From positions 516,513-580,512 of the forward strand of contig CAVWBW010000012.1 of assembly GCA_963753395.1 (NCBI GenBank): a stretch of DNA of 64,000 nt, given 5' to 3'. The notes below the pieces were generated by a model. The model made no database searches. It saw only the letters and a program-made list of their open reading frames with translations, and had not been told where the DNA came from. This DNA comes from an uncultured delta proteobacterium. GTDB lineage: Bacteria; Myxococcota_A; Polyangia; Polyangiales; Houyiibacteriaceae. Below, piece by piece: positions 1 to 64,000 of the stretch. Both the position numbers and the translations under genes were made by a program. Every line of letters starts with the position of its first letter. The stretch's first letter is position 1.

Positions 1-2005
1 CGATCAGCGTCAGCAGCAGCAGTGCTTGGAGCCATGCGGGGGTCCCATCGGAACTGGGCGCTGGGGCCAAGACGGTCGCTCCCTCGAGCGCGCGCGCTAG
101 CTCTGGCTCGTAGTCAGTGTCGTCCTCGTCGGCGTGGAACATCAGGTTCGGTACCTGCTTTCGGCTCTCTGGCGGTGGCGGTGGCGGAGTCGGCTTCCTC
201 GGGACAGGAACGGTCATCTGTTGCTCGAGCGCGTCTTCGGGCAGTGCTTCGAAGACCGGAGCAAGGCCGAGCTGGGTCGACTTCGCCGCGCGTGCGGCGC
301 CATGGTCGATGTGCGTGCCATTGTCGCTGTGTTCCTCGGCTGCGCCGGCGACCGGCACCGTGCGTCGGCGGGTCGTGACCCGTCCGAGCATGCGTTGCAC
401 CTTGTTGGTCGGAGCCTCTTCCGCAGGGAAACGCGACGAGGGCGGGCCGCCCACCGCAGTGCGAAGGTGGCGGAAGCGCGGCGGAGCCATGGTTTTCGCG
501 CCGTCGAGCTTAGCGGGAGGTTTCGCGCCGGGTGCGATGGTCGCATGCTCGGCGACCTCAGGCTCGACCGGCGGGACGGTCTCGGCGTTCACCTCGATGC
601 TGCTGTTGCTTCCATCGGCGAAGCCAAGTTGGTGCGACACGACGCCAAGCGCCTCGTCCACGGGCATCATGATGTTCGCGACCGACGGCAAGTCCTGCTC
701 GCGCACTGAGACGCGGCCGGAGTTGAGACCCCAGAGCGCCAGCAGTGCGGGCATGCCTTGCAAGGTCTGGGTCGTACCCTCCTGCAAGGTCGCGTAGGCG
801 CCTACGATCGAGTTGTCGGCGATGTCGATCTCGATGCCGCGCTTCTGGCCGGCCACGCTCACGTGTCGGACGCCCGGAACCGAACCAAGAGCGCGGAGAA
901 GGCGTCCCGGGCCGACGAGCTCGAGCCGGGTGTCGAAGTCGACCTCGTCCTCCACGCGCTGGCCCATCTCGAGGTCTTGGTCGATCAAAGGGCAGATACG
1001 GGATGCGAGCTGTGCGAGGTCCGGCCCTGCGCCTTCCGCCGAAGAAGGCCAGAAGTCTTCCCAGCGAACGACGAGCATCGAGGCCCATCGGAGCTGGGGG
1101 TCCTTGCGCATCGCGCGCACGAAATCGACGCCCTGACCGCCCACGGCGCTGGAGTCGAGGACCACGACCTGTGGATCGATCTCGCGGATGCGAGGAATCA
1201 CCGCGGTGGAGAAATCGGCCGCTGCGATTTGCACGCCGCGCTGCATCAGGACCTGCGCAAGCCTTTCTGCGCGAAGCTCATCCGAGTCGAGGATGACCAC
1301 ACGGGATCCTTGGAGTTGGCTGAGGTCGACCTCGTCTGCGTTCACCGCGCCAGGCAGGGTCGAGAGCCGGCCACCGCTCGTCTCGTGGAACTCGTACTCG
1401 AGGGGCTCGGAGTCCGACATCGCGTCGCGGAGGCGATCGAGGATCAGCTCCATGTTGTGCGCGCTCGGGTTCTCGGTCTCCACCACTATCGGCATGCCTT
1501 CAAGCACGCCCTTCGGCGACCGAATGCTCAGAATGCCGGTCTTGGTGTCGTTCGACACGAGGTCGACCACGTCTTGGAGGTTGTGCTCATTGAGCTCGCC
1601 GCTCTTCAGGCCGGGGCGCTGCGGAACCTCTTCGGCAAGTTCGCTGAGCCTTCGCGCGATTGCGTCTGCGCCCGATCCTCGAGGAACGATGGCGACGGCG
1701 CCGCTGCGGAACTCACCTCCGTCGTGCTTCATCACCGCCTCGTTCGAGACGACGGCAACGGGCAGAACGTCGGTGGCTCGATTGCCCGCCATTCTGCGCA
1801 CGACACTCGCGCCGCCACGCACGGCGGCGTCGCCGATCAACACGACCAAGTCCGGTGCATAGACGCGAACCGCTTTTTCGAGCTCAGCCGTTGCGCAACC
1901 AGCGACAGAAATGCCATGGCGCCGTAACGCCTCCCCCAACGCTGTCTGCATCGGCTCGCCCTGGCCCACCATCAAGATGGTCGGCCGGTGCTCCACTTCC
2001 GACAT
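1..2005 (-). CDS. Multi-domain signalling-type protein with two receiver-like modules, each followed by a DUF4388/PatA-N-like segment, and a Pro-rich tail; the 3' end runs off the left edge of the window
   Basis: Absent from the ORF track because it has no stop in the window. Hand translation of the minus strand from the ATG at 2005 gives MSEVEHRPTILMVGQGEPMQTALGEALRRHGISVAG... and stays open to position 1. An in-frame TAG lies 63 nt upstream of the ATG. The + ORF 758..1927 is its antisense shadow. LQDVVDLVSNDTKTGILSIRS and LVGPGRLLRALGSVPGVRHVSVAG...IADNSIVGAY look like DUF4388. ILMVGQ.../VVILDSD...VVVLDSS look receiver-like. Confidence 0.6.
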   Translation of the reverse strand, partial: MSEVEHRPTILMVGQGEPMQTALGEALRRHGISVAGCATAELEKAVRVYAPDLVVLIGDAAVRGGASVVRRMAGNRATDVLPVAVVSNEAVMKHDGGEFRSGAVAIVPRGSGADAIARRLSELAEEVPQRPGLKSGELNEHNLQDVVDLVSNDTKTGILSIRSPKGVLEGMPIVVETENPSAHNMELILDRLRDAMSDSEPLEYEFHETSGGRLSTLPGAVNADEVDLSQLQGSRVVILDSDELRAERLAQVLMQRGVQIAAADFSTAVIPRIREIDPQVVVLDSSAVGGQGVDFVRAMRKDPQLRWASMLVVRWEDFWPSSAEGAGPDLAQLASRICPLIDQDLEMGQRVEDEVDFDTRLELVGPGRLLRALGSVPGVRHVSVAGQKRGIEIDIADNSIVGAYATLQEGTTQTLQGMPALLALWGLNSGRVSVREQDLPSVANIMMPVDEALGVVSHQLGFADGSNSSIEVNAETVPPVEPEVAEHATIAPGAKPPAKLDGAKTMAPPRFRHLRTAVGGPPSSRFPAEEAPTNKVQRMLGRVTTRRRTVPVAGAAEEHSDNGTHIDHGAARAAKSTQLGLAPVFEALPEDALEQQMTVPVPRKPTPPPPPPESRKQVPNLMFHADEDDTDYEPELARALEGATVLAPAPSSDGTPAWLQALLLLTLI

Positions 2006-2081
2006 CGTTGAGATGGTGGCTGATTCTGCCGGATTCCGCCAGCTTGGTGCGTTCTCGGTTGTTGGCTATGCTCCGCGCCTC

Positions 2082-2717
2082 ATGAGCGTTCAACCAATTG
2101 AGTTCCTTCAAGATACATTTCCCCAGTTGTTCACCCGGGGGGTCGAGGTCCTGAGGACCCGCGCCGCCGGTGGAGATGAGCAGGCCCAGCGCATTCTGGA
2201 CGACGTGACCGCCGTCACGGGCGCAGCCAGCCTCCAGATCGACGAAAGCCCGCCCGTGGTTCTGTCGGCCGCAAAAGGCGCGATGAGCGCCGGAGAAGCT
2301 CCCGGGGACGGCGTTCCGGTCAAAATCGCGGCCGCGCTCCCGTCCGATGCAGTGGCGCTTCTTCTCGGCGAGGCGCTCAAAGCAGGGGCCCTCGAGAATG
2401 ACGAGGTGGCTGTGGGAGCTGCCCAAACCGCCTCGAAGCGCTTTGAGGACGCGCTCGCAGGCAGGCCCATGACCTGTCACGTCACGCTCCGCGGGGTCCC
2501 GGACCTGGGCGACGTCACGGTTCGCTTGGGCTTCAACGTCTCGGAGCCGCCCAGCGAGCCCGGTTTCACGACGGAGCTCCAATACGGGGACCTCGAGAGC
2601 GTGCAACGCGGGGAGCTCACGGCCCAGGAGCTGTTCCTGGGGGGCAAGCTCAAGATGGAGGGCGACTACTCACTCGCCCTTCAAATCGCGATGCAGCTTC
2701 TTACGAACCCCCTCTGA
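2082..2717 (+). CDS. SCP2 sterol-binding domain protein
   Basis: ORF 1911..2717. The internal ATG at 2082 ([17 protein letters not shown]) avoids overlap with the divergent gene. The C-terminus [29 protein letters not shown] is a typical SCP2 tail. Confidence 0.7.
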
Positions 2718-2806
2718 ACGGACGATCCCCTTCGCGATCGATCTCGGGGTGGAACTTGCCCGGGACTCCCGCTGTTGGATACCCTGACCTTCGTCAACGG
2801 GGGGTC

Positions 2807-4339
2807 ATGTTTCGGGCAATTGCCAAGAGTCGCTATCTCGTTCCTGGCTTTTTGTGCTTCGCGCTCGCGTTCGTCGTCGGGCCGGTCGGCACAGCGTCGG
2901 GTCTTCTCGCGGGTGCTGAGGCAGCGGCCGTTGCTGGGGTTGCGGCAGCAGTGCTCGGCGTCCTCGGCTTGCTGATCATTGCATCCGGGCTCCCTCCGTC
3001 GATCGAGGTCGATGAGGTGGATGCCCAGATCCGCCGGATCTACGGAGAGGTCGAAAGCGTCGAGACTGCGATCGGCGACAACGTCCGTGCTCTCTCGAGC
3101 GGGCTCGGCGAGCAGATGGTGGCCGTCGAGGAGACCGCCCGCGCCCTCAAGTCGATGGCGATCTCGCTCCAGGCGATCAGCGACCGGGTCGAGGCGCTCT
3201 CCTCGAGCACTGAGGAGAGCTCTTCGAGCATCCTCCAGATGACGGCGACGAACCAAGAGGTCGCGGAAAACATGTCCAACCTCGGGTCGAGCGTTCGCGA
3301 GACGGCTTCGTCGATCGAGGAGATGACCTACAGCATCAAGGAGGTCGCGCGGAACGTCGATGCGTTGGCGCTGACCGCTGAAGAGACTTCGTCTTCGATG
3401 AATGAGATGGATGTGTCGATCGATCAGGTCCAGTCGAACGCAAACGAAACCGCACGGCTCTCCGAGGAGGTGGCGGCCGACGCGGAAACGGGCGCGGACT
3501 CGATTCTAAAGATCATCGACGAAATCAACCGTATCAAATCGTCGTCACTCGAGGCGGTGAGCACCATTTCGAACCTCGGTGATCGCATCGAAGCGATCGG
3601 CGACATCCTAAACGTCATCGACGACGTCGCGGAGCAGACCAATCTCCTCGCTCTGAACGCGGCCATCATCGCTGCGCAGGCTGGCGAGCACGGCAAGGGC
3701 TTTGCGGTCGTGGCCGACGAGATCAAGGACCTGGCCGAGCGGGCGGGTGCTTCGACCAAGGAGATCGCCGAGCTCATCAAGACGATTCAAGAAGAAACCA
3801 AGAACGCGATCGTCGCGGTCGAGCGGGGCGCCAGCACGGTTGACCGCGGTGTGACGGTGTCAGCCGAAGCGGAGCACGCGCTCAAGAAGATCCTAGCGTC
3901 CTCGAAGCAGTCGACCGCTATGGTGCGCGGCATCGCGCGTGCAACCGTCGAGCAGGCGAAGGGATCGCGGCAGGTGACCGACGCGATCGGGCGCATCGCG
4001 GAAACCGTACAGCAGATTGCGGCGGCGACTGCCGAGCAGGCACGCGGCTCGGAGCTCATCATGAAGAGCGCAGACAACATGCGGCTCATTACGCAGCAGA
4101 TGGAGCGCAGCAGCCAGGAGCAAGCCGAAGGCGGACGCCAGATGACGGGAGCGATCGAAAGCATCTCGGACATGGTGCATCAGCTGCACGGGTCGCACCG
4201 CAAGCACTCCGAGAGCTCGGAGCAGACCCTGGCGGCAGCCAACCGCATCCAGCAGTTGACGCGCGAATACGAGCGCAGGGTGAGGGCGATGAACGAGGCT
4301 GTCGAGCGCTTGCGCGCTCTGCGATCTACGGGTTCGTAG
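2807..4339 (+). CDS. Methyl-accepting chemotaxis protein
   Basis: ORF 2756..4339. It has an N-terminal TM region (alternative start at 2756). The highly conserved MCP signalling hairpin is present: [49 protein letters not shown]. Confidence 0.85.
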
Positions 4340-4429
4340 GCGCCCCGTGAGCGCCCTCTGCGGGTCTTCCGGCGTCGGAGGTGCTTGCCGGTTGGCCTCC
4401 GTGACAGGCACGATTCATGGTAGGAGCGC

Positions 4430-4825
4430 ATGTTCGGAATCGGACCCACTGAGCTAGCTTTTTTCCTCGTCATCGTTCTCCTGGCGGTGGGCCCGGATCG
4501 CTTGCCCACGTTCATGCGGACCGTGGGGAAAGGCGTGCGCCAGGTTCGAAACGCCAGCCGCGAGTTCAAAGACGCGATCGGGCTCGACGAGCTGATGCGC
4601 GAGGGCGATCCTTTCCGCTCGCCGCCAGTCCGCCCACCACGAGCCCGCCCGGTGCCGGTGCAGGAAAAGCAAGAGCAGGACCCGAAAGCTCCGGACACGA
4701 AGACGACTCCTCCGCCCACACCTGAAGCGGCGAAGGTCGCGGGCGAGGGGACGCCCGCTACCGAGGCCGATGAAGCGCAGTCCGCGGCGGAGACGGACAC
4801 CTCCGCCGAAGCAAAGCATCAATGA
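4430..4825 (+). CDS. tatB: Twin-arginine translocase subunit, TatA/B family, TatB-like
   Basis: MFGIGPTELAFFLVIVLLAVGPDRLPTFMRTVGKGVRQVRNASREFK has the TM helix, GPxRLP hinge and amphipathic helix of TatB. The tail is acidic and Pro-rich. The SD sequence GGAG lies upstream of the ATG. The stop overlaps the tatC start (ATGA). Confidence 0.7.
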   Translation: MFGIGPTELAFFLVIVLLAVGPDRLPTFMRTVGKGVRQVRNASREFKDAIGLDELMREGDPFRSPPVRPPRARPVPVQEKQEQDPKAPDTKTTPPPTPEAAKVAGEGTPATEADEAQSAAETDTSAEAKHQ

Positions 4826-5622
4826 CCTCGGATCCAACCGAGCTTCCGGCGCCCGAGCCCTCACGGATTCCTGAGCAAGATCAGGAGATGACGTTCTTCG
4901 AGCATCTCAACGAGCTCCGGCGCCGCCTGCTGCGTGCGCTCCTCGGCTTGGTCCCCGCCGTCGCAGTGGGCTGGATCTTCAAGAAGGAGATCAAAGACTT
5001 CCTCGTCGCACCGCTTCAGCCGGCGTGGGAGCGCTTGAACCTGCCTGGCGAAGCCGTACTTCGGTTCGCCGGCCCGGCGGACGCGTTCATGATGTACATG
5101 AAGAACTCACTCATCGCGGGCGTCTTGCTCGCGTCGCCTTGGATCTTCTGGCAGCTCTGGATATTCATCGCGCCGGGCCTCTACAAGAAGGAGAAGGCGC
5201 TCGCGATCCCGTTCATCTTCTTTTCGACCTTGTGTTTCGCCGGCGGCGCCATCTTTGGGTACAAGCTCGTCTTTCCGGAAGCATTCACCGTCTTGCTCGG
5301 GTTTAGCGACGAAACGCTAGTCGCCACGCTCTTCGTGAAGGACTACATGCCGTTCTTCCGGAGGATGCTTCTCGCATTCGGCATCGTGTTCGAAGTGCCG
5401 GTGATCGTGACGTTTCTCGCGGGCGCCGGGATCGTCACTTGGCAACAACTCCTCAGGTTCTCGCGATGGTGGATCGTGTGCGCGGCGTTCATCTCGATGC
5501 TGCTTACCCCGCAGGACGTCTACACCATGATCATGATGCTGATCCCGCTCGTAGTTCTCTACTTCGTCGGCGTCTTCTTCGCCTACCTGATCAGCGTCTT
5601 CGGGAAAAAGTCGGACGTCTAG
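4822..5622 (+). CDS. tatC: Twin-arginine translocase subunit TatC
   Basis: MTFFEHLNELRRRLLRALL, six predicted TM segments and a length of 266 aa. It is translationally coupled to tatB. Confidence 0.9.
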   Translation: MTSDPTELPAPEPSRIPEQDQEMTFFEHLNELRRRLLRALLGLVPAVAVGWIFKKEIKDFLVAPLQPAWERLNLPGEAVLRFAGPADAFMMYMKNSLIAGVLLASPWIFWQLWIFIAPGLYKKEKALAIPFIFFSTLCFAGGAIFGYKLVFPEAFTVLLGFSDETLVATLFVKDYMPFFRRMLLAFGIVFEVPVIVTFLAGAGIVTWQQLLRFSRWWIVCAAFISMLLTPQDVYTMIMMLIPLVVLYFVGVFFAYLISVFGKKSDV

Positions 5623-6449
5623 CCGCGTTCGGGCACGGGGTAGGGCGGGTACTTCGGCAGATCCTCCGGGAGGAACCACTGCTCGCCCCAGATGCTGGCG
5701 CCGCCGTCTATGTAAAAGGTCTGACCGGCGATGAAGTCGGCGTATCGCGAGGCGAGATACGTGATCAGGTGCGAAACTTCCTCAGCTGTACCAAGCCGCT
5801 TGAGCGGGTTGCTCTTCTCGGCGTTGTCGAGCAGCTCGGGTGGGTACTGCTTCGTGCCGCTGGTCACGATCACTCCGGGCGCCACCGCGTTGACGCGAAT
5901 TCCGTGCAGGGCCCACTCGACGGCGAGCGTCTTGGTCATGTTGTCGACTCCCGCACGGGCCGCGCCAGTGTGCACCATTCCAGGGAACCCTCGGATGATC
6001 TGCGCGATCACGTTGACGATGCGACCACGCTTCTGTGGGATCATTGCCTTGGTCGCGACCGCGTGGGTCATGCTCCAGGTGCCGACCAGGTTGTTGCGAA
6101 CCACAGCAGCAAAGCCCTTGGGTGACAGCGCCTCGGCTGTCGTAGGAAACTGCCCGCCCGCGTTGTTGATCAGGACGTCGATGCGTCCGAACCGCTCGAG
6201 CACCGAGTCGACGAAGATAGCGATCGCGTCTGGTTCCCGGATGTCGCAGGGTGCGCCAAACGCTTCGACGCCCTTCGCCTCGAGCTCCGCGACCGCTGCT
6301 TTCAATGGGTCGGGGCGTCTCCCACAGATCGCGACCTTCGCTCCGAGCAGGCCCATCTCGGTCGCGGAGACGAGGCCGATCCCGGTTCCGCCGCCCGTGA
6401 TCAGAACTACTTCGTCCTTGAACAACCCATCGGCAAACAGCTGATCCAT
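5619..6449 (-). CDS. SDR-family oxidoreductase (dienoyl-/enoyl-CoA reductase-like)
   Basis: Has the TGGGTGIG dinucleotide-binding motif and NNAG. The length (276 aa) and overall pattern fit DECR/PECR-like SDRs. Confidence 0.85.
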   Translation of the reverse strand: MDQLFADGLFKDEVVLITGGGTGIGLVSATEMGLLGAKVAICGRRPDPLKAAVAELEAKGVEAFGAPCDIREPDAIAIFVDSVLERFGRIDVLINNAGGQFPTTAEALSPKGFAAVVRNNLVGTWSMTHAVATKAMIPQKRGRIVNVIAQIIRGFPGMVHTGAARAGVDNMTKTLAVEWALHGIRVNAVAPGVIVTSGTKQYPPELLDNAEKSNPLKRLGTAEEVSHLITYLASRYADFIAGQTFYIDGGASIWGEQWFLPEDLPKYPPYPVPERG

Positions 6450-6491
6450 CGGCCGCTCATACCATGAGATCCGTGTTTGGACGATGCGCGC

Positions 6492-6881
6492 TCAGCTCAC
6501 CGCAACGCTGCTTTGCTCCGCAACGAGGCGCGCAACCAGCTCGCGCAAATCTTCCGCGAAGAAGGGCTTCGGCAGCGTGGCCTCTACGTTCAGACGTCGC
6601 GCTATTTCGTTGCGGGCGCTGCTGGCGCTGAGAAGGATCACGGGCACATCTTCATGCCGCCATCGTCGGCGAAACTCGCGCAGGAACATCTCGCCATCCT
6701 CGATGGGCAGCATGAGGTCGACGACCATCAGGTCGGGAAGCTGAACCTTGCACTGCGCGAGGGCTGACTGGACGTCTCCCGCCGCGATGACGGTGTGGCC
6801 GTCTTGTTCGAGCAAGACTTGCAGCATGTGACGAAGCGAAGGGTCGTCGTCGAGAACGAGAATCGTCTTCTTGAGGGTCAC
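6492..6881 (-). CDS. Stand-alone response regulator receiver (CheY-like)
   Basis: KTILVLDDDPSLRHMLQVLLEQDGHTVIAAGD...LPDLMVVDLMLPIEDG. At 129 aa it has no output domain. Confidence 0.85.
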   Translation of the reverse strand: MTLKKTILVLDDDPSLRHMLQVLLEQDGHTVIAAGDVQSALAQCKVQLPDLMVVDLMLPIEDGEMFLREFRRRWRHEDVPVILLSASSARNEIARRLNVEATLPKPFFAEDLRELVARLVAEQSSVAVS

Positions 6882-6959
6882 ACTCGCATCGTAACAGGAT
6901 GAGCGAGCTTCGCGAATATGCGCCGCCCGCCTACATCAGAGCTGCTACCCTCACCTGGT

Positions 6960-7556
6960 ATGTCTTTTCGCGCGTGCACCGCCGTTTGGATGGCGGCGTT
7001 GTCGTTTTGCCCGCTAGCAGGCTGCACGGCTAGCAGCGCCCCGGCGCCGACGCGTGCGACGCTCGGTCCGCTCGATTTCTATCCGCTGCGCGCAGGCAAC
7101 GCATGGTCCTACGACGTCGACACCGGCGAGCCAGCGACCACCCTTGCCATCACGCGCGTCGAAGCCTTCGATGGAAGTGTCGCCGAAGTGCGCACCGCGA
7201 AAGCGATCGTTCGCTACGAAGTGCTTCCCGATGGCATTCGCGTTCCTCCGGCCGACGCGTGGTTGATCCGCATGCCGCTTCGTCCCGGTGCCACTTGGCC
7301 TGCGCCGGGCGGCCGCACGGCGGAGCTCGTTTCCGCGGACGCCGTTGTAGAGACCCCCGCCGGCAGCTTCGACGGCTGCGCCGAGGTGCGGGAGGTAGGA
7401 GGGAAGCTCGAGCTCGAGGTGCGAACAGTCTATTGCCCAGGCGTCGGCCCGGTCTCCGTCACGTCGACCATGCGTTCGAGTGTGAGCGAGCGGACCCTCA
7501 CTGTGTCCGCGCGCCTCCGTGGCTACAGCGTCAGTCCTTGGCCTTCCGACCCGTAG
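6960..7556 (+). CDS. Hypothetical lipoprotein
   Basis: ORF 6918..7556. From the ATG at 6960 it reads MSFRACTAVWMAALSFCPLAGC, a signal peptide plus an LAGC lipobox. I recognise no other family. Confidence 0.5.
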   Translation: MSFRACTAVWMAALSFCPLAGCTASSAPAPTRATLGPLDFYPLRAGNAWSYDVDTGEPATTLAITRVEAFDGSVAEVRTAKAIVRYEVLPDGIRVPPADAWLIRMPLRPGATWPAPGGRTAELVSADAVVETPAGSFDGCAEVREVGGKLELEVRTVYCPGVGPVSVTSTMRSSVSERTLTVSARLRGYSVSPWPSDP

Positions 7557-7953
7557 GCTCGACTTCGACTTCCACGAAGTAGGTGCGGAGCTCGACGACG
7601 AGTGAGATCGATCCGTCCGCTAGGAACACCTGACGCCAACTCCGGCCCTCAGCGTCGTCGACCTCGAGCAAATGACGGGTCCCTCGGGAGACCCCGAATC
7701 GGGTGTTGTCGATTCTGTGCCCGTCGAGCAAGACCTCCGCTTCAGGCGGCACTCCGAGCAGCTCGACCGTCGCTACTCCGCCTTGCCCTCTGTCGTCTGC
7801 GCTTCGGTTCGACGGAAGCCCCTTGTCGAGCAGCGCCCACACGATGGCCACCAGCACCGTGGCGACGGCGAGCGCCATCATCCAGCGGCTGTCGAGCACG
7901 CGAGCTACCGCTTGCAAGGGTTTCGGGTCTTCATCTTTGTGTGGATGGGACAT
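7531..7953 (-). CDS. Membrane-anchored hypothetical protein, PEGA-like C-terminal domain
   Basis: ORF 7531..8049. The likely start is MSHPHKDED at 7953. It has the TM helix WMMALAVATVLVAIVWALL. VELLGVPPEAEVLLDGHRIDNTRFGVSRGTRHLLEV resembles a PEGA domain. Confidence 0.45.
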   Translation of the reverse strand: MSHPHKDEDPKPLQAVARVLDSRWMMALAVATVLVAIVWALLDKGLPSNRSADDRGQGGVATVELLGVPPEAEVLLDGHRIDNTRFGVSRGTRHLLEVDDAEGRSWRQVFLADGSISLVVELRTYFVEVEVEPTGRKAKD

Positions 7954-8014
7954 CGGGCGTTGCCATTGTAGGATGTCTCTGCATGTTTCGTCACGTTCCG
8001 GGGGCCCTATCGCG

Positions 8015-8938
8015 ATGACGACGGCAATTCTCGAAGCCCGAGGGCTCACGAAACTCTACGACGGCCGGGCCGTCGTCGACCAGCTCGACCTCACCTGCAA
8101 GAAGGGGAGTGTGCTAGGGCTGTTGGGCGCGAACGGCGCCGGAAAGACCACGACGCTTCGCATGCTCTACGGGTTCGTCCCCCCTGACGCCGGTGCGATT
8201 TACTACGACGGCAAACGCTTCGACGAGCACCGTACCGAGGTCAAACGCAGCGTCGGTGTGTGCACGCAAGACGATTCGCTCGAGTACGACCTGACGGTCG
8301 AGCAGAACCTCTTCGTCTATGCGAGCTACTTCCGCCCACGAGTTCAGAGTCTCCGCGGTCGAGTTGCCGAGCTTCTCGACCGGTTCGGGCTCACCCCCTA
8401 CGCGGATCAGTCGCCGCAGGTGCTGTCCGGCGGTTTCGTTCGGCGATTGCTCATCGCGCGATCGATCGTGCACGGCCCGAGCATCCTCTTTCTCGACGAA
8501 CCCACGACCGGCCTCGATCCGAGCGCTCGCCTCGACGTATGGGAGCTGATCGATGGGTTGAGAGCAGAGGGTTTGGCCATCGTGTTGACGACACACTACA
8601 TGGACGAAGCCGAGCGCCTCAGCGACGAGCTCCTGGTCATTCACGAAGGACGAGGGGTCGCGAGGGGCGAGCCTCACCGCGTGATCGACGCCGTCCTCGG
8701 AGATCACGTCGTGATCGTTCCGAGGAGTGAGCCGGCCCGCGAAGAAATAGGAGCGTGGTTGCGAGAGCGCGGCGCGCACGAGGTCGCGACGGTCCTCGGT
8801 GAGCTCCGCGTGCCGGTCAGCAAGGAAGATCTCGCTGCACTGACCGCCCGCTTCGCAGAGGCGACTTGGCAGGTGAGACCACCCAACCTCGATGACTTGT
8901 TCATCGCTCTGGCACGCCGGAACGGACGCTTCGAATGA
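8015..8938 (+). CDS. ABC transporter ATP-binding protein (ABC-2/DrrA/NodI-like exporter)
   Basis: ORF 7703..8938. The real start is MTTAILEARGLTKLYDG at 8015. It has Walker A GANGAGKTT, the signature LSGGFVRRL and Walker B ILFLDEPTTGLD. Confidence 0.9.
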   Translation: MTTAILEARGLTKLYDGRAVVDQLDLTCKKGSVLGLLGANGAGKTTTLRMLYGFVPPDAGAIYYDGKRFDEHRTEVKRSVGVCTQDDSLEYDLTVEQNLFVYASYFRPRVQSLRGRVAELLDRFGLTPYADQSPQVLSGGFVRRLLIARSIVHGPSILFLDEPTTGLDPSARLDVWELIDGLRAEGLAIVLTTHYMDEAERLSDELLVIHEGRGVARGEPHRVIDAVLGDHVVIVPRSEPAREEIGAWLRERGAHEVATVLGELRVPVSKEDLAALTARFAEATWQVRPPNLDDLFIALARRNGRFE

Positions 8939-9753
8939 GTGCGTTCGGGTCACTTGCCGCAGCCGCAGATTGGCGCTCGTGGGCCGTCTTTCGCAGGAAT
9001 ACGTTGGTCTTCGCGAGGCATTGGCGAACCGCCGTGATCCCGCCTGCGATGGAGCCGGTCATCTTTTTCCTGGCCTTCGGCCTTGGCTTCAGCGGCTTCA
9101 TCGACGACTTCTCGTACCGCGGGGTCGACATCAACTACGCGACCTATGTTGCCGCTGGCCTGATCGCGTACACGGGCTTTGGAACGCCGTACTACGAGGC
9201 TTTGTACTCGGCTTATTTCCGGATGTTCTACCAGAAGACCTGGGACGGCATCCTCGCGACTCAGGTCGAGCTTCCACACGTCGTTTGGGGTGAGATCCTA
9301 TGGGCGGCCGTTCGCGGCATGGCCAACATCTCGATCGTCTCGATGACCCTCGCTGTGTTCGACGCGCTGGGCTTGGTCGATGTCCGACCTCAGTTTCTCT
9401 TGCTGATGCCCTTCCTCGGATTCATCGCGGGCTGCGCATTCGCCTCGTTCGCCTTGATCTTCACCGCGATCGTTCCTGCGATCGATCACATGAACTATCC
9501 GGTGTTTCTGATCGGTTGGCCGCTCAGCCTCGTGAGCAACACGTTCTTCCCAGTCGAGCCGGAGAGCCAAGTGCTCGTTGCGCTGATGCAGCTCAATCCG
9601 GTCTACCAAATGGCCGAGTGCGCACGCGGCCTGTTGGTGCTGGGGGACCCCGGGCCGCACCTCCTCGGGCTCGTCGGGGCGAGCCTCCTCTGGCTCGTCC
9701 CGAGCACACTCTTAGCGGTCCGATTGACCCGCCGGCGAGTCCTCGGTCATTGA
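8935..9753 (+). CDS. ABC-2 type transporter permease
   Basis: Overlaps the ATPase gene through ATGA. Six hydrophobic segments, 272 aa, with an ABC-2/NodJ-like layout. Confidence 0.8.
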   Translation: MSAFGSLAAAADWRSWAVFRRNTLVFARHWRTAVIPPAMEPVIFFLAFGLGFSGFIDDFSYRGVDINYATYVAAGLIAYTGFGTPYYEALYSAYFRMFYQKTWDGILATQVELPHVVWGEILWAAVRGMANISIVSMTLAVFDALGLVDVRPQFLLLMPFLGFIAGCAFASFALIFTAIVPAIDHMNYPVFLIGWPLSLVSNTFFPVEPESQVLVALMQLNPVYQMAECARGLLVLGDPGPHLLGLVGASLLWLVPSTLLAVRLTRRRVLGH

Positions 9754-9796
9754 GCGCCGGCGACCCGGAAAATTTGCTTTCAGATCAAAGGGTTAG

Positions 9797-12310
<2,514 letters not shown>

Positions 12311-12312
12311 GC

Positions 12313-14499
12313 TCAGCCCGCCCGGAGCGAGTGCCGCAACAGCGCCCCAACGGCTGACTCGACCCGGGGCACTTCTTCGCCTAGCGCTTCGATGAGGGTC
12401 CGGACTTCCGCCATGTCCTGGTGGTCTTCGATTGCCCCGAGAAGGGTGCCCGCCCTAGTCGCGCCGATCTGCTTGCTCGCGCCCTTCATCGAATGCGCAA
12501 GTGAGCGAACCTCCGCGGTGTCGTTGGCTGCAGCCGCGGTCCCAAGCTTCTGAGCCACGTCCTTGAGCTGGTCGACGTAGCTGCCCATCACCTCGCGAAT
12601 GAAGTCGTCGTCTTCTCCATCGAGTGACGCCAAGCGGCGAACCATGTCCAGGTCCAGTGCGGAAGGTGGTGGCAAGCTCGACACGGGCCGCATCGATCGC
12701 TCGTTGTTGATCGGGACCCAGCGCTCGATTGTCTTCGCGAGCATCGATGTGCGTACAGGCTTGCTGAGCGTGTCGTTCATGCCCGATTCGAGGCAGCGCG
12801 CCCGGTCGCCTTCTGCGACGCTGGCCGTGAGCGCGATGATCGGAAGGTCTCTTCTTTCCTCCGAGCGCCGAATGCGTTCCGTCGCCTGGAAGCCGTCCAT
12901 GAGCGGCATGTAGCAATCCATGAACACGATGTCGTAGACGTTGGCGCGCGCTTTCTGGAGAGCATCGCGGCCGTCGATGGCGATGTCGACCTCGCACGAG
13001 AGCTTCTTCAACAAGGCCTCGGTGACCATTCGACTGGTAGGGTTGTCTTCCGCGAGGAGGACGCGGGCTCCGTCGCGAATATAGAGATCGCCCTTGCCGT
13101 CCGGGTCCTCGACGCGCAGTGTATCGTCCGGTCCCGGTTCGAGCTCGATCTCCGCCCAGAACGTGGTCCCGACGCCTACCTGGCTCTCGACTCCAATCTC
13201 GCCACCCATCAGCTCGACCAGCTCCTTGCTGATCGCCAGACCGAGCCCGGCGCCTACGGCGCTCCGTTCCGCGTCTTCCCGATTCTGCCGGTAGCGCGCG
13301 AACACCTGGCTGATCATCGTGTCCGGAATGCCAGTCCCCGTGTCCCGGACGGAAAAGCGTACCTTCGCTTTTTCGCCGGACGGAAGCATCTCGGCGGTCA
13401 GTCGAATGGTTCCGGAGTCGGTGAACTTGATCGCGTTGCCCACGAAGTTGAGCAACACCTGGCGGACGCGCCCAGCGTCACCCTCGAAGCGGCGCGCAGT
13501 GAAGCCCTTCATCCCGGTGTCCAGATTGAGGCCCTTGACCGCTGCCCGCGGCTGCATCAGCGCCGCGACGCTATCGAGCAGCGCGCTGATGTCGAATGCG
13601 CCGCGCTCGAGCTCGATCTGCCCCTTTCGAAGTTGCGCAAAGTCGAGGACCTCGTCCACGATCTCAACCAGCGCGTCGGCCGACTCGCGAATCGCGCTGA
13701 CCATCTTCTTCTGCTTCTCGTCGAGGTTCGTGTCGAGCAGGAGGCCGCTCAGCCCGAGCACGCCGTTCATCGGCGTACGCACCTCGTGGCTCATGTCTGC
13801 CATCATTTCCGTCTTGGCTGCAGAGGTTCGCTCTGCGGCAAGCCGAAGCTCTTCCATGTATACGCGAGTCCGGTTGCGCACGAAGTTGAGCCCAAGGGCG
13901 ACGGCCGAGAAGCCGGGCAAGTAGCCGAGGCACCGCATCCAGCTGACATCGTCCACCCAAATCGACGTGATCCCCCACGCAAGGTCGCCGAGCAGCATGA
14001 TTGCGATGAGCCACTTTCGGCTGTGAACCACTGCCCCGGCGGCGAACTGGATCAGCACGTAGAAGTAGAAGACCGACGGATCTTTGCTAAGCGCGTAACC
14101 CGCCGTCACGGTTGTCGTGATGATCAAGAACAGGACGCCGCCAATGTGAACCGACCACATCACCGGTGGCGCCTGGGAGTGGGCGCGCCATGCGAACGCG
14201 AGCATGGATACGCCGGTGAGCCCGTAGAGCGTCAGCAACCCGAGCCGCACCTGATCCAAGTGAGTCGACAGCTGACCAATGCAAAGGCCGAGGTAGGCGA
14301 TGCCCGCGCAAAGGAACATCGTGACGATGTGTCGAGCGGTTACCGCATTGACGAGCGTCCAACGCTCCTCACGAGTCAGCGGAACGTGAGCGGCAAGCGT
14401 CTCTTTGGAAGGGCCGAACCCTGCCTTCCACAACGAATGTGCCCTCCTCGACTCGTCCCCCATCCCCTTCAGTGTATCGGGCGGTGCCGGGGCTTTCAC
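12313..14499 (-). CDS. Hybrid sensor histidine kinase/response regulator with C-terminal HPt domain
   Basis: Multi-TM N-terminus, H-box MADMSHEVRTPMNGVLG and an HATPase_c domain. It also has a receiver (VLLAEDNPTSR...IVFMDCYMPLMDG) and an HPt domain (AHSMKGASKQIGA). Its GTG start overlaps the upstream stop (GTGA). Confidence 0.9.
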   Translation of the reverse strand: MKAPAPPDTLKGMGDESRRAHSLWKAGFGPSKETLAAHVPLTREERWTLVNAVTARHIVTMFLCAGIAYLGLCIGQLSTHLDQVRLGLLTLYGLTGVSMLAFAWRAHSQAPPVMWSVHIGGVLFLIITTTVTAGYALSKDPSVFYFYVLIQFAAGAVVHSRKWLIAIMLLGDLAWGITSIWVDDVSWMRCLGYLPGFSAVALGLNFVRNRTRVYMEELRLAAERTSAAKTEMMADMSHEVRTPMNGVLGLSGLLLDTNLDEKQKKMVSAIRESADALVEIVDEVLDFAQLRKGQIELERGAFDISALLDSVAALMQPRAAVKGLNLDTGMKGFTARRFEGDAGRVRQVLLNFVGNAIKFTDSGTIRLTAEMLPSGEKAKVRFSVRDTGTGIPDTMISQVFARYRQNREDAERSAVGAGLGLAISKELVELMGGEIGVESQVGVGTTFWAEIELEPGPDDTLRVEDPDGKGDLYIRDGARVLLAEDNPTSRMVTEALLKKLSCEVDIAIDGRDALQKARANVYDIVFMDCYMPLMDGFQATERIRRSEERRDLPIIALTASVAEGDRARCLESGMNDTLSKPVRTSMLAKTIERWVPINNERSMRPVSSLPPPSALDLDMVRRLASLDGEDDDFIREVMGSYVDQLKDVAQKLGTAAAANDTAEVRSLAHSMKGASKQIGATRAGTLLGAIEDHQDMAEVRTLIEALGEEVPRVESAVGALLRHSLRAG

Positions 14500-15323
14500 G
14501 ACTTGTAGAGCGCAACTCTGTGACGTGCCTCACCAACCGTTCGGACTGCTTCGTCGTGGAGGAGGCCGTTCGTTGCGATGAGCTTTCCGGAGCGGGGATC
14601 GGCGGGTTCTCCTTCGTATCCGGATAGGCGGCCCCCCGCCTCGTTTACCAACAGGGCGCCGGCGCACATGTCCCAGGCGTTGAGCGCTTTTTCCCAATAG
14701 ACGTCGTAGGTGCCGTCGGCGACCAGACATAGATCGATCGCCGCCGACCCACACCTTCTCACCCCCCGCGCGCGCTCCAAGAACAGAGCGAGCTCCGCGT
14801 GGTTGTTGTCGGGGTTCGCCGAGCGGTCGTAGGGAAATCCCGTCGCGCACAGGGCTTCTTCGAGGTCGCTGCGATCGGACACCACGCAAGGAGCTCCGTT
14901 GCGAAACGCACCACCGCTCTTGGCGGCTTTCCACGTCACGCCGAGCGCCGGCGCATGAACCACTCCGGCCAAGCCATCCGTTCCCCGGTAGAGCGCGATG
15001 GAGACGGCGAAGAAGAAGTGACCGTGCGCGAAGTTCGTCGTCCCGTCGATCGGGTCCACGTACCAAACCAGTTCGCCGGAGCCGGTCTCGGCGCCTTCCT
15101 CGCCCACGATTCGATGCGATGGGAACTCGCTCCCGAGCCGCTCTCGGATCAGAGCTTCGCTTCGGAGGTCGTACTCGGTCAGCAGATCGAAGCGCCCCTT
15201 CTTCGAGATTTCTCCTCCGGCGCGCCAACCCTCCATGGCGATCGCCCCCGCGTCGAGCGCCGCGCGCTCTGCGACCTCGAGAGCATGCTGGCATTCGTCT
15301 TCGGTGCGCATGAAGTGCTGCAT
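14496..15323 (-). CDS. Inositol monophosphatase family protein
   Basis: ORF 14496..15647. The plausible start is MQHFMRTEDE at 15323 (or 15311). It has the motifs WYVDPIDGTTNFAHG and GEEG. Confidence 0.85.
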   Translation of the reverse strand: MQHFMRTEDECQHALEVAERAALDAGAIAMEGWRAGGEISKKGRFDLLTEYDLRSEALIRERLGSEFPSHRIVGEEGAETGSGELVWYVDPIDGTTNFAHGHFFFAVSIALYRGTDGLAGVVHAPALGVTWKAAKSGGAFRNGAPCVVSDRSDLEEALCATGFPYDRSANPDNNHAELALFLERARGVRRCGSAAIDLCLVADGTYDVYWEKALNAWDMCAGALLVNEAGGRLSGYEGEPADPRSGKLIATNGLLHDEAVRTVGEARHRVALYKS

Positions 15324-15464
15324 TTTCGCGGATTTCCGGGGCGGCGCCACACCTCGCCGCCGATAGGCACTGTGTTCGCTGGCGTTTCGACCCCAAAACC
15401 CGTAAAAGGCGGTTCGCTGCGGAGCCTGAGGTTTAGGCGCCGCCCGATGTAGGCAAGTGTAGGT

Positions 15465-17168
15465 ATGCCCGACAAGGACATTGTGACGCCAAGCCTTCGC
15501 AATCCATTCGAATTGGATGGCGACGAGCGCCCTTCCGTTAGCCAAACTCCGGCCAGCGGCCCTTACGATGAAGCTCTCCGAGAGGGTGAGCTTCTGCGCG
15601 CGCGCCCGCTGACGGCGGCCGGCCCGGTACAGATCGGAAGGCAACATGCGAAGCGTCGCATGACTGTCTGGGAGCGCCTAGACGTCCTTCGCGACCCTGG
15701 CACCGAGCCGACGATCTTGTACCAGAACTGGGGCCCGAACCTCGACGGTGCATCCCTCGTCACTGCGGTCGTCGAGATCGGCGGGCGCGAGGTGGCGGTC
15801 TACGGACACGACTTCACCGTGCGCGCCGGCTCGATGGACGCGACGAACGGGACGAAGCTTGCGAACGTCATTCGCTTGGCGGGTCGGCAGGGCATGCCGC
15901 TCGTCGGCATGAACGATAGCGCCGGCGCGTTCGTACCGGCTGGCATCGGCGGCCTCGACGGGTACGCCGAGGCCTTCACCGCGCTTCGAAAGATCAGCGG
16001 CGTCGTGCCGAGCATCATGTGCATGTTCGGATACAACGCGGGTGGCGGCTCGTACTTGCCGAGGCAAGGCAGCTTCATGATTCAGCCCTCGCACACGTTC
16101 TTCGGTCTCACGGGCCCGGGCGTCGTCAAGTCGGTGCTCGGCGAGGACGTGACCGCTGACGAGCTCGGTGGCCCCGGTGTGCACGGCCAGAGCGGCGTCA
16201 CGGACTTGACGGTTCGGGACGAAGTCGGCGGGCTGCGCACCGCGCGCCGGCTGTTGAGCTACTTGCCCGGAAACAATCACGAATTCGCGCCCTATCAGGA
16301 AACCTCCGACGCGATCGACCGGCCGACCGGCGAGATCAATACGCTGCTCCGCAAGGCCTTCAACTCCCCGACGGGATTCAACACCCCGATCGACGTGAGC
16401 ATCCTCCTTCAGCAGATCTGCGATCACGGAGACTACTTCGAGCTGCAGCCGCAGCGGGCGCGAAACACGATCACCGCGTTTGGCCGCTTGGGTGGTCACG
16501 TCGTCGGGTTCGTGTGCAACAACAGCGCGGTCGCTTCAGGGCAGATTGATGTCGACGCGGCGTTCAAGAACGCGCGCTTCATTCGTTTCTGCAACCTCTA
16601 CAATATCCCCGTGATCTTCATGGAGGACACCACCGGATTTTTGCCGGGCCGCGATCAGGAGAGCCGCGGGATCGTGCAAGCCGGTCGCGCGATGCTCGAT
16701 TCCATCATCGATTTACGGACGCCACGGCTGCTCCTGATCATTCGCAACGCCTTCGGTGGCGCGTACGCCGCGTTCAACTGCTACGCGGTTGGTGCGGACC
16801 ACGTCATGGCGCTTCCGACGACGCGCGTGGCGGTCATGGGCCCCGCAGGCAGGGAGTTTGTCTACAAGAAGGAGATTCGCGAAGTCCGAGCGCAAGCCAA
16901 GCTCCGCGTGCAGGAGGCCATCGAGGCCGGTGCCTCGAAGGACCAAGCACACGAGGACGCTGCCGCGTGGCTCAAGCAGCAAGAGGCCGCGTTCAGCGCG
17001 CGGTACGAGAAAGAGCTCATGAACCCGAAGGAAGCGCTCAGCTTGGGTTCGATCTCCGAGATCGTGATGCCCACCGACGTTCGCGCCTCCCTCGCGAAAA
17101 GCCTCAACTTCTATCTGTCCCACTACACCCCCAAGCCGTTCGGCGGGGTTCAGCGGGAGTTCCACTGA
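15465..17168 (+). CDS. Acyl-CoA carboxylase carboxyltransferase (beta) subunit; substrate unknown
   Basis: Carboxyl-transferase domain pattern across 567 aa: [11 protein letters not shown]..., [27 protein letters not shown] and AFGGAYAA. Confidence 0.88.
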
Positions 17169-19972
17169 TGGCTACTGCTAGCTACCTCCACAACCCGATG
17201 ATTCACCGGGACCGCCGCCTCGGCGAGACCGACTCCGAGTGGGTCCGCTCGTTCGCCTGCGACGACATGACTGCGCTGATCGTTTGCCGTGGGCCGATTC
17301 GCCAGGAAGCCCTCGATGTCTTCGCGGAAATGGGGATGAATCAGGTAGGGATCCTGCTCTCCGAGAAGGACTCGATCGTCTACCCCCGTGCTCTGGCGCC
17401 CGAGCTGCGCCGCTTGGATCCCTCGCGCGTTCACAACGTACAGGACTACACCGGCGCGAGCGGTGAAGAGCGCACCCAACGCATCGCCGAGATCATCGCG
17501 ATCGCAAAAGACAACGGGTACGACTACATCTTCGCCGGCTACGGCTTCATGGCCGAGGACGAGGAGTTCGTCAGCGCCATCGAGGACGCAGGCCTTCGTT
17601 TCATCGGCCCGTGCTCGTACACGGTGCAGGCGGCGGGCTTCAAAGACGAAGCCAAACGCACCGCCGAACGCGTCGACGTCAGCGTTACGCCTGGCGTCAA
17701 CGACGCCACCACGCGCCTCATTTTGAGGAAGCACAAGGATCTCAAGGGGCTTCAGAAGCTCGCCAAGAAGCACGCACTCGACGTGCCGGCGCTGAGCGAC
17801 AAGAGCGTCGAGCTCGATGCTGCCGCCGACGCGCTTCTCTCGGCTTCGTATGACGCGGGCATCGATCTCTACACGGTCGACGAGCTCGGCGAGCAGATCG
17901 AGATCGAAGTCGCCTCGATCTTGAAACAGCACTCAGGGACACGCATTCGACTCAAGGCGATCGGCGGTGGCGGAGGCAAGGGCCAGCGCATCGTCAGCAA
18001 AGCGAGTGAAGCGCCTCCGATGGTTCGCGAGATCCTCGGCGAGGTCAAAGCGCTCGGCGTCGGAGACAACAAGAACATCCTGGTCGAGCTCAACATCGAG
18101 ACCACGCGTCACAACGAAATCCAGCTCATCGGCAATGGCGAGTGGTGCATCTCCCTCGGCGGCCGTGACTGTTCCCTCCAGATGCATGAGCAGAAGCTCC
18201 TCGAGGTGTCGATCACTCAGGAGACGCTAGCCGCAGCCGTGGAGCGCGAGCGCGCGGCTGGAGATGAGGCGGCGGCGGCGGCGATCGAGCAAGATCTCAG
18301 CATCCTTCGCCGCATGGAGGCCGAGGCCGAGCGCTTCGGCGAAGCGGTCAAGCTCGATTCGGCTTCGACCTTCGAGTGCATCGTCGACGGCCCCCGACAC
18401 TACTTCATGGAGGTCAACACGCGCATCCAAGTCGAGCACCGCGTGTCCGAGCTCTGCTACGCTCTTCGGTTCACGAATCCAGACGATGACTCCGATTGGT
18501 TCGACGTGCATTCCGTCGTCGAGATGATGGCTTTGCTCGCCAAGCACAAGACCCGGCTTCCCCGACCCATCCGGGTCCAGCGCGATGCGGCTGCGGTCGA
18601 GGCCCGGCTCAACGCCACCGACCATTCGCTCTCACCACATGCGGGCGGTGAGATCATGTCGTGGTCGGATCCGATCGAAGGGGAGGTTCGGGACGACCAG
18701 GGGATTTGCTTCAAGAACCCCGATACCGATCTCTTCATGCGCTACAAGCTCGCCGGCGCATACGACAGCAACATCGCGCTCCTGGTGACCACTGGCGACG
18801 ACCGCCGCGATAGCTACGAGCATCTACGTGAGGCCATACGGCGTACCGTGCTTCGCGGGCCGGATCTCCAGACGAACCTGCAGTTCCACTACGGCCTGGT
18901 GCATTGGTTCCTCGCAAACGGCGTCGACGCGAAGCCGACGACCCAGTTCGTGGTTCCCTACCTCACGTTGGTTGGCGAGCTCCTCCAGGAAACCAACCAA
19001 ATCGACGCGGACTACGCGTACGATCGGCTCTGCGGGCAGTATCTGCAAGCGGTGAGCGGCGATGCGGCCGCGGCGAAGGCCACGACCGAGCTGTCCGTGC
19101 TGAAGCGAACACTCCTCGGACGGCCACTTGGCCGCCTCTTGCGACAGCCGCATCTCCTCTCTGCCTGGCTCAGCTCGAACAAGGAGAACTTCCAAGTCGA
19201 GAACGACCGGGTGACCTGGTTGCGCAACCCGCTCCTCGTGCTCTCCGATACCTACCACCTCCTTCATATGGACGCGGACGTCGCTCTTCCTGCCGCACAC
19301 AAGATTTGGGACCAGGACGATCAGCTCCTCAGGGACGGCGCGGCGTTTTACGCGTCCTGCGAAGAACGGCTGGGAGAGACGAGCTGGCCCAAGCTCGACG
19401 AACAGCTCAAGGCCAAGCAGGCACCCAAGGGCTTCGACGCCGAGCAATGGCACCTGGTCCGCGAAGCCCACCTCGGTTTCCAACTCGGCCTGGAGCTCTA
19501 CAGCTTGTTGCCGCTCGTCGGTCACAAGGTCGGCTTCTTCGACCTGCGCGTGAATGGGGATCTGACGATCGCCATTCCGGAGCGCCTCTTCGACCGCGAG
19601 CATCAAGCGAAGATGAAGAAGGTCCTCGTGCCGCCTCCGGTCAACAAGGCCGACGAGATCGTCGCGGTCAGCGGTGGGATGTACTACGCGCAGGAAGCGC
19701 CGGGGATGCCCTTGTTCGTCGAGGAGGGCCAGCACTTCGAGATCGGCGACCCGCTCTACATCGTTGAAGTCATGAAGATGTTCAACAAGGTGTACGCGCC
19801 TTTCGCCGGCACCGTCGACAAGATCCTCGTCGAAAGCAACGGCACGATCGTCTCGAAAGGCCAGCCCCTCTTCAAGGTCACCCCCGACGAGAAGTTCGTC
19901 GAACACGACCCGGCCGAGGTCAAAGCCCGCGTCCAATCCAACACCGAGAGGTATCTCAGCGCGGTCGCCTAG
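17168..19972 (+). CDS. Atypically long biotin carboxylase / biotin carboxyl carrier (alpha) subunit
   Basis: The start ATG at 17168 overlaps the upstream stop (TGATG). ATP-grasp motifs are present: AGYGFMAEDEEF, KAIGGGGGKGQRIV, CSLQMHEQKLLE and FMEVNTRIQVEH. The C-terminal biotinyl motif is IVEVMKMFNKV. Confidence 0.85.
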   Translation: MATASYLHNPMIHRDRRLGETDSEWVRSFACDDMTALIVCRGPIRQEALDVFAEMGMNQVGILLSEKDSIVYPRALAPELRRLDPSRVHNVQDYTGASGEERTQRIAEIIAIAKDNGYDYIFAGYGFMAEDEEFVSAIEDAGLRFIGPCSYTVQAAGFKDEAKRTAERVDVSVTPGVNDATTRLILRKHKDLKGLQKLAKKHALDVPALSDKSVELDAAADALLSASYDAGIDLYTVDELGEQIEIEVASILKQHSGTRIRLKAIGGGGGKGQRIVSKASEAPPMVREILGEVKALGVGDNKNILVELNIETTRHNEIQLIGNGEWCISLGGRDCSLQMHEQKLLEVSITQETLAAAVERERAAGDEAAAAAIEQDLSILRRMEAEAERFGEAVKLDSASTFECIVDGPRHYFMEVNTRIQVEHRVSELCYALRFTNPDDDSDWFDVHSVVEMMALLAKHKTRLPRPIRVQRDAAAVEARLNATDHSLSPHAGGEIMSWSDPIEGEVRDDQGICFKNPDTDLFMRYKLAGAYDSNIALLVTTGDDRRDSYEHLREAIRRTVLRGPDLQTNLQFHYGLVHWFLANGVDAKPTTQFVVPYLTLVGELLQETNQIDADYAYDRLCGQYLQAVSGDAAAAKATTELSVLKRTLLGRPLGRLLRQPHLLSAWLSSNKENFQVENDRVTWLRNPLLVLSDTYHLLHMDADVALPAAHKIWDQDDQLLRDGAAFYASCEERLGETSWPKLDEQLKAKQAPKGFDAEQWHLVREAHLGFQLGLELYSLLPLVGHKVGFFDLRVNGDLTIAIPERLFDREHQAKMKKVLVPPPVNKADEIVAVSGGMYYAQEAPGMPLFVEEGQHFEIGDPLYIVEVMKMFNKVYAPFAGTVDKILVESNGTIVSKGQPLFKVTPDEKFVEHDPAEVKARVQSNTERYLSAVA

Positions 19973-20010
19973 CGCGCGAAGCCCCGTAGCGGCGGAGCCG
20001 CTCTATCGGG

Positions 20011-20170
20011 TCAGCGTCCAGCGCCCAGCGCCAGCGTTCAGCGCCAGCGTTCAGCGCCAGCGCTCAGCGCCAGCGCCAGCGCCAGCGTTCAGCGCCAGCG
20101 CCAGCGCCAGCGCCAGCGCCAGCGCCAGCGCCAGCGTTCAGCGCCAGCGCCAGCGTTCAGCGCCAGCGCC
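20011..20170. repeat. Non-coding satellite of CCAGCG hexamers interspersed with TTCAGCG heptamers
   Basis: Direct reading: tcagcg tccagcg cccagcg ccagcg t tcagcg ccagcg ... with up to 6 consecutive CCAGCG units. It starts 39 nt after the carboxylase stop codon. Confidence 0.9.
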
Positions 20171-20180
20171 CGCGAAACGC

Positions 20181-20573
20181 GATTGGCGTCGGGAGGTTTT
20201 CGTTAAATCCACCCGCCCACCCCCACCCGTAGTTCGACATCACTCTCACGCGAGTGGGCAGCGTGCCTCCGCGCCCCTTTGGGGCTTGGCGGCGCACTTG
20301 CGCCGGGCTTCGCCCTGGGGGCTCGCGCTGCCGCGGGTGGATTGGGGCCTGGTGGATTGCGGAGTTGCGTATGGAGGAGAATCGGTCGGGATGCGCGGCA
20401 CAGGGAGTGGGCGGGAGGCGAGTTGTATCTTGCCGTGTAGAGCCGGCCGAGCGGGACCCGCTCCCGAGCACGTGCGTCGCGACCGATTCTCCGGGTGCTC
20501 ACCTCTGCGCCCCCTCCCGTGAAACCCCTATCGGGTTTTTCCGAGGCGCGGGGGTACCTCGACGCCCGGGCGT
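20181..20573 (+). repeat. 393-bp GC-rich non-coding interspersed element, copy A
   Basis: Alignable by eye along its whole length to 25017-25409, with a few indels. It has the imperfect terminal inverted repeat GGCGTCGGGAGGT (20185-20197) / ACCTCGACGCC (20556-20566). No reading frame is conserved between the copies. Confidence 0.85.
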
Positions 20574-20584
20574 CCTGCGTCGGG

Positions 20585-21598
20585 CTAGTGGCGATCGTCG
20601 CGGGTGGTCGCGAGCTCGACGCGGTTGCGGCCGCCGTCCTTCGCTCGGAAGAGCGCACGATCTGCGGTCGTCATCAAGCGTGATTTGAGGTCTCGTAGAG
20701 GTTGTCCGTTGAGATGACGGAGGCCGCGCAGTGTAGCCACGCCAATCGACACTGTGATCTTTGGCAGCTCGCCGCCCGAGCGCATCGGACCCGCGGTGCT
20801 CGCGGCAACGTGGCTTCGAAGGTGGTCGGCAAGCGCCCGGGCGCTCTCCTTTGATGCGTTCTTCTGCACCACGACGAACTCGTCCCCGCCGAAACGGAAC
20901 ACGTCACCCACCCCGGCCGCTGCTTCGTCGAGCGCCTTGCCTGTGCGTTTCAGCGCCTCGCTCCCGGCGGCGTGACCGAGCTTGCTATTGACTCGCTTGA
21001 GGCGATCGACATCGACGAACATGAGCGCCATGTCGCGGTCGCCTCGGCGTGCCGCGTTCACGGCTTTGGTAAGATCGCTGTTGAGCTCCCGCACGTTGCG
21101 TAGCCCGGTAAGTGGGTCGTGGGCCGCGAGCCCCTCCTGACGCCGGAGCGATGAGGTTTGGACCAACGACGTTGCGATGTAGCGCGCCATGCCCGTGATG
21201 ACGCGCTCGTCGCGGTCGGAGAAGCGATCGGGGGACTTCGGGGTATCGAGCTGAAGAAGCCCGAGCGGCTTGTTGCCGTCGTAGAGCGCAGCCAGCAAGA
21301 CCCGCCGTGTCGAGGACGCGCACTGAGCTCCACGCCTGCCCAGCGCGCGCTTTACGACCTCGCGGTTCGGCGCAGGCCCGCGCTGAAGCAGGAGCTTGGC
21401 GTCAGGGCCAAACGCTGCCACACAGGACAGCGAGTCGGCGCTTTGCCCGATGAAGATCGCACCAGCCGTGGCGCGGACCGCCAACGCGGCGGCCTCGAGC
21501 CCCTCATCGAGCACACGCATGAGCGGCCGCGCCCGGGACCTCGATGCCCCGAGAACGGATTCCTCGAGCTTTGCCCCCCTCAAGGTGTGAATCCGCAC
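20585..21598 (-). CDS. GAF-domain diguanylate cyclase (GGDEF)
   Basis: ORF 20585..21802. The C-terminal half carries DPLTGLRNVRE, FVDVDRLKRVNSKLGHAAGSEAL, RFGGDEFVVV and SIGVA. The N-terminal part is GAF-like. The start is uncertain (GTG 21598 or ATG 21520). Confidence 0.85.
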   Translation of the reverse strand: MRIHTLRGAKLEESVLGASRSRARPLMRVLDEGLEAAALAVRATAGAIFIGQSADSLSCVAAFGPDAKLLLQRGPAPNREVVKRALGRRGAQCASSTRRVLLAALYDGNKPLGLLQLDTPKSPDRFSDRDERVITGMARYIATSLVQTSSLRRQEGLAAHDPLTGLRNVRELNSDLTKAVNAARRGDRDMALMFVDVDRLKRVNSKLGHAAGSEALKRTGKALDEAAAGVGDVFRFGGDEFVVVQKNASKESARALADHLRSHVAASTAGPMRSGGELPKITVSIGVATLRGLRHLNGQPLRDLKSRLMTTADRALFRAKDGGRNRVELATTRDDRH

Positions 21599-21764
21599 AC
21601 CCAAATCGTAGGCAACCTGGGCACGACACGCCAACCCGTACGTCCCTGTTTTGCTGTGTAGGTGTGTAGGTGTGCCCTCTCCGAACCCCGGGGGCTTCCG
21701 CGTAGGCAACTTCTTCTGATGGCGGTCACGCCCGGTTACACTAGGGTCGTTCCTGGGGGGTCTG

Positions 21765-22733
21765 TTGCCGAACGAGGACGAGCTGCTTCGCCAATACCGC
21801 ACGATGATGGTAATCCGCCGCTTCGAGGAAGAGGCTGCGCGGAACTACGCCAAGGGTAAGATCGGCGGTTTTCTCCATCTGTATATCGGACAGGAAGCCA
21901 TCGCTGTGGCCGCCGCCGAAGTGCTCGAGGACCGCGACTACATATTTCAGACTTACCGGGACCACGGGACCGCACTGGCGCGTGGGATGTCACCGAACGC
22001 TGCGATGGCCGAGCTCTTCGGCAAGGACACAGGGTGCTCGCGCGGGCTTGGTGGCTCGATGCACTTCTTCGACGTAGAGCGAGGCTTTCTCGGTGGCTGG
22101 GCGATCATCGGCGGCCATCTCGCCCTCGCAGCCGGCACCGCTTTCAAGTCGAAGTACGCAGGCGAGGACCGCGTGACCATGTGCTTTTTCGGAGAAGGCT
22201 CGACCAACATCGGCGGGTTCCACGAAGCAATGAGTCTCGCTGGCCTCTGGAAGCTCCCGGTGGTCTTCGTCTGTGAGAACAATCAATACGCGATGGGGAC
22301 GCCCCTCGAACGCACGAGCCCGCTGAAGGATCTCTCGATCAAGGCCGAAGGCTACGGGATGGTCGGGGACCGGTGTGAAGGCCACGATGTGGAAGTCGTA
22401 CAAGAACGGCTTGGCGCCGCGGTGGCGCGCGCTCGCGCCGGCGAAGGTCCTACGTTCGTCGAAATTCAAACCTATCGTTTCCGTGGCCACTCGATGAGCG
22501 ATCCGGCGAAGTACCGAACGAGGACCGAGCTCGAGCAACGCAAGCAGCGAGATCCCATCGTGGTCGTTCGGGAGAGGCTTCTCGGACTCGGCGTCGAAGA
22601 GAATACCCTGGACGACATCGATCTCGAAGTCGACGAGCAGATCGACGCGGCCGTCCACTTCGCCGACGAGTCTGAACCGGCTCGTGAAGATGTGATGAGG
22701 AGCACCGTGCTCGCCGCGGAGGATGCTTCGTGA
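21765..22733 (+). CDS. pdhA: Pyruvate dehydrogenase E1 component alpha subunit
   Basis: LLRQYRTMMVIRRFEE, GFLHLYIGQEA and FGEGSTNIGGFHEAMSLAGLWKLPVVFVCENNQYAMGT (the TPP motif). The start codon is TTG. Confidence 0.9.
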   Translation: MPNEDELLRQYRTMMVIRRFEEEAARNYAKGKIGGFLHLYIGQEAIAVAAAEVLEDRDYIFQTYRDHGTALARGMSPNAAMAELFGKDTGCSRGLGGSMHFFDVERGFLGGWAIIGGHLALAAGTAFKSKYAGEDRVTMCFFGEGSTNIGGFHEAMSLAGLWKLPVVFVCENNQYAMGTPLERTSPLKDLSIKAEGYGMVGDRCEGHDVEVVQERLGAAVARARAGEGPTFVEIQTYRFRGHSMSDPAKYRTRTELEQRKQRDPIVVVRERLLGLGVEENTLDDIDLEVDEQIDAAVHFADESEPAREDVMRSTVLAAEDAS

Positions 22734-23716
22734 GGGAGATTCGCTACCGAGAAGCGCTCCGCGAAGCGATGCTCGAGGAGATGGAGCGCGACCAGAATGT
22801 ATTCCTCATGGGAGAGGAAGTCGGGCACTATCAGGGGGCGTACAAGGTATCCGAAGGGCTGCTCGACAAATTCGGCGAGCGCCGTGTCATCGACACGCCC
22901 ATCGCGGAGGCCGGTTTCGCCGGTGTCGGCATCGGTGCGGCTATGGTCGGGCTCCGTCCCATCATCGAGTTCATGACGTGGAATTTCTCGTTCGTGGCGT
23001 TCGACCAGATCATGAGCAACGCGGCAAAGGTGCACGCGATGAGCGCAGGCGCGATTCAGGTTCCGATCGTGTTTCGTGGTCCAAATGGCGCGGCAAAGCA
23101 GGTGGCGGCGCAACACAGCCACAGCTGCGCGCCGTTCTACACCAACATACCAGGGCTCTACGTCATTCAACCGAGCACGCCGCGCGATGCGAAGGGCCTT
23201 CTGAAGAGCGCGATTCGAAGTAACAATCCCGTCGTGTTTCTCGAAGGCGAAACTTTGTACGGGATCAAGGGCGAGGTGCCGGACGAAGGTGTCGAGGAGC
23301 TCGTGCCGATTGGAGAGAGCCGCCTGGCGCGCGCTGGCAGCGACTGCACAATCGTCTCCTGGGGCCGCCCCTACTACACGGTGTTGGCGGCGGCCGACAG
23401 GCTCGCCGCGGAAGGCATCGAATGCGAAGTGATCGATCCGCGGACGCTCCGACCACTCGACACCACCCTGATGGTCGAAAGCGTCAGGAAGACAAATCGA
23501 TGCGTCGTCGTTCATGAGCACTGGCCGTACGGAGGTCCGGGCGCCGAGATCGTCGATCGAATACAACGCGAGGCTTTCGACTATCTCGATGCACCACTCG
23601 AACGCGTGGCAAGCCTCGACCTGTCGATGCCCTACGCCCTGAATCTAGAAGACACCGTACTGCCCACCGAGGAGCGAGTAATGGACGCCGTGAAACGCGT
23701 CAGTTACGTGAAGTGA
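22730..23716 (+). CDS. pdhB: Pyruvate dehydrogenase E1 component beta subunit
   Basis: REALREAMLEEMERDQNVFLMGEEVG..., VIDTPIAEAGFAGVGIGAAMVGLRPI. The GTG start overlaps the pdhA stop. Confidence 0.92.
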   Translation: MREIRYREALREAMLEEMERDQNVFLMGEEVGHYQGAYKVSEGLLDKFGERRVIDTPIAEAGFAGVGIGAAMVGLRPIIEFMTWNFSFVAFDQIMSNAAKVHAMSAGAIQVPIVFRGPNGAAKQVAAQHSHSCAPFYTNIPGLYVIQPSTPRDAKGLLKSAIRSNNPVVFLEGETLYGIKGEVPDEGVEELVPIGESRLARAGSDCTIVSWGRPYYTVLAAADRLAAEGIECEVIDPRTLRPLDTTLMVESVRKTNRCVVVHEHWPYGGPGAEIVDRIQREAFDYLDAPLERVASLDLSMPYALNLEDTVLPTEERVMDAVKRVSYVK

Positions 23717-23719
23717 GCC

Positions 23720-24967
23720 ATGGCGAAGATCATCGGACTACCTAAGCTTTCGCCCACGATGGAAGAGGGCACCCTCGTCGCATGGACCAAGAAAGAGGGC
23801 GATGAAGTCGAGGTCGATGATCTCCTGGCTGAGGTCGAGACCGACAAGGCCACGATGGAGTTCCGCTCGTTTGATCGGGGCGTTCTCCTCAAGATCCTGG
23901 TTCCCGAGGGCGCGACGCTAGAGCCGGATGTCCCAGTCGCGATCATCGGAAAGGCGGGCGAGGATATCGCCCACCTGCTGGCGGAGCTAGAGTCAGCGCC
24001 AGAGCCAGAGCCAGCGTCAGCGCCAGCGCCAGCGCCAGCGCCAGCGCCAGCGCCAGCGCCAGCGCCAGCGTCAGAGCCAGCGCCCGCGTCAGCGCCCGCG
24101 GCAGCGCCCGCGTCCGGGCGGGTGTTGTCGTCGCCTCTCGTTCGAAAGCTCGCCCGTGAGCAAAGCATCGATCTACGCACGGTTGAGGGCTCGGGCCCCC
24201 AAGGCCGGATCGTCAAGCGGGATATCGAGTCCTATGCGGGTCCTTCGACGGCGGGCGCCGTGGGAGCCGGGGAGCGCCTTCCGCCGAGAATCGTCAAAGC
24301 CAGCAGCATGCGCCGGACGATTGCGCGGCGTCTAACCGAGTCCAAGCAGACCGTCCCGCACTACTACCTCACCATCGACGTCGACATCGCGCCGCTCTCC
24401 GATGCACGCAAAGCGATGAACGCCGAGCTCGAAGAGGCCGGTGAGAAGGTGTCGCTCAACGACTTGATCATCAAGGCCGCGGCGGCGACGCTCCGGCGCG
24501 TTCCGGAAGTGAACGCGTCTTGGATGGACAAGGAGATCCACTACCACCAGGTGGTCGACATCTCGGTCGCGGTCGCCGTCGATGATGGACTGATGACGCC
24601 CGTCATTCGCGACGCGGACCGCAAAGGCGTCGCTCAGATCGCGCGCGAAGTCCGCGAGCTCGCTGGGAGGGCTAAAGAGAAGAAGCTTCAGCCCGAAGAG
24701 ATGAGCAACGGCACATTCTCGATCAGCAACCTAGGCATGTTCGGCATCGAGGAGTTCTCTGCAGTCATCAACCCGCCCGAGGCGGCCATCCTTGCGGTTG
24801 GCACGATCCGCAGCGAGCCGGTCGTCGACGCCGGCGCGATCGTCCCCGGCCGCCGTATGCGCTTCACCATGAGCTGCGACCACCGCGTCATCGACGGCGC
24901 CACAGGCGCCAAGTTCATGGCGGCGTTCAAGAGCACGATAGAGTCCCCCCTGACGATGTTGCTCTAG
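23720..24967 (+). CDS. pdhC: Dihydrolipoamide acetyltransferase (E2) of the pyruvate dehydrogenase complex
   Basis: Lipoyl domain (EVETDKATMEF), an Ala-Pro linker, a subunit-binding domain (SPLVRKLAREQSIDL...GSGPQGRIVKRD) and a catalytic domain (SCDHRVIDGA). Confidence 0.92.
   Translation: MAKIIGLPKLSPTMEEGTLVAWTKKEGDEVEVDDLLAEVETDKATMEFRSFDRGVLLKILVPEGATLEPDVPVAIIGKAGEDIAHLLAELESAPEPEPASAPAPAPAPAPAPAPAPASEPAPASAPAAAPASGRVLSSPLVRKLAREQSIDLRTVEGSGPQGRIVKRDIESYAGPSTAGAVGAGERLPPRIVKASSMRRTIARRLTESKQTVPHYYLTIDVDIAPLSDARKAMNAELEEAGEKVSLNDLIIKAAAATLRRVPEVNASWMDKEIHYHQVVDISVAVAVDDGLMTPVIRDADRKGVAQIAREVRELAGRAKEKKLQPEEMSNGTFSISNLGMFGIEEFSAVINPPEAAILAVGTIRSEPVVDAGAIVPGRRMRFTMSCDHRVIDGATGAKFMAAFKSTIESPLTMLL
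23993..24115. repeat. Coding microsatellite (AGCGCC/AGAGCC hexamers) encoding the E2 Ala-Pro linker
   Basis: tcagcgcc agagcc agagcc agcgtc then (agcgcc) x8... translates as SAPEPEPASAPAPAPAPAPAPAPASEPAPASAPAAAPA. The hexamer and strand are the same as in the non-coding satellites at 20011-20170, 24973-25010 and 25418-25488. Confidence 0.9.
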
Positions 24968-24972
24968 GGGAA

Positions 24973-25010
24973 GCAGCGTCAGCGCCAGCGTTCAGCGCCA
25001 GCGTCAGCGA
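24973..25010. repeat. Short CAGCGY satellite upstream of element copy B
   Basis: agcagcgtcagcgccagcgttcagcgccagcgtcagcg, beginning 6 nt after the E2 stop codon. Confidence 0.8.
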
Positions 25011-25016
25011 ACGTGA

Positions 25017-25409
25017 TTGGCGTCGGGAGGTTTTGTTTGCATCCACCCGCCCACCCCCACCCGTAGTCCTCCCTCCGCGCCCCTTTGGGGCTTGGCGGCG
25101 CATTCGCGCCGGGCTTCGCCGTTCCGGCTCGCGCTACCGCGGGTGTGGTTGTGGCGGGTTGGATTGCGTGTGGAGGAGACTCGGTCGGGATGCGCGGCAC
25201 AGGGAGTGGGCGGGAGGCGAGTTGTATGGGGCCGTATGGAGCCGGCCGAGCGGGACCCGCTCCCGAGCACGTGCGTCGCGACCGAGTCTCCGGGCCGTCC
25301 GAGCACGTGCGTCGCGACCGAGTCTCCGGGTGCTCATTTCTTCGCACCGTCCCGCGAAACCCCGTGTCGTGTTTTTCCGAGCCCTGCGTGTACCTCGACG
25401 CCCGGGCGT
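25017..25409 (+). repeat. 393-bp GC-rich non-coding interspersed element, copy B
   Basis: Same orientation and termini as copy A. It contains an internal 36-bp tandem duplication (25263-25298 and 25299-25334). It lacks a segment of about 29 nt that is present in copy A at roughly 20233-20262. Confidence 0.85.
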
Positions 25410-25417
25410 GGTGGGTA

Positions 25418-25488
25418 CAGCGCCAGCGCCAGCGTTCGGCGCCAGCGTTCAGCGTCAGCGCCAGCGTCAGCGTTCAGCGTTCAGCGTT
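25418..25488. repeat. CAGCGY/TTCAGCG satellite downstream of element copy B, overlapping the 3' end of the GH31 gene
   Basis: cagcgccagcgccagcgttcggcgccagcgttcagcgtcagcgccagcgtcagcgttcagcgttcagcgtt. The last codons of the minus-strand gene (LNAER, stop) are read from this repeat. Confidence 0.85.
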
Positions 25489-26858
25489 CCGAAGATCTCG
25501 CTGCCTTCGCGTAGGAACGCGGGAAACTCCGTCATCGGGACGTCGAGGGTGGTCTCCGCGCCGCCTTCGAATACCTTGCTGGAGTCGAACCAGTAGACCC
25601 AGCGGCCTTCCGGGAATGTGAGCGTGCGGGAGGTGCCCTCTTCCAGCATTGGGGCGATGAAGATGTCCGGGCCCAAGAGGTAGGTGTAGTCGTCCTTCGT
25701 GAGATAGGTCGTCAGCGAGGTTCCCGCCTCGAACGCCTTTGCGCCGTGCTCCATCAAGTACGGGATGAGCTCGTAGTGGATCTCGACAAACTCGCGATAG
25801 ATCGTCGCGGTCTGCTCATCGAACATCCACGGGCGGTGCTCGCCGCCGCCGCCATTCTCCATGATGGGGCTGAAGGCCCCGAGCTGGGCCCAGCGAATGA
25901 ACGCGTCTTTCGGGCGGCCGAGCTCCGGCCACGTTTGCTTGTCGGTGCGGAACCCGCCGATGTCGGAGCCATGCGCGACGTAGCCCCACTCGCTGCTCCA
26001 GTACATGTTGTTCAATGCCGCGGCGATGCCACTGAAGTCGCTGTCCTGATCGCCGACCCACCCAGCCCAGTTGATCTCGATGGGCGCGTACACCCAGATA
26101 TCGGCACCCGTGTCGGTCCCCTGGTTGTCGATTGGACGCGCGGTGATGATCCGGTCGTCGCCGAGCTTCTCTCGCAGATAGCTGAACGAATCGAGGTAAT
26201 AGGCGTAGCCGTACTCGTTGCGGTCGACGTCGCGCCCGAGCGCGGGTGAGTAGGGCACCTGCAGGATCTGCGGATCGGTTCCATCACACTTCCAGCCATC
26301 GATCCCGAGCGCGATCGCCTTGTCCATCTGCTCGTGCCACCACTCCACGGCCTCCGGATTGAAGAAATCGATCAGGCTGCCGTCGCCCTTCCACCAGTTG
26401 ACTACACCGGGCCCGCTTATCGCGTCCTTCTGCGTGAAGTACCCGGCGGCAGCCGCTTCGGCGTAGAGCGGCGAATCGATATTGATCACACCGACCATCC
26501 ACAAGAACACCCGTACGCCTCGGCTGTGGAAGTAGTCGACCATCGCCTGCGGGTCCGGATACTGCGACGGTTCGAAGACGAAGCTGTTGTAGCTGGTCTC
26601 CCAAGGGCTATCGATGATGATGGCGCCGACCGGGATATCGCGCGCGAGGTAGTCGTCGACCAACGCGATCGCGCTCTCCTGCGTGCTTTCGTTCTCCCAA
26701 ACCCAGTGGTGAAACGCCCACTCGGGCCAAGGCGCAACCGGATCCGTGCCGGCATCCATTCCGGCGTCGCCTCCAGCATCCGTGCCAGCGTCCAACGCGC
26801 CGCCCGTGGCGCTGGTGCATGCGGAGAGGAGGAGCACTAGAGGCAAGAGGCGAAGCAT
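25467..26858 (-). CDS. Glycoside hydrolase family 31-like lipoprotein
   Basis: ORF 25467..27335. The real start is MLRLLPLVLLLSAC (lipobox) at 26858. HHWVWENESTQESAIALVDDYLARDIPVGAIIIDSPWETSYNSFVFEPSQYPDPQAMVDYFHSRGVRVFLW and GIDGWKCDG fit the GH31 catalytic-domain pattern. Confidence 0.7.
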   Translation of the reverse strand: MLRLLPLVLLLSACTSATGGALDAGTDAGGDAGMDAGTDPVAPWPEWAFHHWVWENESTQESAIALVDDYLARDIPVGAIIIDSPWETSYNSFVFEPSQYPDPQAMVDYFHSRGVRVFLWMVGVINIDSPLYAEAAAAGYFTQKDAISGPGVVNWWKGDGSLIDFFNPEAVEWWHEQMDKAIALGIDGWKCDGTDPQILQVPYSPALGRDVDRNEYGYAYYLDSFSYLREKLGDDRIITARPIDNQGTDTGADIWVYAPIEINWAGWVGDQDSDFSGIAAALNNMYWSSEWGYVAHGSDIGGFRTDKQTWPELGRPKDAFIRWAQLGAFSPIMENGGGGEHRPWMFDEQTATIYREFVEIHYELIPYLMEHGAKAFEAGTSLTTYLTKDDYTYLLGPDIFIAPMLEEGTSRTLTFPEGRWVYWFDSSKVFEGGAETTLDVPMTEFPAFLREGSEIFGTLNAER

Positions 26859-26887
26859 GGCGCAACGCCTACCGCGCCCCGCCGCAA

Positions 26888-28294
26888 TCAGCAAGTCCCG
26901 TGGAAGCGCTTGGCGTCCGCGGGGAAGATCTTTCCGGGATTCAAGATGTGCTTTGGGTCGAAGACGTCTTTGATCTTCTCTTGCAGCGCGATGAGCGCCG
27001 GCGACTGCTCCATAGGCAGATAGGGCGCCTTGAGGACTCCGATTCCGTGCTCGCCGCTCAGCGTACCCCGCAAATCGATCACTCGCTGGAAGAGCGCCGC
27101 GATTGCCGTGTCGACCTGAGCCTTCTGATCGGGATCGTTCCAAAGAAAGTTCACATGGAGGTTGCCGTCGCCCGCGTGTCCGTATGTTGGGATCACCAGC
27201 TCGTGCCGGTCGGCCAGCTCTCCGCAGTACTTGAGCAGCTCCGCCATTTTCGTCCGCGGCACGACGACGTCTTCCGACAGCTTGTTCGCCGCCTGCTTCT
27301 TCAAGCTGTGACTCAACTCCCGACGCGACGCCCACAAACGCTCGCGTTCTCCGCTGTGCTGGGCGACGAGCACTTCGAGCGCGTCGAGGTCGAACAAGAT
27401 GTTGCCCATGCGCTCGAGCTCGGCTTCGAGCTTCGCCGCTTCGCCGTCGAGCTCGATCAGCAACATCGCTTTCGTCTCGTTGGGGATCGTGAGTCCGGCT
27501 TCTGGCCGCACGATTCGGATCGCCTCTTCATCGAGAAGCTCGATGCACGCCGGCACCTGCCCCTGGGCCATCAGCGACGACACGACGGGCGCGACTTCGT
27601 CCAGGCTCGCGAAACACGCGAGCGCGGTCACCGTCGCTTCGGGCTTCGGGATCAAGCGTAGGGTCGCCTCGGTCACGATGCCGAGGGTTCCCTCGCTCCC
27701 GACTATGAGCGAGGTGAGGTCGTAGCCCGTGACGCCCTTCTTCGTCTCGCGGCCGAGCTTGAGAATCGTGCCGTCGGCCATTACGACATCCATTGCCATC
27801 ACGTACTCACGCGTGACGCCATACTTGAACGCACGCGGGCCTCCGGCGTTCGCCGCCAAGTTGCCCCCGATCGCGCACGAGTCGAGCGAGTTTGGGTCCG
27901 GCGGATAGTAGAGGTTCTCTTCTTCCGTGATCCGCTTCAGCTCACCGGTGATCAAGCCCGGTTGCACTCTCGTTGTCAGCTCGCCTTTATCGATGCCTTC
28001 GATCGCATTCATCTTTTCGAAAGCGAGAACGATGCCGCCCGGCACCGGAACGGCGCCTCCGACACGCCCGGTGCCGCCCCCTCTGGGCGTGACCGGAACA
28101 TCGTGCTCGTACGCCGCCTTCATGACGGCGGACACATCCGCGGTGCTCGTCGCGCGCACGACCGCTTCGGGCATGCACGGCAAGGCCTCGCTTTCGTCGT
28201 GCGCGTAGCCTTCCAGCAGGCTCGGGTCCCGAATCACCGAGCCGCTTCCGCACGCGCGTTCTATCGCGATCAATGCGCTGTCGAGCGAAGCCAT
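26888..28294 (-). CDS. FAD-linked oxidase (GlcD / D-lactate dehydrogenase family)
   Basis: FAD-binding PCMH pattern: VTPRGGGTGRVGGAVP, SLDSCAIGGNLAANAGGPRAFKYGVTREYV and C-terminal SGEHGIG. Length 468 aa. Confidence 0.88.
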   Translation of the reverse strand: MASLDSALIAIERACGSGSVIRDPSLLEGYAHDESEALPCMPEAVVRATSTADVSAVMKAAYEHDVPVTPRGGGTGRVGGAVPVPGGIVLAFEKMNAIEGIDKGELTTRVQPGLITGELKRITEEENLYYPPDPNSLDSCAIGGNLAANAGGPRAFKYGVTREYVMAMDVVMADGTILKLGRETKKGVTGYDLTSLIVGSEGTLGIVTEATLRLIPKPEATVTALACFASLDEVAPVVSSLMAQGQVPACIELLDEEAIRIVRPEAGLTIPNETKAMLLIELDGEAAKLEAELERMGNILFDLDALEVLVAQHSGERERLWASRRELSHSLKKQAANKLSEDVVVPRTKMAELLKYCGELADRHELVIPTYGHAGDGNLHVNFLWNDPDQKAQVDTAIAALFQRVIDLRGTLSGEHGIGVLKAPYLPMEQSPALIALQEKIKDVFDPKHILNPGKIFPADAKRFHGTC

Positions 28295-28423
28295 GTCTGA
28301 GCCTTGGGGCGGGTGCCCCGGACGGTCAAGGTCTCCGGGCGCCCGGGGTGCGGCGTGGCGGAGGACAGGCTACCATGCGGCATTGGCTCGACGCGGCACC
28401 CCTCGCGGCGACCCCCTAGGCTC

Positions 28424-29425
28424 ATGCGCTCCTTTGCTTACGTCTTTCTGGCCGCGACGGCCGTGGCCGGTTGTGCCGAAACCGCCGTCCCCACGATTCC
28501 ACCTGATGCGGATCGCGACGCCTCCGTCGATCCGGACGGAGGCCCCGACCTCGACGGCTCTGTCGGCGACGGCGGCGCGGATGGAGGCCCTGACCTGGAC
28601 GGCTCTGTCGGCGACGGGGGGTCGGATGGCGGACTGCCTGACGGGGGCGGGTCTTGGTGCGAAACATCCGTGCTTTGTCCATCTTGCCCAGACCCGGACG
28701 CCCTTTGCGACGAGGACAACCCCTGTCCGGCGGGCGAGGCCTGTCTCTCGACGGGGTGCGAGGATTTCGCGCGTTGCTTCGTGATCGGCGGGGGCGCATG
28801 CGAAGGCGATGAGGGCTGCACCAACCCGGCCTATGAGTGCGACTCCACCGTCGGCCGATGTCTTCGCAAAGAGCCCGGATGCGATGACTCGAACGACTGC
28901 GTCGCCGGCTTTGCCTGCGAGGACGGCGTGTGCATGGATCGGCGCGTGCCGTGCGTAGCGGGCGCCGATTGCCCACACGGCTACACCTGTTTCTTTGCGA
29001 GCCCGGATCAACGCTTCTGCCGGCGCATCACGCAACCCTGCGCCGACGATCTGGATTGCCTCGTCCTCGGAGTGCTGTGCGGCGATGCCGACGGAGATGG
29101 GGCGAGCGAGTGCATGCCGTCGCTCACGCCGAACGAACCCGAAGCGGCGCCCTGCGACGATCTCCAGTGCCCGGAGGCCTCGGCGCCGGTGTGCGAAACC
29201 GCCCCCGAAGGAACGGTGGCGACTTGTGGACGCTTCGGCCTCTGCGGCGCAGCCGTTCAGTGCGCGGCTGAATTCGAGTGCCGCGACCTCTGGGGCGACG
29301 GCCGAAAGGAGTGCGTCTCCGGGGCGGGTTCCTGTGTAGATTCGAGCGCATGCGAGCCGCGGGCGGTGTGCGGCTCCCCGCGATCCGGGGGCGCCCCTGC
29401 ATGTATCGGAGGGCCTCCGAGCTAG
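28424..29425 (+). CDS. Cysteine-rich secreted lipoprotein with repeated CxxDxDCxxGxxC modules
   Basis: ORF 28304..29425. The start is MRSFAYVFLAATAVAGC (lipobox) at 28424. There are many Cys in repeated spacing: CDDSNDCVAGFACEDGVC, CVAGADCPHGYTC and CADDLDCLVLGVLC. The N-terminal region holds a 45-bp tandem duplication. Confidence 0.6.
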   Translation: MRSFAYVFLAATAVAGCAETAVPTIPPDADRDASVDPDGGPDLDGSVGDGGADGGPDLDGSVGDGGSDGGLPDGGGSWCETSVLCPSCPDPDALCDEDNPCPAGEACLSTGCEDFARCFVIGGGACEGDEGCTNPAYECDSTVGRCLRKEPGCDDSNDCVAGFACEDGVCMDRRVPCVAGADCPHGYTCFFASPDQRFCRRITQPCADDLDCLVLGVLCGDADGDGASECMPSLTPNEPEAAPCDDLQCPEASAPVCETAPEGTVATCGRFGLCGAAVQCAAEFECRDLWGDGRKECVSGAGSCVDSSACEPRAVCGSPRSGGAPACIGGPPS

Positions 29426-29486
29426 CCCTTACGGAAGCGGCGGATATGCGGTAGTGTGGTTTCCCCTTAATGTGAGCAATTTCACA

Positions 29487-31908
29487 ATGATTTCGCCAAG
29501 ACAGAACGCCCGTCACGGGCTCGCAATCGCGCTCCTCGCAATGTCGTCGTTCGGGTGCAACGCGGGCCCCGACGCAGAGCAGAACGAGAACGCGATCATC
29601 GATCCGCCTGCGCAATGCGCTCCCGACCGCCCCGATTGCTCGTCCAGCTTGGACTACCCGGTCGCCGACGATCTCACCGCAGACAACTCCGCGGGCATTC
29701 GTTTTTCCGGCGCAGAGCGGCGCGCTCGTGATCGACCGCCTGAGCGCGCTCCCTGACAGCGACGGTGACGGCGTGCCCGACGATGCCGACGACTGCCCCG
29801 GCACGCCCGACTGGATTAGCTGCGACGACGACCCGACCAACGACGGGGTGTACGCCACGGTCTTCTATGATCCTTCGGGCGCGAACGACGTCCAGCGCAG
29901 CGCCACGGTCACCACGACTTCCGACATCCCTCAGGTTGACGTCTACTTCCTGATCGACGCGACGCCCACGCTCAGCGAGGAAATCACCGTCCTCCAAAGA
30001 GAGATCCTCAGCATCATCGACGACGTTCGGTCGGGGTTTGAGGACGCGCGTTTTGGCCTTGGGCTGTATCGCGAGTATCCCCTAGCACCGCTTGCGGCCC
30101 CCTATAGCCAGTCCCCCTACCACCACATCCTCGACCTGACCGACGACGATGCGCTGATCGACACCGCGTTCAGCACGCTCGACACCGTTGCAAACGGCAC
30201 CCCGGACACTGCGGCCACCCAGGCGCTCTATTCGGTGGCTTCCGGATTGGGTCTTGGCGACATGGTAGCCAACCGCGATGTCTGCCCCGACCCGGACGGA
30301 ATCGGATATCCGTGTTTCCGACCCGAGGCGCTCCACGTCGTCATGAACGTGACCGACGCCGGCGTCTACAACGGGCCCCAGGCGACGGGCCCTCAGTACG
30401 AGGACCCGCCCTTCAACGGACTCGTGGGCGGCGCGGCCATGGATCTGCCCCCGGTGCAGATGTTTCCCGAGCTCTTTGCCGCTGACACGGCGGCACAGGC
30501 GCTCGATCTCGGCGACCTCTCGAGCCGCTCGCTGACTCTTCTCGGCATGAGCACGCTGCTGACGGATCAGGTGAAGACCTCCATGGCTTCCGGGTGCATA
30601 CCGCCGCCCGATCCGTTGGGACTCGACGACGATCAGAAGGACGTCGTTCTCACCTTCCGCTTCGATACGCCGATCGGGGATATCACTGCCTTTGCCGATA
30701 ACACGCATTGGCCCGGTGCCAACCTAGCGCTCTTCGACAGCGCTTCGCTCGAACCCGCCCTGTCGATCGCGTGCGATGGCGGCGCGGGCCGCGACGGGAG
30801 CTGGGGCGCCATTGCTTGGACCCCCACGCCGTCGCCGCAGCAGTACTACCTCGTCGCCGACGGAATCCTGCCCGCCGGGGAGCCGTCTATGGAGCCCGAA
30901 GGTGCCTTCAGCATCTCCATCGTTCATGACGGCGACCCTGCCAACCCAACATGGCTGACGACCGATGCGCCAGTCGCTTGGAACGACGTCGCGACGGCAT
31001 TGCTCGCGAGCAACATCCGAGTCGCGAGCGTCGTGACGCTCCGCGACGCCATGACGATGCCGAGCGAGGGAGACCTCGACGCCCGTCTGATTGCACTCGC
31101 CACCGACGCGCTAACCGAAGCGGGTGGGCAGTGGGTGACCGAGCTCGGGTCATCAAGCGGCGACGGGCTCGACGCGGCGGTTAGCGACACGATCGCGCTC
31201 GCCCGGACCGAGTCGGTGTACGACATCTCGCTGACCGAAGTGGACAACGACAGCACGCCGATCGATGAGCGGGATTTCATCCTCACCATTCGTTGGGACG
31301 ACTGCGCTGATGAGGCCCCGCTCGGTTGCGAGCGGGGCTCGGATCAGCTTTGCCGAAATTGCGACGTCGGCGCGGTCATCGACTTCGCGGTGCTCTTCAT
31401 GAACTCATCGGTCCCGCCGATGACCACGTCCCAGGTGTTCGACTTCGAGCTCGTCGTCCGCGCCGACGACGACGTCGAGGTCGAGCGCATTCCGGTGCGT
31501 GTGATGGTCCCGGACGGGCCTGCCCACGAGTTCGACGCATTGCCGGAGGCAGCCTTCTACCGGAACGCGTACGACACCACGACTCGTTGCAACTCCCCCT
31601 CGGACCGACCGAAATGGGGAGAGCTTCGATGGGACGGCGACACGCCCGAAGGCACTTCGATCGAGTTCCAGATCCGCACCTCGCCGACGCTTGCGGACCT
31701 CGCCACCGCGGTCCCGGCGATCGTCGAGATCCCAACCGACACCGATAGCGATACGTTCAACCTCACCGACGAGCTGATCGCCGATGGGCAAGTGTACGGT
31801 TTTCCCTACCTCCAGATTACGGCCGTGCTGAACCCTTCGAGCAGCCCGCCTGCCACACCGACTCTCGAGGGCTGGTCGTTCGAGTTCATCTGCGAAGCTG
31901 CGGAATGA
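29487..31908 (+). pseudogene. TSP3-repeat / vWA-domain lipoprotein with an apparent +1 frameshift near the T5 run at 29702-29706 (true pseudogene or assembly error)
   Basis: The signal peptide and lipobox MISPRQNARHGLAIALLAMSSFGC (ATG 29487) lie in the frame of ORF 29454..29756. The rest lies in the frame of ORF 29728..31908: DSDGDGVPDDADDCPG (TSP3), then VDVYFLIDATPTLSEEI (a vWA MIDAS-like DxTxT). The second frame is open upstream past the T5 run. Confidence 0.6.
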
Positions 31909-31934
31909 TCTGAGCCCTGCTAGCATCGGCCCGC

Positions 31935-32873
31935 GTGGCCGAAGCAGGGCGAAAGCTGAGCCTCGCGGCGTGGACCTGGGTGTTCATCGCCGCCTTGGCG
32001 GCCTTCGAACTGGTCGCGGACCCCGTGATCCGGGCGGCGATCCCCAGCGACGAATCGTGGGCGGAAGCCTCGGCGTTCGTTCGCTCGCAATTCGAGCCGA
32101 GCGACCGGATCGTCGCCGCGCCTTCATGGGCGGATCCGATCGTGCGGCGCGAGCTCGGCGGCCTCATGTCCTTGCGCATGGCGGCACTTCCCGACTCGGC
32201 CGGCGTCGAGCGGGTGTGGGAGCTCGGCGTCCGTGGGGCCACGACGCGCGACGATGCCCCAGCGCTCGAGCGAGCTTTCGGTCGTGTACGCGTCCGGATG
32301 TGGCCGGTCGAATCACCGAAGATCGTCTACGATTTCGTCGCTGAGATTGCAAAGGCGCGCGTCGAGCTTGAAACCGAAGACGGACCTCTTGCGTGCCCGT
32401 GGAGACGTACGCGCCCAGCGCCGGGAGGCCTCGAGCGTGGCCCCATGAGGCCAGAGGAGCGCTTCGTGTGCGATCGCGAACGCCCATGGCTGTGGGTTGG
32501 TTCCACGGTCCTCGCTGATCTCGAGCTCCAACCGCGGCGTTGCATCTGGCAGCATCCCGCAGGCCCGAATCCGCTGCGCACGATCTTTGCCGACGTGCCA
32601 CTCGGGGACACGCTCGTCGTGCGTGCGGGCATCGACTACCAGATCGCGCGAGAGCGAGCGCACGCTCCAGTGACCCTTCGCGTCTGGATCGATGACCAGA
32701 TCGCGACCGAATGGATTCACCGAGACGGAGATGGCTGGTCCGGCTTCGAGATCGACACGTCGAGCCGCGACGGATCATCGGCGACCGTCCGTTTCGAGAC
32801 CACGACGAGTGATCCCTTCGCACGGCTCTTCTGTTTCTCCGCATCTTCGCAAGCGGAGGTACGCCGTGATTGA
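31935..32873 (+). CDS. Hypothetical membrane-anchored protein
   Basis: GTG start. It has the N-terminal TM helix LSLAAWTWVFIAALAAFELV. I recognise no family. The stop overlaps the start of the downstream GT39 gene by 8 nt. Confidence 0.5.
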   Translation: MAEAGRKLSLAAWTWVFIAALAAFELVADPVIRAAIPSDESWAEASAFVRSQFEPSDRIVAAPSWADPIVRRELGGLMSLRMAALPDSAGVERVWELGVRGATTRDDAPALERAFGRVRVRMWPVESPKIVYDFVAEIAKARVELETEDGPLACPWRRTRPAPGGLERGPMRPEERFVCDRERPWLWVGSTVLADLELQPRRCIWQHPAGPNPLRTIFADVPLGDTLVVRAGIDYQIARERAHAPVTLRVWIDDQIATEWIHRDGDGWSGFEIDTSSRDGSSATVRFETTTSDPFARLFCFSASSQAEVRRD

Positions 32874-34512
32874 CGCACGACGTATCACGCGTCGGGATCA
32901 CATGGTTGGCGCGGCGCTGTGCTTCGGCTACGTGGCGCTGCTTCTCTACACCGCTGGGGACTTGGCGATGTCTCGCGATGAGAGCTTCTACGTCCACGCC
33001 GCCAAGAACATCGCCGCTTGGCTCTCCGAGCTCCTCAGCGATCCGGCTTCAGCGCTCGACCAAGCCCGCGTGGATCGAGCGTGGCGATACAACTGGGAAC
33101 ACCCGGCGTGGATGAAGCTTTCGTTCGCGTGGAGCTGGCTCGCGCATGAGCAATTTGGCCTTTTCCCTCGTGATTCCATGGCGTTTCGGTTTCCCGCGAT
33201 GCTCACCTCGGGCCTGCTGCTCTGGCTGATCTACGTGTGGGGGGCCTCGGTGATGGCGCGCGGTGGCGCCCTATTCTCGGCTCTCGCGTTCGCGACGATG
33301 CCGCGCGTCTTCTATCACAGTCACCTCGACTGCTTCGATATTCCGATCGCGTTCTTCGTCGCGCTCACGGCGTACGCCTATTGGCGCGCGCTCATCGATC
33401 GGCGCTGGGTCCCGGTGCTTGGTCTGGTGTTCGGTCTTGCGCTCAGCACGAAGCACAATAGCTGGATCCTTCCTGCAGTTTTCCTGATTCACTTTGCTTG
33501 GCTTCGCGCCGATCAAGGGCGCGCAGGTTCCGAGCGGCCAACGTCCTTCGCGTGGCTCGTGTCCATGCTCACCGTGGGTCCACTGGTATTCGTCGGTACG
33601 TGGCCCTGGCTCTGGCACGACACATGGAGTCGCATCGGCGCATACGTGAGCTTTCATTTGAGACACGTTCACTACACCTACCAATACCTGGGCGTCAGCT
33701 ACTTCGAACCGCCCATGCCCTTGTCGGTCCCCTTCGTCATGACCCTCTTCACGGTTTCGCTCCCCGTGCTCGCCCTTGCCGTCGCTGGCGTGCTCTTCTG
33801 CCGTGCCGAGCTCAGGCCCCCATGGAGTCTTCGTCACGGTGACCCGACGTCGCGCCGCACCGCGGTGCTCTGGCTCGGATGCCTCCTCGCGCCTTTGCTC
33901 GCGATAGCGCTCCCGAGCTCACCGATCTTCGGTGGGACCAAGCACTGGATCACCGCGTATCCTTTCTTGGCCTTGTTCGCAGGCCGGGGCTTGCTCGCGA
34001 TCACCGAGCTCGCGGAGCTCGGCCCATGGACCGGGCATCGCTCGAGGGCCTGGGTCTTTGCCGTCCTTTGCCTGCTTCCCGGCGCGGTCCAAACTGGGCA
34101 CAGTCATCCGTTCGGCCTCTCCCATTACATGCCGATCGCCGGCGGTGTGTCCGGCGCGGCCGACCTCGGCATGAACCGGCAGTTCTGGGGGTTCACCACG
34201 GGCAGCGTCACGGACTGGTTGGTCGCAGAGCTCCCCGATGGCGGCTCGGTTTGGCTGTGTGACACTACAGTCGGCGCGTGGGCCATGCTGCAGGCCGACG
34301 GCGTCGTTCCCAGAAACATCCGCGCCGCGCGATCGATCAGCGAAGCGGACTTCGCCCTCGTCCACCACGAGCGCCACTTCGCCGAGGTCGACTATCAAGC
34401 GTGGGTTGCCTACGGCAGCCCGAAGCCCGCTCACCTGCTCCTCTATGACGGAGTGCCCATCGTCTCCGTATACGAAAACCCGGCTCGCCGCGAGCGCGGC
34501 TCAGCAGACTAG
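32866..34512 (+). CDS. GT-C fold glycosyltransferase, family 39 (PMT/ArnT-like)
   Basis: ORF 32692..34512. GTG 32866 is preceded by GGAGG (32856-32860). It has about 11 TM segments, and the first loop contains LAMSRDESFYVHAA (DE motif). Confidence 0.78.
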   Translation: MIDARRITRRDHMVGAALCFGYVALLLYTAGDLAMSRDESFYVHAAKNIAAWLSELLSDPASALDQARVDRAWRYNWEHPAWMKLSFAWSWLAHEQFGLFPRDSMAFRFPAMLTSGLLLWLIYVWGASVMARGGALFSALAFATMPRVFYHSHLDCFDIPIAFFVALTAYAYWRALIDRRWVPVLGLVFGLALSTKHNSWILPAVFLIHFAWLRADQGRAGSERPTSFAWLVSMLTVGPLVFVGTWPWLWHDTWSRIGAYVSFHLRHVHYTYQYLGVSYFEPPMPLSVPFVMTLFTVSLPVLALAVAGVLFCRAELRPPWSLRHGDPTSRRTAVLWLGCLLAPLLAIALPSSPIFGGTKHWITAYPFLALFAGRGLLAITELAELGPWTGHRSRAWVFAVLCLLPGAVQTGHSHPFGLSHYMPIAGGVSGAADLGMNRQFWGFTTGSVTDWLVAELPDGGSVWLCDTTVGAWAMLQADGVVPRNIRAARSISEADFALVHHERHFAEVDYQAWVAYGSPKPAHLLLYDGVPIVSVYENPARRERGSAD

Positions 34513-35288
34513 AGCGAGCGCTCGCTCGCCTTGGCGATGCCGTCACGCGCTTTGTTCATCAAGGCGATCAGGCTCTCGACGATGCCGATGATGACGTACG
34601 CGGCCAACAACCAGACGAGCGCCATCGACGGGTGGATCTTGAGGGCGATCCATACCGTGATCGCCAAGGCGCCCGAGATGAGCAGGACGGTTCGCCAGTT
34701 CAGGCGCAGATCCTTGAAAGAACGGAACGGCATCGAGCTCACCATGAAGACCGAGAGCATGATGACCAGGGTCGAGATGATGATCGGTGTGAAGGGGAGC
34801 TTCCCCGTGAGATGGTTCGCCACCACGATCGAGATCAAGATAACGGCGGCCGCGGGGATCGGAAGTCCCTGCATGTACTTCCCGGGCGTGTGGGGTTGAC
34901 CGTCGTCTTCCGTGGACGTGACGTTGAAGCGCGCCAAGCGAATCGCCCCTGCTCCCACGAACACGAAGCCGACGAGCATCCCGATGGTCCCGAGCTCCGA
35001 GAGTGACCAGTGGTACACGAGGACGGCGGGCGCGACCCCGAACGAAATCACGTCGGCGAGCGAGTCGAGCTGCACACCGATCTGGCTCTGGGTCTTGGTG
35101 AGCCTGGCGACACGGCCGTCGATGCCGTCGAAGAAGAGCGCGAAGATGATCAGAAGTGCGGCGCGATAGAAGTCGTCGCTCGTCTGCCGCTCGGAAAGAA
35201 TGAGAATCGCGTAGTACCCGCACAACACGCTCGAAAGCGTGAAGAGGTTCGGAAGGATGAAGAGGGTCTTCCGGAGATCGACTTTCAC
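34509..35288 (-). CDS. pssA: CDP-diacylglycerol--serine O-phosphatidyltransferase
   Basis: The CDP-alcohol phosphatidyltransferase motif DGIDGRVARLTKTQSQIGVQLDSLADVISFGVAPA is present. Multi-TM, 259 aa. Confidence 0.88.
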   Translation of the reverse strand: MKVDLRKTLFILPNLFTLSSVLCGYYAILILSERQTSDDFYRAALLIIFALFFDGIDGRVARLTKTQSQIGVQLDSLADVISFGVAPAVLVYHWSLSELGTIGMLVGFVFVGAGAIRLARFNVTSTEDDGQPHTPGKYMQGLPIPAAAVILISIVVANHLTGKLPFTPIIISTLVIMLSVFMVSSMPFRSFKDLRLNWRTVLLISGALAITVWIALKIHPSMALVWLLAAYVIIGIVESLIALMNKARDGIAKASERSL

Positions 35289-35361
35289 GTGAGACTCAAC
35301 TTGTGCACCAGGGTCGACAGGCTATGAGACGGCGATTTCGCTGTCCACTCTTGAGGTCGTA

Positions 35362-36210
35362 TCACGGAGCGCCGGTCTGCAAAAGGGCCGCATGGAGGGC
35401 CCCGAGGCCCATATTGCGTAGCCGAAGCTCACCTGTTGCTGCGTAGAGCTTCTGCAGACTGGTCGCCGCGCGGTCCGGTCTTCCTCCAAGCAGCTCGAAC
35501 AATGCGGCCGCTTCTTCGGTGCCCGAGCCGCCCGCGTTGTGCAACGCGAGCAGTGCTTCCTCTCGCTTGACGAGTGGCTGACCCCAGCCGTGAAGAGCCA
35601 GCCAACCCCAGTAGGCCTGTAGCTCGATGTCGGAGAATCCGTCGACAAATGGCTGCCGGATAATCGCGTTCCATCGCGCTTTGTAGAGGGCTCGCACCGT
35701 GAGCTCGGGGGCGATGACGACTCCTGCGCGGACGAGGCCATAGCGGGTCTCGATCTTCGGAAAGCCGCCAAGTATTGCGAGGTCCTCGTCGCTTCGTACC
35801 TCGTTCGAGCGGTCGTAGAAGACGCGGACGAAGTCTTCGACTGCGGCTGCACGCATCGCGTCCAGTGCTGGGGGGCCTTCCTTCGCCACGAGCGCTAGGG
35901 TCGCGTGATGGATCGCGGCCTGCCGGCGGTCATACTCGCGCCCGGGGTAGGGGGGATTCGCTTCCGCCCGACCGTGCTCGAGGAAGAGCGACCTCAGTGT
36001 CTCAGCTTCGGGGCTGTCCGGGGCATCAGCGGCCAGCGCCTGGTCGAAGCGGATCGCGTCTGATGCTGCCGTTCGGTCGAGCACGATGCTCGGCATTTCC
36101 CATGGATCGACCGCCTGCGGAATTGCCAAGGTCCCTGCAACCAAGGCCGCCGCGACTACCCAGGAGATCAGCTTCAAGCCGGATTCGGTCACCGTCCGCA
36201 ATGCTAGCAC
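35362..36210 (-). CDS. Hypothetical secreted or membrane-anchored protein
   Basis: N-terminal hydrophobic segment LKLISWVVAAALVAGTLAI, protein-like composition and a length of 282 aa. No recognisable motif. Confidence 0.5.
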   Translation of the reverse strand: MLALRTVTESGLKLISWVVAAALVAGTLAIPQAVDPWEMPSIVLDRTAASDAIRFDQALAADAPDSPEAETLRSLFLEHGRAEANPPYPGREYDRRQAAIHHATLALVAKEGPPALDAMRAAAVEDFVRVFYDRSNEVRSDEDLAILGGFPKIETRYGLVRAGVVIAPELTVRALYKARWNAIIRQPFVDGFSDIELQAYWGWLALHGWGQPLVKREEALLALHNAGGSGTEEAAALFELLGGRPDRAATSLQKLYAATGELRLRNMGLGALHAALLQTGAP

Positions 36211-36260
36211 GGGCGCCGGACCTGCCCGCTTTTCCGGGCCCTGCTAGGATTGGCCCACCC

Positions 36261-36932
36261 ATGCAGGTAAGCGTTCACTACTACGCGGCTGCCAAAGAGC
36301 TCGCAGGTCGTGGCAGCTCGACCTTCGAGTTCGCCGCCGCGACCGTATCGCAGACCGAGCTCCGCCACGCCGTAGCCGAGCGACTCCCTTCGCTCGGACC
36401 CTTTCTCGACCGCATGCGTTTGGCGGTCAACGGCGATTTCGTCGACACGGCCGCAGAGCTCCACGACGGCGACCGGGTTGATGTGCTTCCGCCAGTTGCC
36501 GGTGGCGCCCCCGTGGTTCTCTGCCGTATCACCGACCTAGAAATATCCCTCGATGACACTCGGAAGTCAGTGGAGCACGCGGGCGCCGGCGGAGTCTGCA
36601 TCTTTCATGGGGTCGTGCGCGATCACGCCGATGGGCGCGCGGTGTCGCGCTTGGACTACGAAGCCCACGAGAGCCTGGCCGAAAAAGAGATGCGCCGGGT
36701 ATTGGAGGGTGTCATCGCCGAGCATCCAGGCGCGCGACTTGCTGCCGTACATCGCGTTGGCAGCCTCGGTGTAGGCGACGTTGCGGTTTGCGTGGCGGCC
36801 AGTGCCGCGCATCGTGACGAGGCGTTCGCTGCGTGCCGCAAGGCGATCGATCGAATCAAAGAGACGGTGCCGCTTTGGAAAAAGGAGTGGGGCTCAGGGG
36901 GCGACGCCCACTGGGTCAACCTCGAGAGCTAG
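36261..36932 (+). CDS. Molybdopterin synthase MoaD-MoaE fusion (MoaX-like)
   Basis: ORF 35775..36932. The real start is MQVSVHYYAAAKELAG at 36261. The MoaD part ends in VLPPVAGG (residues 81-82, nt 36501-36506). A MoaE-like part follows directly (GAGGVCIFHGVVRD..., VPLWKKE). Confidence 0.82.
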   Translation: MQVSVHYYAAAKELAGRGSSTFEFAAATVSQTELRHAVAERLPSLGPFLDRMRLAVNGDFVDTAAELHDGDRVDVLPPVAGGAPVVLCRITDLEISLDDTRKSVEHAGAGGVCIFHGVVRDHADGRAVSRLDYEAHESLAEKEMRRVLEGVIAEHPGARLAAVHRVGSLGVGDVAVCVAASAAHRDEAFAACRKAIDRIKETVPLWKKEWGSGGDAHWVNLES

Positions 36933-38248
36933 CCGTGCCCGAGGCCGCGTACGTCGGCGAGCAACGCATCGTCGAGGGCTCCGACGCAGGTGAGGTGAGC
37001 CTGGTTCGGGTCGAAATAGCGGCGCACGACTCGTTGGATGTCTTCGGGGGTGACCTCGGCTACTTGCTTCGCGATCGCCCCGAGCTCCTCGGGTAGCCCG
37101 AACAGCGCGCTGCCTCCGACGAAATGCACCGTGTCCTCGGGGTCGTCCCGAACGGTGCGGAGACCCCAAAGGTAACGGCGCTTGGCCTTCTCGACCTCGT
37201 CGTCGCTCGGCGCGCTTTGTCGAAGGGCTTCCACCAGCTCGAGCACGGTTTCGACGAGGTGCGGGGCCTTCGTGTGCTCCACGGCCGCCCCGAAATCGAA
37301 CACCCCGCAGTCTTCGAGCGAATCGTTGTCGGCGAACGCCTCGTACGCGAGGCCCCGCTCTTCGCAGATCGTCCGATGAACGCGAGTGCTCAACCCATCA
37401 TCGAGGACCCGCGCAAGCAAGAGCAGCGTCGGGGCCTCCGGGTCCGTGACCCCGGGGGTGTGGAACGATACGCGCACGTCGGTTTGGCTTCCCGGGTCGT
37501 GCACGTACGCGAATCTGTCCGGGGCGCGGTCGGGAACGCGCGTCGATTCGACCGCGCTTCCTTCAGGCATGTCCTCGAAGCCGTTCTCGATCGCGTCGCG
37601 GATCTCAGACGCGTCGAAGGCGCCGGCGACACAAAGCACCGAATTTCGCGCGGTGTAGTACAAAGCGTGGTGGCGGCGGAGGTCCTGGGTGTCGAATCGG
37701 TCCAAGTTGCCGAGCGGCCCCGTGATCGAGAAGCCCAGCGGGTGGTCCGGGTAGAGCAGGCCCCTAGACACGTTGTCGATGTCGATTTGCTCCCCTTGCT
37801 CGTTGAGGTCTTCGAGGATCTCCTCGCGAATGATCTGCTTCTCCGCGGAGAGCTCACTCAGGAGCGGCTGGCGGAGCACCTCCGCCAACAACTTTGTCCC
37901 GTCGGCGATCGTTTCCGGCGGCAGCGTCAGGTCGTAGCTCGTGAAATCGACGTGTGTGGCGGCGTCGAGCGTCCCACCGAGCCGTTCGATGGCCAAGTTG
38001 AGGTCATGCGCGGCGGGATGGCCCTCGGTTCCCCGATACAACATGTGCTCGAGAAAGTGGCTCAGTCCGTTGGTCTTCGGGCTCTCGTAGCGCGAGCCGA
38101 CCCGGACGAAGAACGACGCCGTTGCCGACTGCAGGTGTGGCAACGGAATGAGGCGTACCCGCAGGCCATTGCCGAGCGTGAACGACTCGGATGGCAATGC
38201 GGGCAGGCTCAGGCCACTAGCTACGGCCATCCTGCGTCGGAAGCGCAT
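36929..38248 (-). CDS. M16 family zinc peptidase (pitrilysin-like)
   Basis: The inverted zinc motif GLSHFLEHMLYRGT (HxxEH) is present. Length 439 aa. The start could instead be the ATG at 38227. Confidence 0.85.
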   Translation of the reverse strand: MRFRRRMAVASGLSLPALPSESFTLGNGLRVRLIPLPHLQSATASFFVRVGSRYESPKTNGLSHFLEHMLYRGTEGHPAAHDLNLAIERLGGTLDAATHVDFTSYDLTLPPETIADGTKLLAEVLRQPLLSELSAEKQIIREEILEDLNEQGEQIDIDNVSRGLLYPDHPLGFSITGPLGNLDRFDTQDLRRHHALYYTARNSVLCVAGAFDASEIRDAIENGFEDMPEGSAVESTRVPDRAPDRFAYVHDPGSQTDVRVSFHTPGVTDPEAPTLLLLARVLDDGLSTRVHRTICEERGLAYEAFADNDSLEDCGVFDFGAAVEHTKAPHLVETVLELVEALRQSAPSDDEVEKAKRRYLWGLRTVRDDPEDTVHFVGGSALFGLPEELGAIAKQVAEVTPEDIQRVVRRYFDPNQAHLTCVGALDDALLADVRGLGHG

Positions 38249-39824
38249 TGACGCGAAGAGCCTTGTCTTCGGTCGCCTTCGTGCGGAGATACTGAATGTA
38301 GAGGTCCACCGCCTCCTTCTGCTTCAGCGTCTCGAGGACTTCGCGTGTAGTGTCCTTGACCGAGTCGGAGAAGGCAGCCTCGTCCGGCCGCGTACGATCG
38401 ACGAGTCGGAAGATCAGCCATTCGCGGCCGATCTTCACTGGAGCGGCGCTGAAGGTTTCGCCCTCCGGCAGAGCGAACACGGCGTCCACGAGCGCTGCGG
38501 TCGACAGACCGGGCACCGGCGTATCCGCGCGGCCGAAGTCCATCGTCTCTTCGAGCGCCGGCGCAAGCGCGGACTTCTTCGCACTCGCCGCGTTCGAGAG
38601 CTTCTGCTCGATGGCCTCGTCGCCCGACCCCTTCCACGTCCGGAGCGCGTCTCCGGCGGCGCTCCGAGCACGCGCATCCAGCCAGTCGCTCCGGTAGAGC
38701 GTCTCCGCCAGCTCGCGCTTGGCCTCATCGATCGGAACATCGCCTTCGCGAACCGCAATCACCTTGATGATGTGGTACCCGTATTGCGTCTCGACGACCT
38801 CGGAGACTTCGTCGACCTCCAACACGAACAGCGCCTCATCGAAGGATTCCGGCATGACACCCTTCTTGAGGAAGCCGATGTCGCCGCCGTTCTTCGCCGT
38901 GATTTGGTCGCCGCTCTCTTTTCGCGCAAGCGCGGCGAAATCCTCGCCGCCAAGTACACGCTTCCGGTAGGCTTCGGCCTTCTTCTTGGCCTCGGCCTTC
39001 TGCTCGTCGGTCGCGTAGCTCCCGGCCTTCACGAGGATGTGCCGGGCGCGGACCTGCTTTTCGAGATTGGTGTAGCGGTGCTTGTTGGCCTCGTATTCCG
39101 CGGTCAGGCGCTCCACGTTCTCCGCGATCCACGCGTTGAGCGCCGCTTCGGAGGTCGAGGGCTTCTCCTGTGCGTAGTACGCCGGTGCGAAGCGTGCGTA
39201 CTTGATCTTCGCGGTGTCGTTCTCGCGGACGTAGTCGTCCCAAATCTCCGCATCGCTCACGTTGATCGACGACGCCACGAGCACGCGCATTTTTGCTGCA
39301 AGGTGCTCGTCTACTTGAGCCTCGGCGAATTCGCCTACGCTGCGCCTTAGGCCGTTCTGGATGTACCGCTCTGCGAGCTCCTTGTTGAAGGCGCCTTCCT
39401 TGTCGGAGAACGTCACAGGAATCTCGCCTTGTGGCAGCATCGGTGGCGCGCCAACGCCGAGCGACAGCAGGATGACCCCGTCATTGACGAAGCGCGCCAT
39501 CACCTCGTCGGCCGTCACGTCGAAGCCGACCTTGCGGGCCTCCCGGGCGAGCAGCGTCCGGTCGATGAGACCGTCGAGGACCAGCTCGGGAAGACGCATC
39601 GAGCGCTGCGTTTCCTCTGGGAGCCTGCCGAAATTGGCAATGGCGTACGACGCCTCGAAATCGCCCTTGCTCAGCGTTTGGCCATAGACCCGCGCGAGGT
39701 AGGAACCGCCGCCGGCCGCGCACCCTTCGGCTTGCCCGCCTCCGAACTGGAGAGCGAACACCGCCGAGAGCAGCACCACGAGAAGAACGAGGAAAAACCC
39801 TTTGAGCTTATCAACCATTACCAA
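38217..39824 (-). CDS. Membrane-anchored peptidyl-prolyl isomerase, PpiD/SurA-like (parvulin domain)
   Basis: N-terminal TM FFLVLLVVLLSAVFAL. The parvulin core is ARHILVK...FAALARKESGDQITAKNGGDIGFL...QYGYHIIKV. Confidence 0.85.
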   Translation of the reverse strand: MVMVDKLKGFFLVLLVVLLSAVFALQFGGGQAEGCAAGGGSYLARVYGQTLSKGDFEASYAIANFGRLPEETQRSMRLPELVLDGLIDRTLLAREARKVGFDVTADEVMARFVNDGVILLSLGVGAPPMLPQGEIPVTFSDKEGAFNKELAERYIQNGLRRSVGEFAEAQVDEHLAAKMRVLVASSINVSDAEIWDDYVRENDTAKIKYARFAPAYYAQEKPSTSEAALNAWIAENVERLTAEYEANKHRYTNLEKQVRARHILVKAGSYATDEQKAEAKKKAEAYRKRVLGGEDFAALARKESGDQITAKNGGDIGFLKKGVMPESFDEALFVLEVDEVSEVVETQYGYHIIKVIAVREGDVPIDEAKRELAETLYRSDWLDARARSAAGDALRTWKGSGDEAIEQKLSNAASAKKSALAPALEETMDFGRADTPVPGLSTAALVDAVFALPEGETFSAAPVKIGREWLIFRLVDRTRPDEAAFSDSVKDTTREVLETLKQKEAVDLYIQYLRTKATEDKALRVNALPTQDGRS

Positions 39825-39985
39825 TTGCCATTTAAAGAGGCCGAACCATAGAGGAGAGGTCGGCTGGCGGCAAACTCTGGTTTCAGGGCCGACCCTGAGC
39901 CGGGGAGTTGGCGTCCGCGGCGCGGGATTCTACACTCCGCCCTCGGGCGTGCCGAGCGCCCCCAAGTGGGGCAAGTGAGGGGACT

Positions 39986-40573
39986 GTGACTGGGGCCTCG
40001 AGCCTACCACCACTGAAGAAGAACGATGGGAAGTATGGGCTGCTCGCCCTGCTGCTACTGCTCGTTGCGGGCGGTTTATGGTTCTACTTGAGGGGCGATG
40101 ACGCGGAGCCCGCCGCGGAGGTCGAGGCGCCGCCCGTCGAATCGCCGGCCCGCGAGCAGTTCGTTCCGGAGATCGAGATTCCCGAGGAAGAGGACGCCGG
40201 AGCCGCCGAGCCGGCGCCGAAGCCCGGAAGCGCAGCGGAGGCCCCGGCGGCCAGCGGACCCGAATCCTGGGAGTGCAACGGGACGATTAATACGGCCCAG
40301 GTGCGACAAGTCATCAAGGGCGCCGCCAGTAAGCAGGTTCAGACCTGCTACGAGCGGGGCCTCAAGGGCAACAACCTCCTTCAAGGATCGATGGAGGTCG
40401 AGCTCACGATCGGGGCGAGTGGAAGCGTTCGCGCGGTCTCCCTGGGCGGCACGCTCACGGACCGTCAGGTCCACTCTTGCGTGAAGCGTGTCGCCAGGAC
40501 GTGGAAGTTTCCACAGCCGACCGGTGGCTGCGTCCGCATCAACGTGCCGTTTCAAATGACGCCGAAGCTCTAG
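39986..40573 (+). CDS. AgmX/PglI C-terminal domain protein (TM anchor, Pro/Glu-rich linker)
   Basis: ORF 39908..40573. GTG 39986 follows GAGGGG. The TM is LLALLLLLVAGGLWFY. The C-terminal module is VRQVIKGAASKQVQTCYERGLKGNNLLQGSMEVELTIGASGSVRAVSLGG...VHSCVKRVARTWKFPQPTGGCVRINVPFQM. Confidence 0.6.
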   Translation: MTGASSLPPLKKNDGKYGLLALLLLLVAGGLWFYLRGDDAEPAAEVEAPPVESPAREQFVPEIEIPEEEDAGAAEPAPKPGSAAEAPAASGPESWECNGTINTAQVRQVIKGAASKQVQTCYERGLKGNNLLQGSMEVELTIGASGSVRAVSLGGTLTDRQVHSCVKRVARTWKFPQPTGGCVRINVPFQMTPKL

Positions 40574-40579
40574 CGGGCG

Positions 40580-41632
40580 TCAGCCGTTCACGAAACGCAG
40601 CGCGTCCGCGACGTCATCCGCGCTTCCGATGAACACTGGGGTGCGCTGGTGGAGCGACGTCGGTTCGATGTCGAGAATGCGATTCATGCCATCTGATGCG
40701 GCGCCCCCTGCAGCTTCGACGAGGAATGCCATCGGCGAGGCTTCGTACAAGAGACGCAGCTTGCCCTTCTCGTTTTTCACGTCGCGTGGGTAGACGAAGA
40801 TGCCTCCGCGAAGCAGCGTGCGGTGAATGTCGGCGACCATCGCGCCGATGTAGCGCAGACGGTAGGCCTTCCTGTCTTCACTCGGCGTCTTGATCCAGTC
40901 GACCCACTTCTTCGTGCCCTCGGACCAGTTGTGGTAGTTGCCCTCGTTAATCGAGTAGATGCCGCCGCGCTGCGGTATGCGAATGTTCGGATGCGAGAGA
41001 AAGAACTCGCCCACGCCCGGGTCGTAGGTGAACCCGTCGACTTGCTCGCCCGTCGAGTACACAAGCATGTTCGACGATCCGTAGATGACGTAGCCTGCTG
41101 CGACGATCTCGCTTCCTTTTTGCAAGAGGTCTTTCAGGGAGCCCTGGCCCGGGGGCGTGACGCGTCGGTGAATCGAAAAGATCGTTCCGATCGAAGCGTT
41201 GATGTCGATGTTGCCCGAGCCATCTAGTGGGTCGAACTGGAGGACGTACTTGCCCTGCGGGTACTGCTTCGGGATCGTGATCGGGTCTTCGACCTCTTCA
41301 CTGCCCATGACGCAGACGTGGCCCCCGGCTTCGACCGTCTGCACGATGACCGTGTTGGCGAACTCGTCGAGCTTCTGGACCTGCTCTCCCTGGACGTTGG
41401 TGGTGCCGGTCCGCCCGAGAATGTCGGAGAGACCCGCTTTGCTGACCCGGCTGCCAATGATTTTGGCAGCCAACATGAGCTGCTGGAAAAGGCCTGTGAA
41501 ATCGCCCGTCGCCTCTGGCATCCGGCGCTGGCGATCGAGCAGGTGTCGCTCTAACGTCGTGCCAACGGGGCTGTCTTGTACGGGGCCGATTGAGGCTGTG
41601 AGGGTCATCGCCTCGGGCATACCAGTTGCCAC
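40580..41632 (-). CDS. fbp: Fructose-1,6-bisphosphatase class 1
   Basis: LERHLLDRQR..., GEQVQKLDEFAN, DPLDGSGNIDINASIGTIFSI and YEASPMAFLVEAAGG. Length 350 aa. Confidence 0.93.
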   Translation of the reverse strand: MATGMPEAMTLTASIGPVQDSPVGTTLERHLLDRQRRMPEATGDFTGLFQQLMLAAKIIGSRVSKAGLSDILGRTGTTNVQGEQVQKLDEFANTVIVQTVEAGGHVCVMGSEEVEDPITIPKQYPQGKYVLQFDPLDGSGNIDINASIGTIFSIHRRVTPPGQGSLKDLLQKGSEIVAAGYVIYGSSNMLVYSTGEQVDGFTYDPGVGEFFLSHPNIRIPQRGGIYSINEGNYHNWSEGTKKWVDWIKTPSEDRKAYRLRYIGAMVADIHRTLLRGGIFVYPRDVKNEKGKLRLLYEASPMAFLVEAAGGAASDGMNRILDIEPTSLHQRTPVFIGSADDVADALRFVNG

Positions 41633-41710
41633 TAGGCCGCGCTAGGACTCCCCAAATTGGGATAGCACCTCGATGTTGTGGTATCGTAAACTTACCGTGA
41701 CGGGGAAAGA

Positions 41711-42508
41711 TTGACGAACTTCCGCAATTGGCTCGAGAAGGCCCAGGAGCTCCGTTCGGGGATCCCACGCATTCGCGGCCTGAAGGGACTACCCGGCGTG
41801 CTCTTGCGGGGCGAGCTCAGCGTCGTCTACCAGCCGATCGTCTCGCTCACCACGATGGAGCCGTTCGCCTACGAAGCGCTGGTCCGCAGCAACTCCCCGC
41901 ACTGGACGACGCCGCCCATGCTCTTTGACGAGGCGATCAAGTCTGGCTGCGTCGGCGCGCTCGGCCGAGCGATCCGCGAAATCGCGACGAGCAACTGTTC
42001 CAATGCGCCGCTGTTCTTGAACGTGCATCCAAACGAGTTTGACGAGTCATGGCTCGTGCAGCCCGACGATCCGATCTTCACGCACGACCAGCCGATCTAT
42101 CTCGAGGTCACCGAGTCGGTGCCGCTCAGTCACTTCGCATACTGTCACAGCGTCTTGCGCGAGATCCGAGGCAAGGGCGTTTCGCTCGCTGTCGACGATC
42201 TCGGCGCCGGTTACTCGAACCTCAAGTACATCGTCGACCTAAAGCCGGAGATTGTGAAGCTCGACCGCACCCTGATCGCCGACCTCGCCGACGATCGTCG
42301 AGCGCAGGTGCTCGTTCGCCACATCGTGCGGCTCTGTCAGGAGCTCGGAGCCCTGGTTGTTGCGGAAGGCATCGAGCAGGAAACCGAGATGAAGGTCGTG
42401 ATCGATTGCGGCGCGCACTACGGTCAGGGCTACTATTTTGCTCGGCCTGCCTATCCTGCGCCGGGCGTCAGTGCAACACCACGCGAGATCCTCAGCAAGG
42501 GCGCCTGA
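41711..42508 (+). CDS. EAL-domain protein (putative c-di-GMP phosphodiesterase, no sensor domain)
   Basis: VVYQPIVSL...FAYEALVRS, YLEVTES, LAVDDLGAGYSNL, KLDRTLI, VVAEGIE and GQGYYFARP. TTG start. Confidence 0.87.
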   Translation: MTNFRNWLEKAQELRSGIPRIRGLKGLPGVLLRGELSVVYQPIVSLTTMEPFAYEALVRSNSPHWTTPPMLFDEAIKSGCVGALGRAIREIATSNCSNAPLFLNVHPNEFDESWLVQPDDPIFTHDQPIYLEVTESVPLSHFAYCHSVLREIRGKGVSLAVDDLGAGYSNLKYIVDLKPEIVKLDRTLIADLADDRRAQVLVRHIVRLCQELGALVVAEGIEQETEMKVVIDCGAHYGQGYYFARPAYPAPGVSATPREILSKGA

Positions 42509-42517
42509 GCGCCGCGC

Positions 42518-44173
42518 TCAGAACGGCACGGACTGGTAGCTGATGTCGCCACCTTCGTAGCCTTGAATCTCGAGGATCGCCGTGATCCGAGGGCCTTCTG
42601 GGCCGCGTTGCGTCGCGATCACCAGGTCGATCGCGCTTCCCACGAGCTGTGCCACGGACGCCCGCTCCGCGCCTCCGCAACCTCCGGCCAGCACGAGCCC
42701 TTCGATCGCGTCCCTGCTGCTGAAGCAATGCACGCCGAGCAGGTGCCCTGGCTCGCGTCCGAGGACGGCCACGAGGGCCGTCATCGTGTGTGCACCCGTG
42801 AGGTCGTTCATGATCAGCCGCTCCGAGTGAAGCCGGGTCCCGTGCTCGATCGCCTGAGCGAGCGAAATCCCCGAGTCCGCCGCAACCAACGAGACGATGC
42901 GCTTTCGATCGATGTCGAGATCGGGAACTGCCTCCACTGCGACGGCGACCTCCTCTTGCGGAAGCTCTCGGGCCAAGGCCGACATCGTCTCGGTTACGCC
43001 CGAGCCGCGCGGGCCCGCGACCACGATGTTGCGGCACTCGGCGACTGCCTTGCTCAGGTACACGGCGGCGTCGCCACTCATCCAACCGGCTTCAGCGAGC
43101 TCGTCGAGGGATCGCGAGCTACCGACCTGGAGCTCGATCACCGGACCGTTCGCTACCAGAGGTGGCTGCATGATCGTGAGCCGGGGTCCGAACGCGAGCC
43201 GTCCGTGAAGCACCGCTTGCGCTTCGAGCACTTGTCCGCTCTGCGCGGCAAGTCTCCGAGCCACGCGCAGCAACGCCGCGTGCGAGGAGAAGCTCAGCGC
43301 TGTCGCTTCGACCCCTTCGCCCTTGTCGACGAATACATGCTCGTGGCCGTTGACCAAGATTGAACGAACCGAATCGTCCGACAACAGATCGTCGAGGGCA
43401 CCGAGTCCGACAGCTTCGTGAAGCGCGACGTGCGCGATGTGCCGCATGTCGACGTCGGCGTTGACCGAACCGTCGGTCTGCATGGAGAGGAAGGTTTCGG
43501 CGATCGCAGCGCGGGCTGCCGACCAGCGTTCCTGATTCCTGAGTGCGCTGGGTTCCGAGTTCTCGATGTCGATTCGCTGCGCGAGACGCGAAAGAAGAGC
43601 GCTCAGCGGATCGGAGATCGGGATTGGGACCGCCGTCTCCGTCTTACGCGCCGCTGGCGCGTCGGTCTCCCGGTTCTCGAGTTGAGGCGGAAGGCTGGTT
43701 GGACGCACGTCGTCAGTCGCCGGTCCGCGGGAGTCTCCGGGAAGCGGCCGCCGAGCTGCGAAGGCGGGTCGAACGGGAATCGAGCTTTGCGGCGCAGCGG
43801 GCTTCGGCGGAAGCGGCGGGGGCTCGGAGACGCGCGGGATGGAGCTCTTGCGCGCCGCGTCGACGTTCGCCGGCTCCAGGGTGAGGATGAAATCGGCGAT
43901 GTAGATCTTGTCGCCCTGCTTGAGTGGGTGTGGCGACGTGATTTTCCGACCATTGACCCAGGTTCCGTTGGTGCTGTTCAGGTCGACCACGAGCGCCTGC
44001 TCGCCTTGCAGGCTCAGACGTGCGTGCTGCTTGGACACGTTGCGCTTTGCCAACACGATGTCGTTGCCCTGAACACGCCCCACGCTCAGCTCTGGCTTCG
44101 AGAAATCGAGCCTCCGTCGGGCGCCTCCCTCTTCGGTGATCACGACCGCGTACATATCGCTCGGTTCATTCAA
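42518..44173 (-). CDS. FHA domain fused to a CpaF/VirB11-type (T2SS-E family) ATPase-like domain with degenerate Walker A
   Basis: N-terminal FHA domain (LSVGRVQGNDIVLAKRNVSKQHARL...DLNSTNGTWVNG), then a Pro-rich linker. The C-terminal half is collinear with CpaF (GLGALDDLLSDDSVRSILVNG..., AIDLVIATQR). Walker A reads GPRGSGVT (nt 42992-43015). Confidence 0.8.
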   Translation of the reverse strand: MNEPSDMYAVVITEEGGARRRLDFSKPELSVGRVQGNDIVLAKRNVSKQHARLSLQGEQALVVDLNSTNGTWVNGRKITSPHPLKQGDKIYIADFILTLEPANVDAARKSSIPRVSEPPPLPPKPAAPQSSIPVRPAFAARRPLPGDSRGPATDDVRPTSLPPQLENRETDAPAARKTETAVPIPISDPLSALLSRLAQRIDIENSEPSALRNQERWSAARAAIAETFLSMQTDGSVNADVDMRHIAHVALHEAVGLGALDDLLSDDSVRSILVNGHEHVFVDKGEGVEATALSFSSHAALLRVARRLAAQSGQVLEAQAVLHGRLAFGPRLTIMQPPLVANGPVIELQVGSSRSLDELAEAGWMSGDAAVYLSKAVAECRNIVVAGPRGSGVTETMSALARELPQEEVAVAVEAVPDLDIDRKRIVSLVAADSGISLAQAIEHGTRLHSERLIMNDLTGAHTMTALVAVLGREPGHLLGVHCFSSRDAIEGLVLAGGCGGAERASVAQLVGSAIDLVIATQRGPEGPRITAILEIQGYEGGDISYQSVPF

Positions 44174-44370
44174 GAGGCGGTACCACGTCCCGTCAAGTCG
44201 GTGCCATTTCTCGCCCGCCCGGCTGACGATGCGGCCCCGGTTTCACCCGGGCGGCCTAGGATGGCAAATATCTGAAATTGTTGTAACTTTTGGAAAAACA
44301 TCACGACGGCGGCACCGAGCGGGGTTAAAAAACCCCCACCGGACGGGTCAACTGGGTTAGCGTAGCGCGC

Positions 44371-45012
44371 ATGCCGGGTGGCTTTCTAATCGTCGAGGAC
44401 GAGCCGACATTGGCTCGCACCCTCGCTCGTACATTTGGGCGTCATGGTCCAGTTGAGGTCGTTCACAGCATGGCCGCAGCGCGTGAGCAGCTCCAGACTC
44501 ACGAAGAGTGGACCGGGGTGGTGCTCGACCTGATTCTCCCCGATGGGTACGGGCTCGATCTGCTTTCGGAGATCCGCCAGGCCCACGGCGGCTTGCCCGT
44601 GCTCGTGCTGACGGGCGAGCTCAATCGTGATGTAGTTAACAAAGTTCAGACCATGCGGGGCGAGTACGTGTGCAAGCCCGCATCTGCGGACAATCTCAAC
44701 CCGTTCATCCAACGGGCGTTGGCGCAGGAGCGCGTCGACGACGCCGCCATTGGCCAGCGGATCGAGCACCTCGCCCGCCAGCTCAAGCTAACCCGCCGCG
44801 AAACCGAGCTTCTGACGCTGTCGGTAGACGGTCTCTCCCGCAAGGAGCTTGCCGACTCGCTCGGCGTTGCGGAGAACACGGTAAAGGCCCAGATCCGCTC
44901 GCTCCTCAAGAAGAGTGGCGCTCGGAGTCTTGCCACACTGGCCCAGAAGGTGATCAAGGGCGCAACCCGGGACTCGGTCCCACCCGAAGAGGCCCCTGCG
45001 GCTAACGACTGA
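44371..45012 (+). CDS. Response regulator, NarL/FixJ type (receiver plus LuxR HTH)
   Basis: FLIVEDEPTLARTL...VVLDLILPDGYGLDLL, then LTRRETELLTLSVDGLSRKELADSLGVAENTVKAQIRSLLKK. Confidence 0.88.
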   Translation: MPGGFLIVEDEPTLARTLARTFGRHGPVEVVHSMAAAREQLQTHEEWTGVVLDLILPDGYGLDLLSEIRQAHGGLPVLVLTGELNRDVVNKVQTMRGEYVCKPASADNLNPFIQRALAQERVDDAAIGQRIEHLARQLKLTRRETELLTLSVDGLSRKELADSLGVAENTVKAQIRSLLKKSGARSLATLAQKVIKGATRDSVPPEEAPAAND

Positions 45013-45892
45013 GGCTCGCCGCCGCGATTTCGAGGTCTTGTTGGATCTCGACCCGGCTTCCCGAGGCAACGGACGCCGCACGTCCGCCGGCCAGAATCTT
45101 CACATGCTCGGGGACCTCACTCTCGATCGCGGCGATCTCGGCTCGCGAGGCTTTCTCGCTTAGGTTGGTCACGGAGAGCAGCAAGAGCTCGGCCTTGCTG
45201 TCGCGCACGGCGTACGCGATCTCCGCGGCCGGCAGGTTCGGCCCGAGGTAGAGCACGCTCCACCCGTGCATCGCGGCGAGCATCGCGACCATCAACGCGC
45301 CGAGCTCGTGGTCCTCTTTGGCAGGCGTCGCGACGACGACTCGCCGTCTCGAGTCGTTGGAGGGGTAGAGCCGCATCAATGAAAAGAGCAAACCCCGCAT
45401 GACGGCGGAGCAGGCGTGCTCGTGCGCGATACGGAGGTCGCCGTTCTCCCAGCGCTCGCCGACCTCGACTAGGATCGGCGCCACGATTGCTTTGAGAAAC
45501 TCGACGGGCTCGACGCTCAACGCCGCGCGCGAGAGCAGTTGCTCGGCCTCTTCGACGCGCAGCCGCTCGACCGCAGCCATCACGCGTTGACGCACTTCGG
45601 GGAGGAGCTTCGATGCTGACTGTTGAGCCGAGGGCGCCGGGAAGGCGGCTGCCATGTGGCGGAGATCGAGGTCAGAGAGCTTGGCGATGCCACCGATCGA
45701 GTGGCCGCTGTCGACGAGAGTGTGCAGCAGCCGTAGGCGGGCAACGTGGGCATCGGTATAGAGGCGCCCGCCCGCTTCCGTCCGCTGCGGCAGTACGGCG
45801 GCATAGCGCTTCTCCCACATTCGCAGGGTGTGCGTGGAGAGGCCGGTCATCTTCGCGACCATGCCCACTCTGTACTTTGCTTCGTCCGCCAC
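45002..45892 (-). CDS. CarH/LitR-type MerR-family regulator with B12-binding domain (putative AdoCbl photoreceptor repressor)
   Basis: MerR HTH (YRVGMVAKMTGLSTHTLRMWEKRY). Helical-bundle motif W-x9-EH (GERWENGDLRIAHEH). Rossmann B12 motif ExHxxG (KEDHELG). The start is placed at GTG 45892. The ORF-track start at 46057 would run through low-GC promoter-like DNA and the predicted operator. Confidence 0.82.
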   Translation of the reverse strand: MADEAKYRVGMVAKMTGLSTHTLRMWEKRYAAVLPQRTEAGGRLYTDAHVARLRLLHTLVDSGHSIGGIAKLSDLDLRHMAAAFPAPSAQQSASKLLPEVRQRVMAAVERLRVEEAEQLLSRAALSVEPVEFLKAIVAPILVEVGERWENGDLRIAHEHACSAVMRGLLFSLMRLYPSNDSRRRVVVATPAKEDHELGALMVAMLAAMHGWSVLYLGPNLPAAEIAYAVRDSKAELLLLSVTNLSEKASRAEIAAIESEVPEHVKILAGGRAASVASGSRVEIQQDLEIAAASLSR

Positions 45893-46009
45893 GAACCTCT
45901 CGGGGCCAAGATAAACAGAATGCGATGCCCAGACGCTGTCTAAGAGCTGTCTATCCTTAGAGATCTCGCCAATCAAGCCCCAATTGGGAAAAAAAGAGGC
46001 GACCGGCGG

Positions 46010-46068
46010 TTGACGTGTCCAATCGAGACTGTAGGAACTTGGACAAGACCTAGACATAACTTAGACAG
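46010..46068 (+). promoter_or_regulatory. Putative promoter plus CarH-type operator (three tandem 11-bp direct repeats) upstream of the DUF4397 gene
   Basis: TTGACG (46010-46015), a 16-nt spacer, then TAGGAA (46032-37). DR1 is AACTTGGACAA (46036-46), DR2 is GACCTAGACAT (46047-57) and DR3 is AACTTAGACAG (46058-68). All three fit nAnnTnnACAn. They are followed by GGAGGAGG and the ATG at 46084. Confidence 0.5.
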
Positions 46069-46083
46069 GTCGGAGGAGGATTA

Positions 46084-46944
46084 ATGAAAAATCGTAAGCA
46101 TTTCTGGTTGGGAATCGTAGCTGCGGCAGCTCTTGCCGCGACAGGCTGCGGAGACAGTGACAACAACGGCACCGGGGGCAGCGGCGGTACCGCTGGCACG
46201 GGCGGCTCAGCCGGCGAAGGCGGCGTAGGCGGCATGCCGATGGGGATGGCCAACGTGACGGCGGTTCACCTGGCACCCGAGGTTCCCTCGGCGGAAAGCA
46301 CCGCAGTTGCGCTTTTCGTCAATGGCGCGGAGGCGACCGATCTCGGCACGCTCTCGTACTCGCAGAGCACCGGCAAGATCCCGCTTCCCGCGGGCACATA
46401 TGACATCGGCATCGGCCTGCCCGGCGGCGACGCCCCGCTGCTCCAGCTCGACGACGTCGCGCTGAGCGACGGAGACGACGTGGTCGCGGTCGCCTTCCGA
46501 ACCAATGGTGCACTTCCCGTCGACTTGTTCGTGTTCGTCAACAGCACGGAGGACCTCGCCAGTGGTGAAGGCCGCGTGTTCGTCGGCCACGGCGCGGACG
46601 ACTCGGCGCTCGATCCGGTCGACGTCTCGCTTGGTGAAGCGCCGGACTGCTCCACGCTCGTTCCGAACTTCGTCTTCGGCACGACCGTTCCCGAAGAAGG
46701 CGTTCTCGATCTTCCGGAGGGCACCTATCAGATCGGCTTTGACCTCTCACCTGAGGACGACAACGACTGCGCCGACTTCGGTCCCGTAGCTGTTCCCGTG
46801 ACCCCGGGCGTCGTGAGCATTCTCATCGCGGTCGACGAGGACACGACCGACAGCGCGGACGGCGGCGCCCTCAATCCCGAGCTCTGGGCGATCATTCCAG
46901 ATGCCGAGAACCCGCAGCCCATTCGCACGATCCAGACCAACTGA
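46084..46944 (+). CDS. DUF4397-domain lipoprotein
   Basis: MKNRKHFWLGIVAAAALAATGC (lipobox), then a Gly-rich linker. Two DUF4397-like modules follow (VTAVHLAPEVP...ALFVNGAEA...LSYSQSTGKIPLPAGTYDIGIG...VVAVAF). A strong SD is present. Confidence 0.72.
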   Translation: MKNRKHFWLGIVAAAALAATGCGDSDNNGTGGSGGTAGTGGSAGEGGVGGMPMGMANVTAVHLAPEVPSAESTAVALFVNGAEATDLGTLSYSQSTGKIPLPAGTYDIGIGLPGGDAPLLQLDDVALSDGDDVVAVAFRTNGALPVDLFVFVNSTEDLASGEGRVFVGHGADDSALDPVDVSLGEAPDCSTLVPNFVFGTTVPEEGVLDLPEGTYQIGFDLSPEDDNDCADFGPVAVPVTPGVVSILIAVDEDTTDSADGGALNPELWAIIPDAENPQPIRTIQTN

Positions 46945-46983
46945 CCCATCCCCTTTACTCAACAAGGCATCGTGCATAGCGCA

Positions 46984-47022
46984 GGGGCCGCTCTTCTTCT
47001 GAAGAGCGGCCCCATTCTTTTT
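46984..47022 (+). terminator. Rho-independent terminator
   Basis: A perfect 13-bp stem GGGGCCGCTCTTC (46984-96) / GAAGAGCGGCCCC (47001-13) with loop TTCT. It is followed by ATTCTTTTT. Confidence 0.85.
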
Positions 47023-47053
47023 GGCGAAGTCCCGTGGTAGGACGGCGAGCACG

Positions 47054-47614
47054 GTGTTCAGAACGTGTTCAACTCGGATCCTATCGCTCTTGACGCCCCT
47101 CGCGCTGCTTGCGGCCGCCTGTACCGGTGATGCAGAAGCGCCCGCTCCGGTCGAGCCGCCGATCGCGCCGCGCAAGGTGGCTGATCCCTACGAGCACTCG
47201 GCCTCACGGTTCGGCGTCGTTCCGCTGCACGCGGGGTTCAGCCCGGACCCACGCGTAGTCGCGGGCGAGGCGGTCGGCGAGATTCCCGCCAAGTCGGTGC
47301 ACCGCAAGTGCAGAGGCTGGATCTCGGAAACCCCCGATTACCTGCTCGCCGCAGACACAGCGTTCTTTCAGCTCTACGTGCTCGCTCGCTCGCGCTCCGA
47401 TTCGCTTCTCGTCGTTCGCAAGCCCGACGGCTCGGTGCATTGCAACGACAATCGCCGGGGCACGAAGGACCCGATGATCCGTACTGGCCTTCCGATCGGC
47501 ACGAGCCAGGTGTGGGTGGGCGTTCAGGACGAAGGTGCCCGCGCATCTTACCGGCTCGGCTTCTCCGAGGTGAAATGGAAGTCGTCGTCGATCCCGCTGC
47601 CCGACTCGGGTTAG
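47054..47614 (+). CDS. Hypothetical lipoprotein
   Basis: ORF 47021..47614. The TTG at 47021 lies inside the terminator T-tract, so GTG 47054 is preferred. The signal reads ILSLLTPLALLAAAC. No recognised family. Confidence 0.5.
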   Translation: MFRTCSTRILSLLTPLALLAAACTGDAEAPAPVEPPIAPRKVADPYEHSASRFGVVPLHAGFSPDPRVVAGEAVGEIPAKSVHRKCRGWISETPDYLLAADTAFFQLYVLARSRSDSLLVVRKPDGSVHCNDNRRGTKDPMIRTGLPIGTSQVWVGVQDEGARASYRLGFSEVKWKSSSIPLPDSG

Positions 47615-48207
47615 GACTCACGCCGTTTCCACAGGGCGAGACGCTCTCTGCCCTCGCGCCCCGGGTGAGAGCGCTCCGCTCGACGGACCTCGACCTCATC
47701 GAACGCTCCCTCGACGAAGGTCCGCACGAGCTCGGTATTGATCGGCCAGGGTGGGCCCTCGCGATCGGAGATCGGGTCCTCGAACGGAAAGACCAAGGTG
47801 GCGAGTATTCCCGCTGGCTTGATCAGTCGGGCCATCGTGTCGGCCCAGGTGCTCCGCTGAGCGGGGTCCAACGCGCAGAAGAACGTGTAGTCCCAAATGA
47901 AGTCGAACCCGTCACCCGCTTCGTACGAGAAAAAGTCCGCGATTTCGTAGGTCACGGTCCCCGGAAGATCGGGATGTGCGGTCGTGAACGCATCGCGCGC
48001 CTGTTCGGACAGATCGATGCCAACCACTTCGCGATCCGCGCGGGCGAGGGTCGCGACGTCATACCCGGTGCCGCAGCCGGGAACCAAGATACGACCGGCG
48101 GGCACGCGTTCGGCGCGAATGAGCTCGACGAGTGCGGGTGGTGACCCTCCTGCATCCCACGGGGTCCTCCCCGCTTTCCACGCTTGCTGCCAGTCGACTG
48201 GGGCCAT
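47611..48207 (-). CDS. SAM-dependent methyltransferase, thiopurine/thiol/halide methyltransferase (TPMT) family
   Basis: WQQAWKAGRTPWDAGGSPPALVELI..., VPGCGTGYDVATLA and FDFIWDYTFFCAL. Length 198 aa. Confidence 0.78.
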   Translation of the reverse strand: MAPVDWQQAWKAGRTPWDAGGSPPALVELIRAERVPAGRILVPGCGTGYDVATLARADREVVGIDLSEQARDAFTTAHPDLPGTVTYEIADFFSYEAGDGFDFIWDYTFFCALDPAQRSTWADTMARLIKPAGILATLVFPFEDPISDREGPPWPINTELVRTFVEGAFDEVEVRRAERSHPGREGRERLALWKRRES

Positions 48208-49032
48208 CTAATCGATCAAACCTACGTTGCGCGCAGCGGTCCGCGCAACCGGAAGGACGGCATCGAACGCGGCCGCGTTGCAAGCGAGAATCCCCCGTCG
48301 GTTGCGCATATCGGTCCCGCCATAGCGGTACGGGTTGCCCGCCATGTCGGTGAAGCGTCCGCCGGCGGCCCGGAGTACGGCTTCGGGCCCACAGGCGTCC
48401 CAGAGGCTCGATTTGTCGGAGATGTGCAAGTAGAGGTCGGCCTGCCGTTCGGCGATGAGCCCCGCCTTCAAGCCGACGGAGCCGGTCTGGCTCTCTTCCT
48501 CGATGCCGAGCTTCGAAACGACTCTGGTGACGGCACGATTGCGATGCGAGCGCGAGACGACCAGCCGCAACTCGCTCGGGTCTGCGACCTCGCTCACCCG
48601 AAGCTCGCGGCTGGATCCGTGTTGTTCGAGCATGGCGCCCTCGCCGACGACGCCAGCATAGAGCTTGTCCGTCACAGGTTGGTACACGACGCCGAGCGCA
48701 GAGGCGCCGTCGATCGCCAGGCCCAACATCACGGCGAACTCGCCGTTGCGGGCGACGAACTCCTTCGTGCCGTCGACCGGGTCGACGTACCAGCAGCGGC
48801 CCGGGCGAAGCGCGTCGCTTTGGTCCGGCGACTCCTCCGCGACGATTCCGTCGCCTCCGAATGCCTTCTGAAGCTCGCCAACGATGAATGCGTTTGCTCG
48901 CGTGTCGGCTTCCGTGACGGGGTCGGCCTTCGCTTTGTACGCGACGCTGAAATTGGTCGAGTAGACATCCATCAAGATGGTGCCGGCGCCGCGCGCGATT
49001 CTAGCGGCCTCCGCGATCTCCCCGCTGAGCAT
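48208..49032 (-). CDS. cysQ: 3'(2'),5'-bisphosphate nucleotidase CysQ-like (inositol monophosphatase family)
   Basis: VAEESPD, WYVDPVDGTKEF and WDACGPEAVLRAAGG. Its stop codon abuts the start of the downstream methyltransferase gene. Confidence 0.72.
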   Translation of the reverse strand: MLSGEIAEAARIARGAGTILMDVYSTNFSVAYKAKADPVTEADTRANAFIVGELQKAFGGDGIVAEESPDQSDALRPGRCWYVDPVDGTKEFVARNGEFAVMLGLAIDGASALGVVYQPVTDKLYAGVVGEGAMLEQHGSSRELRVSEVADPSELRLVVSRSHRNRAVTRVVSKLGIEEESQTGSVGLKAGLIAERQADLYLHISDKSSLWDACGPEAVLRAAGGRFTDMAGNPYRYGGTDMRNRRGILACNAAAFDAVLPVARTAARNVGLID

Positions 49033-49068
49033 GTTCGGCGTGTATCACGGCCGCGTGCGCGCGCCACC

Positions 49069-49842
49069 TCAGCCGCGAATGCCTTCGAGCAACCCCTCGA
49101 GCAGCGCCGCCACTTCGTCGACACCGTCGAGCAAGACCGCGGCGCTCGGGGGCGTTCCGCGCTGCTCGCCGGACTCCACGAAGGCGCCGACCCCGCGCTG
49201 GGCGGCAAGCTCGATGGCAGGGAAGTCGGTGAGGTCGTCTCCGATGAACAGAACCGAGCGAGCGCCGCTTCGGTCGAGGATCTCTCGGAGCGCGAGGCCC
49301 TTGTCGTTCGGGACGACCTCGGCCTCGAGGAGTGCCTTGCCGCGCCGGACGTGGAGTCCGAGGCTTTGCGCGACCGAATCGGCTTCGTGCATCAGGCGCT
49401 CTGCCCGCTCCGGGTCGCCCATTGCGATCGCCCGCACATGTACCGCGACCGCCTGCGGCTTGTGTTCGATGAAAGCGCCGCGTGCGTGGTCGTCCACCCA
49501 GTCCTTGAATTTCGAAAGAGCGCTGCGCTGGGCCTCGTTCAAGCGCCTTTCGGTCGGCGGCTCGTTCGGCCCCAACACGACGCCGCCGTGCTCGACCGCT
49601 CGCCAGATGCCTTCGAGTTGCTCCATTCGCCGGAGCGAAGGCAGATCGCGGCCCGTGACGAGCGCGAGCTCGATGTCGGGCTCTGCGCTCAATCCGTCGA
49701 GAATGGCCAAGGTTTCGCCGGGAATCTCCGCCATATCGGGGTCCCGGACGATCGGGGAGATTGTGCCGTCGACGTCGAGCGCCACCAGGAGAGGACGCTC
49801 GAGGTGGAGTAGGCGCGCCACCAACACGCCGACCCGGCTCAC
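49069..49842 (-). CDS. otsB: Trehalose-6-phosphate phosphatase
   Basis: HAD motif I LLVALDVDGTISPIV, plus LVTGRDL and FIGDDLTD. GTG 49842 overlaps the otsA stop (GTGA). Confidence 0.8.
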   Translation of the reverse strand: MSRVGVLVARLLHLERPLLVALDVDGTISPIVRDPDMAEIPGETLAILDGLSAEPDIELALVTGRDLPSLRRMEQLEGIWRAVEHGGVVLGPNEPPTERRLNEAQRSALSKFKDWVDDHARGAFIEHKPQAVAVHVRAIAMGDPERAERLMHEADSVAQSLGLHVRRGKALLEAEVVPNDKGLALREILDRSGARSVLFIGDDLTDFPAIELAAQRGVGAFVESGEQRGTPPSAAVLLDGVDEVAALLEGLLEGIRG

Positions 49843-51230
49843 TCGCCCTCCAACGCGCGGATATACTCGTCCGCCCAACGATGCACGTCGAGCCGCATGA
49901 CCTCGGCGCGTAGCGAGCGCATGCGCTTCTTCTTTTCGTTCGGCTTCATGTTGAGCGCGCGATGGATCGAGTTCGCGGTAGACTCCACATCGTAGGGGTT
50001 CACCAGCACAGCGCCTTTGAGGTATTTCGCTGCGCCGGCAAACTCGCTCAAGACGAGCACTCCATCATCGTCCGTTCGTGCGGCCGCGTACTCGTGCGCA
50101 ACGAGGTTCATCCCATCGCGCAGCGGGGTCACCAGGGCGACGTCGGCCGCCCGATAGTGCGCGAAGAGCGCTCTTTGGCTGAGATTGCGGTAGAGATAGT
50201 GAATCGGCACACGGCCGGTGTCCGCGTACCGGCCGTTGATGTCGCCAACCATTCGGTCGATCTCCTGCTTGAGGTCGGCGTAGGCCTTCACGTCCGTGCG
50301 GCTCGGCACCATGATCTGGATCAGCGCGCAGCGCGCGCGTGCCGTCTTGTCCTTCTTCAACAAGCGTTCGAACGCCGCCAAGCGGTCGGGAATGCCCTTG
50401 GTGTAGTCCAGCCGATCGACGCCGAGCAGAAGCCGACGATTGCCCATCGTCTGCTTGATGCGTTCCACCTCTCGGCCGACGTCGGGGTCGATCGCCAGCG
50501 CTTCGAGCTCGTCGACGGGGATTCCAATCGGCGCTGCGACCGTCTCGACTTTGCGGCCTCGGTAGTGGATGGCGCCTCGGGTCACTGGATGGGCGGTGAA
50601 CCGCTTCACGCACTGCACGAAGTGCTCGGCGTACTCCGCCAGGTGGAATCCCAGGACGTCGGCCCCGAGCAAACCCTCGAGGATTTCTTCACGCCACGGA
50701 AGGATTCCGAAGGTGTCGGGCGGGGGCCATGGGATGTGGCAAAACCACCCGATGCGCGCTTTTGGCCGCTTCGTCCGCAGCAAGCCCGGCACGAGCATCA
50801 GGTGGTAATCCTGAATCCAAAAGAGATCGCCCGCGCTGCTCAGCGACACGGCGGTGTCGGCGAACTCCCGGTTCGCGTGGAGGTAGCTCGACCACGGGGC
50901 CTCACCCACCTGAATCGTCGGCTCGAAGCCGTGAAGCAAGGGCCACAGCACGGCGTTCGAGATGCCCTCGTAGAACCCTCGTTGATCGCTGCGTTTCAGC
51001 GAGACGTGAGCCAGGTCGTAGTCGAGGTGTGGCGCCGGGATAGTCACTGAATCGAAGTCTTTCGCGGGCTTTGCGCTCACCCATACGCCACCGCGCTTCT
51101 GCAGCACCGGGTCGAGCGCCGCGACCAAGCCGCCGGCTGCCCGAACCCATCGCTCGCGCCCGCGGCTGACCTCATGCCGATAGGGGCCGCGGTTTGATAC
51201 GACCACAAGCTTTCGGCTCTTTCGCGCCAT
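49839..51230 (-). CDS. otsA: Trehalose-6-phosphate synthase (GT20)
   Basis: [42 protein letters not shown] and VLSEFAGAA. Start at ATG 51230 (alternative 51260). Confidence 0.92.
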
Positions 51231-51258
51231 CCGCGCGCATTGTAGTCTGCCCGTGGTC

Positions 51259-51753
51259 ATGGACCCAGCTGAGTTTCTTCAAGGCCGCACCCGAGAGACC
51301 GCGATCCGCCGCGACGCGCGCGGCCGATGGTTCAACGGCGAGGACCGAATCGAGCACCCGAACCTCTGCCGTTCCTTCGATTCCTGGATCGAGCGTGCCG
51401 AGGACGGACGGTTCTGCCTGAGCAACTCGATCAACTGGGCATACGTCGAGATCGAGGGACCTGCATACTTCGTCAAGGACGTCGAGGCCTCGGAGGATGG
51501 AATCCGGCTTCGGCTGTCCGGCGATTTGAGCGAGTCGCTCGATCCCGCGTCGCTTCGCCAGGGTCCCGAGGGCGCGCTCTGGTGCGCCGTTCGGGGAGGG
51601 CGCTGCCCCGCGCGATTCGACAATCACGCTGTCAGCAAGCTGAGCGACTGGATCGGCGAGGACGATGACGGCATTTACGTGTCGATCGGGGGTGCGAGGA
51701 TCCGCCCGCCCGCGATCGCCGATCCGCTTTCACTCGGCCTCGAAAAGCGCTAA
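51259..51753 (+). CDS. DUF1285-like protein
   Basis: The pattern RGRWFNGEDRIEHPNLCRSFDSWIERAEDGRFCLSNSINWAYVEIEGPAYFVKDVE matches my recollection of DUF1285. Confidence 0.5.
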   Translation: MDPAEFLQGRTRETAIRRDARGRWFNGEDRIEHPNLCRSFDSWIERAEDGRFCLSNSINWAYVEIEGPAYFVKDVEASEDGIRLRLSGDLSESLDPASLRQGPEGALWCAVRGGRCPARFDNHAVSKLSDWIGEDDDGIYVSIGGARIRPPAIADPLSLGLEKR

Positions 51754-51762
51754 GGCCTGCGC

Positions 51763-52371
51763 GTGTCCCGCCGAGAGCTCATTGCCACGCTGATCGTGGT
51801 CGCCCTTGCGTTCCCGCTGTTGTTCATCTTCACCGGTGCAATTGCCGATTCGCGCGCTCGCGCTCGGGAGGCCCCCTTTCGGGCCGTACTCGGCAACGCC
51901 CGCTTCGAGTCGATGATGGACGGGGTTGGGGGTGTGCCGCACTACCTCGGCGCCTCGCTTCGCGCCCCAGACTTCACACTCCCGAAGCAAGGTGGGGGCG
52001 AATGGAAGCTCTCCGACCACCGGGGGAAGGTCATCGTGATGAACTTCTGGACGGTGACCTGCCGTCCCTGCATTCAGGAGATGCCAACCATCGAGCTCTT
52101 GGCGGAGATCGTGGAACCTTGGGGCGACGTCGAAGTCGTTGCGGTCTCGACGGACCGCAACTGGGCGGAGGTGGAGACCATCATCGCTCGCAACACGCGC
52201 ATCACGAGTCTGCTCGACGCCGACCGCGAGATCGTGAACGGCAACTTCGGCACAAAGCTCTTCCCCGAGACGTGGATCATCGACGCCGACGGTGTGATCC
52301 GCTTTCGCTACGACGGCGCGCTCGATTGGTCTGACCCCGTCGCGCTCGACTTGATTCGCGCGTACCGCTGA
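51763..52371 (+). CDS. TlpA/ResA/CcmG-like thiol:disulfide oxidoreductase (thioredoxin fold)
   Basis: N-terminal TM, then KVIVMNFWTVTCRPCIQEMP (CxxC) and LFPETWIIDADG. Confidence 0.8.
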   Translation: MSRRELIATLIVVALAFPLLFIFTGAIADSRARAREAPFRAVLGNARFESMMDGVGGVPHYLGASLRAPDFTLPKQGGGEWKLSDHRGKVIVMNFWTVTCRPCIQEMPTIELLAEIVEPWGDVEVVAVSTDRNWAEVETIIARNTRITSLLDADREIVNGNFGTKLFPETWIIDADGVIRFRYDGALDWSDPVALDLIRAYR

Positions 52372-52376
52372 GCGCG

Positions 52377-53057
52377 TCAGGCCTCCGACAGGAGGTAGCG
52401 CGACACCCAGATCCCGAATCCGACGAACAAGAGGTCGAACGCGGTCAGGATCCGCATCCAGCCGAGGATCTCGGTGGCGGTTGCGCCGCCGAAGAGCTCC
52501 CGTGTCGCCACCGCGGACGCCAGTAGGGCCGGCGCGACGAGTGGGAACACCAGGACGCTCAGCATCAAATCGCGGGCGCGCGTGCGTATCCCGACCGCCG
52601 AAAACAGGGTGGCAGTGGAGACGAAGCCCACCGAACCCAGGAGGACGAGCGCGAGGAGAGGGAGGAGGATGCCGCTCGGCTCGATCTGAAAGAACACCAG
52701 GCAAAGTGGGACCAGCAGGAGCTCGATCACGAAGAGCAGCGCGAGCGCGCTGATGGTCTTTCCGATGTAGATGGACGCCCGCGGAATCGGGGACAGCAGC
52801 AAGCCGAATACGGCGTCGTTCTCCCGTTCGAGCGCCCAGCTTCTGCCGATCAAGAGAATCCCGCAGAACAGAATCGAAATCCAAAGCACGCCTGGCGCGA
52901 CGTCGGGGGAGCTCACCGGGTCCGTGTAAAAAGCCAGCGACCCTAGCGTCACCACCAACACCGCGAAGAGCCCCGTCGAAGTCAGGATCTCCTTCGTTCG
53001 AATCTCGAGCTGCAAGTCTTTGAGGGCGACTAGCCACGCCGCGCGAAGCACGCTCAT
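52377..53057 (-). CDS. ccmB: Heme exporter permease CcmB family
   Basis: Six TM segments. ALERENDAVFGLLLSPIPRASIYIGK resembles the conserved CcmB segment. It overlaps the ccmA-like gene by 4 nt. Confidence 0.72.
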   Translation of the reverse strand: MSVLRAAWLVALKDLQLEIRTKEILTSTGLFAVLVVTLGSLAFYTDPVSSPDVAPGVLWISILFCGILLIGRSWALERENDAVFGLLLSPIPRASIYIGKTISALALLFVIELLLVPLCLVFFQIEPSGILLPLLALVLLGSVGFVSTATLFSAVGIRTRARDLMLSVLVFPLVAPALLASAVATRELFGGATATEILGWMRILTAFDLLFVGFGIWVSRYLLSEA

Positions 53058-53710
53058 GCGCTTGGCTCCACGATTCGGCCCCGGTCCATGTGGAGCACGC
53101 GGTCGGCGACGGCACCAGCGAACTTCGATTCATGCGTGACGATGACGACGATGGCGCCGCGTTGCTTCTCTTGCTCGATCAAGTCCACGAACGATTCGGT
53201 CGATTTCACGTCGAGGCCGGTCGCGGGCTCGTCCATCAAGAGAAGCCGCGGCTCGTGCAACAACGCGCGGGCGATCGAGATGCGTTGCGCCTGCCCGCGG
53301 GAGTAGGTGCGGAGCGGACGCTCCCAATACTCGACTGCGCCGAGCATTCGTCCTAGGTCTTCGGCACGCTTAGTCGCGTAGGGGATGCCTTGAAGCTTCG
53401 CGGCCAACACGAGGTTCTCGCGGCCACTCAGGCCAGGGTAGAGCTGGAGTTGATGGGCGATGAAGCCGATGCGGCCCCGGAGCTCGTCGGAGTGGCCGGG
53501 GGCGTACGGCCCGAAGCGGATGTCGCCTTTGGTGGGGTGCGCGAGGAGTGCGAGGAGCCAGAGCAACGTGGATTTGCCAGAGCCGTTGGCCCCCTGGATC
53601 ACCGTGACCGAGCCCGCCTCGAAGCGCATGTCCACGCCCGCGAGCGCTAGCGTAGGCCCGTAGGATTTCACGAGGCCCGTAACCCCCACCTCTTCAAAAT
53701 CGAGCTTCAC
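53054..53710 (-). CDS. ccmA: Heme exporter ATP-binding protein CcmA family
   Basis: Walker A GANGSGKSTL, signature YSRGQAQRI and Walker B LLLMDEPATGLD. Length 218 aa. Confidence 0.75.
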   Translation of the reverse strand: MKLDFEEVGVTGLVKSYGPTLALAGVDMRFEAGSVTVIQGANGSGKSTLLWLLALLAHPTKGDIRFGPYAPGHSDELRGRIGFIAHQLQLYPGLSGRENLVLAAKLQGIPYATKRAEDLGRMLGAVEYWERPLRTYSRGQAQRISIARALLHEPRLLLMDEPATGLDVKSTESFVDLIEQEKQRGAIVVIVTHESKFAGAVADRVLHMDRGRIVEPSA

Positions 53711-53721
53711 CGGTCCGCACT

Positions 53722-54876
53722 CTAGAACAAGTCTCGCACAATGCCGTCAAGTTTCAGCCAGCGGCTTTGCGGGACGCGCAGGCGTTGTCCCTCGCGAAGG
53801 AGATTGCCGCGCTCGATGGCCGCTTCGATCTCGTGCTCCCGTCCGTCGACTGGGTTCTGCCCGGCGCGCCGTTCCGTATCGGCCAAGCACATGCCCTCGA
53901 TGGTGCGAAGGCCGAGCATGAGCGACTCGCGGATGATTTCATCAGGTCCTAGCGTTTCGGTTTCCGCCACGAGCTTCTTCTGGGTCAGGTAGCGGCGCGG
54001 ATTCGGATCGTTGCGCCAGCGCTCGGCGCGTCCGGGCCCGTGGTCGAGGCAACCGACGGCAGCGGCTCCGAGACCAACGTAGGCGCCACCGCGCCAATAG
54101 TGGAGGTTGTGGCGCGACTCCTCGCCGTGCGCCGCGTAGTTCGACACTTCGTAGTGCATCCATCCGAGCTCGGCGAAACGCTCCTCGGCAAGCTCGAACA
54201 ACGACGCGTACTGATCTTCAGGCGCGACGCGGAGCTTTCCCGCCCGGTGAAGCGAGCCAAACATCGTCTTCTCTTCGATCGTCAGGGCATAGGCCGAGAC
54301 GTGGCGGACTCCGGCGTCGGCAATGCGCACGATGTCCTCGGCGAGCTCGGCATCGCTTTGCCCCGGCATCCCGAACATCAAATCGGCGCTTACACGCGGC
54401 ATTTCGGCAACCGCCTCGCGAAGGGCGGCTGCTGCGCGGGCCGCATCATGGAGCCGGCCGAGAAAACCGAGGTGCGAGTCGCGCAGCGACTGGACGCCGA
54501 TCGAAAGCCGGTCGACACCTGCTTCGCGAAGGAGGACGATGTTCTCGCGCGTGAGCGAGCTCGGGTTGCATTCGACGGTCACTTCGAGCTCTTCGACTTC
54601 CGCGTCGAACGCGGCGCGTATCGCTGCGAGCGCACGCCCGAGCTCGGCAGGCTTCCAAAGCGAGGGCGTTCCGCCGCCGAAGAAGACCGACGTCAGGGTC
54701 CGGCCTCGAAGCTCGTCTCCGCGCGCACCGAGCTCCCGAAGCAGGGCGTCCGTGTACGCCTCGTGGGGGAGCTCTGCGACGCGGAGCGGCTCGGTCGCGA
54801 AGTCGCAATACGGGCATTTCCGCGCGCACCACGGAAAGTGAACGTAGACCGAGGTGTCTGTAGAGCGTCTTGACAT
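53722..54876 (-). CDS. hemW: Radical SAM heme chaperone HemW / oxygen-independent coproporphyrinogen oxidase-like
   Basis: ORF 53722..54948. From ATG 54876 it reads MSRRSTDTSVYVHFPWCARKCPYCDF (CxxxCxxC). FFGGGTPS is also present, and the C-terminal domain is HemN_C-like. Confidence 0.83.
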   Translation of the reverse strand: MSRRSTDTSVYVHFPWCARKCPYCDFATEPLRVAELPHEAYTDALLRELGARGDELRGRTLTSVFFGGGTPSLWKPAELGRALAAIRAAFDAEVEELEVTVECNPSSLTRENIVLLREAGVDRLSIGVQSLRDSHLGFLGRLHDAARAAAALREAVAEMPRVSADLMFGMPGQSDAELAEDIVRIADAGVRHVSAYALTIEEKTMFGSLHRAGKLRVAPEDQYASLFELAEERFAELGWMHYEVSNYAAHGEESRHNLHYWRGGAYVGLGAAAVGCLDHGPGRAERWRNDPNPRRYLTQKKLVAETETLGPDEIIRESLMLGLRTIEGMCLADTERRAGQNPVDGREHEIEAAIERGNLLREGQRLRVPQSRWLKLDGIVRDLF

Positions 54877-54926
54877 GCGATGCGCCGGCCGAAAGGTATA
54901 CTCCCTTTCTTCTGGAGCGGTCCCCC

Positions 54927-56378
54927 ATGGCCTTGCCGGTATTTCCATCGCTCAAAATCACCGCGGACGCACTCACCCCGAGGGGAGCGTTTGCGGAAGC
55001 GCAAGCGGCGTTCCTGAAGCCCGATCCGGGGCTCGTCACGGAGCTCACGAGCCTGCTGCGGGACAAGAACGTCGGCGTGGTTGCGCACTTCTACATGGAT
55101 CCGGAGCTTCAAGGCGTGCTCTCGTCGTGCGACTGGCCGCACATCCACGTGTCGGATTCGTTGGCGATGGCCGACCGCGCGATCGCCATGGCGGAGCAGG
55201 GCGTCGGCACCGTGGCAGTGCTCGGGGTCGACTTCATGAGCGAGAACGTTCGCGCGATGCTCGATGCCTCCGGCTACCAGCACATTCCGGTGTACCGTGT
55301 CGCAGCCGATCCGATCGGCTGCTCGCTCGCGGAGTCTGCAGAGGCGGCCGCCTACGGGGCCTACTTGGCCGGGGCGTCCGAGACGCCTCGCTCGCTGCAC
55401 GTCGTCTACATCAACACCAGCTTGGTGACGAAAGCCAAAGCGCACGCGGTCGTTCCCACCATCACCTGCACGTCGTCGAACGTGGTGCAGACGGTACTGC
55501 AAGCTGCCGCACAGGTTCCGGACGTGCACGTCTGGTTCGGTCCCGATACGTACATGGGCAACAACCTCGCCAACATGTTCGCGATTCTCTCGGAAATGCC
55601 GGACGAACGGATTCGCCAGCTCCACCCCGCGCACGACCAAGCGTCGATTCGCGCGCTGCTTCCTCGCTTCCACTACTTCGAGCAGGGCACGTGTATCGTG
55701 CATCACATGTTCGGCGAGGAGGTCGTGAACTTGGTTCGCAAGCACTACGCCGACGTCTTCGTGACCGCGCACTTGGAGGTTCCCGGCGAGATGTTCGAGC
55801 TCGGCCTTCGGGCCCAACGTGAGGGCAACGGCGTAGTCGGCTCTACGTCGAACATCCTCGGGTTCGTCCTTGCCAAGGTCGATGAAGCAATCGCACGTGG
55901 GGAGCCTGCGAACCTGCGGTTCATTCTCGGCACCGAGGCCGGCATGATCACGCCCATCGTTCGCCAGGTACAGGAGCAGCTTCGGGACTACGCGTCCGAA
56001 GGCGGCCCGCAAATCAGCGCGGAGGTCATCTTCCCCGTCGCGAGCGATGCGATCGCACAGGCTCCCGAGAGCGAGCTCGCAGTGCTGCCCGGCGTGGCCG
56101 GCGGGGAGGGTTGCTCGACCGCAGGCGGATGCGCGACCTGCCCGTACATGAAGATGAACTCGCTGCAGGCCCTCATTGCGCTCCTTCGGCGGGTCGGCGT
56201 CGAACCCGATTCGACCCTGGTGCCCTTCGAGCCTCGTAAGTACATCCAGCAAATTCGCGGGCGCAGCGCAGCCGACCTCGGCGGCGAGCCCATCCTTCAT
56301 ATGAGGGGTTTTCAGCGAACGGGGGAGCTCCCCGAGGGGCTGGTGGAGGACATATTGACCCGTTCCAAGGCGTCTTGA
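54927..56378 (+). CDS. nadA: Quinolinate synthase NadA (long form)
   Basis: ORF 54870..56378. ATG 54927 follows GGAG. The motifs are [67 protein letters not shown] and LGTEAGM, plus C-terminal CATCPYMK. The length of 483 aa is longer than the roughly 300-350 aa forms. Confidence 0.88.
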
Positions 56379-56430
56379 CCCCACGAAGAGCGTCCTTATC
56401 TTGGCCGCGTCGCTCAACCCATGGACGCGA

Positions 56431-57519
56431 ATGTCAAAGCCTGACTACTACGAAGTTCTCGAAGTCACCCGCGAAGTCACGACCGTGGAGCTCAAGAAGG
56501 CCTATCGAACGAAGGCCCTCGAGCATCACCCGGACCGGAATCCCGACAACCCGGAGGCCGAAGACAAATTCAAGATATGCGCCGAGGCGTACTCGGTCTT
56601 GAGCGATCCCCAGAAGCGGGAGGTCTACGATCGCTACGGGCACGCGGGGCTTGGCGGCGCGGGTGGACCCGGCTTCGGGGATGTTGGCGACATCTTCAGC
56701 CAGTTCCAAGACATCTTCGGAGATCTGTTCGGCGGTGGCGGCGGCTTCGGGTTCGGCGGGTTCGGAAGACGGCAACGTGACCCCAATGCGCCCACCCGAG
56801 GGGCGGATGTCCGAACCGACGTGAGCTTGTCGTTGCGTGAGGCAGCGTTCGGCACGACCAGGCAGATCGATCTATCCCACCCAACGCCTTGCGAGGCGTG
56901 CAGTGGCACCGGCGCAAAGGGCGGCGAGCTCGAGAGCTGTGGTACCTGCGGCGGCCGCGGCCAGGTCGCACGGGCGCAGGGCGCGTTCGTGATGACGACC
57001 ACATGCCCGGCGTGCCGAGGTCGCGGGGCGGCAGCGAAAGAAGCCTGCGATGAGTGCGAAGGCGCGGGCCAGGTCGACTCCGAGCGGGTCGTGAAGATCA
57101 ACGTACCAGGCGGGGTGGACACCGGGCAGAGCCTTCGCTTGAGCGGTCGTGGTCAAGAAGGAACGCGCGGCGGTCCAGCGGGGGACCTCTACGTCACTGT
57201 GCACGTCGAGCGCGACGAAGAGTTCGAGCGCGACGGCTTCAATCTCATCCATCGCCTCGTCGTCTCGTATCCGCAGGCGGCCCTGGGCGCGAAGGTCGAA
57301 GTGCCCGCCCTCGAGGAAGAAGAAGACATGGTCCAGACGCTCAAGGTGCCGTCTGGGACTCAAAACGGTGAGACGCTGGTCCTCCGTGGAGCCGGTGTTC
57401 CACGCCTCAGCGGTCGCGGACGGGGTGATTTGATCTGTGTAGTCGAGGTCGAAGTACCCAAAAAGCTCTCGCGGGAGCAGAAACGGCTCCTCAAGGACCT
57501 CGATCGTACGTTCGAATAG
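56431..57519 (+). CDS. dnaJ: Molecular chaperone DnaJ
   Basis: J domain DYYEVLEV...[14 protein letters not shown], a G/F region and four CxxCxGxG zinc-finger repeats. Confidence 0.93.
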
Positions 57520-57574
57520 TCCACGGATCCGCTGGAGATCCGGTTCGCTCTGGGTGTAGGCTTGTCGTCTTCTC

Positions 57575-59348
57575 ATGCAGCCACTTTCCGGACTCGACTC
57601 CTCGTTCCTCTTTCTCGAAGACCCACACCAGCCGATGCACGTCGGGAGCGTGCTGGTGTTCGAAGGGTCGATGAACTTCCGACGCGTTTCGAGAGACGAT
57701 GGCTTCGCGCGTGCATCTGGTGCCGCGGCTTCGCCAGCGGCTCGTCATGGTTCCCTTCGGGATCGGGAAGCCATACTGGGTCGAGGACCCTGCGTTCAAC
57801 CTCGACATGCACCTCCAGCACGTCGCGCTTCCGAGCCCCGGCAACTGGAAAGAGCTTCGAGGCCTTGCGGCGCGCATCTTCAGCACGCCGCTCGATCGCA
57901 CCCGACCGCTTTGGGAGATGACTTTCGTCGAAGGGCTTGATGCGATCCCGCAGGTGCCGCCGGGCTCCGTCGCGATCATCAACAAGGTGCACCACGCCGC
58001 CATCGACGGTGTGTCGGGCGCGGACATGATGGGCATCCTCCTCGACATGACCAAGGAGCCGAGGACGTTCAGCCCGCCGCCGCCGCGCACGGTGCCGCCG
58101 ATACCCAACGAGGCCGAGATCTTGGCGCACACCGCCCGCAAGATCATGGGCAAGCCCAGCGAGATGAGGCGCGTCGCCGGCGAGATTCGAGACGCGCTCA
58201 AATCCGCCGCCAAGGTTCAGCAGAAGGGGGTCGAAGCGCCTCCAGTTCCCATGACGGCGCCGGTCACACCGTTCAATCACACGATCACCGGGCAGCGCAT
58301 CTGGAACACCGCACTTCTCGAGCTCGACCGCGTCAAAGCGATCCGAAAGGCGAACGGCTGCACGTTGAACGACGTGGTTCTCGCCATTTGTGCCGGGGCG
58401 CTCCGTCGGTACCTCGAAGAGAAAGGGCAGCTTCCCGAGAAGTCGCTCATCGCCATGATCCCGGTTTCCACCCGTGGGGAGGGTGAGCACGGCAAGATGG
58501 GCAACAAGGTGTCCGCCATGATGCTCGACATCGCGACGAACGTTGCAGACCCAGTCGAGCGCCTCAACGTCATCAAAGAACACAGTCAGGGAGGCAAAGC
58601 CTTCGAACGAGCGGGTGCAACCCGGGCATTCGTCGACTTGTGGGAGTTCATCCCGTTCGGCTTGGCCACGCGCATGACTCAGCTCTACTCGCGATTCCGC
58701 GTCGCGGAGATGCACAACCCAATCTTCAACTGTGTGATCACGAACGTGCCAGGTCCGCAGATGGACATGTACATGGCGGGCCACAAGCTCCTTGCGACGA
58801 TGGGGATGGCGCCACTGGTCGATGGAATGGGCCTACTCATCACCGTGTTGAGCTACAACGGCGTGTTGTCGATCAGCCCCACGTCGTCCCCATCGGTCAT
58901 GCCGGATATGGACGATTTCAGCCGTTTTCTCCGCGAAGCCGCGAACGAGCTCGAGGCGGCAGTCATTCCGGACCGGGAGTCGATCGCGCCGCCGAGCGCG
59001 GAGCATGCGAAAGCCGTCGCCGAGCTCACGGCTGCATTCGTCGATCAGATGCGCTCGACGCTCGAACAGGCGCCAAAGGATCGCTCAATCGGTGAGGGGA
59101 CATTTCAGCTCCGGATTACCGGCGTCTCCGACAAGAGCTGGATGATCGATCTCAGCGAGCGAAGCGTGACGGAAGGCAACGGGCGACCTGCGGATGCGAC
59201 CCTCACGATTCGCGACGCGCATCTCGCGCAGATCCTCGAAGGCAAGCTCGACCCTCAGATCGCGTTCGTGCAGGGGAAGCTTCGTGTCGACGGCGACGTC
59301 AACAAGGCGATTGAGTTCGGGGCGCTGCTACCGAAGGTCGTCCCCTAG
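57575..59348 (+). pseudogene. WS/DGAT acyltransferase with C-terminal SCP2 domain; apparent +1 frameshift near 57678-57683 (pseudogene or assembly error)
   Basis: The N-terminus MQPLSGLDSSFLFLEDPHQPMHVGSVLVFEGSMNF is in the frame of ORF 57575. The continuation DAFRETMASRVHLVPRLRQRLV... with the catalytic HHAAIDG is in the frame of ORF 57699..59348. The tail GKLDPQIAFVQGKLRVDGDVNKAIEFGALL is SCP2-like. Confidence 0.8.
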
Positions 59349-61461
59349 GGCGCTGAAGCGCTGCGGCACATCGTTGCCCGGGAGCCTCGGACGGAGCTCG
59401 GGAAGCTGTTCATCCGCGAGCCATTGATAGACGCCGTAGGTCTGCAGCACGCGCCGCGTGTACCGGCGCGTTTCGTCGTAGGGGATCTCTTCGATGAAGA
59501 CGTCGAGCGGACGCCCTGAGTCTTCGACGAGCCAGCGCCGTACCGCCCCTTCGCCGGCGTTGTAGGCAGCGGGCACGAGGGCGGGGTTCTCGTTCAGGCG
59601 GCTCCACAGCCACGCCATGTAGCGCGCCCCGATCTTCAGGTTCACCTCGGGCTTGGTGAGCGTGCGTGGCGTCGCTCTCTCGCCGACTTCAGGGGCGAAA
59701 CGCTTAGCGGTTGGCATAATCAGCTGCACCAGCCCGTAGGCCTTGGCCCAGGATACGGCCTCCGGGTCGAATGAGCTCTCCTCGCGCGCGATGGCGCGAA
59801 CGAACGACGGTGGGATCTGCTCACTCTCAGCGACCTTCTCGATGAGCGGCGAGAACGCCTGCGGATAGGTCGCCTCCCAGATCAGCCGGCCCTCGCCTTT
59901 TGGCAGCAGGCCTTCGAAGTCTTCGAAGTGCGCACGGATGACGCGGCTGAGCTTCGTCTCCGCGCCCGCATGCTGAAGCAGCACCGCGCCGACCACGGCC
60001 ATCTCCGGGTCCACGTCGTTGCCGATCATGCGAAGCGAAGCCATTTCGGACGACGCGTATGTGATCTCGTCGACGATCAGCAGCTCGACCATGCGATTGA
60101 ACGCTGGGTCATCGAATTCGTCGCGCCAAGCGAACACCATGCGGGTGGGCTCCGCGCTGGTGCGCATGTCGCGTAAGATGATCTTGGCGCGCTCCGGGAC
60201 GATCTCGCCGAGTCGCCAGAGCGACTGCTGGGCGTAGTAGCGAAGCGGCCAGCGGGTCGCGATCTCCTCGTACGCGGCGACGGCATCGATGACGGCGTCC
60301 CATCAGGAACAAGGTCCGCGCGCGCCAATACTCCGCGCGTCCGGTGAGGCCTTCCTCATCTTCGTCGCCGCCACGCGTGATGAGCTCTTCAAACCGATCG
60401 TACGCGGCCGGGAAGTCGTTGGCGCGGAGCTCGATCCAGCCGAGCTTGAACAGGGCGCGAGCCCACATGTCGCCATCCGGGTACTTGCGGGGGATCGACG
60501 CGAGGCGTGCCTTGGCAGCCGCTGGTTTTCCGTTCTCGAGCTCGGCTAGCGCCGCACGGTAGCTCGCGTCGTCGGCCAGTCGATGCGCAGGAGCCTCGGC
60601 CTCGAGCTTCGCGAACTGGCGAATGGACTCGTTCCACTGACCGATACGTCCGTACGCACGGGCCGCGTGATAGCGGGCCCAGGCGCGGGTATCGAGGTCG
60701 GCGTTTCGGGTGCAGCTATCCGCGACCTCGCGCATGACCGGTGCCCCGCGCGTTCGTTCGCGCGCCTGCAAGAGCGCGCGCCCCTGCTTGTAGCGAGCCT
60801 TGCACCAGATCGTGCTGCCCTTCTTCAAGTGCCGAACCAGCTTGCCGAAGAGACGCTCCGCTTCTTGGTAGCGCTTGGCGTTGTAGAGCACCTCGGCCTT
60901 GGCGAGGCTCTGTTGCATGCGCGGCTTCACAGGCTGCGCCTTGGGGGCCACGGTAGGCGGCGGGCCGCCGATCTCGATGCTCAGGTGAGCGTTCGAGTCG
61001 GAGCTTCCAGCCTGCATTTCGACCTTAGTCGTCCGCTTTTCCAAGAGCGCCGCGCGCCGGAGCTTGGCCCAGCGCGCGAGCGGGTGATTGAACGTGCCAA
61101 CCGTGTCGAGGTGCGCGAGCGCGATCTCCTTGTACCCCTCGTCGAGCGCGGCGCTGGCAGCGAGCCAATGGAGTCGACCCTTGTCGCGCGCAGCCGCGCT
61201 CGCGAGCGCGGCTTCGGCGAGCTCGCGCGCTTTGGTGGGGTTGTCCTTGTCGAGCTGCTTGCGGACCTGCATCACGATCGACTTGTCGGGCAGCTCGACG
61301 ATGACGGGGTCGAGCACCTTGGGTGGGGGAGCCGGTTCCGCGGCAGCGACTTGCGGCTGAGCCTCGCCCGGCGGCGGCCACACTTCGCGACGCACGTTCT
61401 CTTGGTGGTGGCACGCCACCACCAACCCAATGCACACAGCGAAGGGCCAGATCCGCTTCAT
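59328..61461 (-). pseudogene. Soluble lytic murein transglycosylase (Slt70-like) lipoprotein; apparent frameshift at 60297-60301 (pseudogene or assembly error)
   Basis: ORF 60109..61461 supplies the signal and lipobox (MKRIWPFAVCIGLVVAC) and the superhelical repeats up to ...AEYWRARTLFLMG. The other frame continues AVIDAVAAYEEIATRWPLRYYAQQSLWRLG... into ORF 59328..60167. That ORF holds the SLT catalytic motifs (REESSFDPEA, GLVQLI, AYNAGEG). Confidence 0.8.
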
Positions 61462-61578
61462 CTAGCGAAGGCTAGTGAGTTGGCCCTTAGGGAGCAAGTA
61501 AGGCGACCCCTTAGAAACCCGGCTTCTCGAGGTTCGCGGGGCTTCGCCGCCGCCGCATGCCCGTGTTAGGACGCTCGC

Positions 61579-63171
61579 GTGAGCTACAGCCTCGAAATCG
61601 GCGTCCGGTACCTACGTTCGAAGAAGCGGGCCACCGTCTCGATGATCACCCTGATCTCGATCATCGGCGTCGCGCTCGGCGTGGCTGCCCTCCTGGCGGT
61701 GCTTTCGATCACGACCGGCTTCGAGCAGGCGTTCAAGGACAAGGTGCTTGGCGTCAACGCGCACGTGCTGATCTTGAAGTACGGTCGGGAGTTTCGGGAC
61801 TACCGCGAGGTGCTCGCGACCGTGGGTGAGATGCCCGAGGTCGATGGTCTGGCGCCTTTTTCGATCAACGAGATGATGCTTACCAAAGGCGAGCGTCGTG
61901 CCGTGGTCCTGGTGAAAGGCGTGACCCCGTCCGGGGTTCGCAACGTGCTCGACCTCCCACAACAGATCATCTCGGGGGACCTGTCCGGGCTTCGGCGACA
62001 GGGCGCCCTCCCCACGGCCGCGCCGAAGCCCGCGAGCGACGACGCTTGGCAATGGCTCCGCAACGTCCGCGACGGCAAACCCGAAACTGAGGGCGAGCCC
62101 CTCTTTGGAGCGGCGAAGGACGCGGACACTGCCGAACCAGAGGAATCCGAGGGCCGGACGACGTTCTGGGAAGACGAGAAACAGCGCCGCGCAGCGCAGC
62201 GTGAAGCGGCGAGACGCTCGAGGAAGCCGGACGTTGGTCCGGTGGCGATGCCCAGCGAGATCGAAGCGCTGCTCGGCGGGCTCGAGGATGAGGCCCACGC
62301 GCTGCCGGACGACCGCGAGTGGGAAGCCGGGCTCGTGCAGGGCGCAGCCCAGGAACCCATCGATGCGTTGCCGGGGATCATCGTCGGAAAGACGCTCGCC
62401 GAGGACCTCGGCCTCGAGATCGACGATCGCGTGACACTGATTTCGCCGCTGGCCGCACTCGGGCTTGTACTCAGCGAGCCGCGCACCAGCTCGACGCGCT
62501 CGCGCGCGTTTCGCGTGATCGGCGTGTTCCAAGCGGGCTTCCAGGAATACGATTCGGGGCTGGTCTACACCGACCTCTTCGAGGCTCAACGGCTCTTCGA
62601 CGAGGGCGACAACGTCACGGGGGTCGAGCTTCGCGTGCACGACCTCGACACTTCGTACGAGCTCGCGCGCCGGATCGAGCAGGACCTCGGCGGTGCGTTT
62701 CACTCGCTCGACTGGTCCGAGCTCAACCGCAACCTCTTCACCGCGCTCGAAGTTCAGAAGATCGCGCTGACCCTCGTCATCGCGACGATCATCTTCGTCG
62801 CCGCGTTCAACGTGATCGCGACGTTGATCATGATCGTGCTCGAAAAGAAGCGTGAGATCGCTATTTTGAAGGCCATGGGTGCCACCGACGCGACCGTGCT
62901 GGGCGTGTTCATGCTCCAAGGCGTGGTCGTCGGGGTCATCGGGACGCTTTCGGGCGTGCTCATCGGCGGCGGAATCGTTGCCTACCTAGACAAGATCCGT
63001 TTTCCGCTCGATCCAAACGTCTATCTCATCGACCACCTGCCGGTCGTCCTCAATCCGACCGTGTTTCTGGTGACGATCGCCATCGCGCTCCTGATCTGCA
63101 CCGTGTCGACCATCGCGCCGTCGTGGTGGGCCGCCCGCATGCTGCCTGTGGATGGCCTGCGCTACGAGTGA
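61579..63171 (+). CDS. LolC/LolE-family (FtsX/MacB-type) ABC transporter permease with enlarged periplasmic domain
   Basis: GTG start. MSYSLEIGVRYLRSKKRATVSMITLISIIGVALGVAALL. The C-terminal FtsX module carries EKKREIAILKAMGA. Length 530 aa. Confidence 0.83.
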   Translation: MSYSLEIGVRYLRSKKRATVSMITLISIIGVALGVAALLAVLSITTGFEQAFKDKVLGVNAHVLILKYGREFRDYREVLATVGEMPEVDGLAPFSINEMMLTKGERRAVVLVKGVTPSGVRNVLDLPQQIISGDLSGLRRQGALPTAAPKPASDDAWQWLRNVRDGKPETEGEPLFGAAKDADTAEPEESEGRTTFWEDEKQRRAAQREAARRSRKPDVGPVAMPSEIEALLGGLEDEAHALPDDREWEAGLVQGAAQEPIDALPGIIVGKTLAEDLGLEIDDRVTLISPLAALGLVLSEPRTSSTRSRAFRVIGVFQAGFQEYDSGLVYTDLFEAQRLFDEGDNVTGVELRVHDLDTSYELARRIEQDLGGAFHSLDWSELNRNLFTALEVQKIALTLVIATIIFVAAFNVIATLIMIVLEKKREIAILKAMGATDATVLGVFMLQGVVVGVIGTLSGVLIGGGIVAYLDKIRFPLDPNVYLIDHLPVVLNPTVFLVTIAIALLICTVSTIAPSWWAARMLPVDGLRYE

Positions 63172-63185
63172 TAGGGTGCGCCGCA

Positions 63186-64000
63186 ATGAATCGGACTAGA
63201 TCGGTCGTTGCTGCGGCGCTCGGGATGAGCCTTTGCCTCATCGCATGCGGCAGCAGCAGCAACTCGGAAACCTCGCAAAGCACGGAGAGCCTGGGCTGCG
63301 TCGGCGGGACGCTCGATGCGAGCGTGACCCATGTGGACCTCGAGCACGATGGCGAGATGCGAAGCTACGAGCTCTACGTGCCGCCGAGCTACGACGGGAC
63401 GTCGCCGCTGCCGGTGGTCCTCAATTTCCATGGGCTCACGTCGAGCGGGCTCTTACAACAAGAGGGCACGAAGATGGACGAGCTTGCGTCACGCGAAGGC
63501 TTCCTCGTCGCGTACCCGAACGGCCTCGACAGCTCGTGGAACGCCGGCGTCTGTTGTGGCCGGTCGGCCGAAACCAACGTCGACGATGTCGGCTTCACGC
63601 GTGTGGTGATCGAAGACCTCGGCGAGCGCGGCTGCATCGACGAGGCGCGGGTGTACGCAACCGGGATGTCCAACGGCGGGTTCCTCTCGCACCGCTTGGC
63701 TTGCGAAGCCGCCGACCTCATCGCTGCCGCGGCCCCGGTCGCCGCGGTTCTCGGAATCGAAGAGTCTGCCTGCGACCCTTCGAGGCCCATCCCCATCGTT
63801 CAGATCAATGGCACGGCGGATCCGCTCGTTGCTTACGAAGGGGGCGGCCTTACCGACTCGCCGAGCGCCCAGGATTCCATCGACGGCTGGATCGCGCGCG
63901 ACAGCTGCACCGGTGAGCCCGTGCTCACTTACGAGAATGGCGCAGCCACGTGCGAGACCGTGGGTGACTGCGACGGTGAGGCGAGCGTCACCCTCTGCTC
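63186..64000 (+). CDS. PHB-depolymerase-family esterase (LpqC-like) lipoprotein; the 3' end runs off the right edge
   Basis: Hand translation from ATG 63186 gives MNRTRSVVAAALGMSLCLIAC (lipobox)...RSYELYVPPSYDGTSPLPVVLNFHG...WNAGVCCG...VYATGMSNGG (GxSxG). It stays open to the window end. The Arg-rich ORF 63233..63916 is an off-frame shadow. Confidence 0.72.
   Translation, partial: MNRTRSVVAAALGMSLCLIACGSSSNSETSQSTESLGCVGGTLDASVTHVDLEHDGEMRSYELYVPPSYDGTSPLPVVLNFHGLTSSGLLQQEGTKMDELASREGFLVAYPNGLDSSWNAGVCCGRSAETNVDDVGFTRVVIEDLGERGCIDEARVYATGMSNGGFLSHRLACEAADLIAAAAPVAAVLGIEESACDPSRPIPIVQINGTADPLVAYEGGGLTDSPSAQDSIDGWIARDSCTGEPVLTYENGAATCETVGDCDGEASVTLC

Follow-up and report, generated by a model that had tools for sequence, protein, structure and literature searches.

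The 393-base sequence at 20181-20573 of the window, by which we mean the whole 64-kb stretch of DNA that was analysed, is a real, non-coding, hairpin-rich repeat, and it is a composite copy of a large, uncatalogued repeat family of Polyangiales-type Myxococcota. It should be seen as a mosaic repeat rather than as a regulator that serves the metabolic operons beside it. The family is probably best understood as a satellite-embedded mosaic, comparable to BIME and BOX elements, that is shuffled by recombination and whose hairpins are under selection.

The element lies in a gap of 612 bp between the stop codons of a carboxylase gene (19972) and a GGDEF gene (20585), as the original prediction had it. 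The window holds only two copies, 4.8 kb apart and both on the + strand. Copies A (20181-20573) and B (25017-25409) align end to end, which bears out the full-length homology that had been proposed, in blocks of 80-94% identity, one of which covers 131 nt at 94%; four indels of about 29, 7, 36 and 1 nt separate them, where three had been counted. A covariance model of the core, R1, scores 97.2 bits for copy A (E = 1.9e-23) and 109.5 bits for copy B (E = 1.4e-26), whereas the third-best match in 64 kb reaches only 13 bits, and the match of the two copies is therefore far beyond chance. The short motifs that had been pointed out are all in place (GGCGTCGGGAGGT at 20185-97, ACCTCGACGCC at 20556-66, CCCGCCCAC at 20212-20 and GTGGGCGGG at 20407-15, together with GAGCGGGACCCGCTC and GCACGTGC), and so is the GGCGC-loop-GCGCC hairpin with its ACTT and ATTC loops. 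The copies had been called non-coding, and indeed none of the 8 ORFs of at least 100 amino acids inside them has a Pfam match, and the reading frames differ between A and B. A small minus-strand protein, a candidate prompted by CAAGACATGCGCGG beside many cores, was rejected because the loops differ in length by 1-6 nt and because the frame of the core is not the same in L006 as in L142 (L numbers are labels of the related loci compared with the window).

Table 1. Features of the two copies and of the satellite arrays around them, in window coordinates.
Feature	Position	Strand	Basis or remark
Hexamer/heptamer satellite CAGCGC/CAGCGTT, ~26 units, 5' of copy A	20012..20174	+	Tandem Repeats Finder
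5' leader variant AACGCGATTGGCGTCGGGAGGTTTTCGTTA, copy A	20176..20205	+	Comparison of copies; contains the left 'TIR' of the original prediction
Core module, copy A (C-rich tract, optional insert, P1-P3)	20196..20338	+	R1 model; alignment of 98-101 copies
C-rich tract ATCCACCCGCCCACCCCCACCCG	20206..20228	+	Columns at least 90% conserved in core alignments
Optional ~30-nt insert with small hairpin CACTC...GAGTG	20236..20265	+	Present in A, absent in B
Hairpin P1, GCCCC-TTT-GGGGC	20273..20285	+	Outer-stem covariation
Hairpin P2, CGGCGC-ACTT-GCGCCG	20290..20305	+	Stem kept, loop varies; the GGCGC hairpin of the original prediction
Hairpin P3, GC..GCCC-loop-GGGC..GC	20307..20326	+	Inner-pair switch
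Long imperfect hairpin, arms ~36 nt, copy A	20376..20492	+	Inverted repeat; 11-sequence alignment
~80-nt 3' module, copy A, ending in 14-bp palindrome GACGCCCGGGCGTC (20561-20574)	20493..20574	+	Contains the right 'TIR' of the original prediction
Satellite 5' of copy B	24974..25009	+	Tandem Repeats Finder
Core module, copy B, without insert	25030..25144	+	R1 model
Long hairpin, copy B	25175..25291	+	Inverted repeat; compensatory change from A-T in copy A to C-G
Tandem duplication (36 bp) of the long-hairpin 3' arm, copy B	25263..25334	+	Direct repeat with spacing 36; A/B alignment
3' module, copy B	25335..25409	+	Alignments
Satellite 3' of copy B	25418..25489	+	Tandem Repeats Finder; translations

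The conserved core unit is ~120 nt long and has three hairpins (P1, P2 and P3) next to an unpaired C-rich stretch of 45 nt. Read on the minus strand, the tract ATCCACCCGCCCACCCCCACCCG is a G-quadruplex motif, GGGTGGGGGTGGGCGGG; the four C-tracts are kept in 81 of 98 copies, with loops of at most 2 nt in 79 of those 81. GTAG is nearly invariant a few bases 5' of the core hairpins, and it presumably resembles the GTAG of E. coli REPs, a likeness that we treat as a lead only. The optional insert accounts for the ~29-nt indel between A and B and recurs in ~20 other copies, among them those of L026, L038, L039, L050, L115, L120 and L142.

Compensatory changes in P1, in P3 and in the long hairpin show that the hairpins are under selection. 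Across the family, the outer-stem pairs of P1, where covariation is strong, are distributed as CG 59/GC 31, CG 76/GC 7/AU 3 and CG 55/AU 14/GC 9, and the inner pair of P3 is C-G in 72 copies and G-C in 8, copy B having the G-C form. Of the cells in the core alignment, 95.6% are paired. The covariation score of the core is 0.117 compared with 0.028 in shuffles, of which 0 out of 500 reach 0.117, and slid controls score much lower. G-U pairs outnumber A-C mismatches by 51 to 13 on the + strand, and the fold z-scores are -5.4 (+ strand) and -4.1 (- strand). The earlier description of the element as structured is upheld. Because copies were gathered with exact patterns, the sample favours conserved ones, and P2 and half of P3 are held invariant by the way of sampling; the P2 stem stands in the search pattern, and its invariance in the alignment is therefore uninformative. 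The long-range complementarity between 20212-20 and 20407-15 that had been noted is present, but it is absent from the minimum-free-energy fold; better support exists for the long hairpin at 20376-20492 and for a helix that closes the core locally.

The 393-bp unit is a mosaic of separable modules (the leader, the ~120-nt core, the optional ~30-nt insert, the 117-nt long hairpin and the ~80-nt 3' module), each of which recurs in other combinations in other genomes. The leader AACGCGATTGGCGTCGGGAGGTTTTCGTTA is common to both window copies and to L001, L003, L005, L006, L043 and L129, while most other copies carry GGTTTGGTTTAGTTACACC or satellite in its place. The long hairpin also occurs in L003, L032, L098, L129, L111, L124, L052 and L082; an alignment of 11 sequences gives it 31 pairs, of which 5 show compensatory changes, and U-G/G-U pairs are conserved on the + strand. 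Its 3' arm, duplicated in copy B, is likewise multiplied in L111 and L124. The 3' module is conserved in copy B, L032, L098, L006 and L142, with or without the 5' leader: L032 and L098 have it without the leader, and L003, L005, L043 and L129 have the leader without the 3' module. In L003 and L129, the long-hairpin arms flank the core as inverted repeats. Cores also form clusters, two inverted in L024/L059, three in the order +, -, - in L034, and tandem in L006 and L001, and G-rich linkers are found between cores.

The association with a satellite, proposed from the CCAGCG/TTCAGCG repeat in front of copy A, is real and family-wide. That repeat is recovered by Tandem Repeats Finder as an array (Table 1), and throughout the family the array repeat is an oriented CAGYGN hexamer, with family members sitting inside the arrays. 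A core lies within 500 bp of 52 of the 80 arrays, and 50 of these 52 share its orientation, as does the satellite of copy A. Copy B has satellite on both sides, not 5' alone, and the last units of the array on its 3' side encode the final codons and the stop of a minus-strand GH31 gene. One orthologous site is found in several states: the array is almost absent from L016, stands alone in L127, and encloses two cores in L024 and L059.

Comparison of orthologous sites reveals extensive turnover. At the copy A site, the window differs from its sister strain (L001) by 813 bp, with a chimeric core, and the sister strain carries a gene cassette of the IVP type, described below, between two cores. 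As judged from these sequences, copy A is the recombinant expected from a crossover between two tandem cores, by which the IVP cassette would have been lost. Assembly collapse could in principle produce such a difference, but the two assemblies differ at ~0.5% of sites elsewhere. Between two species (L003 and L129) an orthologous element is inverted, and the orthologous loci L034 and L063 have 3 cores and 1 core, respectively. At an orthologous guaB-guaA site, the element is kept in two species with flanks that are 86% identical. The copy B site of a sister species is a 94-bp spacer without element and without satellite, although the same pdh operon is present, and the copy A site of this species is occupied. 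In the window, the old 94-bp spacer and the last 7 GH31 codons have been replaced, not simply interrupted. A target-site duplication, which the original prediction had suggested looking for, was found at none of the filled-versus-empty sites (L024/L059 against L127/L016, and the copy B site), the only direct repeat between L024/L059 and L127/L016 being the satellite itself.

These comparisons dispose of the fallback that had been offered, a local segmental duplication of no wider significance. In its favour, the window contains no third copy, and A and B are separated by 4.8 kb and point the same way. However, the cores of A and B share only ~82% identity and are as far apart as those of copies from different genomes (median 80%); the core is found in MAGs and on more than 120 unrelated contigs among the matches listed; and a sister species has the copy A site occupied and the copy B site empty. 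We consider this explanation refuted, with practically no chance of being correct.

The same evidence bears on the MITE-like reading of the original prediction, in which the element would be a non-autonomous IS derivative whose TIRs are recognised by a transposase from elsewhere and which inserts into the hexamer satellite. The element is small (393 bp), non-coding and multi-copy, and its many dispersed copies are polymorphic for presence and absence. An imperfect inverted repeat of 11-13 bp is present at the ends of A and B and is paired in the minimum-free-energy fold, the 117-nt hairpin by itself resembles a small ERIC- or Correia-type palindromic element, and the flanking of the core by hairpin arms in L003/L129 has a similar appearance. 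The 50:2 coupling of core and satellite orientation would also fit an oriented, site-specific insertion. However, the two 'TIR' halves belong to different modules and each is found elsewhere in the family without the other, target-site duplications are absent at the filled-versus-empty sites, the flank at the copy B site was replaced, and the gene lists of the loci examined contain no transposase. Moreover, copies within a genome (82% identical) are as diverged as those between genomes (median 80%), which gives no sign of a recent burst. Since the TIRs are not family-wide and no target-site duplication is seen, the definition of a MITE fails, and we regard a classical MITE as unlikely.

The family extends well beyond the window. 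The pattern TTGGCGTCGGGAGGTTTT matches in MAGs labelled Myxococcales Ww259 and Polyangiales MFD10204, and CTTGGCGGYGC-N2-6-GCGCCGGGCTTCGCC, a 30-nt motif from the element, is found on more than 120 metagenome contigs among the matches listed, many of them at contig ends. The cluster names for PdhB place the window itself in the Polyangiales. A blastn search of 72,556 plasmids with the element and a search of the IMG/VR viral contigs with the core pattern returned no match, and our literature search found no myxobacterial repeat of such kind described. The copies are extragenic and biased to gene 3' ends, preferentially in convergent gaps (convergent 21-22, divergent 2-8 and co-directional 14-25, according to crude GC3-based gene calls). 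In co-directional gaps, the core is sense or antisense to the upstream gene without bias (7:7 and 11:14). The orientation of the core relative to local GC skew, a proxy for replication direction, is 45 vs 27 (p = 0.04), which is too weak to use. The genes that adjoin the copies are unrelated (guaB/guaA, a sigma factor, an ABC permease), and the copy B site is empty beside the same pdh operon in the sister species; the suggested role shared by two acyl-CoA-metabolism operons is not upheld.

The element had been said to belong to no known family, which agrees with the outcome of the Rfam searches. At gathering score there was no match in the window, which includes the absence of rRNA, and among six related loci only one tRNA was found (in L135); on the element itself, E-values up to 10 gave no plausible match, only chance-level miRNA-type matches on the satellite. 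A tRNA/tmRNA scan of the window, a scan for the sigma-70 promoter consensus and a search of both strands of 19700-25800 for intrinsic terminators (a GC-rich hairpin followed by a U-tract) were all negative. The alternative of a functional structured RNA, which would be multi-copy because many operons need one (an sRNA, a 3'-UTR element, or a terminator or insulator that is Rho-dependent or works by a hairpin), can claim the covariation, the excess of G-U over A-C on one strand, the strong fold z-score, the enrichment in convergent gaps and the retention at the guaB-guaA site with flanks that are 86% identical. In addition, a C-rich, G-poor tract followed by GC hairpins would be reminiscent of a Rho-utilisation site with pause hairpins. 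We nevertheless hold a dedicated RNA to be rather unlikely, given the lack of an Rfam family and of promoter or terminator consensus, the random orientation in co-directional gaps, the inversion between the orthologous L003 and L129 sites, the empty copy B site beside the same operon, and a mosaic, strain-variable make-up unlike that of an RNA gene. As the core is sense as often as antisense in co-directional gaps, a strictly strand-specific role in the 3' UTR of the upstream gene misfits some copies. A generic RNA-level role at transcript 3' ends is possible.

In several respects the family resembles the REP/BIMEs of enterobacteria and pseudomonads, for which we used the definition given in PMC2817692. 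Both are extragenic and high-copy, consist of GC-rich hairpin units clustered with linkers and sometimes alternating in orientation, prefer gaps at gene 3' ends and vary in copy number between strains. The unit here differs in its length of ~120 nt, with three hairpins and a C-rich/G-quadruplex tract instead of a 20-40-nt palindrome, in its setting within oriented hexamer microsatellites, and in the additional 117-nt hairpin and 80-nt 3' module. A REP/REPIN-like element proper would be mobilised in the form of single-stranded DNA, its strand-specific hairpins being recognised by a RAYT- or IS200/IS605-type Y1 (HUH) transposase. The location, the alternating clusters, the covarying hairpins with their strand-asymmetric tolerance of G-T/G-U, the nearly invariant GTAG just 5' of them and the weak bias with GC skew are in line with such a mechanism. 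However, no RAYT or Y1 transposase gene was seen at the loci examined, the unit is not a short palindrome, and the GC-skew signal is marginal, so that we judge it to be quite unlikely.

The same arrays also hold cassettes of small four-helix-bundle genes (23S-rRNA-IVP/Avd-like; PF05635/TIGR02436). When IVP loci were picked by protein homology alone, every one of them was flanked by arrays. IVP genes abut cores in L023, L029, L047, L135 and L136, with variable relative orientation; the cassettes of L137 and L139 lack a core, and more than 95% of the sampled cores have no IVP gene nearby. The IVP gene of the sister strain has a perfect hairpin of 23 bp that overlaps its RBS. The IVP hairpin lies wholly upstream of the ORF, and the cassettes often consist of a convergent pair of two different IVP genes. 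The proteins have 872 close homologues, most of them on contigs shorter than 1 kb, as is to be expected for repeat-flanked, multi-copy genes. The closest solved structure by sequence is 2GSC, and PADLOC returned no match for the IVP proteins. Integron gene cassettes were considered on account of the cassette-like layout; neither a transposase nor an integrase appears in the gene lists of the loci examined. A degenerate IVP gene hidden in the element of the window was considered and gave no tblastn signal.

PF05635 proteins are homologous to Avd of diversity-generating retroelements (PMC10053308). Such a retroelement was rejected as a candidate, as neither a reverse transcriptase domain among the called genes around seven IVP loci nor a template/variable repeat pair beside the cassettes examined was found, in which the cassettes differ from DGRs. 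Our literature search on PF05635/TIGR02436 in repeat contexts yielded nothing relevant beyond papers on IVS and DGRs. The 23S rRNA intervening sequences of Leptospira, Coxiella and Xanthomonas are similar in that the related loci carry PF05635/TIGR02436 genes. The Coxiella IVS, regarded as a selfish element of unknown mobility, has a long stem and strain-variable short tandem repeats beside an S23p ORF (PMC4990558), and related loci likewise have a long stem by an ORF with short tandem repeats alongside. In contrast to these intervening sequences, the elements described here are intergenic and not in rRNA, the window copies have no ORF, and the cassette hairpin is upstream of the ORF and overlaps the RBS instead of enclosing the ORF. 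We therefore rejected an S23p element as such, the window containing neither rRNA nor IVP-like coding sequence.

A related explanation, that the element is the decayed remnant of a selfish IVP/S23p cassette, a free-standing counterpart of the 23S rRNA intervening sequences that lost its ORF, seems to us very unlikely. It would account for the IVP gene between two cores in the sister strain, of which the window copy would be the deletion product, and it is in keeping with the five loci in which IVP genes abut cores, the 872 homologues on mostly short contigs and the likeness to the Coxiella IVS (PMC4990558). However, tblastn detects no IVP-like coding remnant in the window, nearly all sampled cores lack an IVP gene while the L137 and L139 cassettes lack a core, the orientation of one relative to the other varies, and cores and IVP genes look like co-tenants of the satellite, not like parent and remnant. 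A more speculative reading, which we put forward with considerable doubt as to the whole of it (arrays, two kinds of cargo and IVP role together), is that the oriented CAGYGN arrays at gene 3' ends might serve a hitherto unrecognised Polyangiales cassette system as sites of attachment or homology. The arrays would then gain, lose and shuffle, with fixed polarity, cargo of two kinds: non-coding modules that fold, among them the core and the long hairpin, and Avd-like four-helix-bundle genes, often in convergent pairs, each behind a perfect hairpin that would sequester its RBS. IVP proteins would help to maintain or mobilise the cassettes. If true, this would provide a function for the 'intervening-sequence protein' family and explain the movement of IVS-type elements.

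Returning to the recombination-shuffled mosaic that we favour, we infer a family without a transposase of its own, which would spread and be reshuffled mainly via homologous recombination or gene conversion, the portable homology being supplied by its conserved cores and by the hexamer arrays with their fixed orientation. The family would persist at gene 3' ends because insertions are tolerated there. The GC-rich hairpins, the C-rich tract and the G-quadruplex motif probably act on the single-stranded form, and the effect is likely to be a generic one, such as shielding transcript 3' ends or making the polymerase pause or terminate, and not one specific to the carboxylase or to pyruvate dehydrogenase. 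Against this reading, recombination accounts for reshuffling at occupied sites and not for the first arrival at a virgin site. A trans-acting enzyme, be it a transposase, a REP-associated tyrosine transposase (RAYT) or another recombinase, may be involved.

The BOX elements of Streptococcus pneumoniae are composed of boxA, boxB and boxC modules in variable number and combination, and the composite folds stably. The family resembles them as a set of modular, non-coding intergenic repeats with variably combined modules and stable secondary structure, but it has no sequence relation to them and belongs to a different phylum. To our knowledge, neither a flanking satellite nor a small gene cassette accompanies BOX elements. 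A further comparison is with palindromic repeats of the MITE type (ERIC/IRU, Correia/NEMIS and RUP; reviews PMC10969869 and PMC3184786). They share with the family a small, non-coding, dispersed and polymorphic nature, and the 117-nt hairpin is an imperfect palindrome of similar size; unlike them, the element is a composite without conserved TIRs, target-site duplication or a known cognate IS.

The new family combines clear hairpin covariation with an unusual architecture, in which modules sit at fixed polarity in hexamer microsatellites. Interspersed repeats of bacteria (REP/BIME, BOX, ERIC, Correia) are known from few cultured groups, and we know of almost none described for the Myxococcota, whose large genomes are now mostly seen as MAGs. 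The family breaks short-read assemblies and so affects the quality of MAGs: very short contigs or contig ends are where many of its copies, and most of the 872 IVP homologues, are found. The origin and mobility of S23p/IVP genes have been unclear for ~30 years (PMC4990558); since the IVP genes found here are free-standing, multi-copy, strain-polymorphic and located in the same satellites, their gain and loss can be traced in population data. In annotation, the element is to be entered as a repeat, with no regulatory role assigned to it for the carboxylase or pdh operons, and it can rewrite gene 3' ends, as in the GH31 tail. The satellite hexamer also occurs within a gene, where it forms part of the coding sequence for the Ala-Pro linker of E2 (23994-24112).

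The 393-bp element is a real feature, a bacterial mosaic intergenic repeat, and its two copies in the window, A and B, are members of a large family of modular, non-coding repeats in Polyangiales-type Myxococcota. As originally predicted, copy A follows a hexamer array in a 612-bp gap between a biotin-carboxylase/BCCP gene (plus strand, stop at 19972) and a GAF-GGDEF gene (minus strand, stop at 20585), and every short motif reported for it was found at its position. The two copies align from end to end, covering both entirely, with 80-94% identity in ungapped blocks. Indels do separate them, but these number four (~29, 7, 36 and 1 nt) rather than three. ORFs within both copies returned no match in a Pfam search and differ in frame between the copies, in line with the proposed non-coding nature. 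Copy B has satellite at both flanks and one hairpin arm duplicated in tandem (36 bp), and all three non-coding arrays of the window flank the two elements. When the window was scanned with a covariance model of the core, a module of ~120 nt, only copies A and B were recovered (110 and 97 bits; next match 13 bits). A sub-threshold match of this model at 50599-50746 (13 bits, E = 0.055) and a 32-nt stretch at 56646-56677 with 81% identity to the core P1-P2 region are probably chance similarities in GC-rich DNA. A 45-bp tandem repeat (28533-28629; 2.2 copies, 88% match), within a plus-strand ORF region (28304-29425), bears no relation to the element.

Features of the repeat family and of the associated IVP genes (L numbers are related contigs; coordinates without one refer to the window)
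Feature	Location	Size or strand	Description
CAGCGC/CAGCGTT array	20012-20174		In carboxylase-GGDEF gap, then 393-bp element
Copy A	20181-20573	+	Element
Copy B	25017-25409	+	Directly 3' of pdhA-pdhB-E2 operon; convergent with GH31 glycosidase gene
Hairpin P2			CGGCGC-loop-GCGCCG
Hairpin P3			GCCc-loop-gGGC, enclosed by GC...GC
Long hairpin	20376-20492	117 nt	Downstream of core in window copies
3' module		~80 nt	Ends in palindrome GACGCCCGGGCGTC; after long hairpin in window copies
Middle module	L006 7230-7460; L142 4540-4750; L133	~250 nt	…GTGCACACACCGTCGCAGCCCTT…GCCAATCGCAAGACAGCAACCACCGCGATTGGCG…; substitutes for long hairpin between core and 3' module
L001 IVP gene	L001 5816-6209	minus; 110 aa	PF05635 (23S_rRNA_IVP), TIGR02436 four-helix-bundle protein
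Further free-standing IVP genes	L135 2934-3735; L137 2420-3240; L139 2440-3240; L029 4500-5300		PF05635/TIGR02436

A sister-strain contig, L001 (ENA ERZ25039603 contig_2509), shares 99.5% identity with the window across 21 kb. An 18-nt search pattern taken from the 5' end of the element detected genuine copies in two MAGs from GTDB, those of Myxococcales bacterium Ww259 and Polyangiales bacterium MFD10204. With a pattern of 26 specified bases spanning hairpin P2, more than 120 JGI metagenome contigs were among the matches listed; many matches lie at contig ends, as expected for an assembly-breaking repeat. Proteins named ‘Polyangiales bacterium’ and ‘Myxococcales bacterium SG8_38_1’ share at least 90% identity with the window PdhB, which assigns the window to the Polyangiales. 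A local segmental duplication, the simplest account of two neighbouring copies, is refuted by this distribution of the core and by an identity of only 82% between the window cores. The median between cores of different genomes is 80%, so that A and B are no closer to each other.

Alignment of ~100 copies defines the core as ~120 nt, running from TTTAGTTACACC, or GATTGGCGTCGGGAGGTTTT..ATCC in the window subfamily, through the hairpins to the tail. A nearly invariant C-rich tract, CCGCCCGCCCACCCCCACCCGTAGTCCTCCCTGCCGCG, is followed by P1, CTTGG, P2, P3 and a tail that takes one of three forms. The C-rich tract gives a textbook G-quadruplex motif on the minus strand, GGGTGGGGGTGGGCGGG, retained in 81 of 98 copies. 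An optional module, ATCACTCTCACGCGAGTGAGCAGCGTGCC, accounts for the ~29-nt indel between A and B and is present at the same position in ~20 unrelated copies. The majority of copies consist of the core alone. Core, long hairpin and 3' module also occur together in contigs L032 and L098, and L003 and L129 have the first two without the 3' module. In L006, L133 and the sister-species contig L142, the middle module follows the core; L006 and L142 then continue with the window-type 3' module. The middle modules of L006 and L142 share the start of a short minus-strand ORF (MNDS..KGCDGVCT), which a stop interrupts in L133. The halves of the terminal inverted repeats originally described belong to separate, independently occurring modules, and are thus not the ends of one unitary element.

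The hairpins of the family are under selection. Over 97 distinct core sequences, the stated structure (P1, P2 and P3) has standard pairs in 95.6% of cells and a covariation score of 0.117, compared to 0.028 ± 0.004 for shuffles (0 of 500 reach 0.117) and at most 0.056 for slid controls. The signal is located in P1 (CG 59 / GC 31; CG 76 / GC 7 / AU 3; CG 55 / AU 14 / GC 9), and an inner pair of P3 switches as well (CG 72 / GC 8); P2 and the 5' half of P3 are fixed by the search pattern and therefore uninformative either way. In an 11-sequence alignment of the long hairpin, five of the 31 pairs show compensatory changes, an A-T to C-G replacement between copies A and B being one such change, and U-G/G-U pairs are conserved. 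Together with the P1/P3 covariation, this bears out the predicted structured element. On the plus strand, P1 and P3 contain 51 G-U pairs and 13 A-C mismatches, the latter being G-U on the opposite strand; this excess indicates selection on one strand in single-stranded form. Each strand folds much more stably than its shuffled controls (z = -5.4 for plus, -4.1 for minus). Rfam holds no family matching any module, the middle module included, and a scan for sigma-70 promoter and hairpin-plus-U terminator consensus sequences found none. Assignment of the element as an intrinsic terminator, rRNA intervening sequence, DGR or member of any Rfam family was rejected on the defining tests of each.

A search of ~850 kb of collected loci for strict arrays (at least four CAGYGN units) yielded 80. 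A core lies no more than 500 bp from 52 of them, which occur on either side of it, and in 50 of these 52 cases array and core have the same orientation. One orthologous site exists in three states in four contigs: almost without array (L016), as a ~190-bp array only (L127), and as an array enclosing two inverted cores (L024 and L059). Members of the family lie within hexamer arrays at the 3' ends of genes and keep a fixed polarity relative to the array. The predicted MITE-like element with a satellite-associated insertion site comes close to this in spirit but not in detail: family-wide terminal inverted repeats and target-site duplication are both absent, which argues against membership, and a classical MITE keeps some probability. 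At the sister-species copy A site (L142 4228-4319), a 33-bp G-rich tandem repeat in 2.8 copies, GTTGCTGGCGTCGGCGGTGGGGAGGACTCGCGG, replaces the hexamer satellite, and similar G-rich linkers precede many cores. The Ala-Pro/Glu-Pro linker of E2 (dihydrolipoamide acyltransferase; 23994-24112) is encoded by ~20 units of CCAGCG/CCAGAG, the hexamer that also makes up the intergenic satellites lying 1 kb downstream and 4 kb upstream, and CAGAGC-rich units occupy the equivalent place in the sister species (L142 8279-8397). Codon usage could have produced this by coincidence, or the linker could serve as a source or sink for satellite sequence and for ectopic recombination.

Gene context was derived from two mutually agreeing, crude GC3-based gene-calling methods. 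By these crude calls, convergent gaps are favoured over divergent ones (21-22 vs 2-8 core sites), and in co-directional gaps sense and antisense cores are equally frequent (7:7 and 11:14 by the two methods). The genes adjoining the copies are functionally unrelated, and the notion of an operon-specific RNA is not supported. Indifference of orientation to transcription would not be expected if plus-strand RNA were the selected form; a dedicated RNA gene keeps some probability. Core orientation relative to local GC skew is marginal (45:27, p = 0.04).

Some loci also contain genes for a four-helix-bundle, 23S_rRNA_IVP-like protein (IVP). The carboxylase-GGDEF gap of L001 is 813 bp longer than that of the window and comprises, in order, a satellite, the element 5' part, the minus-strand IVP gene, a perfect hairpin, a second satellite and a full element; the 23-bp hairpin overlaps the ribosome-binding site of the gene. 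Searching with this IVP by protein homology alone (E < 1e-10) returned 872 homologues, with 77-96% identity in the best 120 of the 872. The great majority lie on contigs of 0.4-3 kb, most under 1 kb, suggesting that the genes are multi-copy and flanked by repeats, and that they disrupt short-read assembly. All IVP loci chosen in this manner (L135, L136, L137/L138, L139-L141) have the same arrays on both sides, with constant polarity relative to IVP1, and L135 and L136 also carry a core. IVP1 (110 aa) and IVP2 (108 aa), ~55% identical, form a recurrent convergent pair whose ends overlap by 4 bp, each with its own perfect hairpin upstream. The 3' arm of the IVP-gene hairpins overlaps the Shine-Dalgarno sequence, and stem sequence varies by locus with pairing remaining perfect. 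PADLOC gave no match for the IVP proteins. That the element is a remnant of such cassettes retains some probability.

Comparison of orthologous sites shows that they are rearranged by recombination between the family's own repeated parts. The 5' half of copy A equals core ‘a’ of L001 at every diagnostic site, and its 3' half corresponds to core ‘b’; the changeover falls between P2 and P3. This is the product to be expected if unequal recombination between tandem cores had deleted the IVP cassette and second satellite. Assembly collapse keeps a small residual probability as the cause of the difference, against which the window and L001 assemblies also differ at ~0.5% of sites elsewhere. In the sister species (L142-L147) the E2-GH31 gap is just 94 bp, without element or satellite, making copy B lineage-specific. 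When copy B arrived, the old spacer and the final seven codons of GH31 were replaced, which rewrote the C-terminus of the gene product (25467-25500, minus strand). It reads …REGSEIFGTLNAER (…SEIFGTLNAER) in the window, where satellite supplies the final residues and the stop codon, and …REGLTLPPSN in the sister species. The sister-species copy A site is a different mosaic: the G-rich tandem leader comes first, then a core containing the optional insert, then the ~250-nt middle module and the 3' module, and finally an isolated arm of the long hairpin. In the orthologous guaB-guaA gaps of L003 and L129 (flanks 86% identical) the element lies in opposite orientations, with inverted hairpin-arm copies at its borders, and three cores in L034 correspond to a single core in L063.

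We infer that the family spreads mainly via homologous recombination or gene conversion, with cores and satellites acting as portable homology. Recombination through them would preserve polarity automatically, and solo satellites would be deletion products. A RAYT-type single-strand-DNA element keeps some probability. The cellular effect would be generic and exerted on the single-stranded form, candidates being pausing, termination or protection at transcript 3' ends, or a G-quadruplex or hairpin obstacle. In how it works the element most resembles the REP/BIME and BOX mosaic repeats, although, unlike in a strict REP, its unit is not a single short palindrome. Unusual for a mosaic repeat are the polar satellite embedding, the three-hairpin core with its conserved G-quadruplex motif and the associated four-helix-bundle gene cassettes.

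The S23p proteins of 23S rRNA intervening sequences (IVS), the family of the co-tenant IVP genes, are homologous to the DGR protein Avd (PMC10053308). The published account of the Coxiella IVS treats it as a selfish element that has a terminal stem and in which strain-variable tandem heptamers (GACAGAT) precede the S23p ORF; its origin and mobility are an open question (PMC4990558). These heptamers echo the GACAGCG/CAGCGN arrays beside the IVP genes of the surveyed loci, and the parallel with hairpin, IVP gene and hexamer arrays is suggestive, by analogy. At the end of the satellite-bounded IVP cassette of L135, a tRNA gene (3943-4014; Rfam RF00005, 69.9 bits) immediately adjoins.

Follow-up and report, generated by a model that had tools for sequence, protein, structure and literature searches.

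A predicted CarH-family photoreceptor repressor and two putative operators in the divergent promoter region of a DUF4397 lipoprotein gene

The carH-like gene and its divergent neighbour

The analysed stretch of 64 kb (hereafter the window) contains a carH-like gene encoding 296 amino acids on the minus strand (45002-45892) and, on the plus strand, a divergently oriented DUF4397 lipoprotein gene encoding 286 amino acids (46084-46944). The carH-like gene begins with a GTG codon, and a GAGAGG Shine-Dalgarno sequence is located 4-9 nt upstream of it. An alternative 351-aa form, beginning with the ATG at position 46057, was rejected as an over-extension into the operator described below, since the homologues (295-296 aa, beginning M-A-D-E-A-K-Y-R) share the start position of the 296-aa form.

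The domain assignments of the original prediction (MerR, B12-binding_2, B12-binding and DUF4397) were confirmed by a Pfam search. In the carH-like protein, a MerR-type winged-helix DNA-binding domain (MerR_1, residues 7-72, 45677-45874, minus strand, E = 8.4e-19) is followed by a B12-binding_2 four-helix-bundle domain (residues 101-169, 45386-45592, minus strand, E = 1e-12) and a Rossmann-type B12-binding domain (residues 184-276, 45065-45343, minus strand, E = 6.5e-11). The same C-terminal module of four-helix bundle and Rossmann domain is seen in the full-length alignment with the structure 5c8d. The best matches in the PDB were the Thermus thermophilus CarH/LitR structures 5c8d and 3whp (89 bits, E ~2e-24, full length), so that the closest solved relative is a CarH protein, although a distant one in sequence. 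The top NCBIfam match was the CarH model NF052513, "TransRegCarH" (118 bits, E = 3.5e-34, full length). The equivalog cutoff of this model, 400 bits, was not reached; because such a cutoff is set to capture close orthologues of the proteins in the seed, this counts against close orthology to those proteins, and not against membership of the family.

The recognition-helix motif RMWEKRY (residues 24-30, 45803-45823, minus strand) differs by one conservative R-to-K change from RxWERRY, the motif published for CarH and CarA (PMC9304148), and corresponds to RQWERRY in T. thermophilus CarH (TtCarH). The recognition helix is therefore of the CarH/LitR class I type, and RxWEKRY was found in 119 of the 120 homologues listed. 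Both signatures on which the assignment to CarH had originally been based could be aligned to TtCarH. The Wx9EH motif, WENGDLRIAHEH (residues 148-159, 45416-45451, minus strand), lies inside the B12-binding_2 domain, aligns with W131-x9-E141-H142 of TtCarH (AWHRGEIGVAEEH) and is present in all 120 homologues listed. The lower-ligand motif ExHxxG, here EDHELG (residues 193-198, 45299-45316, minus strand), aligns with ERHEIG of TtCarH; [ED]xHxxG was found in all 119 homologues tallied, E.HELG in 118 and the exact EDHELG in 96. The Wx9EH motif caps the 5'-deoxyadenosyl group. An intact Wx9EH together with the B12 motif is the criterion that distinguishes CarH from the B12-independent CarA (PMC9304148). 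The CarA class was rejected for this protein, as CarA loses the Trp and the flanking Wx9EH residues, all of which are intact here. The residue right after the Trp is a Glu (W-E-N), whereas TtCarH has at this position the His that is the upper ligand and forms the bis-His adduct after photolysis; this His is found in "many", not all, CarH homologues (PMC9304148).

The DUF4397 gene is preceded, 4 nt ahead of its ATG, by the Shine-Dalgarno sequence GGAGGAGG (46072-46079, plus strand), whose GGAGGA is conserved in related loci. Its product matches Pfam DUF4397 (PF14344) with E = 4.6e-12 and 47 bits, above the gathering cutoff of 30.6. A signal peptide with the lipobox Cys22 (46147-46149) is followed by a Gly-rich linker and two beta-sandwich DUF4397 repeats, which start with VTAVHLAPEVP and VFVGHGADD (family signature h-h-H-h-[AS]-P...VD). 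The lipobox MKNRKHFWLGIVAAAALAATG-C22 is that of a bacterial lipoprotein, and acylation is predicted. The lipobox residues G21 and C22 do not vary among 36 homologues; M1, H62, H169 and G170 are likewise invariant, and two Cys residues nearly so. The AF2 model (mean pLDDT 81) is all-beta, with residues 1-34 disordered, and the best fold match found by Foldseek was the extracellular domain of PepT1/PepT2 (5a9i, E = 8e-6, TM 0.64 normalised to the target). As modelled, the product is an envelope-anchored protein with tandem Ig-like beta-sandwiches. Two tandem Ig-like lobes are likewise present in the mammalian PepT1/PepT2 domain (PDB 5A9I, 5A9D), but the identity is 10-14% and the bacterial protein is lipid-anchored and stand-alone; the resemblance is one of fold only, with no transferable function and no functional clue. 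Downstream of the gene, the strong intrinsic terminator expected from the original prediction was found at 46984-47023 (plus strand; 13-pair stem with 10 GC pairs and 4-nt loop at 46984-47013, then a T-rich tail), and is predicted to close a monocistronic DUF4397 transcript.

Predicted operators and promoters of the intergenic region

The two genes are separated by 191 bp (45893-46083), with a GC content of 0.485 as compared to ~0.64-0.68 in the flanks, as originally described. Three tandem 11-bp direct repeats, AACTTGGACAA, GACCTAGACAT and AACTTAGACAG (DR1 to DR3; 46036-46068, plus strand), form a predicted operator on the DUF4397 side. Each of them fits nAnnTnnACAn, the published CarH operator consensus (PMC8156234), which the original prediction had given correctly; the looser published form nnnnTnnACAn is likewise matched. 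The threefold nAnnTnnACAn pattern occurs once in the window, both strands considered, and in none of 100 dinucleotide shuffles.

A second three-repeat site, located over the predicted carH promoter, had been missed by the original prediction, which recognized a single operator. This carH-side predicted operator (45925-45957, minus strand) reads AGGATAGACAG, CTCTTAGACAG and CGTCTGGGCAT in carH orientation and is arranged as DR-DR-pseudorepeat; its third core is TnnGCA, and TAGACA-N5-TAGACA is exact. When three TnnACA cores were searched for with at most one mismatch, the two sites were the only matches in the 64 kb, both in the carH/DUF4397 intergenic region (chance expectation for the second, 0.02). 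Both consist of tandem 11-bp repeats overlapping a predicted promoter, as CarH/LitR operators do.

The predicted DUF4397 promoter (46010-46037, plus strand) is composed of the -35 element TTGACG (46010-46015), a 16-nt spacer and the -10 element TAGGAA (46032-46037), and the DUF4397-side operator overlaps the -10 end and the expected start site and takes up most of the ~40-nt 5' UTR. The predicted carH promoter (45948-45976, minus strand) has TTGATT as the -35 element (45976 to 45971), a 17-nt spacer and TAGACA as the -10 element (45953 to 45948), the latter within the first repeat of the carH-side site; the position of the carH transcription start is one that we infer. The TTGACG-N16-TAGGAA promoter of the original prediction was confirmed in the sequence: its hexamers are present and form conserved islands in the intergenic regions of 21 related genomes (identity of 90% for the -35 and 67% for the -10 element, 30% for the spacer between them), but a strict sigma-70 scan called neither promoter. 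Both -10 hexamers are weak, and the DUF4397 promoter escapes the scan because TAGGAA is without the T at position 6. On the carH side, an ATCAAGC island, whose reverse complement has TTGAT, is 78% conserved over the 21 genomes, versus 42-56% for the neighbouring spacers.

The same 21 intergenic regions were used for footprinting of the operator; all the relatives compared are uncultured MAGs or metagenome contigs. Identity reached 74% in DR1, 97% in DR2 and 96% in DR3, versus 21-42% in the spacers, and the three-repeat operator is the best-conserved non-coding sequence of the region. A larger collection of DUF4397-side operators comprised 71 sites with 48 distinct 33-mers. Among these 48, T5 was kept in all, A2 in 44-48 and the leading two bases of ACA in 47-48, for every repeat. 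The final A of ACA was kept in 46, 45 and 32 of them for DR1, DR2 and DR3, respectively, with a G in DR3 of 16. The conservation of DR2 and DR3 far exceeds the published consensus, which suggests that an extra constraint on the sequence may act. A near-invariant core of 22 bp, GACCTAGACATAACTTAGACAG, can also be observed. Related loci retain the carH-side site even where DUF4397 is missing, with a perfect TGAACA as its third repeat in many of them. Across ~400 kb of related loci, the repeat pattern was found at the two homologous positions, with one extra match (locus L003, position 3244).

Linkage of carH, operator and DUF4397 in related genomes

As the original prediction had anticipated, carH-like and DUF4397 genes are neighbours in other genomes. 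A divergent DUF4397 gene with the operator lies next to carH in 22 of the 35 carH-anchored related loci with a readable upstream region, and at least four unrelated gene contexts retain the pair, among them that of a locus (L048) in which CarH identity is 48%. In one context the genes adjoining the pair encode a class II photolyase (E = 8e-108) and a desaturase resembling CrtD (E = 2e-54). Relatives of carH have genes for CMAS, a CrtD-like desaturase and a class II photolyase as neighbours (L026 and L053), or lie with a DUF1295-CMAS-DUF1365-amine oxidase cluster that has its own DR site (L030). They thus sit in LitR/CarH photoprotection clusters of known types (photolyase; amine oxidase-DUF1365-CFA synthase-DUF1295), whereas in the window the lipoprotein cassette stands alone and such cluster genes were not found among the genes scanned. 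In loci without DUF4397 the DUF4397-side operator is absent and the carH-side site is retained, which fits autoregulation.

In agreement with the original prediction, the genes scanned across the window included neither a carotenoid nor a photolyase gene. The further claim that the lipoprotein is controlled instead of carotenoid genes went too far, because the visible sequence covers 64 kb of a 1.3-Mb contig and the repressor may control carotenoid genes elsewhere. None of the papers searched mentions CarH together with DUF4397.

When the search was anchored on DUF4397, 47 metagenome loci were found to bear the operator. A CarH orthologue is the commonest neighbour (27 of 47), eight loci have instead "Reg2", a divergent MerR-B12 family with RAWERRY and Wx9ER, and four are without a regulator within 1.6-3.5 kb. 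Operator and DUF4397 therefore constitute a portable cassette, for which adjacency to carH is common and not obligatory, and adjacency by itself cannot prove which protein binds. It is accordingly conceivable, but improbable, that another protein is the main binder of the repeats, Reg2 being the obvious candidate, and that the adjacent CarH is not a direct regulator of the lipoprotein gene. Moreover, the DUF4397 protein of the window is 65-74% identical to Reg2-linked copies and ~40% identical to some CarH-linked ones. Against this, the repeat type matches exactly that established experimentally for CarH proteins, CarH loci, unlike Reg2 loci, have a second site of this type at the promoter of the regulator gene, and the genes scanned in the window include no Reg2 gene. 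A shared operator for the two regulators, of the kind known for CarA and CarH in Myxococcus, is also conceivable. A neighbouring LuxR-type response regulator was rejected as the binder, because it is absent from other contexts in which the operator persists.

Proposed regulation and alternative explanations

We consider it probable that the locus encodes a CarH-family, AdoCbl-dependent photoreceptor repressor with two of its operators in one 191-bp divergent promoter region. The mechanism suggested here is modelled by analogy on Thermus and Bacillus CarH; it presumes AdoCbl binding and light sensitivity of the protein, its oligomeric state, the occupancy of the repeats and the transcription starts. 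In the dark, AdoCbl-loaded CarH would oligomerise, with each 11-bp direct repeat holding one DNA-binding domain. The complex on 46036-46068 would cover the -10 end, start site and 5' UTR of the lipoprotein gene, and that on 45925-45957 the -10 element and start site of carH; with both operators occupied, both promoters would be shut. Near-UV to green light would cleave the Co-C bond, the oligomer would dissociate and free the DNA, and the lipoprotein and more CarH would then be produced. As a working guess, the lipoprotein may act in the envelope or in photoprotection upon induction by light, given that the cassette of relatives sits in clusters with photolyase, carotenoid-desaturase and cyclopropane-fatty-acid-synthase genes.

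The system might alternatively sense B12 status, the lipoprotein being repressed in AdoCbl-replete and expressed in B12-starved cells and having a role in corrinoid capture or handling, with light as an incidental or additional input through cofactor destruction. CarH-type repressors require AdoCbl for DNA binding, and B12 scarcity derepresses by the same route as light (PMC9304148). The modelled target has a surface or periplasmic binding-type fold without a catalytic signature, and the genes scanned in the window include none related to light; both points would suit such a role. However, the window contains no match to a cobalamin riboswitch or any other Rfam family, no B12 transport or synthesis gene adjoins the cassette in any context examined, and the PDB fold search showed DUF4397 to be unlike known B12 binders. 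The photolyase, CrtD-like desaturase and CFA synthase genes that accompany the cassette in relatives are, moreover, classic light-response genes. Sensing of B12 status is for us an unlikely explanation.

A CarA-like repressor, B12-independent or light-insensitive and merely retaining the domain architecture, is very unlikely: the score under the NCBIfam CarH cutoff and the missing His after the Trp could be read in its favour, but the whole Wx9EH motif and the lower-ligand His are invariant in the family and CarA is reported solely in Cystobacterineae (PMC9304148). It is hardly credible that 46044-46080 acts as a 5'-UTR RNA element rather than as a DNA operator: a 5-bp stem (GACCU...AGGUC, beside the Shine-Dalgarno sequence) can be drawn and the conservation of DR2 and DR3 goes beyond the DNA consensus, but the fold energy is no better than that of shuffles (z = -0.19), the stem is broken in three loci (L036, L008 and L014) that retain the 11-bp TnnACA phase, there is no Rfam match, and the same repeats occur in opposite orientation upstream of carH.

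The preferred reading, repression by CarH at both sites, can be compared with known systems. TtCarH (LitR; PDB 5C8D/5C8E/5C8F, 3WHP) shares the three-domain architecture, the two aligned B12-module signatures, three tandem promoter-overlapping repeats of the nAnnTnnACAn type and a divergent target gene. In Thermus, however, the operator covers the -35 element and the neighbouring target is crtB, whereas in the window the repeats lie downstream, over the -10 element, +1 and 5' UTR, and a second operator is located at the carH promoter itself, unlike in Thermus. Bacillus megaterium CarH is likewise an AdoCbl-dependent repressor whose tandem 11-bp repeats can overlap not only the -35 but also the -10 element (PMC9304148), but it has four repeats, acts on carotenoid genes and oligomerises differently. 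The CarH proteins of myxobacteria (Myxococcus, Cystobacter, Sorangium cellulosum, Haliangium ochraceum; PMC9304148) belong to the same phylum and conform to the same Wx9EH and B12-motif criteria. As in the window, Sorangiineae often have two operators of DRs and pseudorepeats controlling divergent promoters (PMC9304148). Myxobacterial operators control carotenoid genes, whereas the predicted target in the window is a specific non-carotenoid gene conserved in many genomes. Sandaracinus amylolyticus and Labilithrix luteola each have a carH that is not linked to crt genes and whose targets were left unidentified (PMC9304148); the present locus suggests a possible role for carH in such myxobacteria.

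A broader reading, which we put forward tentatively and with more doubt than confidence, is that in an abundant, uncultured clade of sediment Polyangiales the primary conserved output of the B12 photoreceptor is the portable promoter-operator-DUF4397 cassette and not carotenogenesis, and that two MerR-B12 families serve it, canonical CarH (Wx9EH) and a previously undescribed Wx9ER family. If true, this would imply an envelope-level response to light, or to light plus B12, and possibly a second regulator, of altered cobalamin chemistry, that would use the same operator in the manner of CarA and CarH in Myxococcus.

CarH/LitR photoreceptors have been studied almost wholly through carotenoid genes and are widely reused as optogenetic parts. 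The DUF4397 gene would be a new, conserved direct target of CarH outside the pigment and repair genes, and the comparative support for its predicted operator (71 sites, 48 distinct sequences, several genomic contexts) is unusually strong. On sequence grounds, a role under the control of light is suggested for the large, uncharacterised DUF4397 family, and light and B12 would provide a concrete condition for the expression of one of its members. Additionally, the 22-bp core GACCTAGACATAACTTAGACAG is a candidate high-specificity operator.

The carH gene and its product

The window belongs to a metagenome contig of 1.3 Mb (ENA ERZ25039603 contig_2509); the MAGs most closely related to it are labelled Polyangiales, Myxococcales or Sandaracinaceae. 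In the gene call on record for the contig, the regulator has 351 aa and starts at ATG 46057, inside the operator of the divergent DUF4397 lipoprotein gene (46084-46944). Because the homologues of the regulator are 295-296 aa long and share a first codon equivalent to GTG 45892, the longer form (additional 45893-46057, minus strand) was regarded as an over-extension through the operator. Judged from these homologous sequences, the true start of carH (45002-45892, minus strand) is GTG 45892, which has GAGAGG just upstream.

All the expected domains were found by Pfam, namely MerR_1, B12-binding_2 and B12-binding in the carH product and DUF4397 in the lipoprotein. The top NCBIfam model for the carH product was the CarH equivalog (118 bits vs a cutoff of 400), and the two best matches among all PDB sequences were Thermus thermophilus CarH/LitR structures 5c8d and 3whp (full-length matches, E about 2e-24). 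In the alignment with T. thermophilus CarH/LitR, WENGDLRIAHEH falls on AWHRGEIGVAEEH, and EDHELG on ERHEIG. The Wx9EH motif, one of the two light-sensing signatures named in the original prediction, is present in all of the best 120 carH homologues and RxWEKRY in 119 of them; among the same proteins, [ED]xHxxG was found in 119/119 tallied sequences and E.HELG in 118. An intact Wx9EH together with the B12 motif is the criterion by which CarH has been told apart from the B12-independent CarA (PMC9304148). Five sequence-level criteria give good support for placing the protein in the CarH family; it scores below one narrow equivalog cutoff and lacks one residue that is not universal among CarH proteins.

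The neighbouring LuxR-type response regulator gene (44371-45012, plus strand) converges with carH, the 3' ends overlapping by 11 bp, and its product is 88-96% identical across relatives, far above the 66-87% of CarH.

Operators and predicted promoters of the intergenic region

The 191-bp intergenic region has a GC content of 0.485 vs about 0.65 around it, in agreement with the lower GC noted originally. Three 11-bp direct repeats (DR1, DR2 and DR3) lie at 46036-46068 on the plus strand, and each of them fits nAnnTnnACAn. This consensus, as given in the original prediction, is the published form of the repeat with which a single CarH DNA-binding domain makes contact (PMC8156234); a looser form, nnnnTnnACAn, has also been given (PMC9304148). 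Three consecutive copies of nAnnTnnACAn occur once in the 64-kb window and in none of 100 shuffles. When the pattern was relaxed to three copies of TnnACA with one mismatch, exactly one further match was obtained in the window. This carH-side site, absent from the original account, is located at 45925-45957 on the minus strand, facing carH, and consists of two repeats and a pseudorepeat (AGGATAGACAG, CTCTTAGACAG and CGTCTGGGCAT). No extra operator copies were found in the window at up to two mismatches, and related loci totalling about 400 kb showed the three-repeat pattern at the two homologous positions, plus one match elsewhere (L003, position 3244).

The intergenic region of the window was aligned with those of 22 related genome loci, and the identity of each segment was calculated with the window as reference, leaving out one near-duplicate locus. 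On the DUF4397 side, the identity to the window was 97% for DR2, 96% for DR3 and 74% for DR1, 90% for the -35 element, 67% for the -10 element and 81% for the Shine-Dalgarno region. On the carH side it was 78% for the -35 element and 76% for the first two repeats, with 21% in the carH 5' UTR; the spacers were 30-56% identical. All the fetched loci together contain 71 DUF4397-side sites, representing 48 distinct 33-mers. Among these, in each repeat, A2 is found in 44-48, T5 in all 48, and the first two bases of ACA in 47-48; the final A of ACA is present in 46 (DR1), 45 (DR2) and 32 (DR3) of the 48, with G replacing it in DR3 in 16.

The predicted DUF4397 promoter (46010-46037, plus strand) lies upstream of the repeats and is composed of TTGACG (46010-46015), a 16-nt spacer and TAGGAA (46032-46037). 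Given this position of TAGGAA, the repeats begin within the predicted -10 element and span the expected transcription start along with almost all of the 5' UTR, extending to the Shine-Dalgarno sequence GGAGGAGG. The predicted carH promoter (45976 to 45948, minus strand) comprises TTGATT (45976 to 45971), a 17-nt spacer and TAGACA (45953 to 45948), and the first repeat of the carH-side site sits on this putative -10 element. A strict sigma-70 consensus scan of 44300-47700 called zero promoters, neither of the two included, and both promoters therefore rest on conservation.

Linkage across genomes and candidate regulators

The proposed check on whether carH and DUF4397 genes are neighbours in other genomes gave a positive result from both directions. 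In the carH-anchored set (38 loci with relatives at least 66% identical, 35 of them with readable upstream sequence), a divergent DUF4397 gene with operator was found in 22 of the 35 loci, cut-short DUF4397 remnants in two (L031 and L035), and neither gene nor operator in 11. Nine of these 11 (L005, L009, L010, L013, L016, L018, L020, L032 and L047) have near-identical upstream sequences and, wherever enough flank can be read, match the synteny of the window (EAL, FHA-T2SSE ATPase, LuxR-type response regulator, carH, a 197-aa lipoprotein, TPMT, IMPase and trehalose-P genes). The cassette of promoter, operator and DUF4397 gene is therefore an indel within an otherwise stable gene order. The carH-side site is retained in 9/9 of these loci, its third repeat often being a perfect TGAACA; this site thus goes with carH even where DUF4397 is missing, a pattern that fits autoregulation of carH.

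The two DUF4397 remnants lie upstream of position 6001 in their loci. L035 belongs to the same MAG as L010; its operator ends after DR2 and the match to its carH copy is split between two reading frames. It may represent a second, decaying module copy, or possibly an assembly error.

Starting from DUF4397, 47 loci were found in which the operator precedes the start codon by about 45 nt. The divergent neighbour is a CarH orthologue in 27 of them and a different MerR-B12 regulator, named Reg2, in eight; in another four no regulator is present within 1.6-3.5 kb, the neighbours including penicillin amidase, TPR and lectin-type proteins, and in the remaining eight the contig is too short to judge. 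None of the distant CarH homologues from Verrucomicrobiota and Krumholzibacteriota (L038-L046, 32-40% identity) has a DUF4397 neighbour, which indicates that the link is clade-specific.

Reg2 is a 314-aa protein with MerR_1, a weak B12-binding_2 and B12-binding domains, about 30% identical to the CarH of the window and characterized by RAWERRY, W-x9-ER instead of Wx9EH, and QLHEFG. It is encoded on the minus strand in L050 (2894-3838) and L065 (990-1934), and further loci are L063, L064, L068, L076, L079, L088, L091, L092, L099, L111 and L113. It is divergent from DUF4397 genes bearing the three-repeat operator (e.g. TGGACAAGACCTAGACATGACTTAGACA in L065), and no repeat site was found on its own side of these loci. 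The DUF4397 protein of the window shares 65-74% identity with Reg2-linked copies and only about 40% with some CarH-linked ones; reshuffling of cassette and regulator has therefore taken place. A precedent for one operator common to paralogous repressors is CarA/CarH of Myxococcus (PMC9304148).

Directly downstream of Reg2 in L050, a gene at 1271-2638 encodes a protein of 455 aa that contains three fasciclin domains; upstream of it, at 2677-2704 (minus strand), TCGACAGAACTTAGACA contains two 11-bp-spaced repeats and a pseudorepeat, and this gene may be a further target. The Reg2-fasciclin pair recurs in L088. In L068, a MobA/VirD2-type relaxase with a TraI middle domain (3724-5187, plus strand) is encoded about 650 bp downstream of the Reg2-DUF4397 cassette, a hint that some cassette copies are on or near mobile DNA.

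Taken as a whole, a CarH mechanism with dark repression and light release at both promoters is probable. In the dark, an AdoCbl-bound CarH oligomer would sit on both operators and block the DUF4397 and carH promoters; in the light, photolysis of the cofactor would release the DNA. That the operator is bound mainly by another regulator seems unlikely; the observations in its favour include Reg2 beside DUF4397 in 8/47 operator loci and the 4/47 loci devoid of a nearby regulator. We likewise consider it improbable that the physiological signal for the CarH mechanism is B12 status rather than light. The LuxR-type response regulator was rejected as the operator binder because it is absent from other contexts retaining the operator. 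An RNA element in the 5' UTR was also rejected: the fold of 46044-46100 has -5.8 kcal/mol (z = -0.19), and the stem, which has no Rfam match, is broken in loci where the repeat phase persists. An Rfam search of the whole window gave zero matches, and hence no cobalamin riboswitch in it.

Genomic contexts and the DUF4397 lipoprotein

No carotenoid (crt), photolyase or CFA gene was found among the genes of the window scanned by Pfam, and for the window the absence originally stated is therefore correct; the family context, however, ties the module to classical light-response genes. In four loci with CarH 73-78% identical (L026, L002, L053 and L027), the neighbour genes of the window are all missing. 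In the two that were scanned (L026 and L053), the genes after carH encode a photolyase of the class II CPD type (TIGR00591, E 8e-108) as well as a CrtD-like desaturase (E 2e-54), and CMAS, DUF2141, SDR and acyltransferase genes are nearby. The photolyase and desaturase genes of L026 (6895-9953, minus strand) converge with a carH of 78% identity, which retains the divergent DUF4397 cassette, and L002 is arranged likewise; no repeat site was found at the upstream end of these L026 genes in the fetched DNA. In L030 (6913-12871), a 70%-identical carH orthologue adjoins a DUF1295-CMAS-DUF1365-amine oxidase-CMAS operon with its own TTGAC-plus-DR site (TTGACTGACATAGACAGAATATGTACA on the minus strand from 12239, a TGGACA core following a few bases on) and a second MerR/CarH-like gene at 12419-12871. 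The context differs again in L048 (4466-6867), where a CarH relative (48% identical) has Wx9QH in place of Wx9EH and the divergent 466-aa DUF4397 lipoprotein is internally duplicated; between the two genes there are single TAGACA or TATACA cores but no clear three-repeat site.

The combination of regulator and operator is of a known kind, and the novelty is the target. No link between CarH and DUF4397 was found in the literature searched, and the matches listed for DUF4397 gave no function for it. The targets of carH have been left open in Sorangiineae in which carH is unlinked from crt genes (PMC9304148). Follow-up would be most worthwhile for the portable cassette and for the Wx9ER regulator family.

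The DUF4397 lipoprotein consists of a signal peptide, an invariant Gly21-Cys22, a Gly-rich linker and two DUF4397 repeats, in which His62 and His169 are invariant and two Cys nearly so. Its AlphaFold model is all-beta (mean pLDDT 81, pTM 0.74). The extracellular domain of PepT1/PepT2, with its two Ig-like lobes, was the best PDB fold match (E 8e-6, TM 0.64 on target), followed by adhesin and pilin-type beta-sandwiches; the fold search gave no functional or chemical clue, and the model suggests a binding or scaffold protein. The strong terminator expected 3' of the gene was located at 46984-47013 plus a T-run (plus strand), from which the transcript is predicted to be monocistronic.

Fused or tandem double DUF4397 proteins of about 490 aa (P0190 and P0198-P0201) are encoded downstream of the three-repeat operator in L006, L008, L012 and L017. 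Downstream in the window, 47021-47614 (plus strand) encodes the 197-aa predicted lipoprotein (lipobox LLAAAC), which has no Pfam or NCBIfam match and is kept in all loci with the synteny of the window; where DUF4397 is missing, its gene lies divergent to carH and has a conserved TTGACC-N17-TACCAA upstream. In L055, a distant DUF4397 homologue (37% identity), which has neither a carH neighbour nor the 11-bp repeat operator, is preceded by a 430-bp region containing three exact 18-bp tandem copies (CGGACTGTGTCTGCATCG) at 2150-2215.
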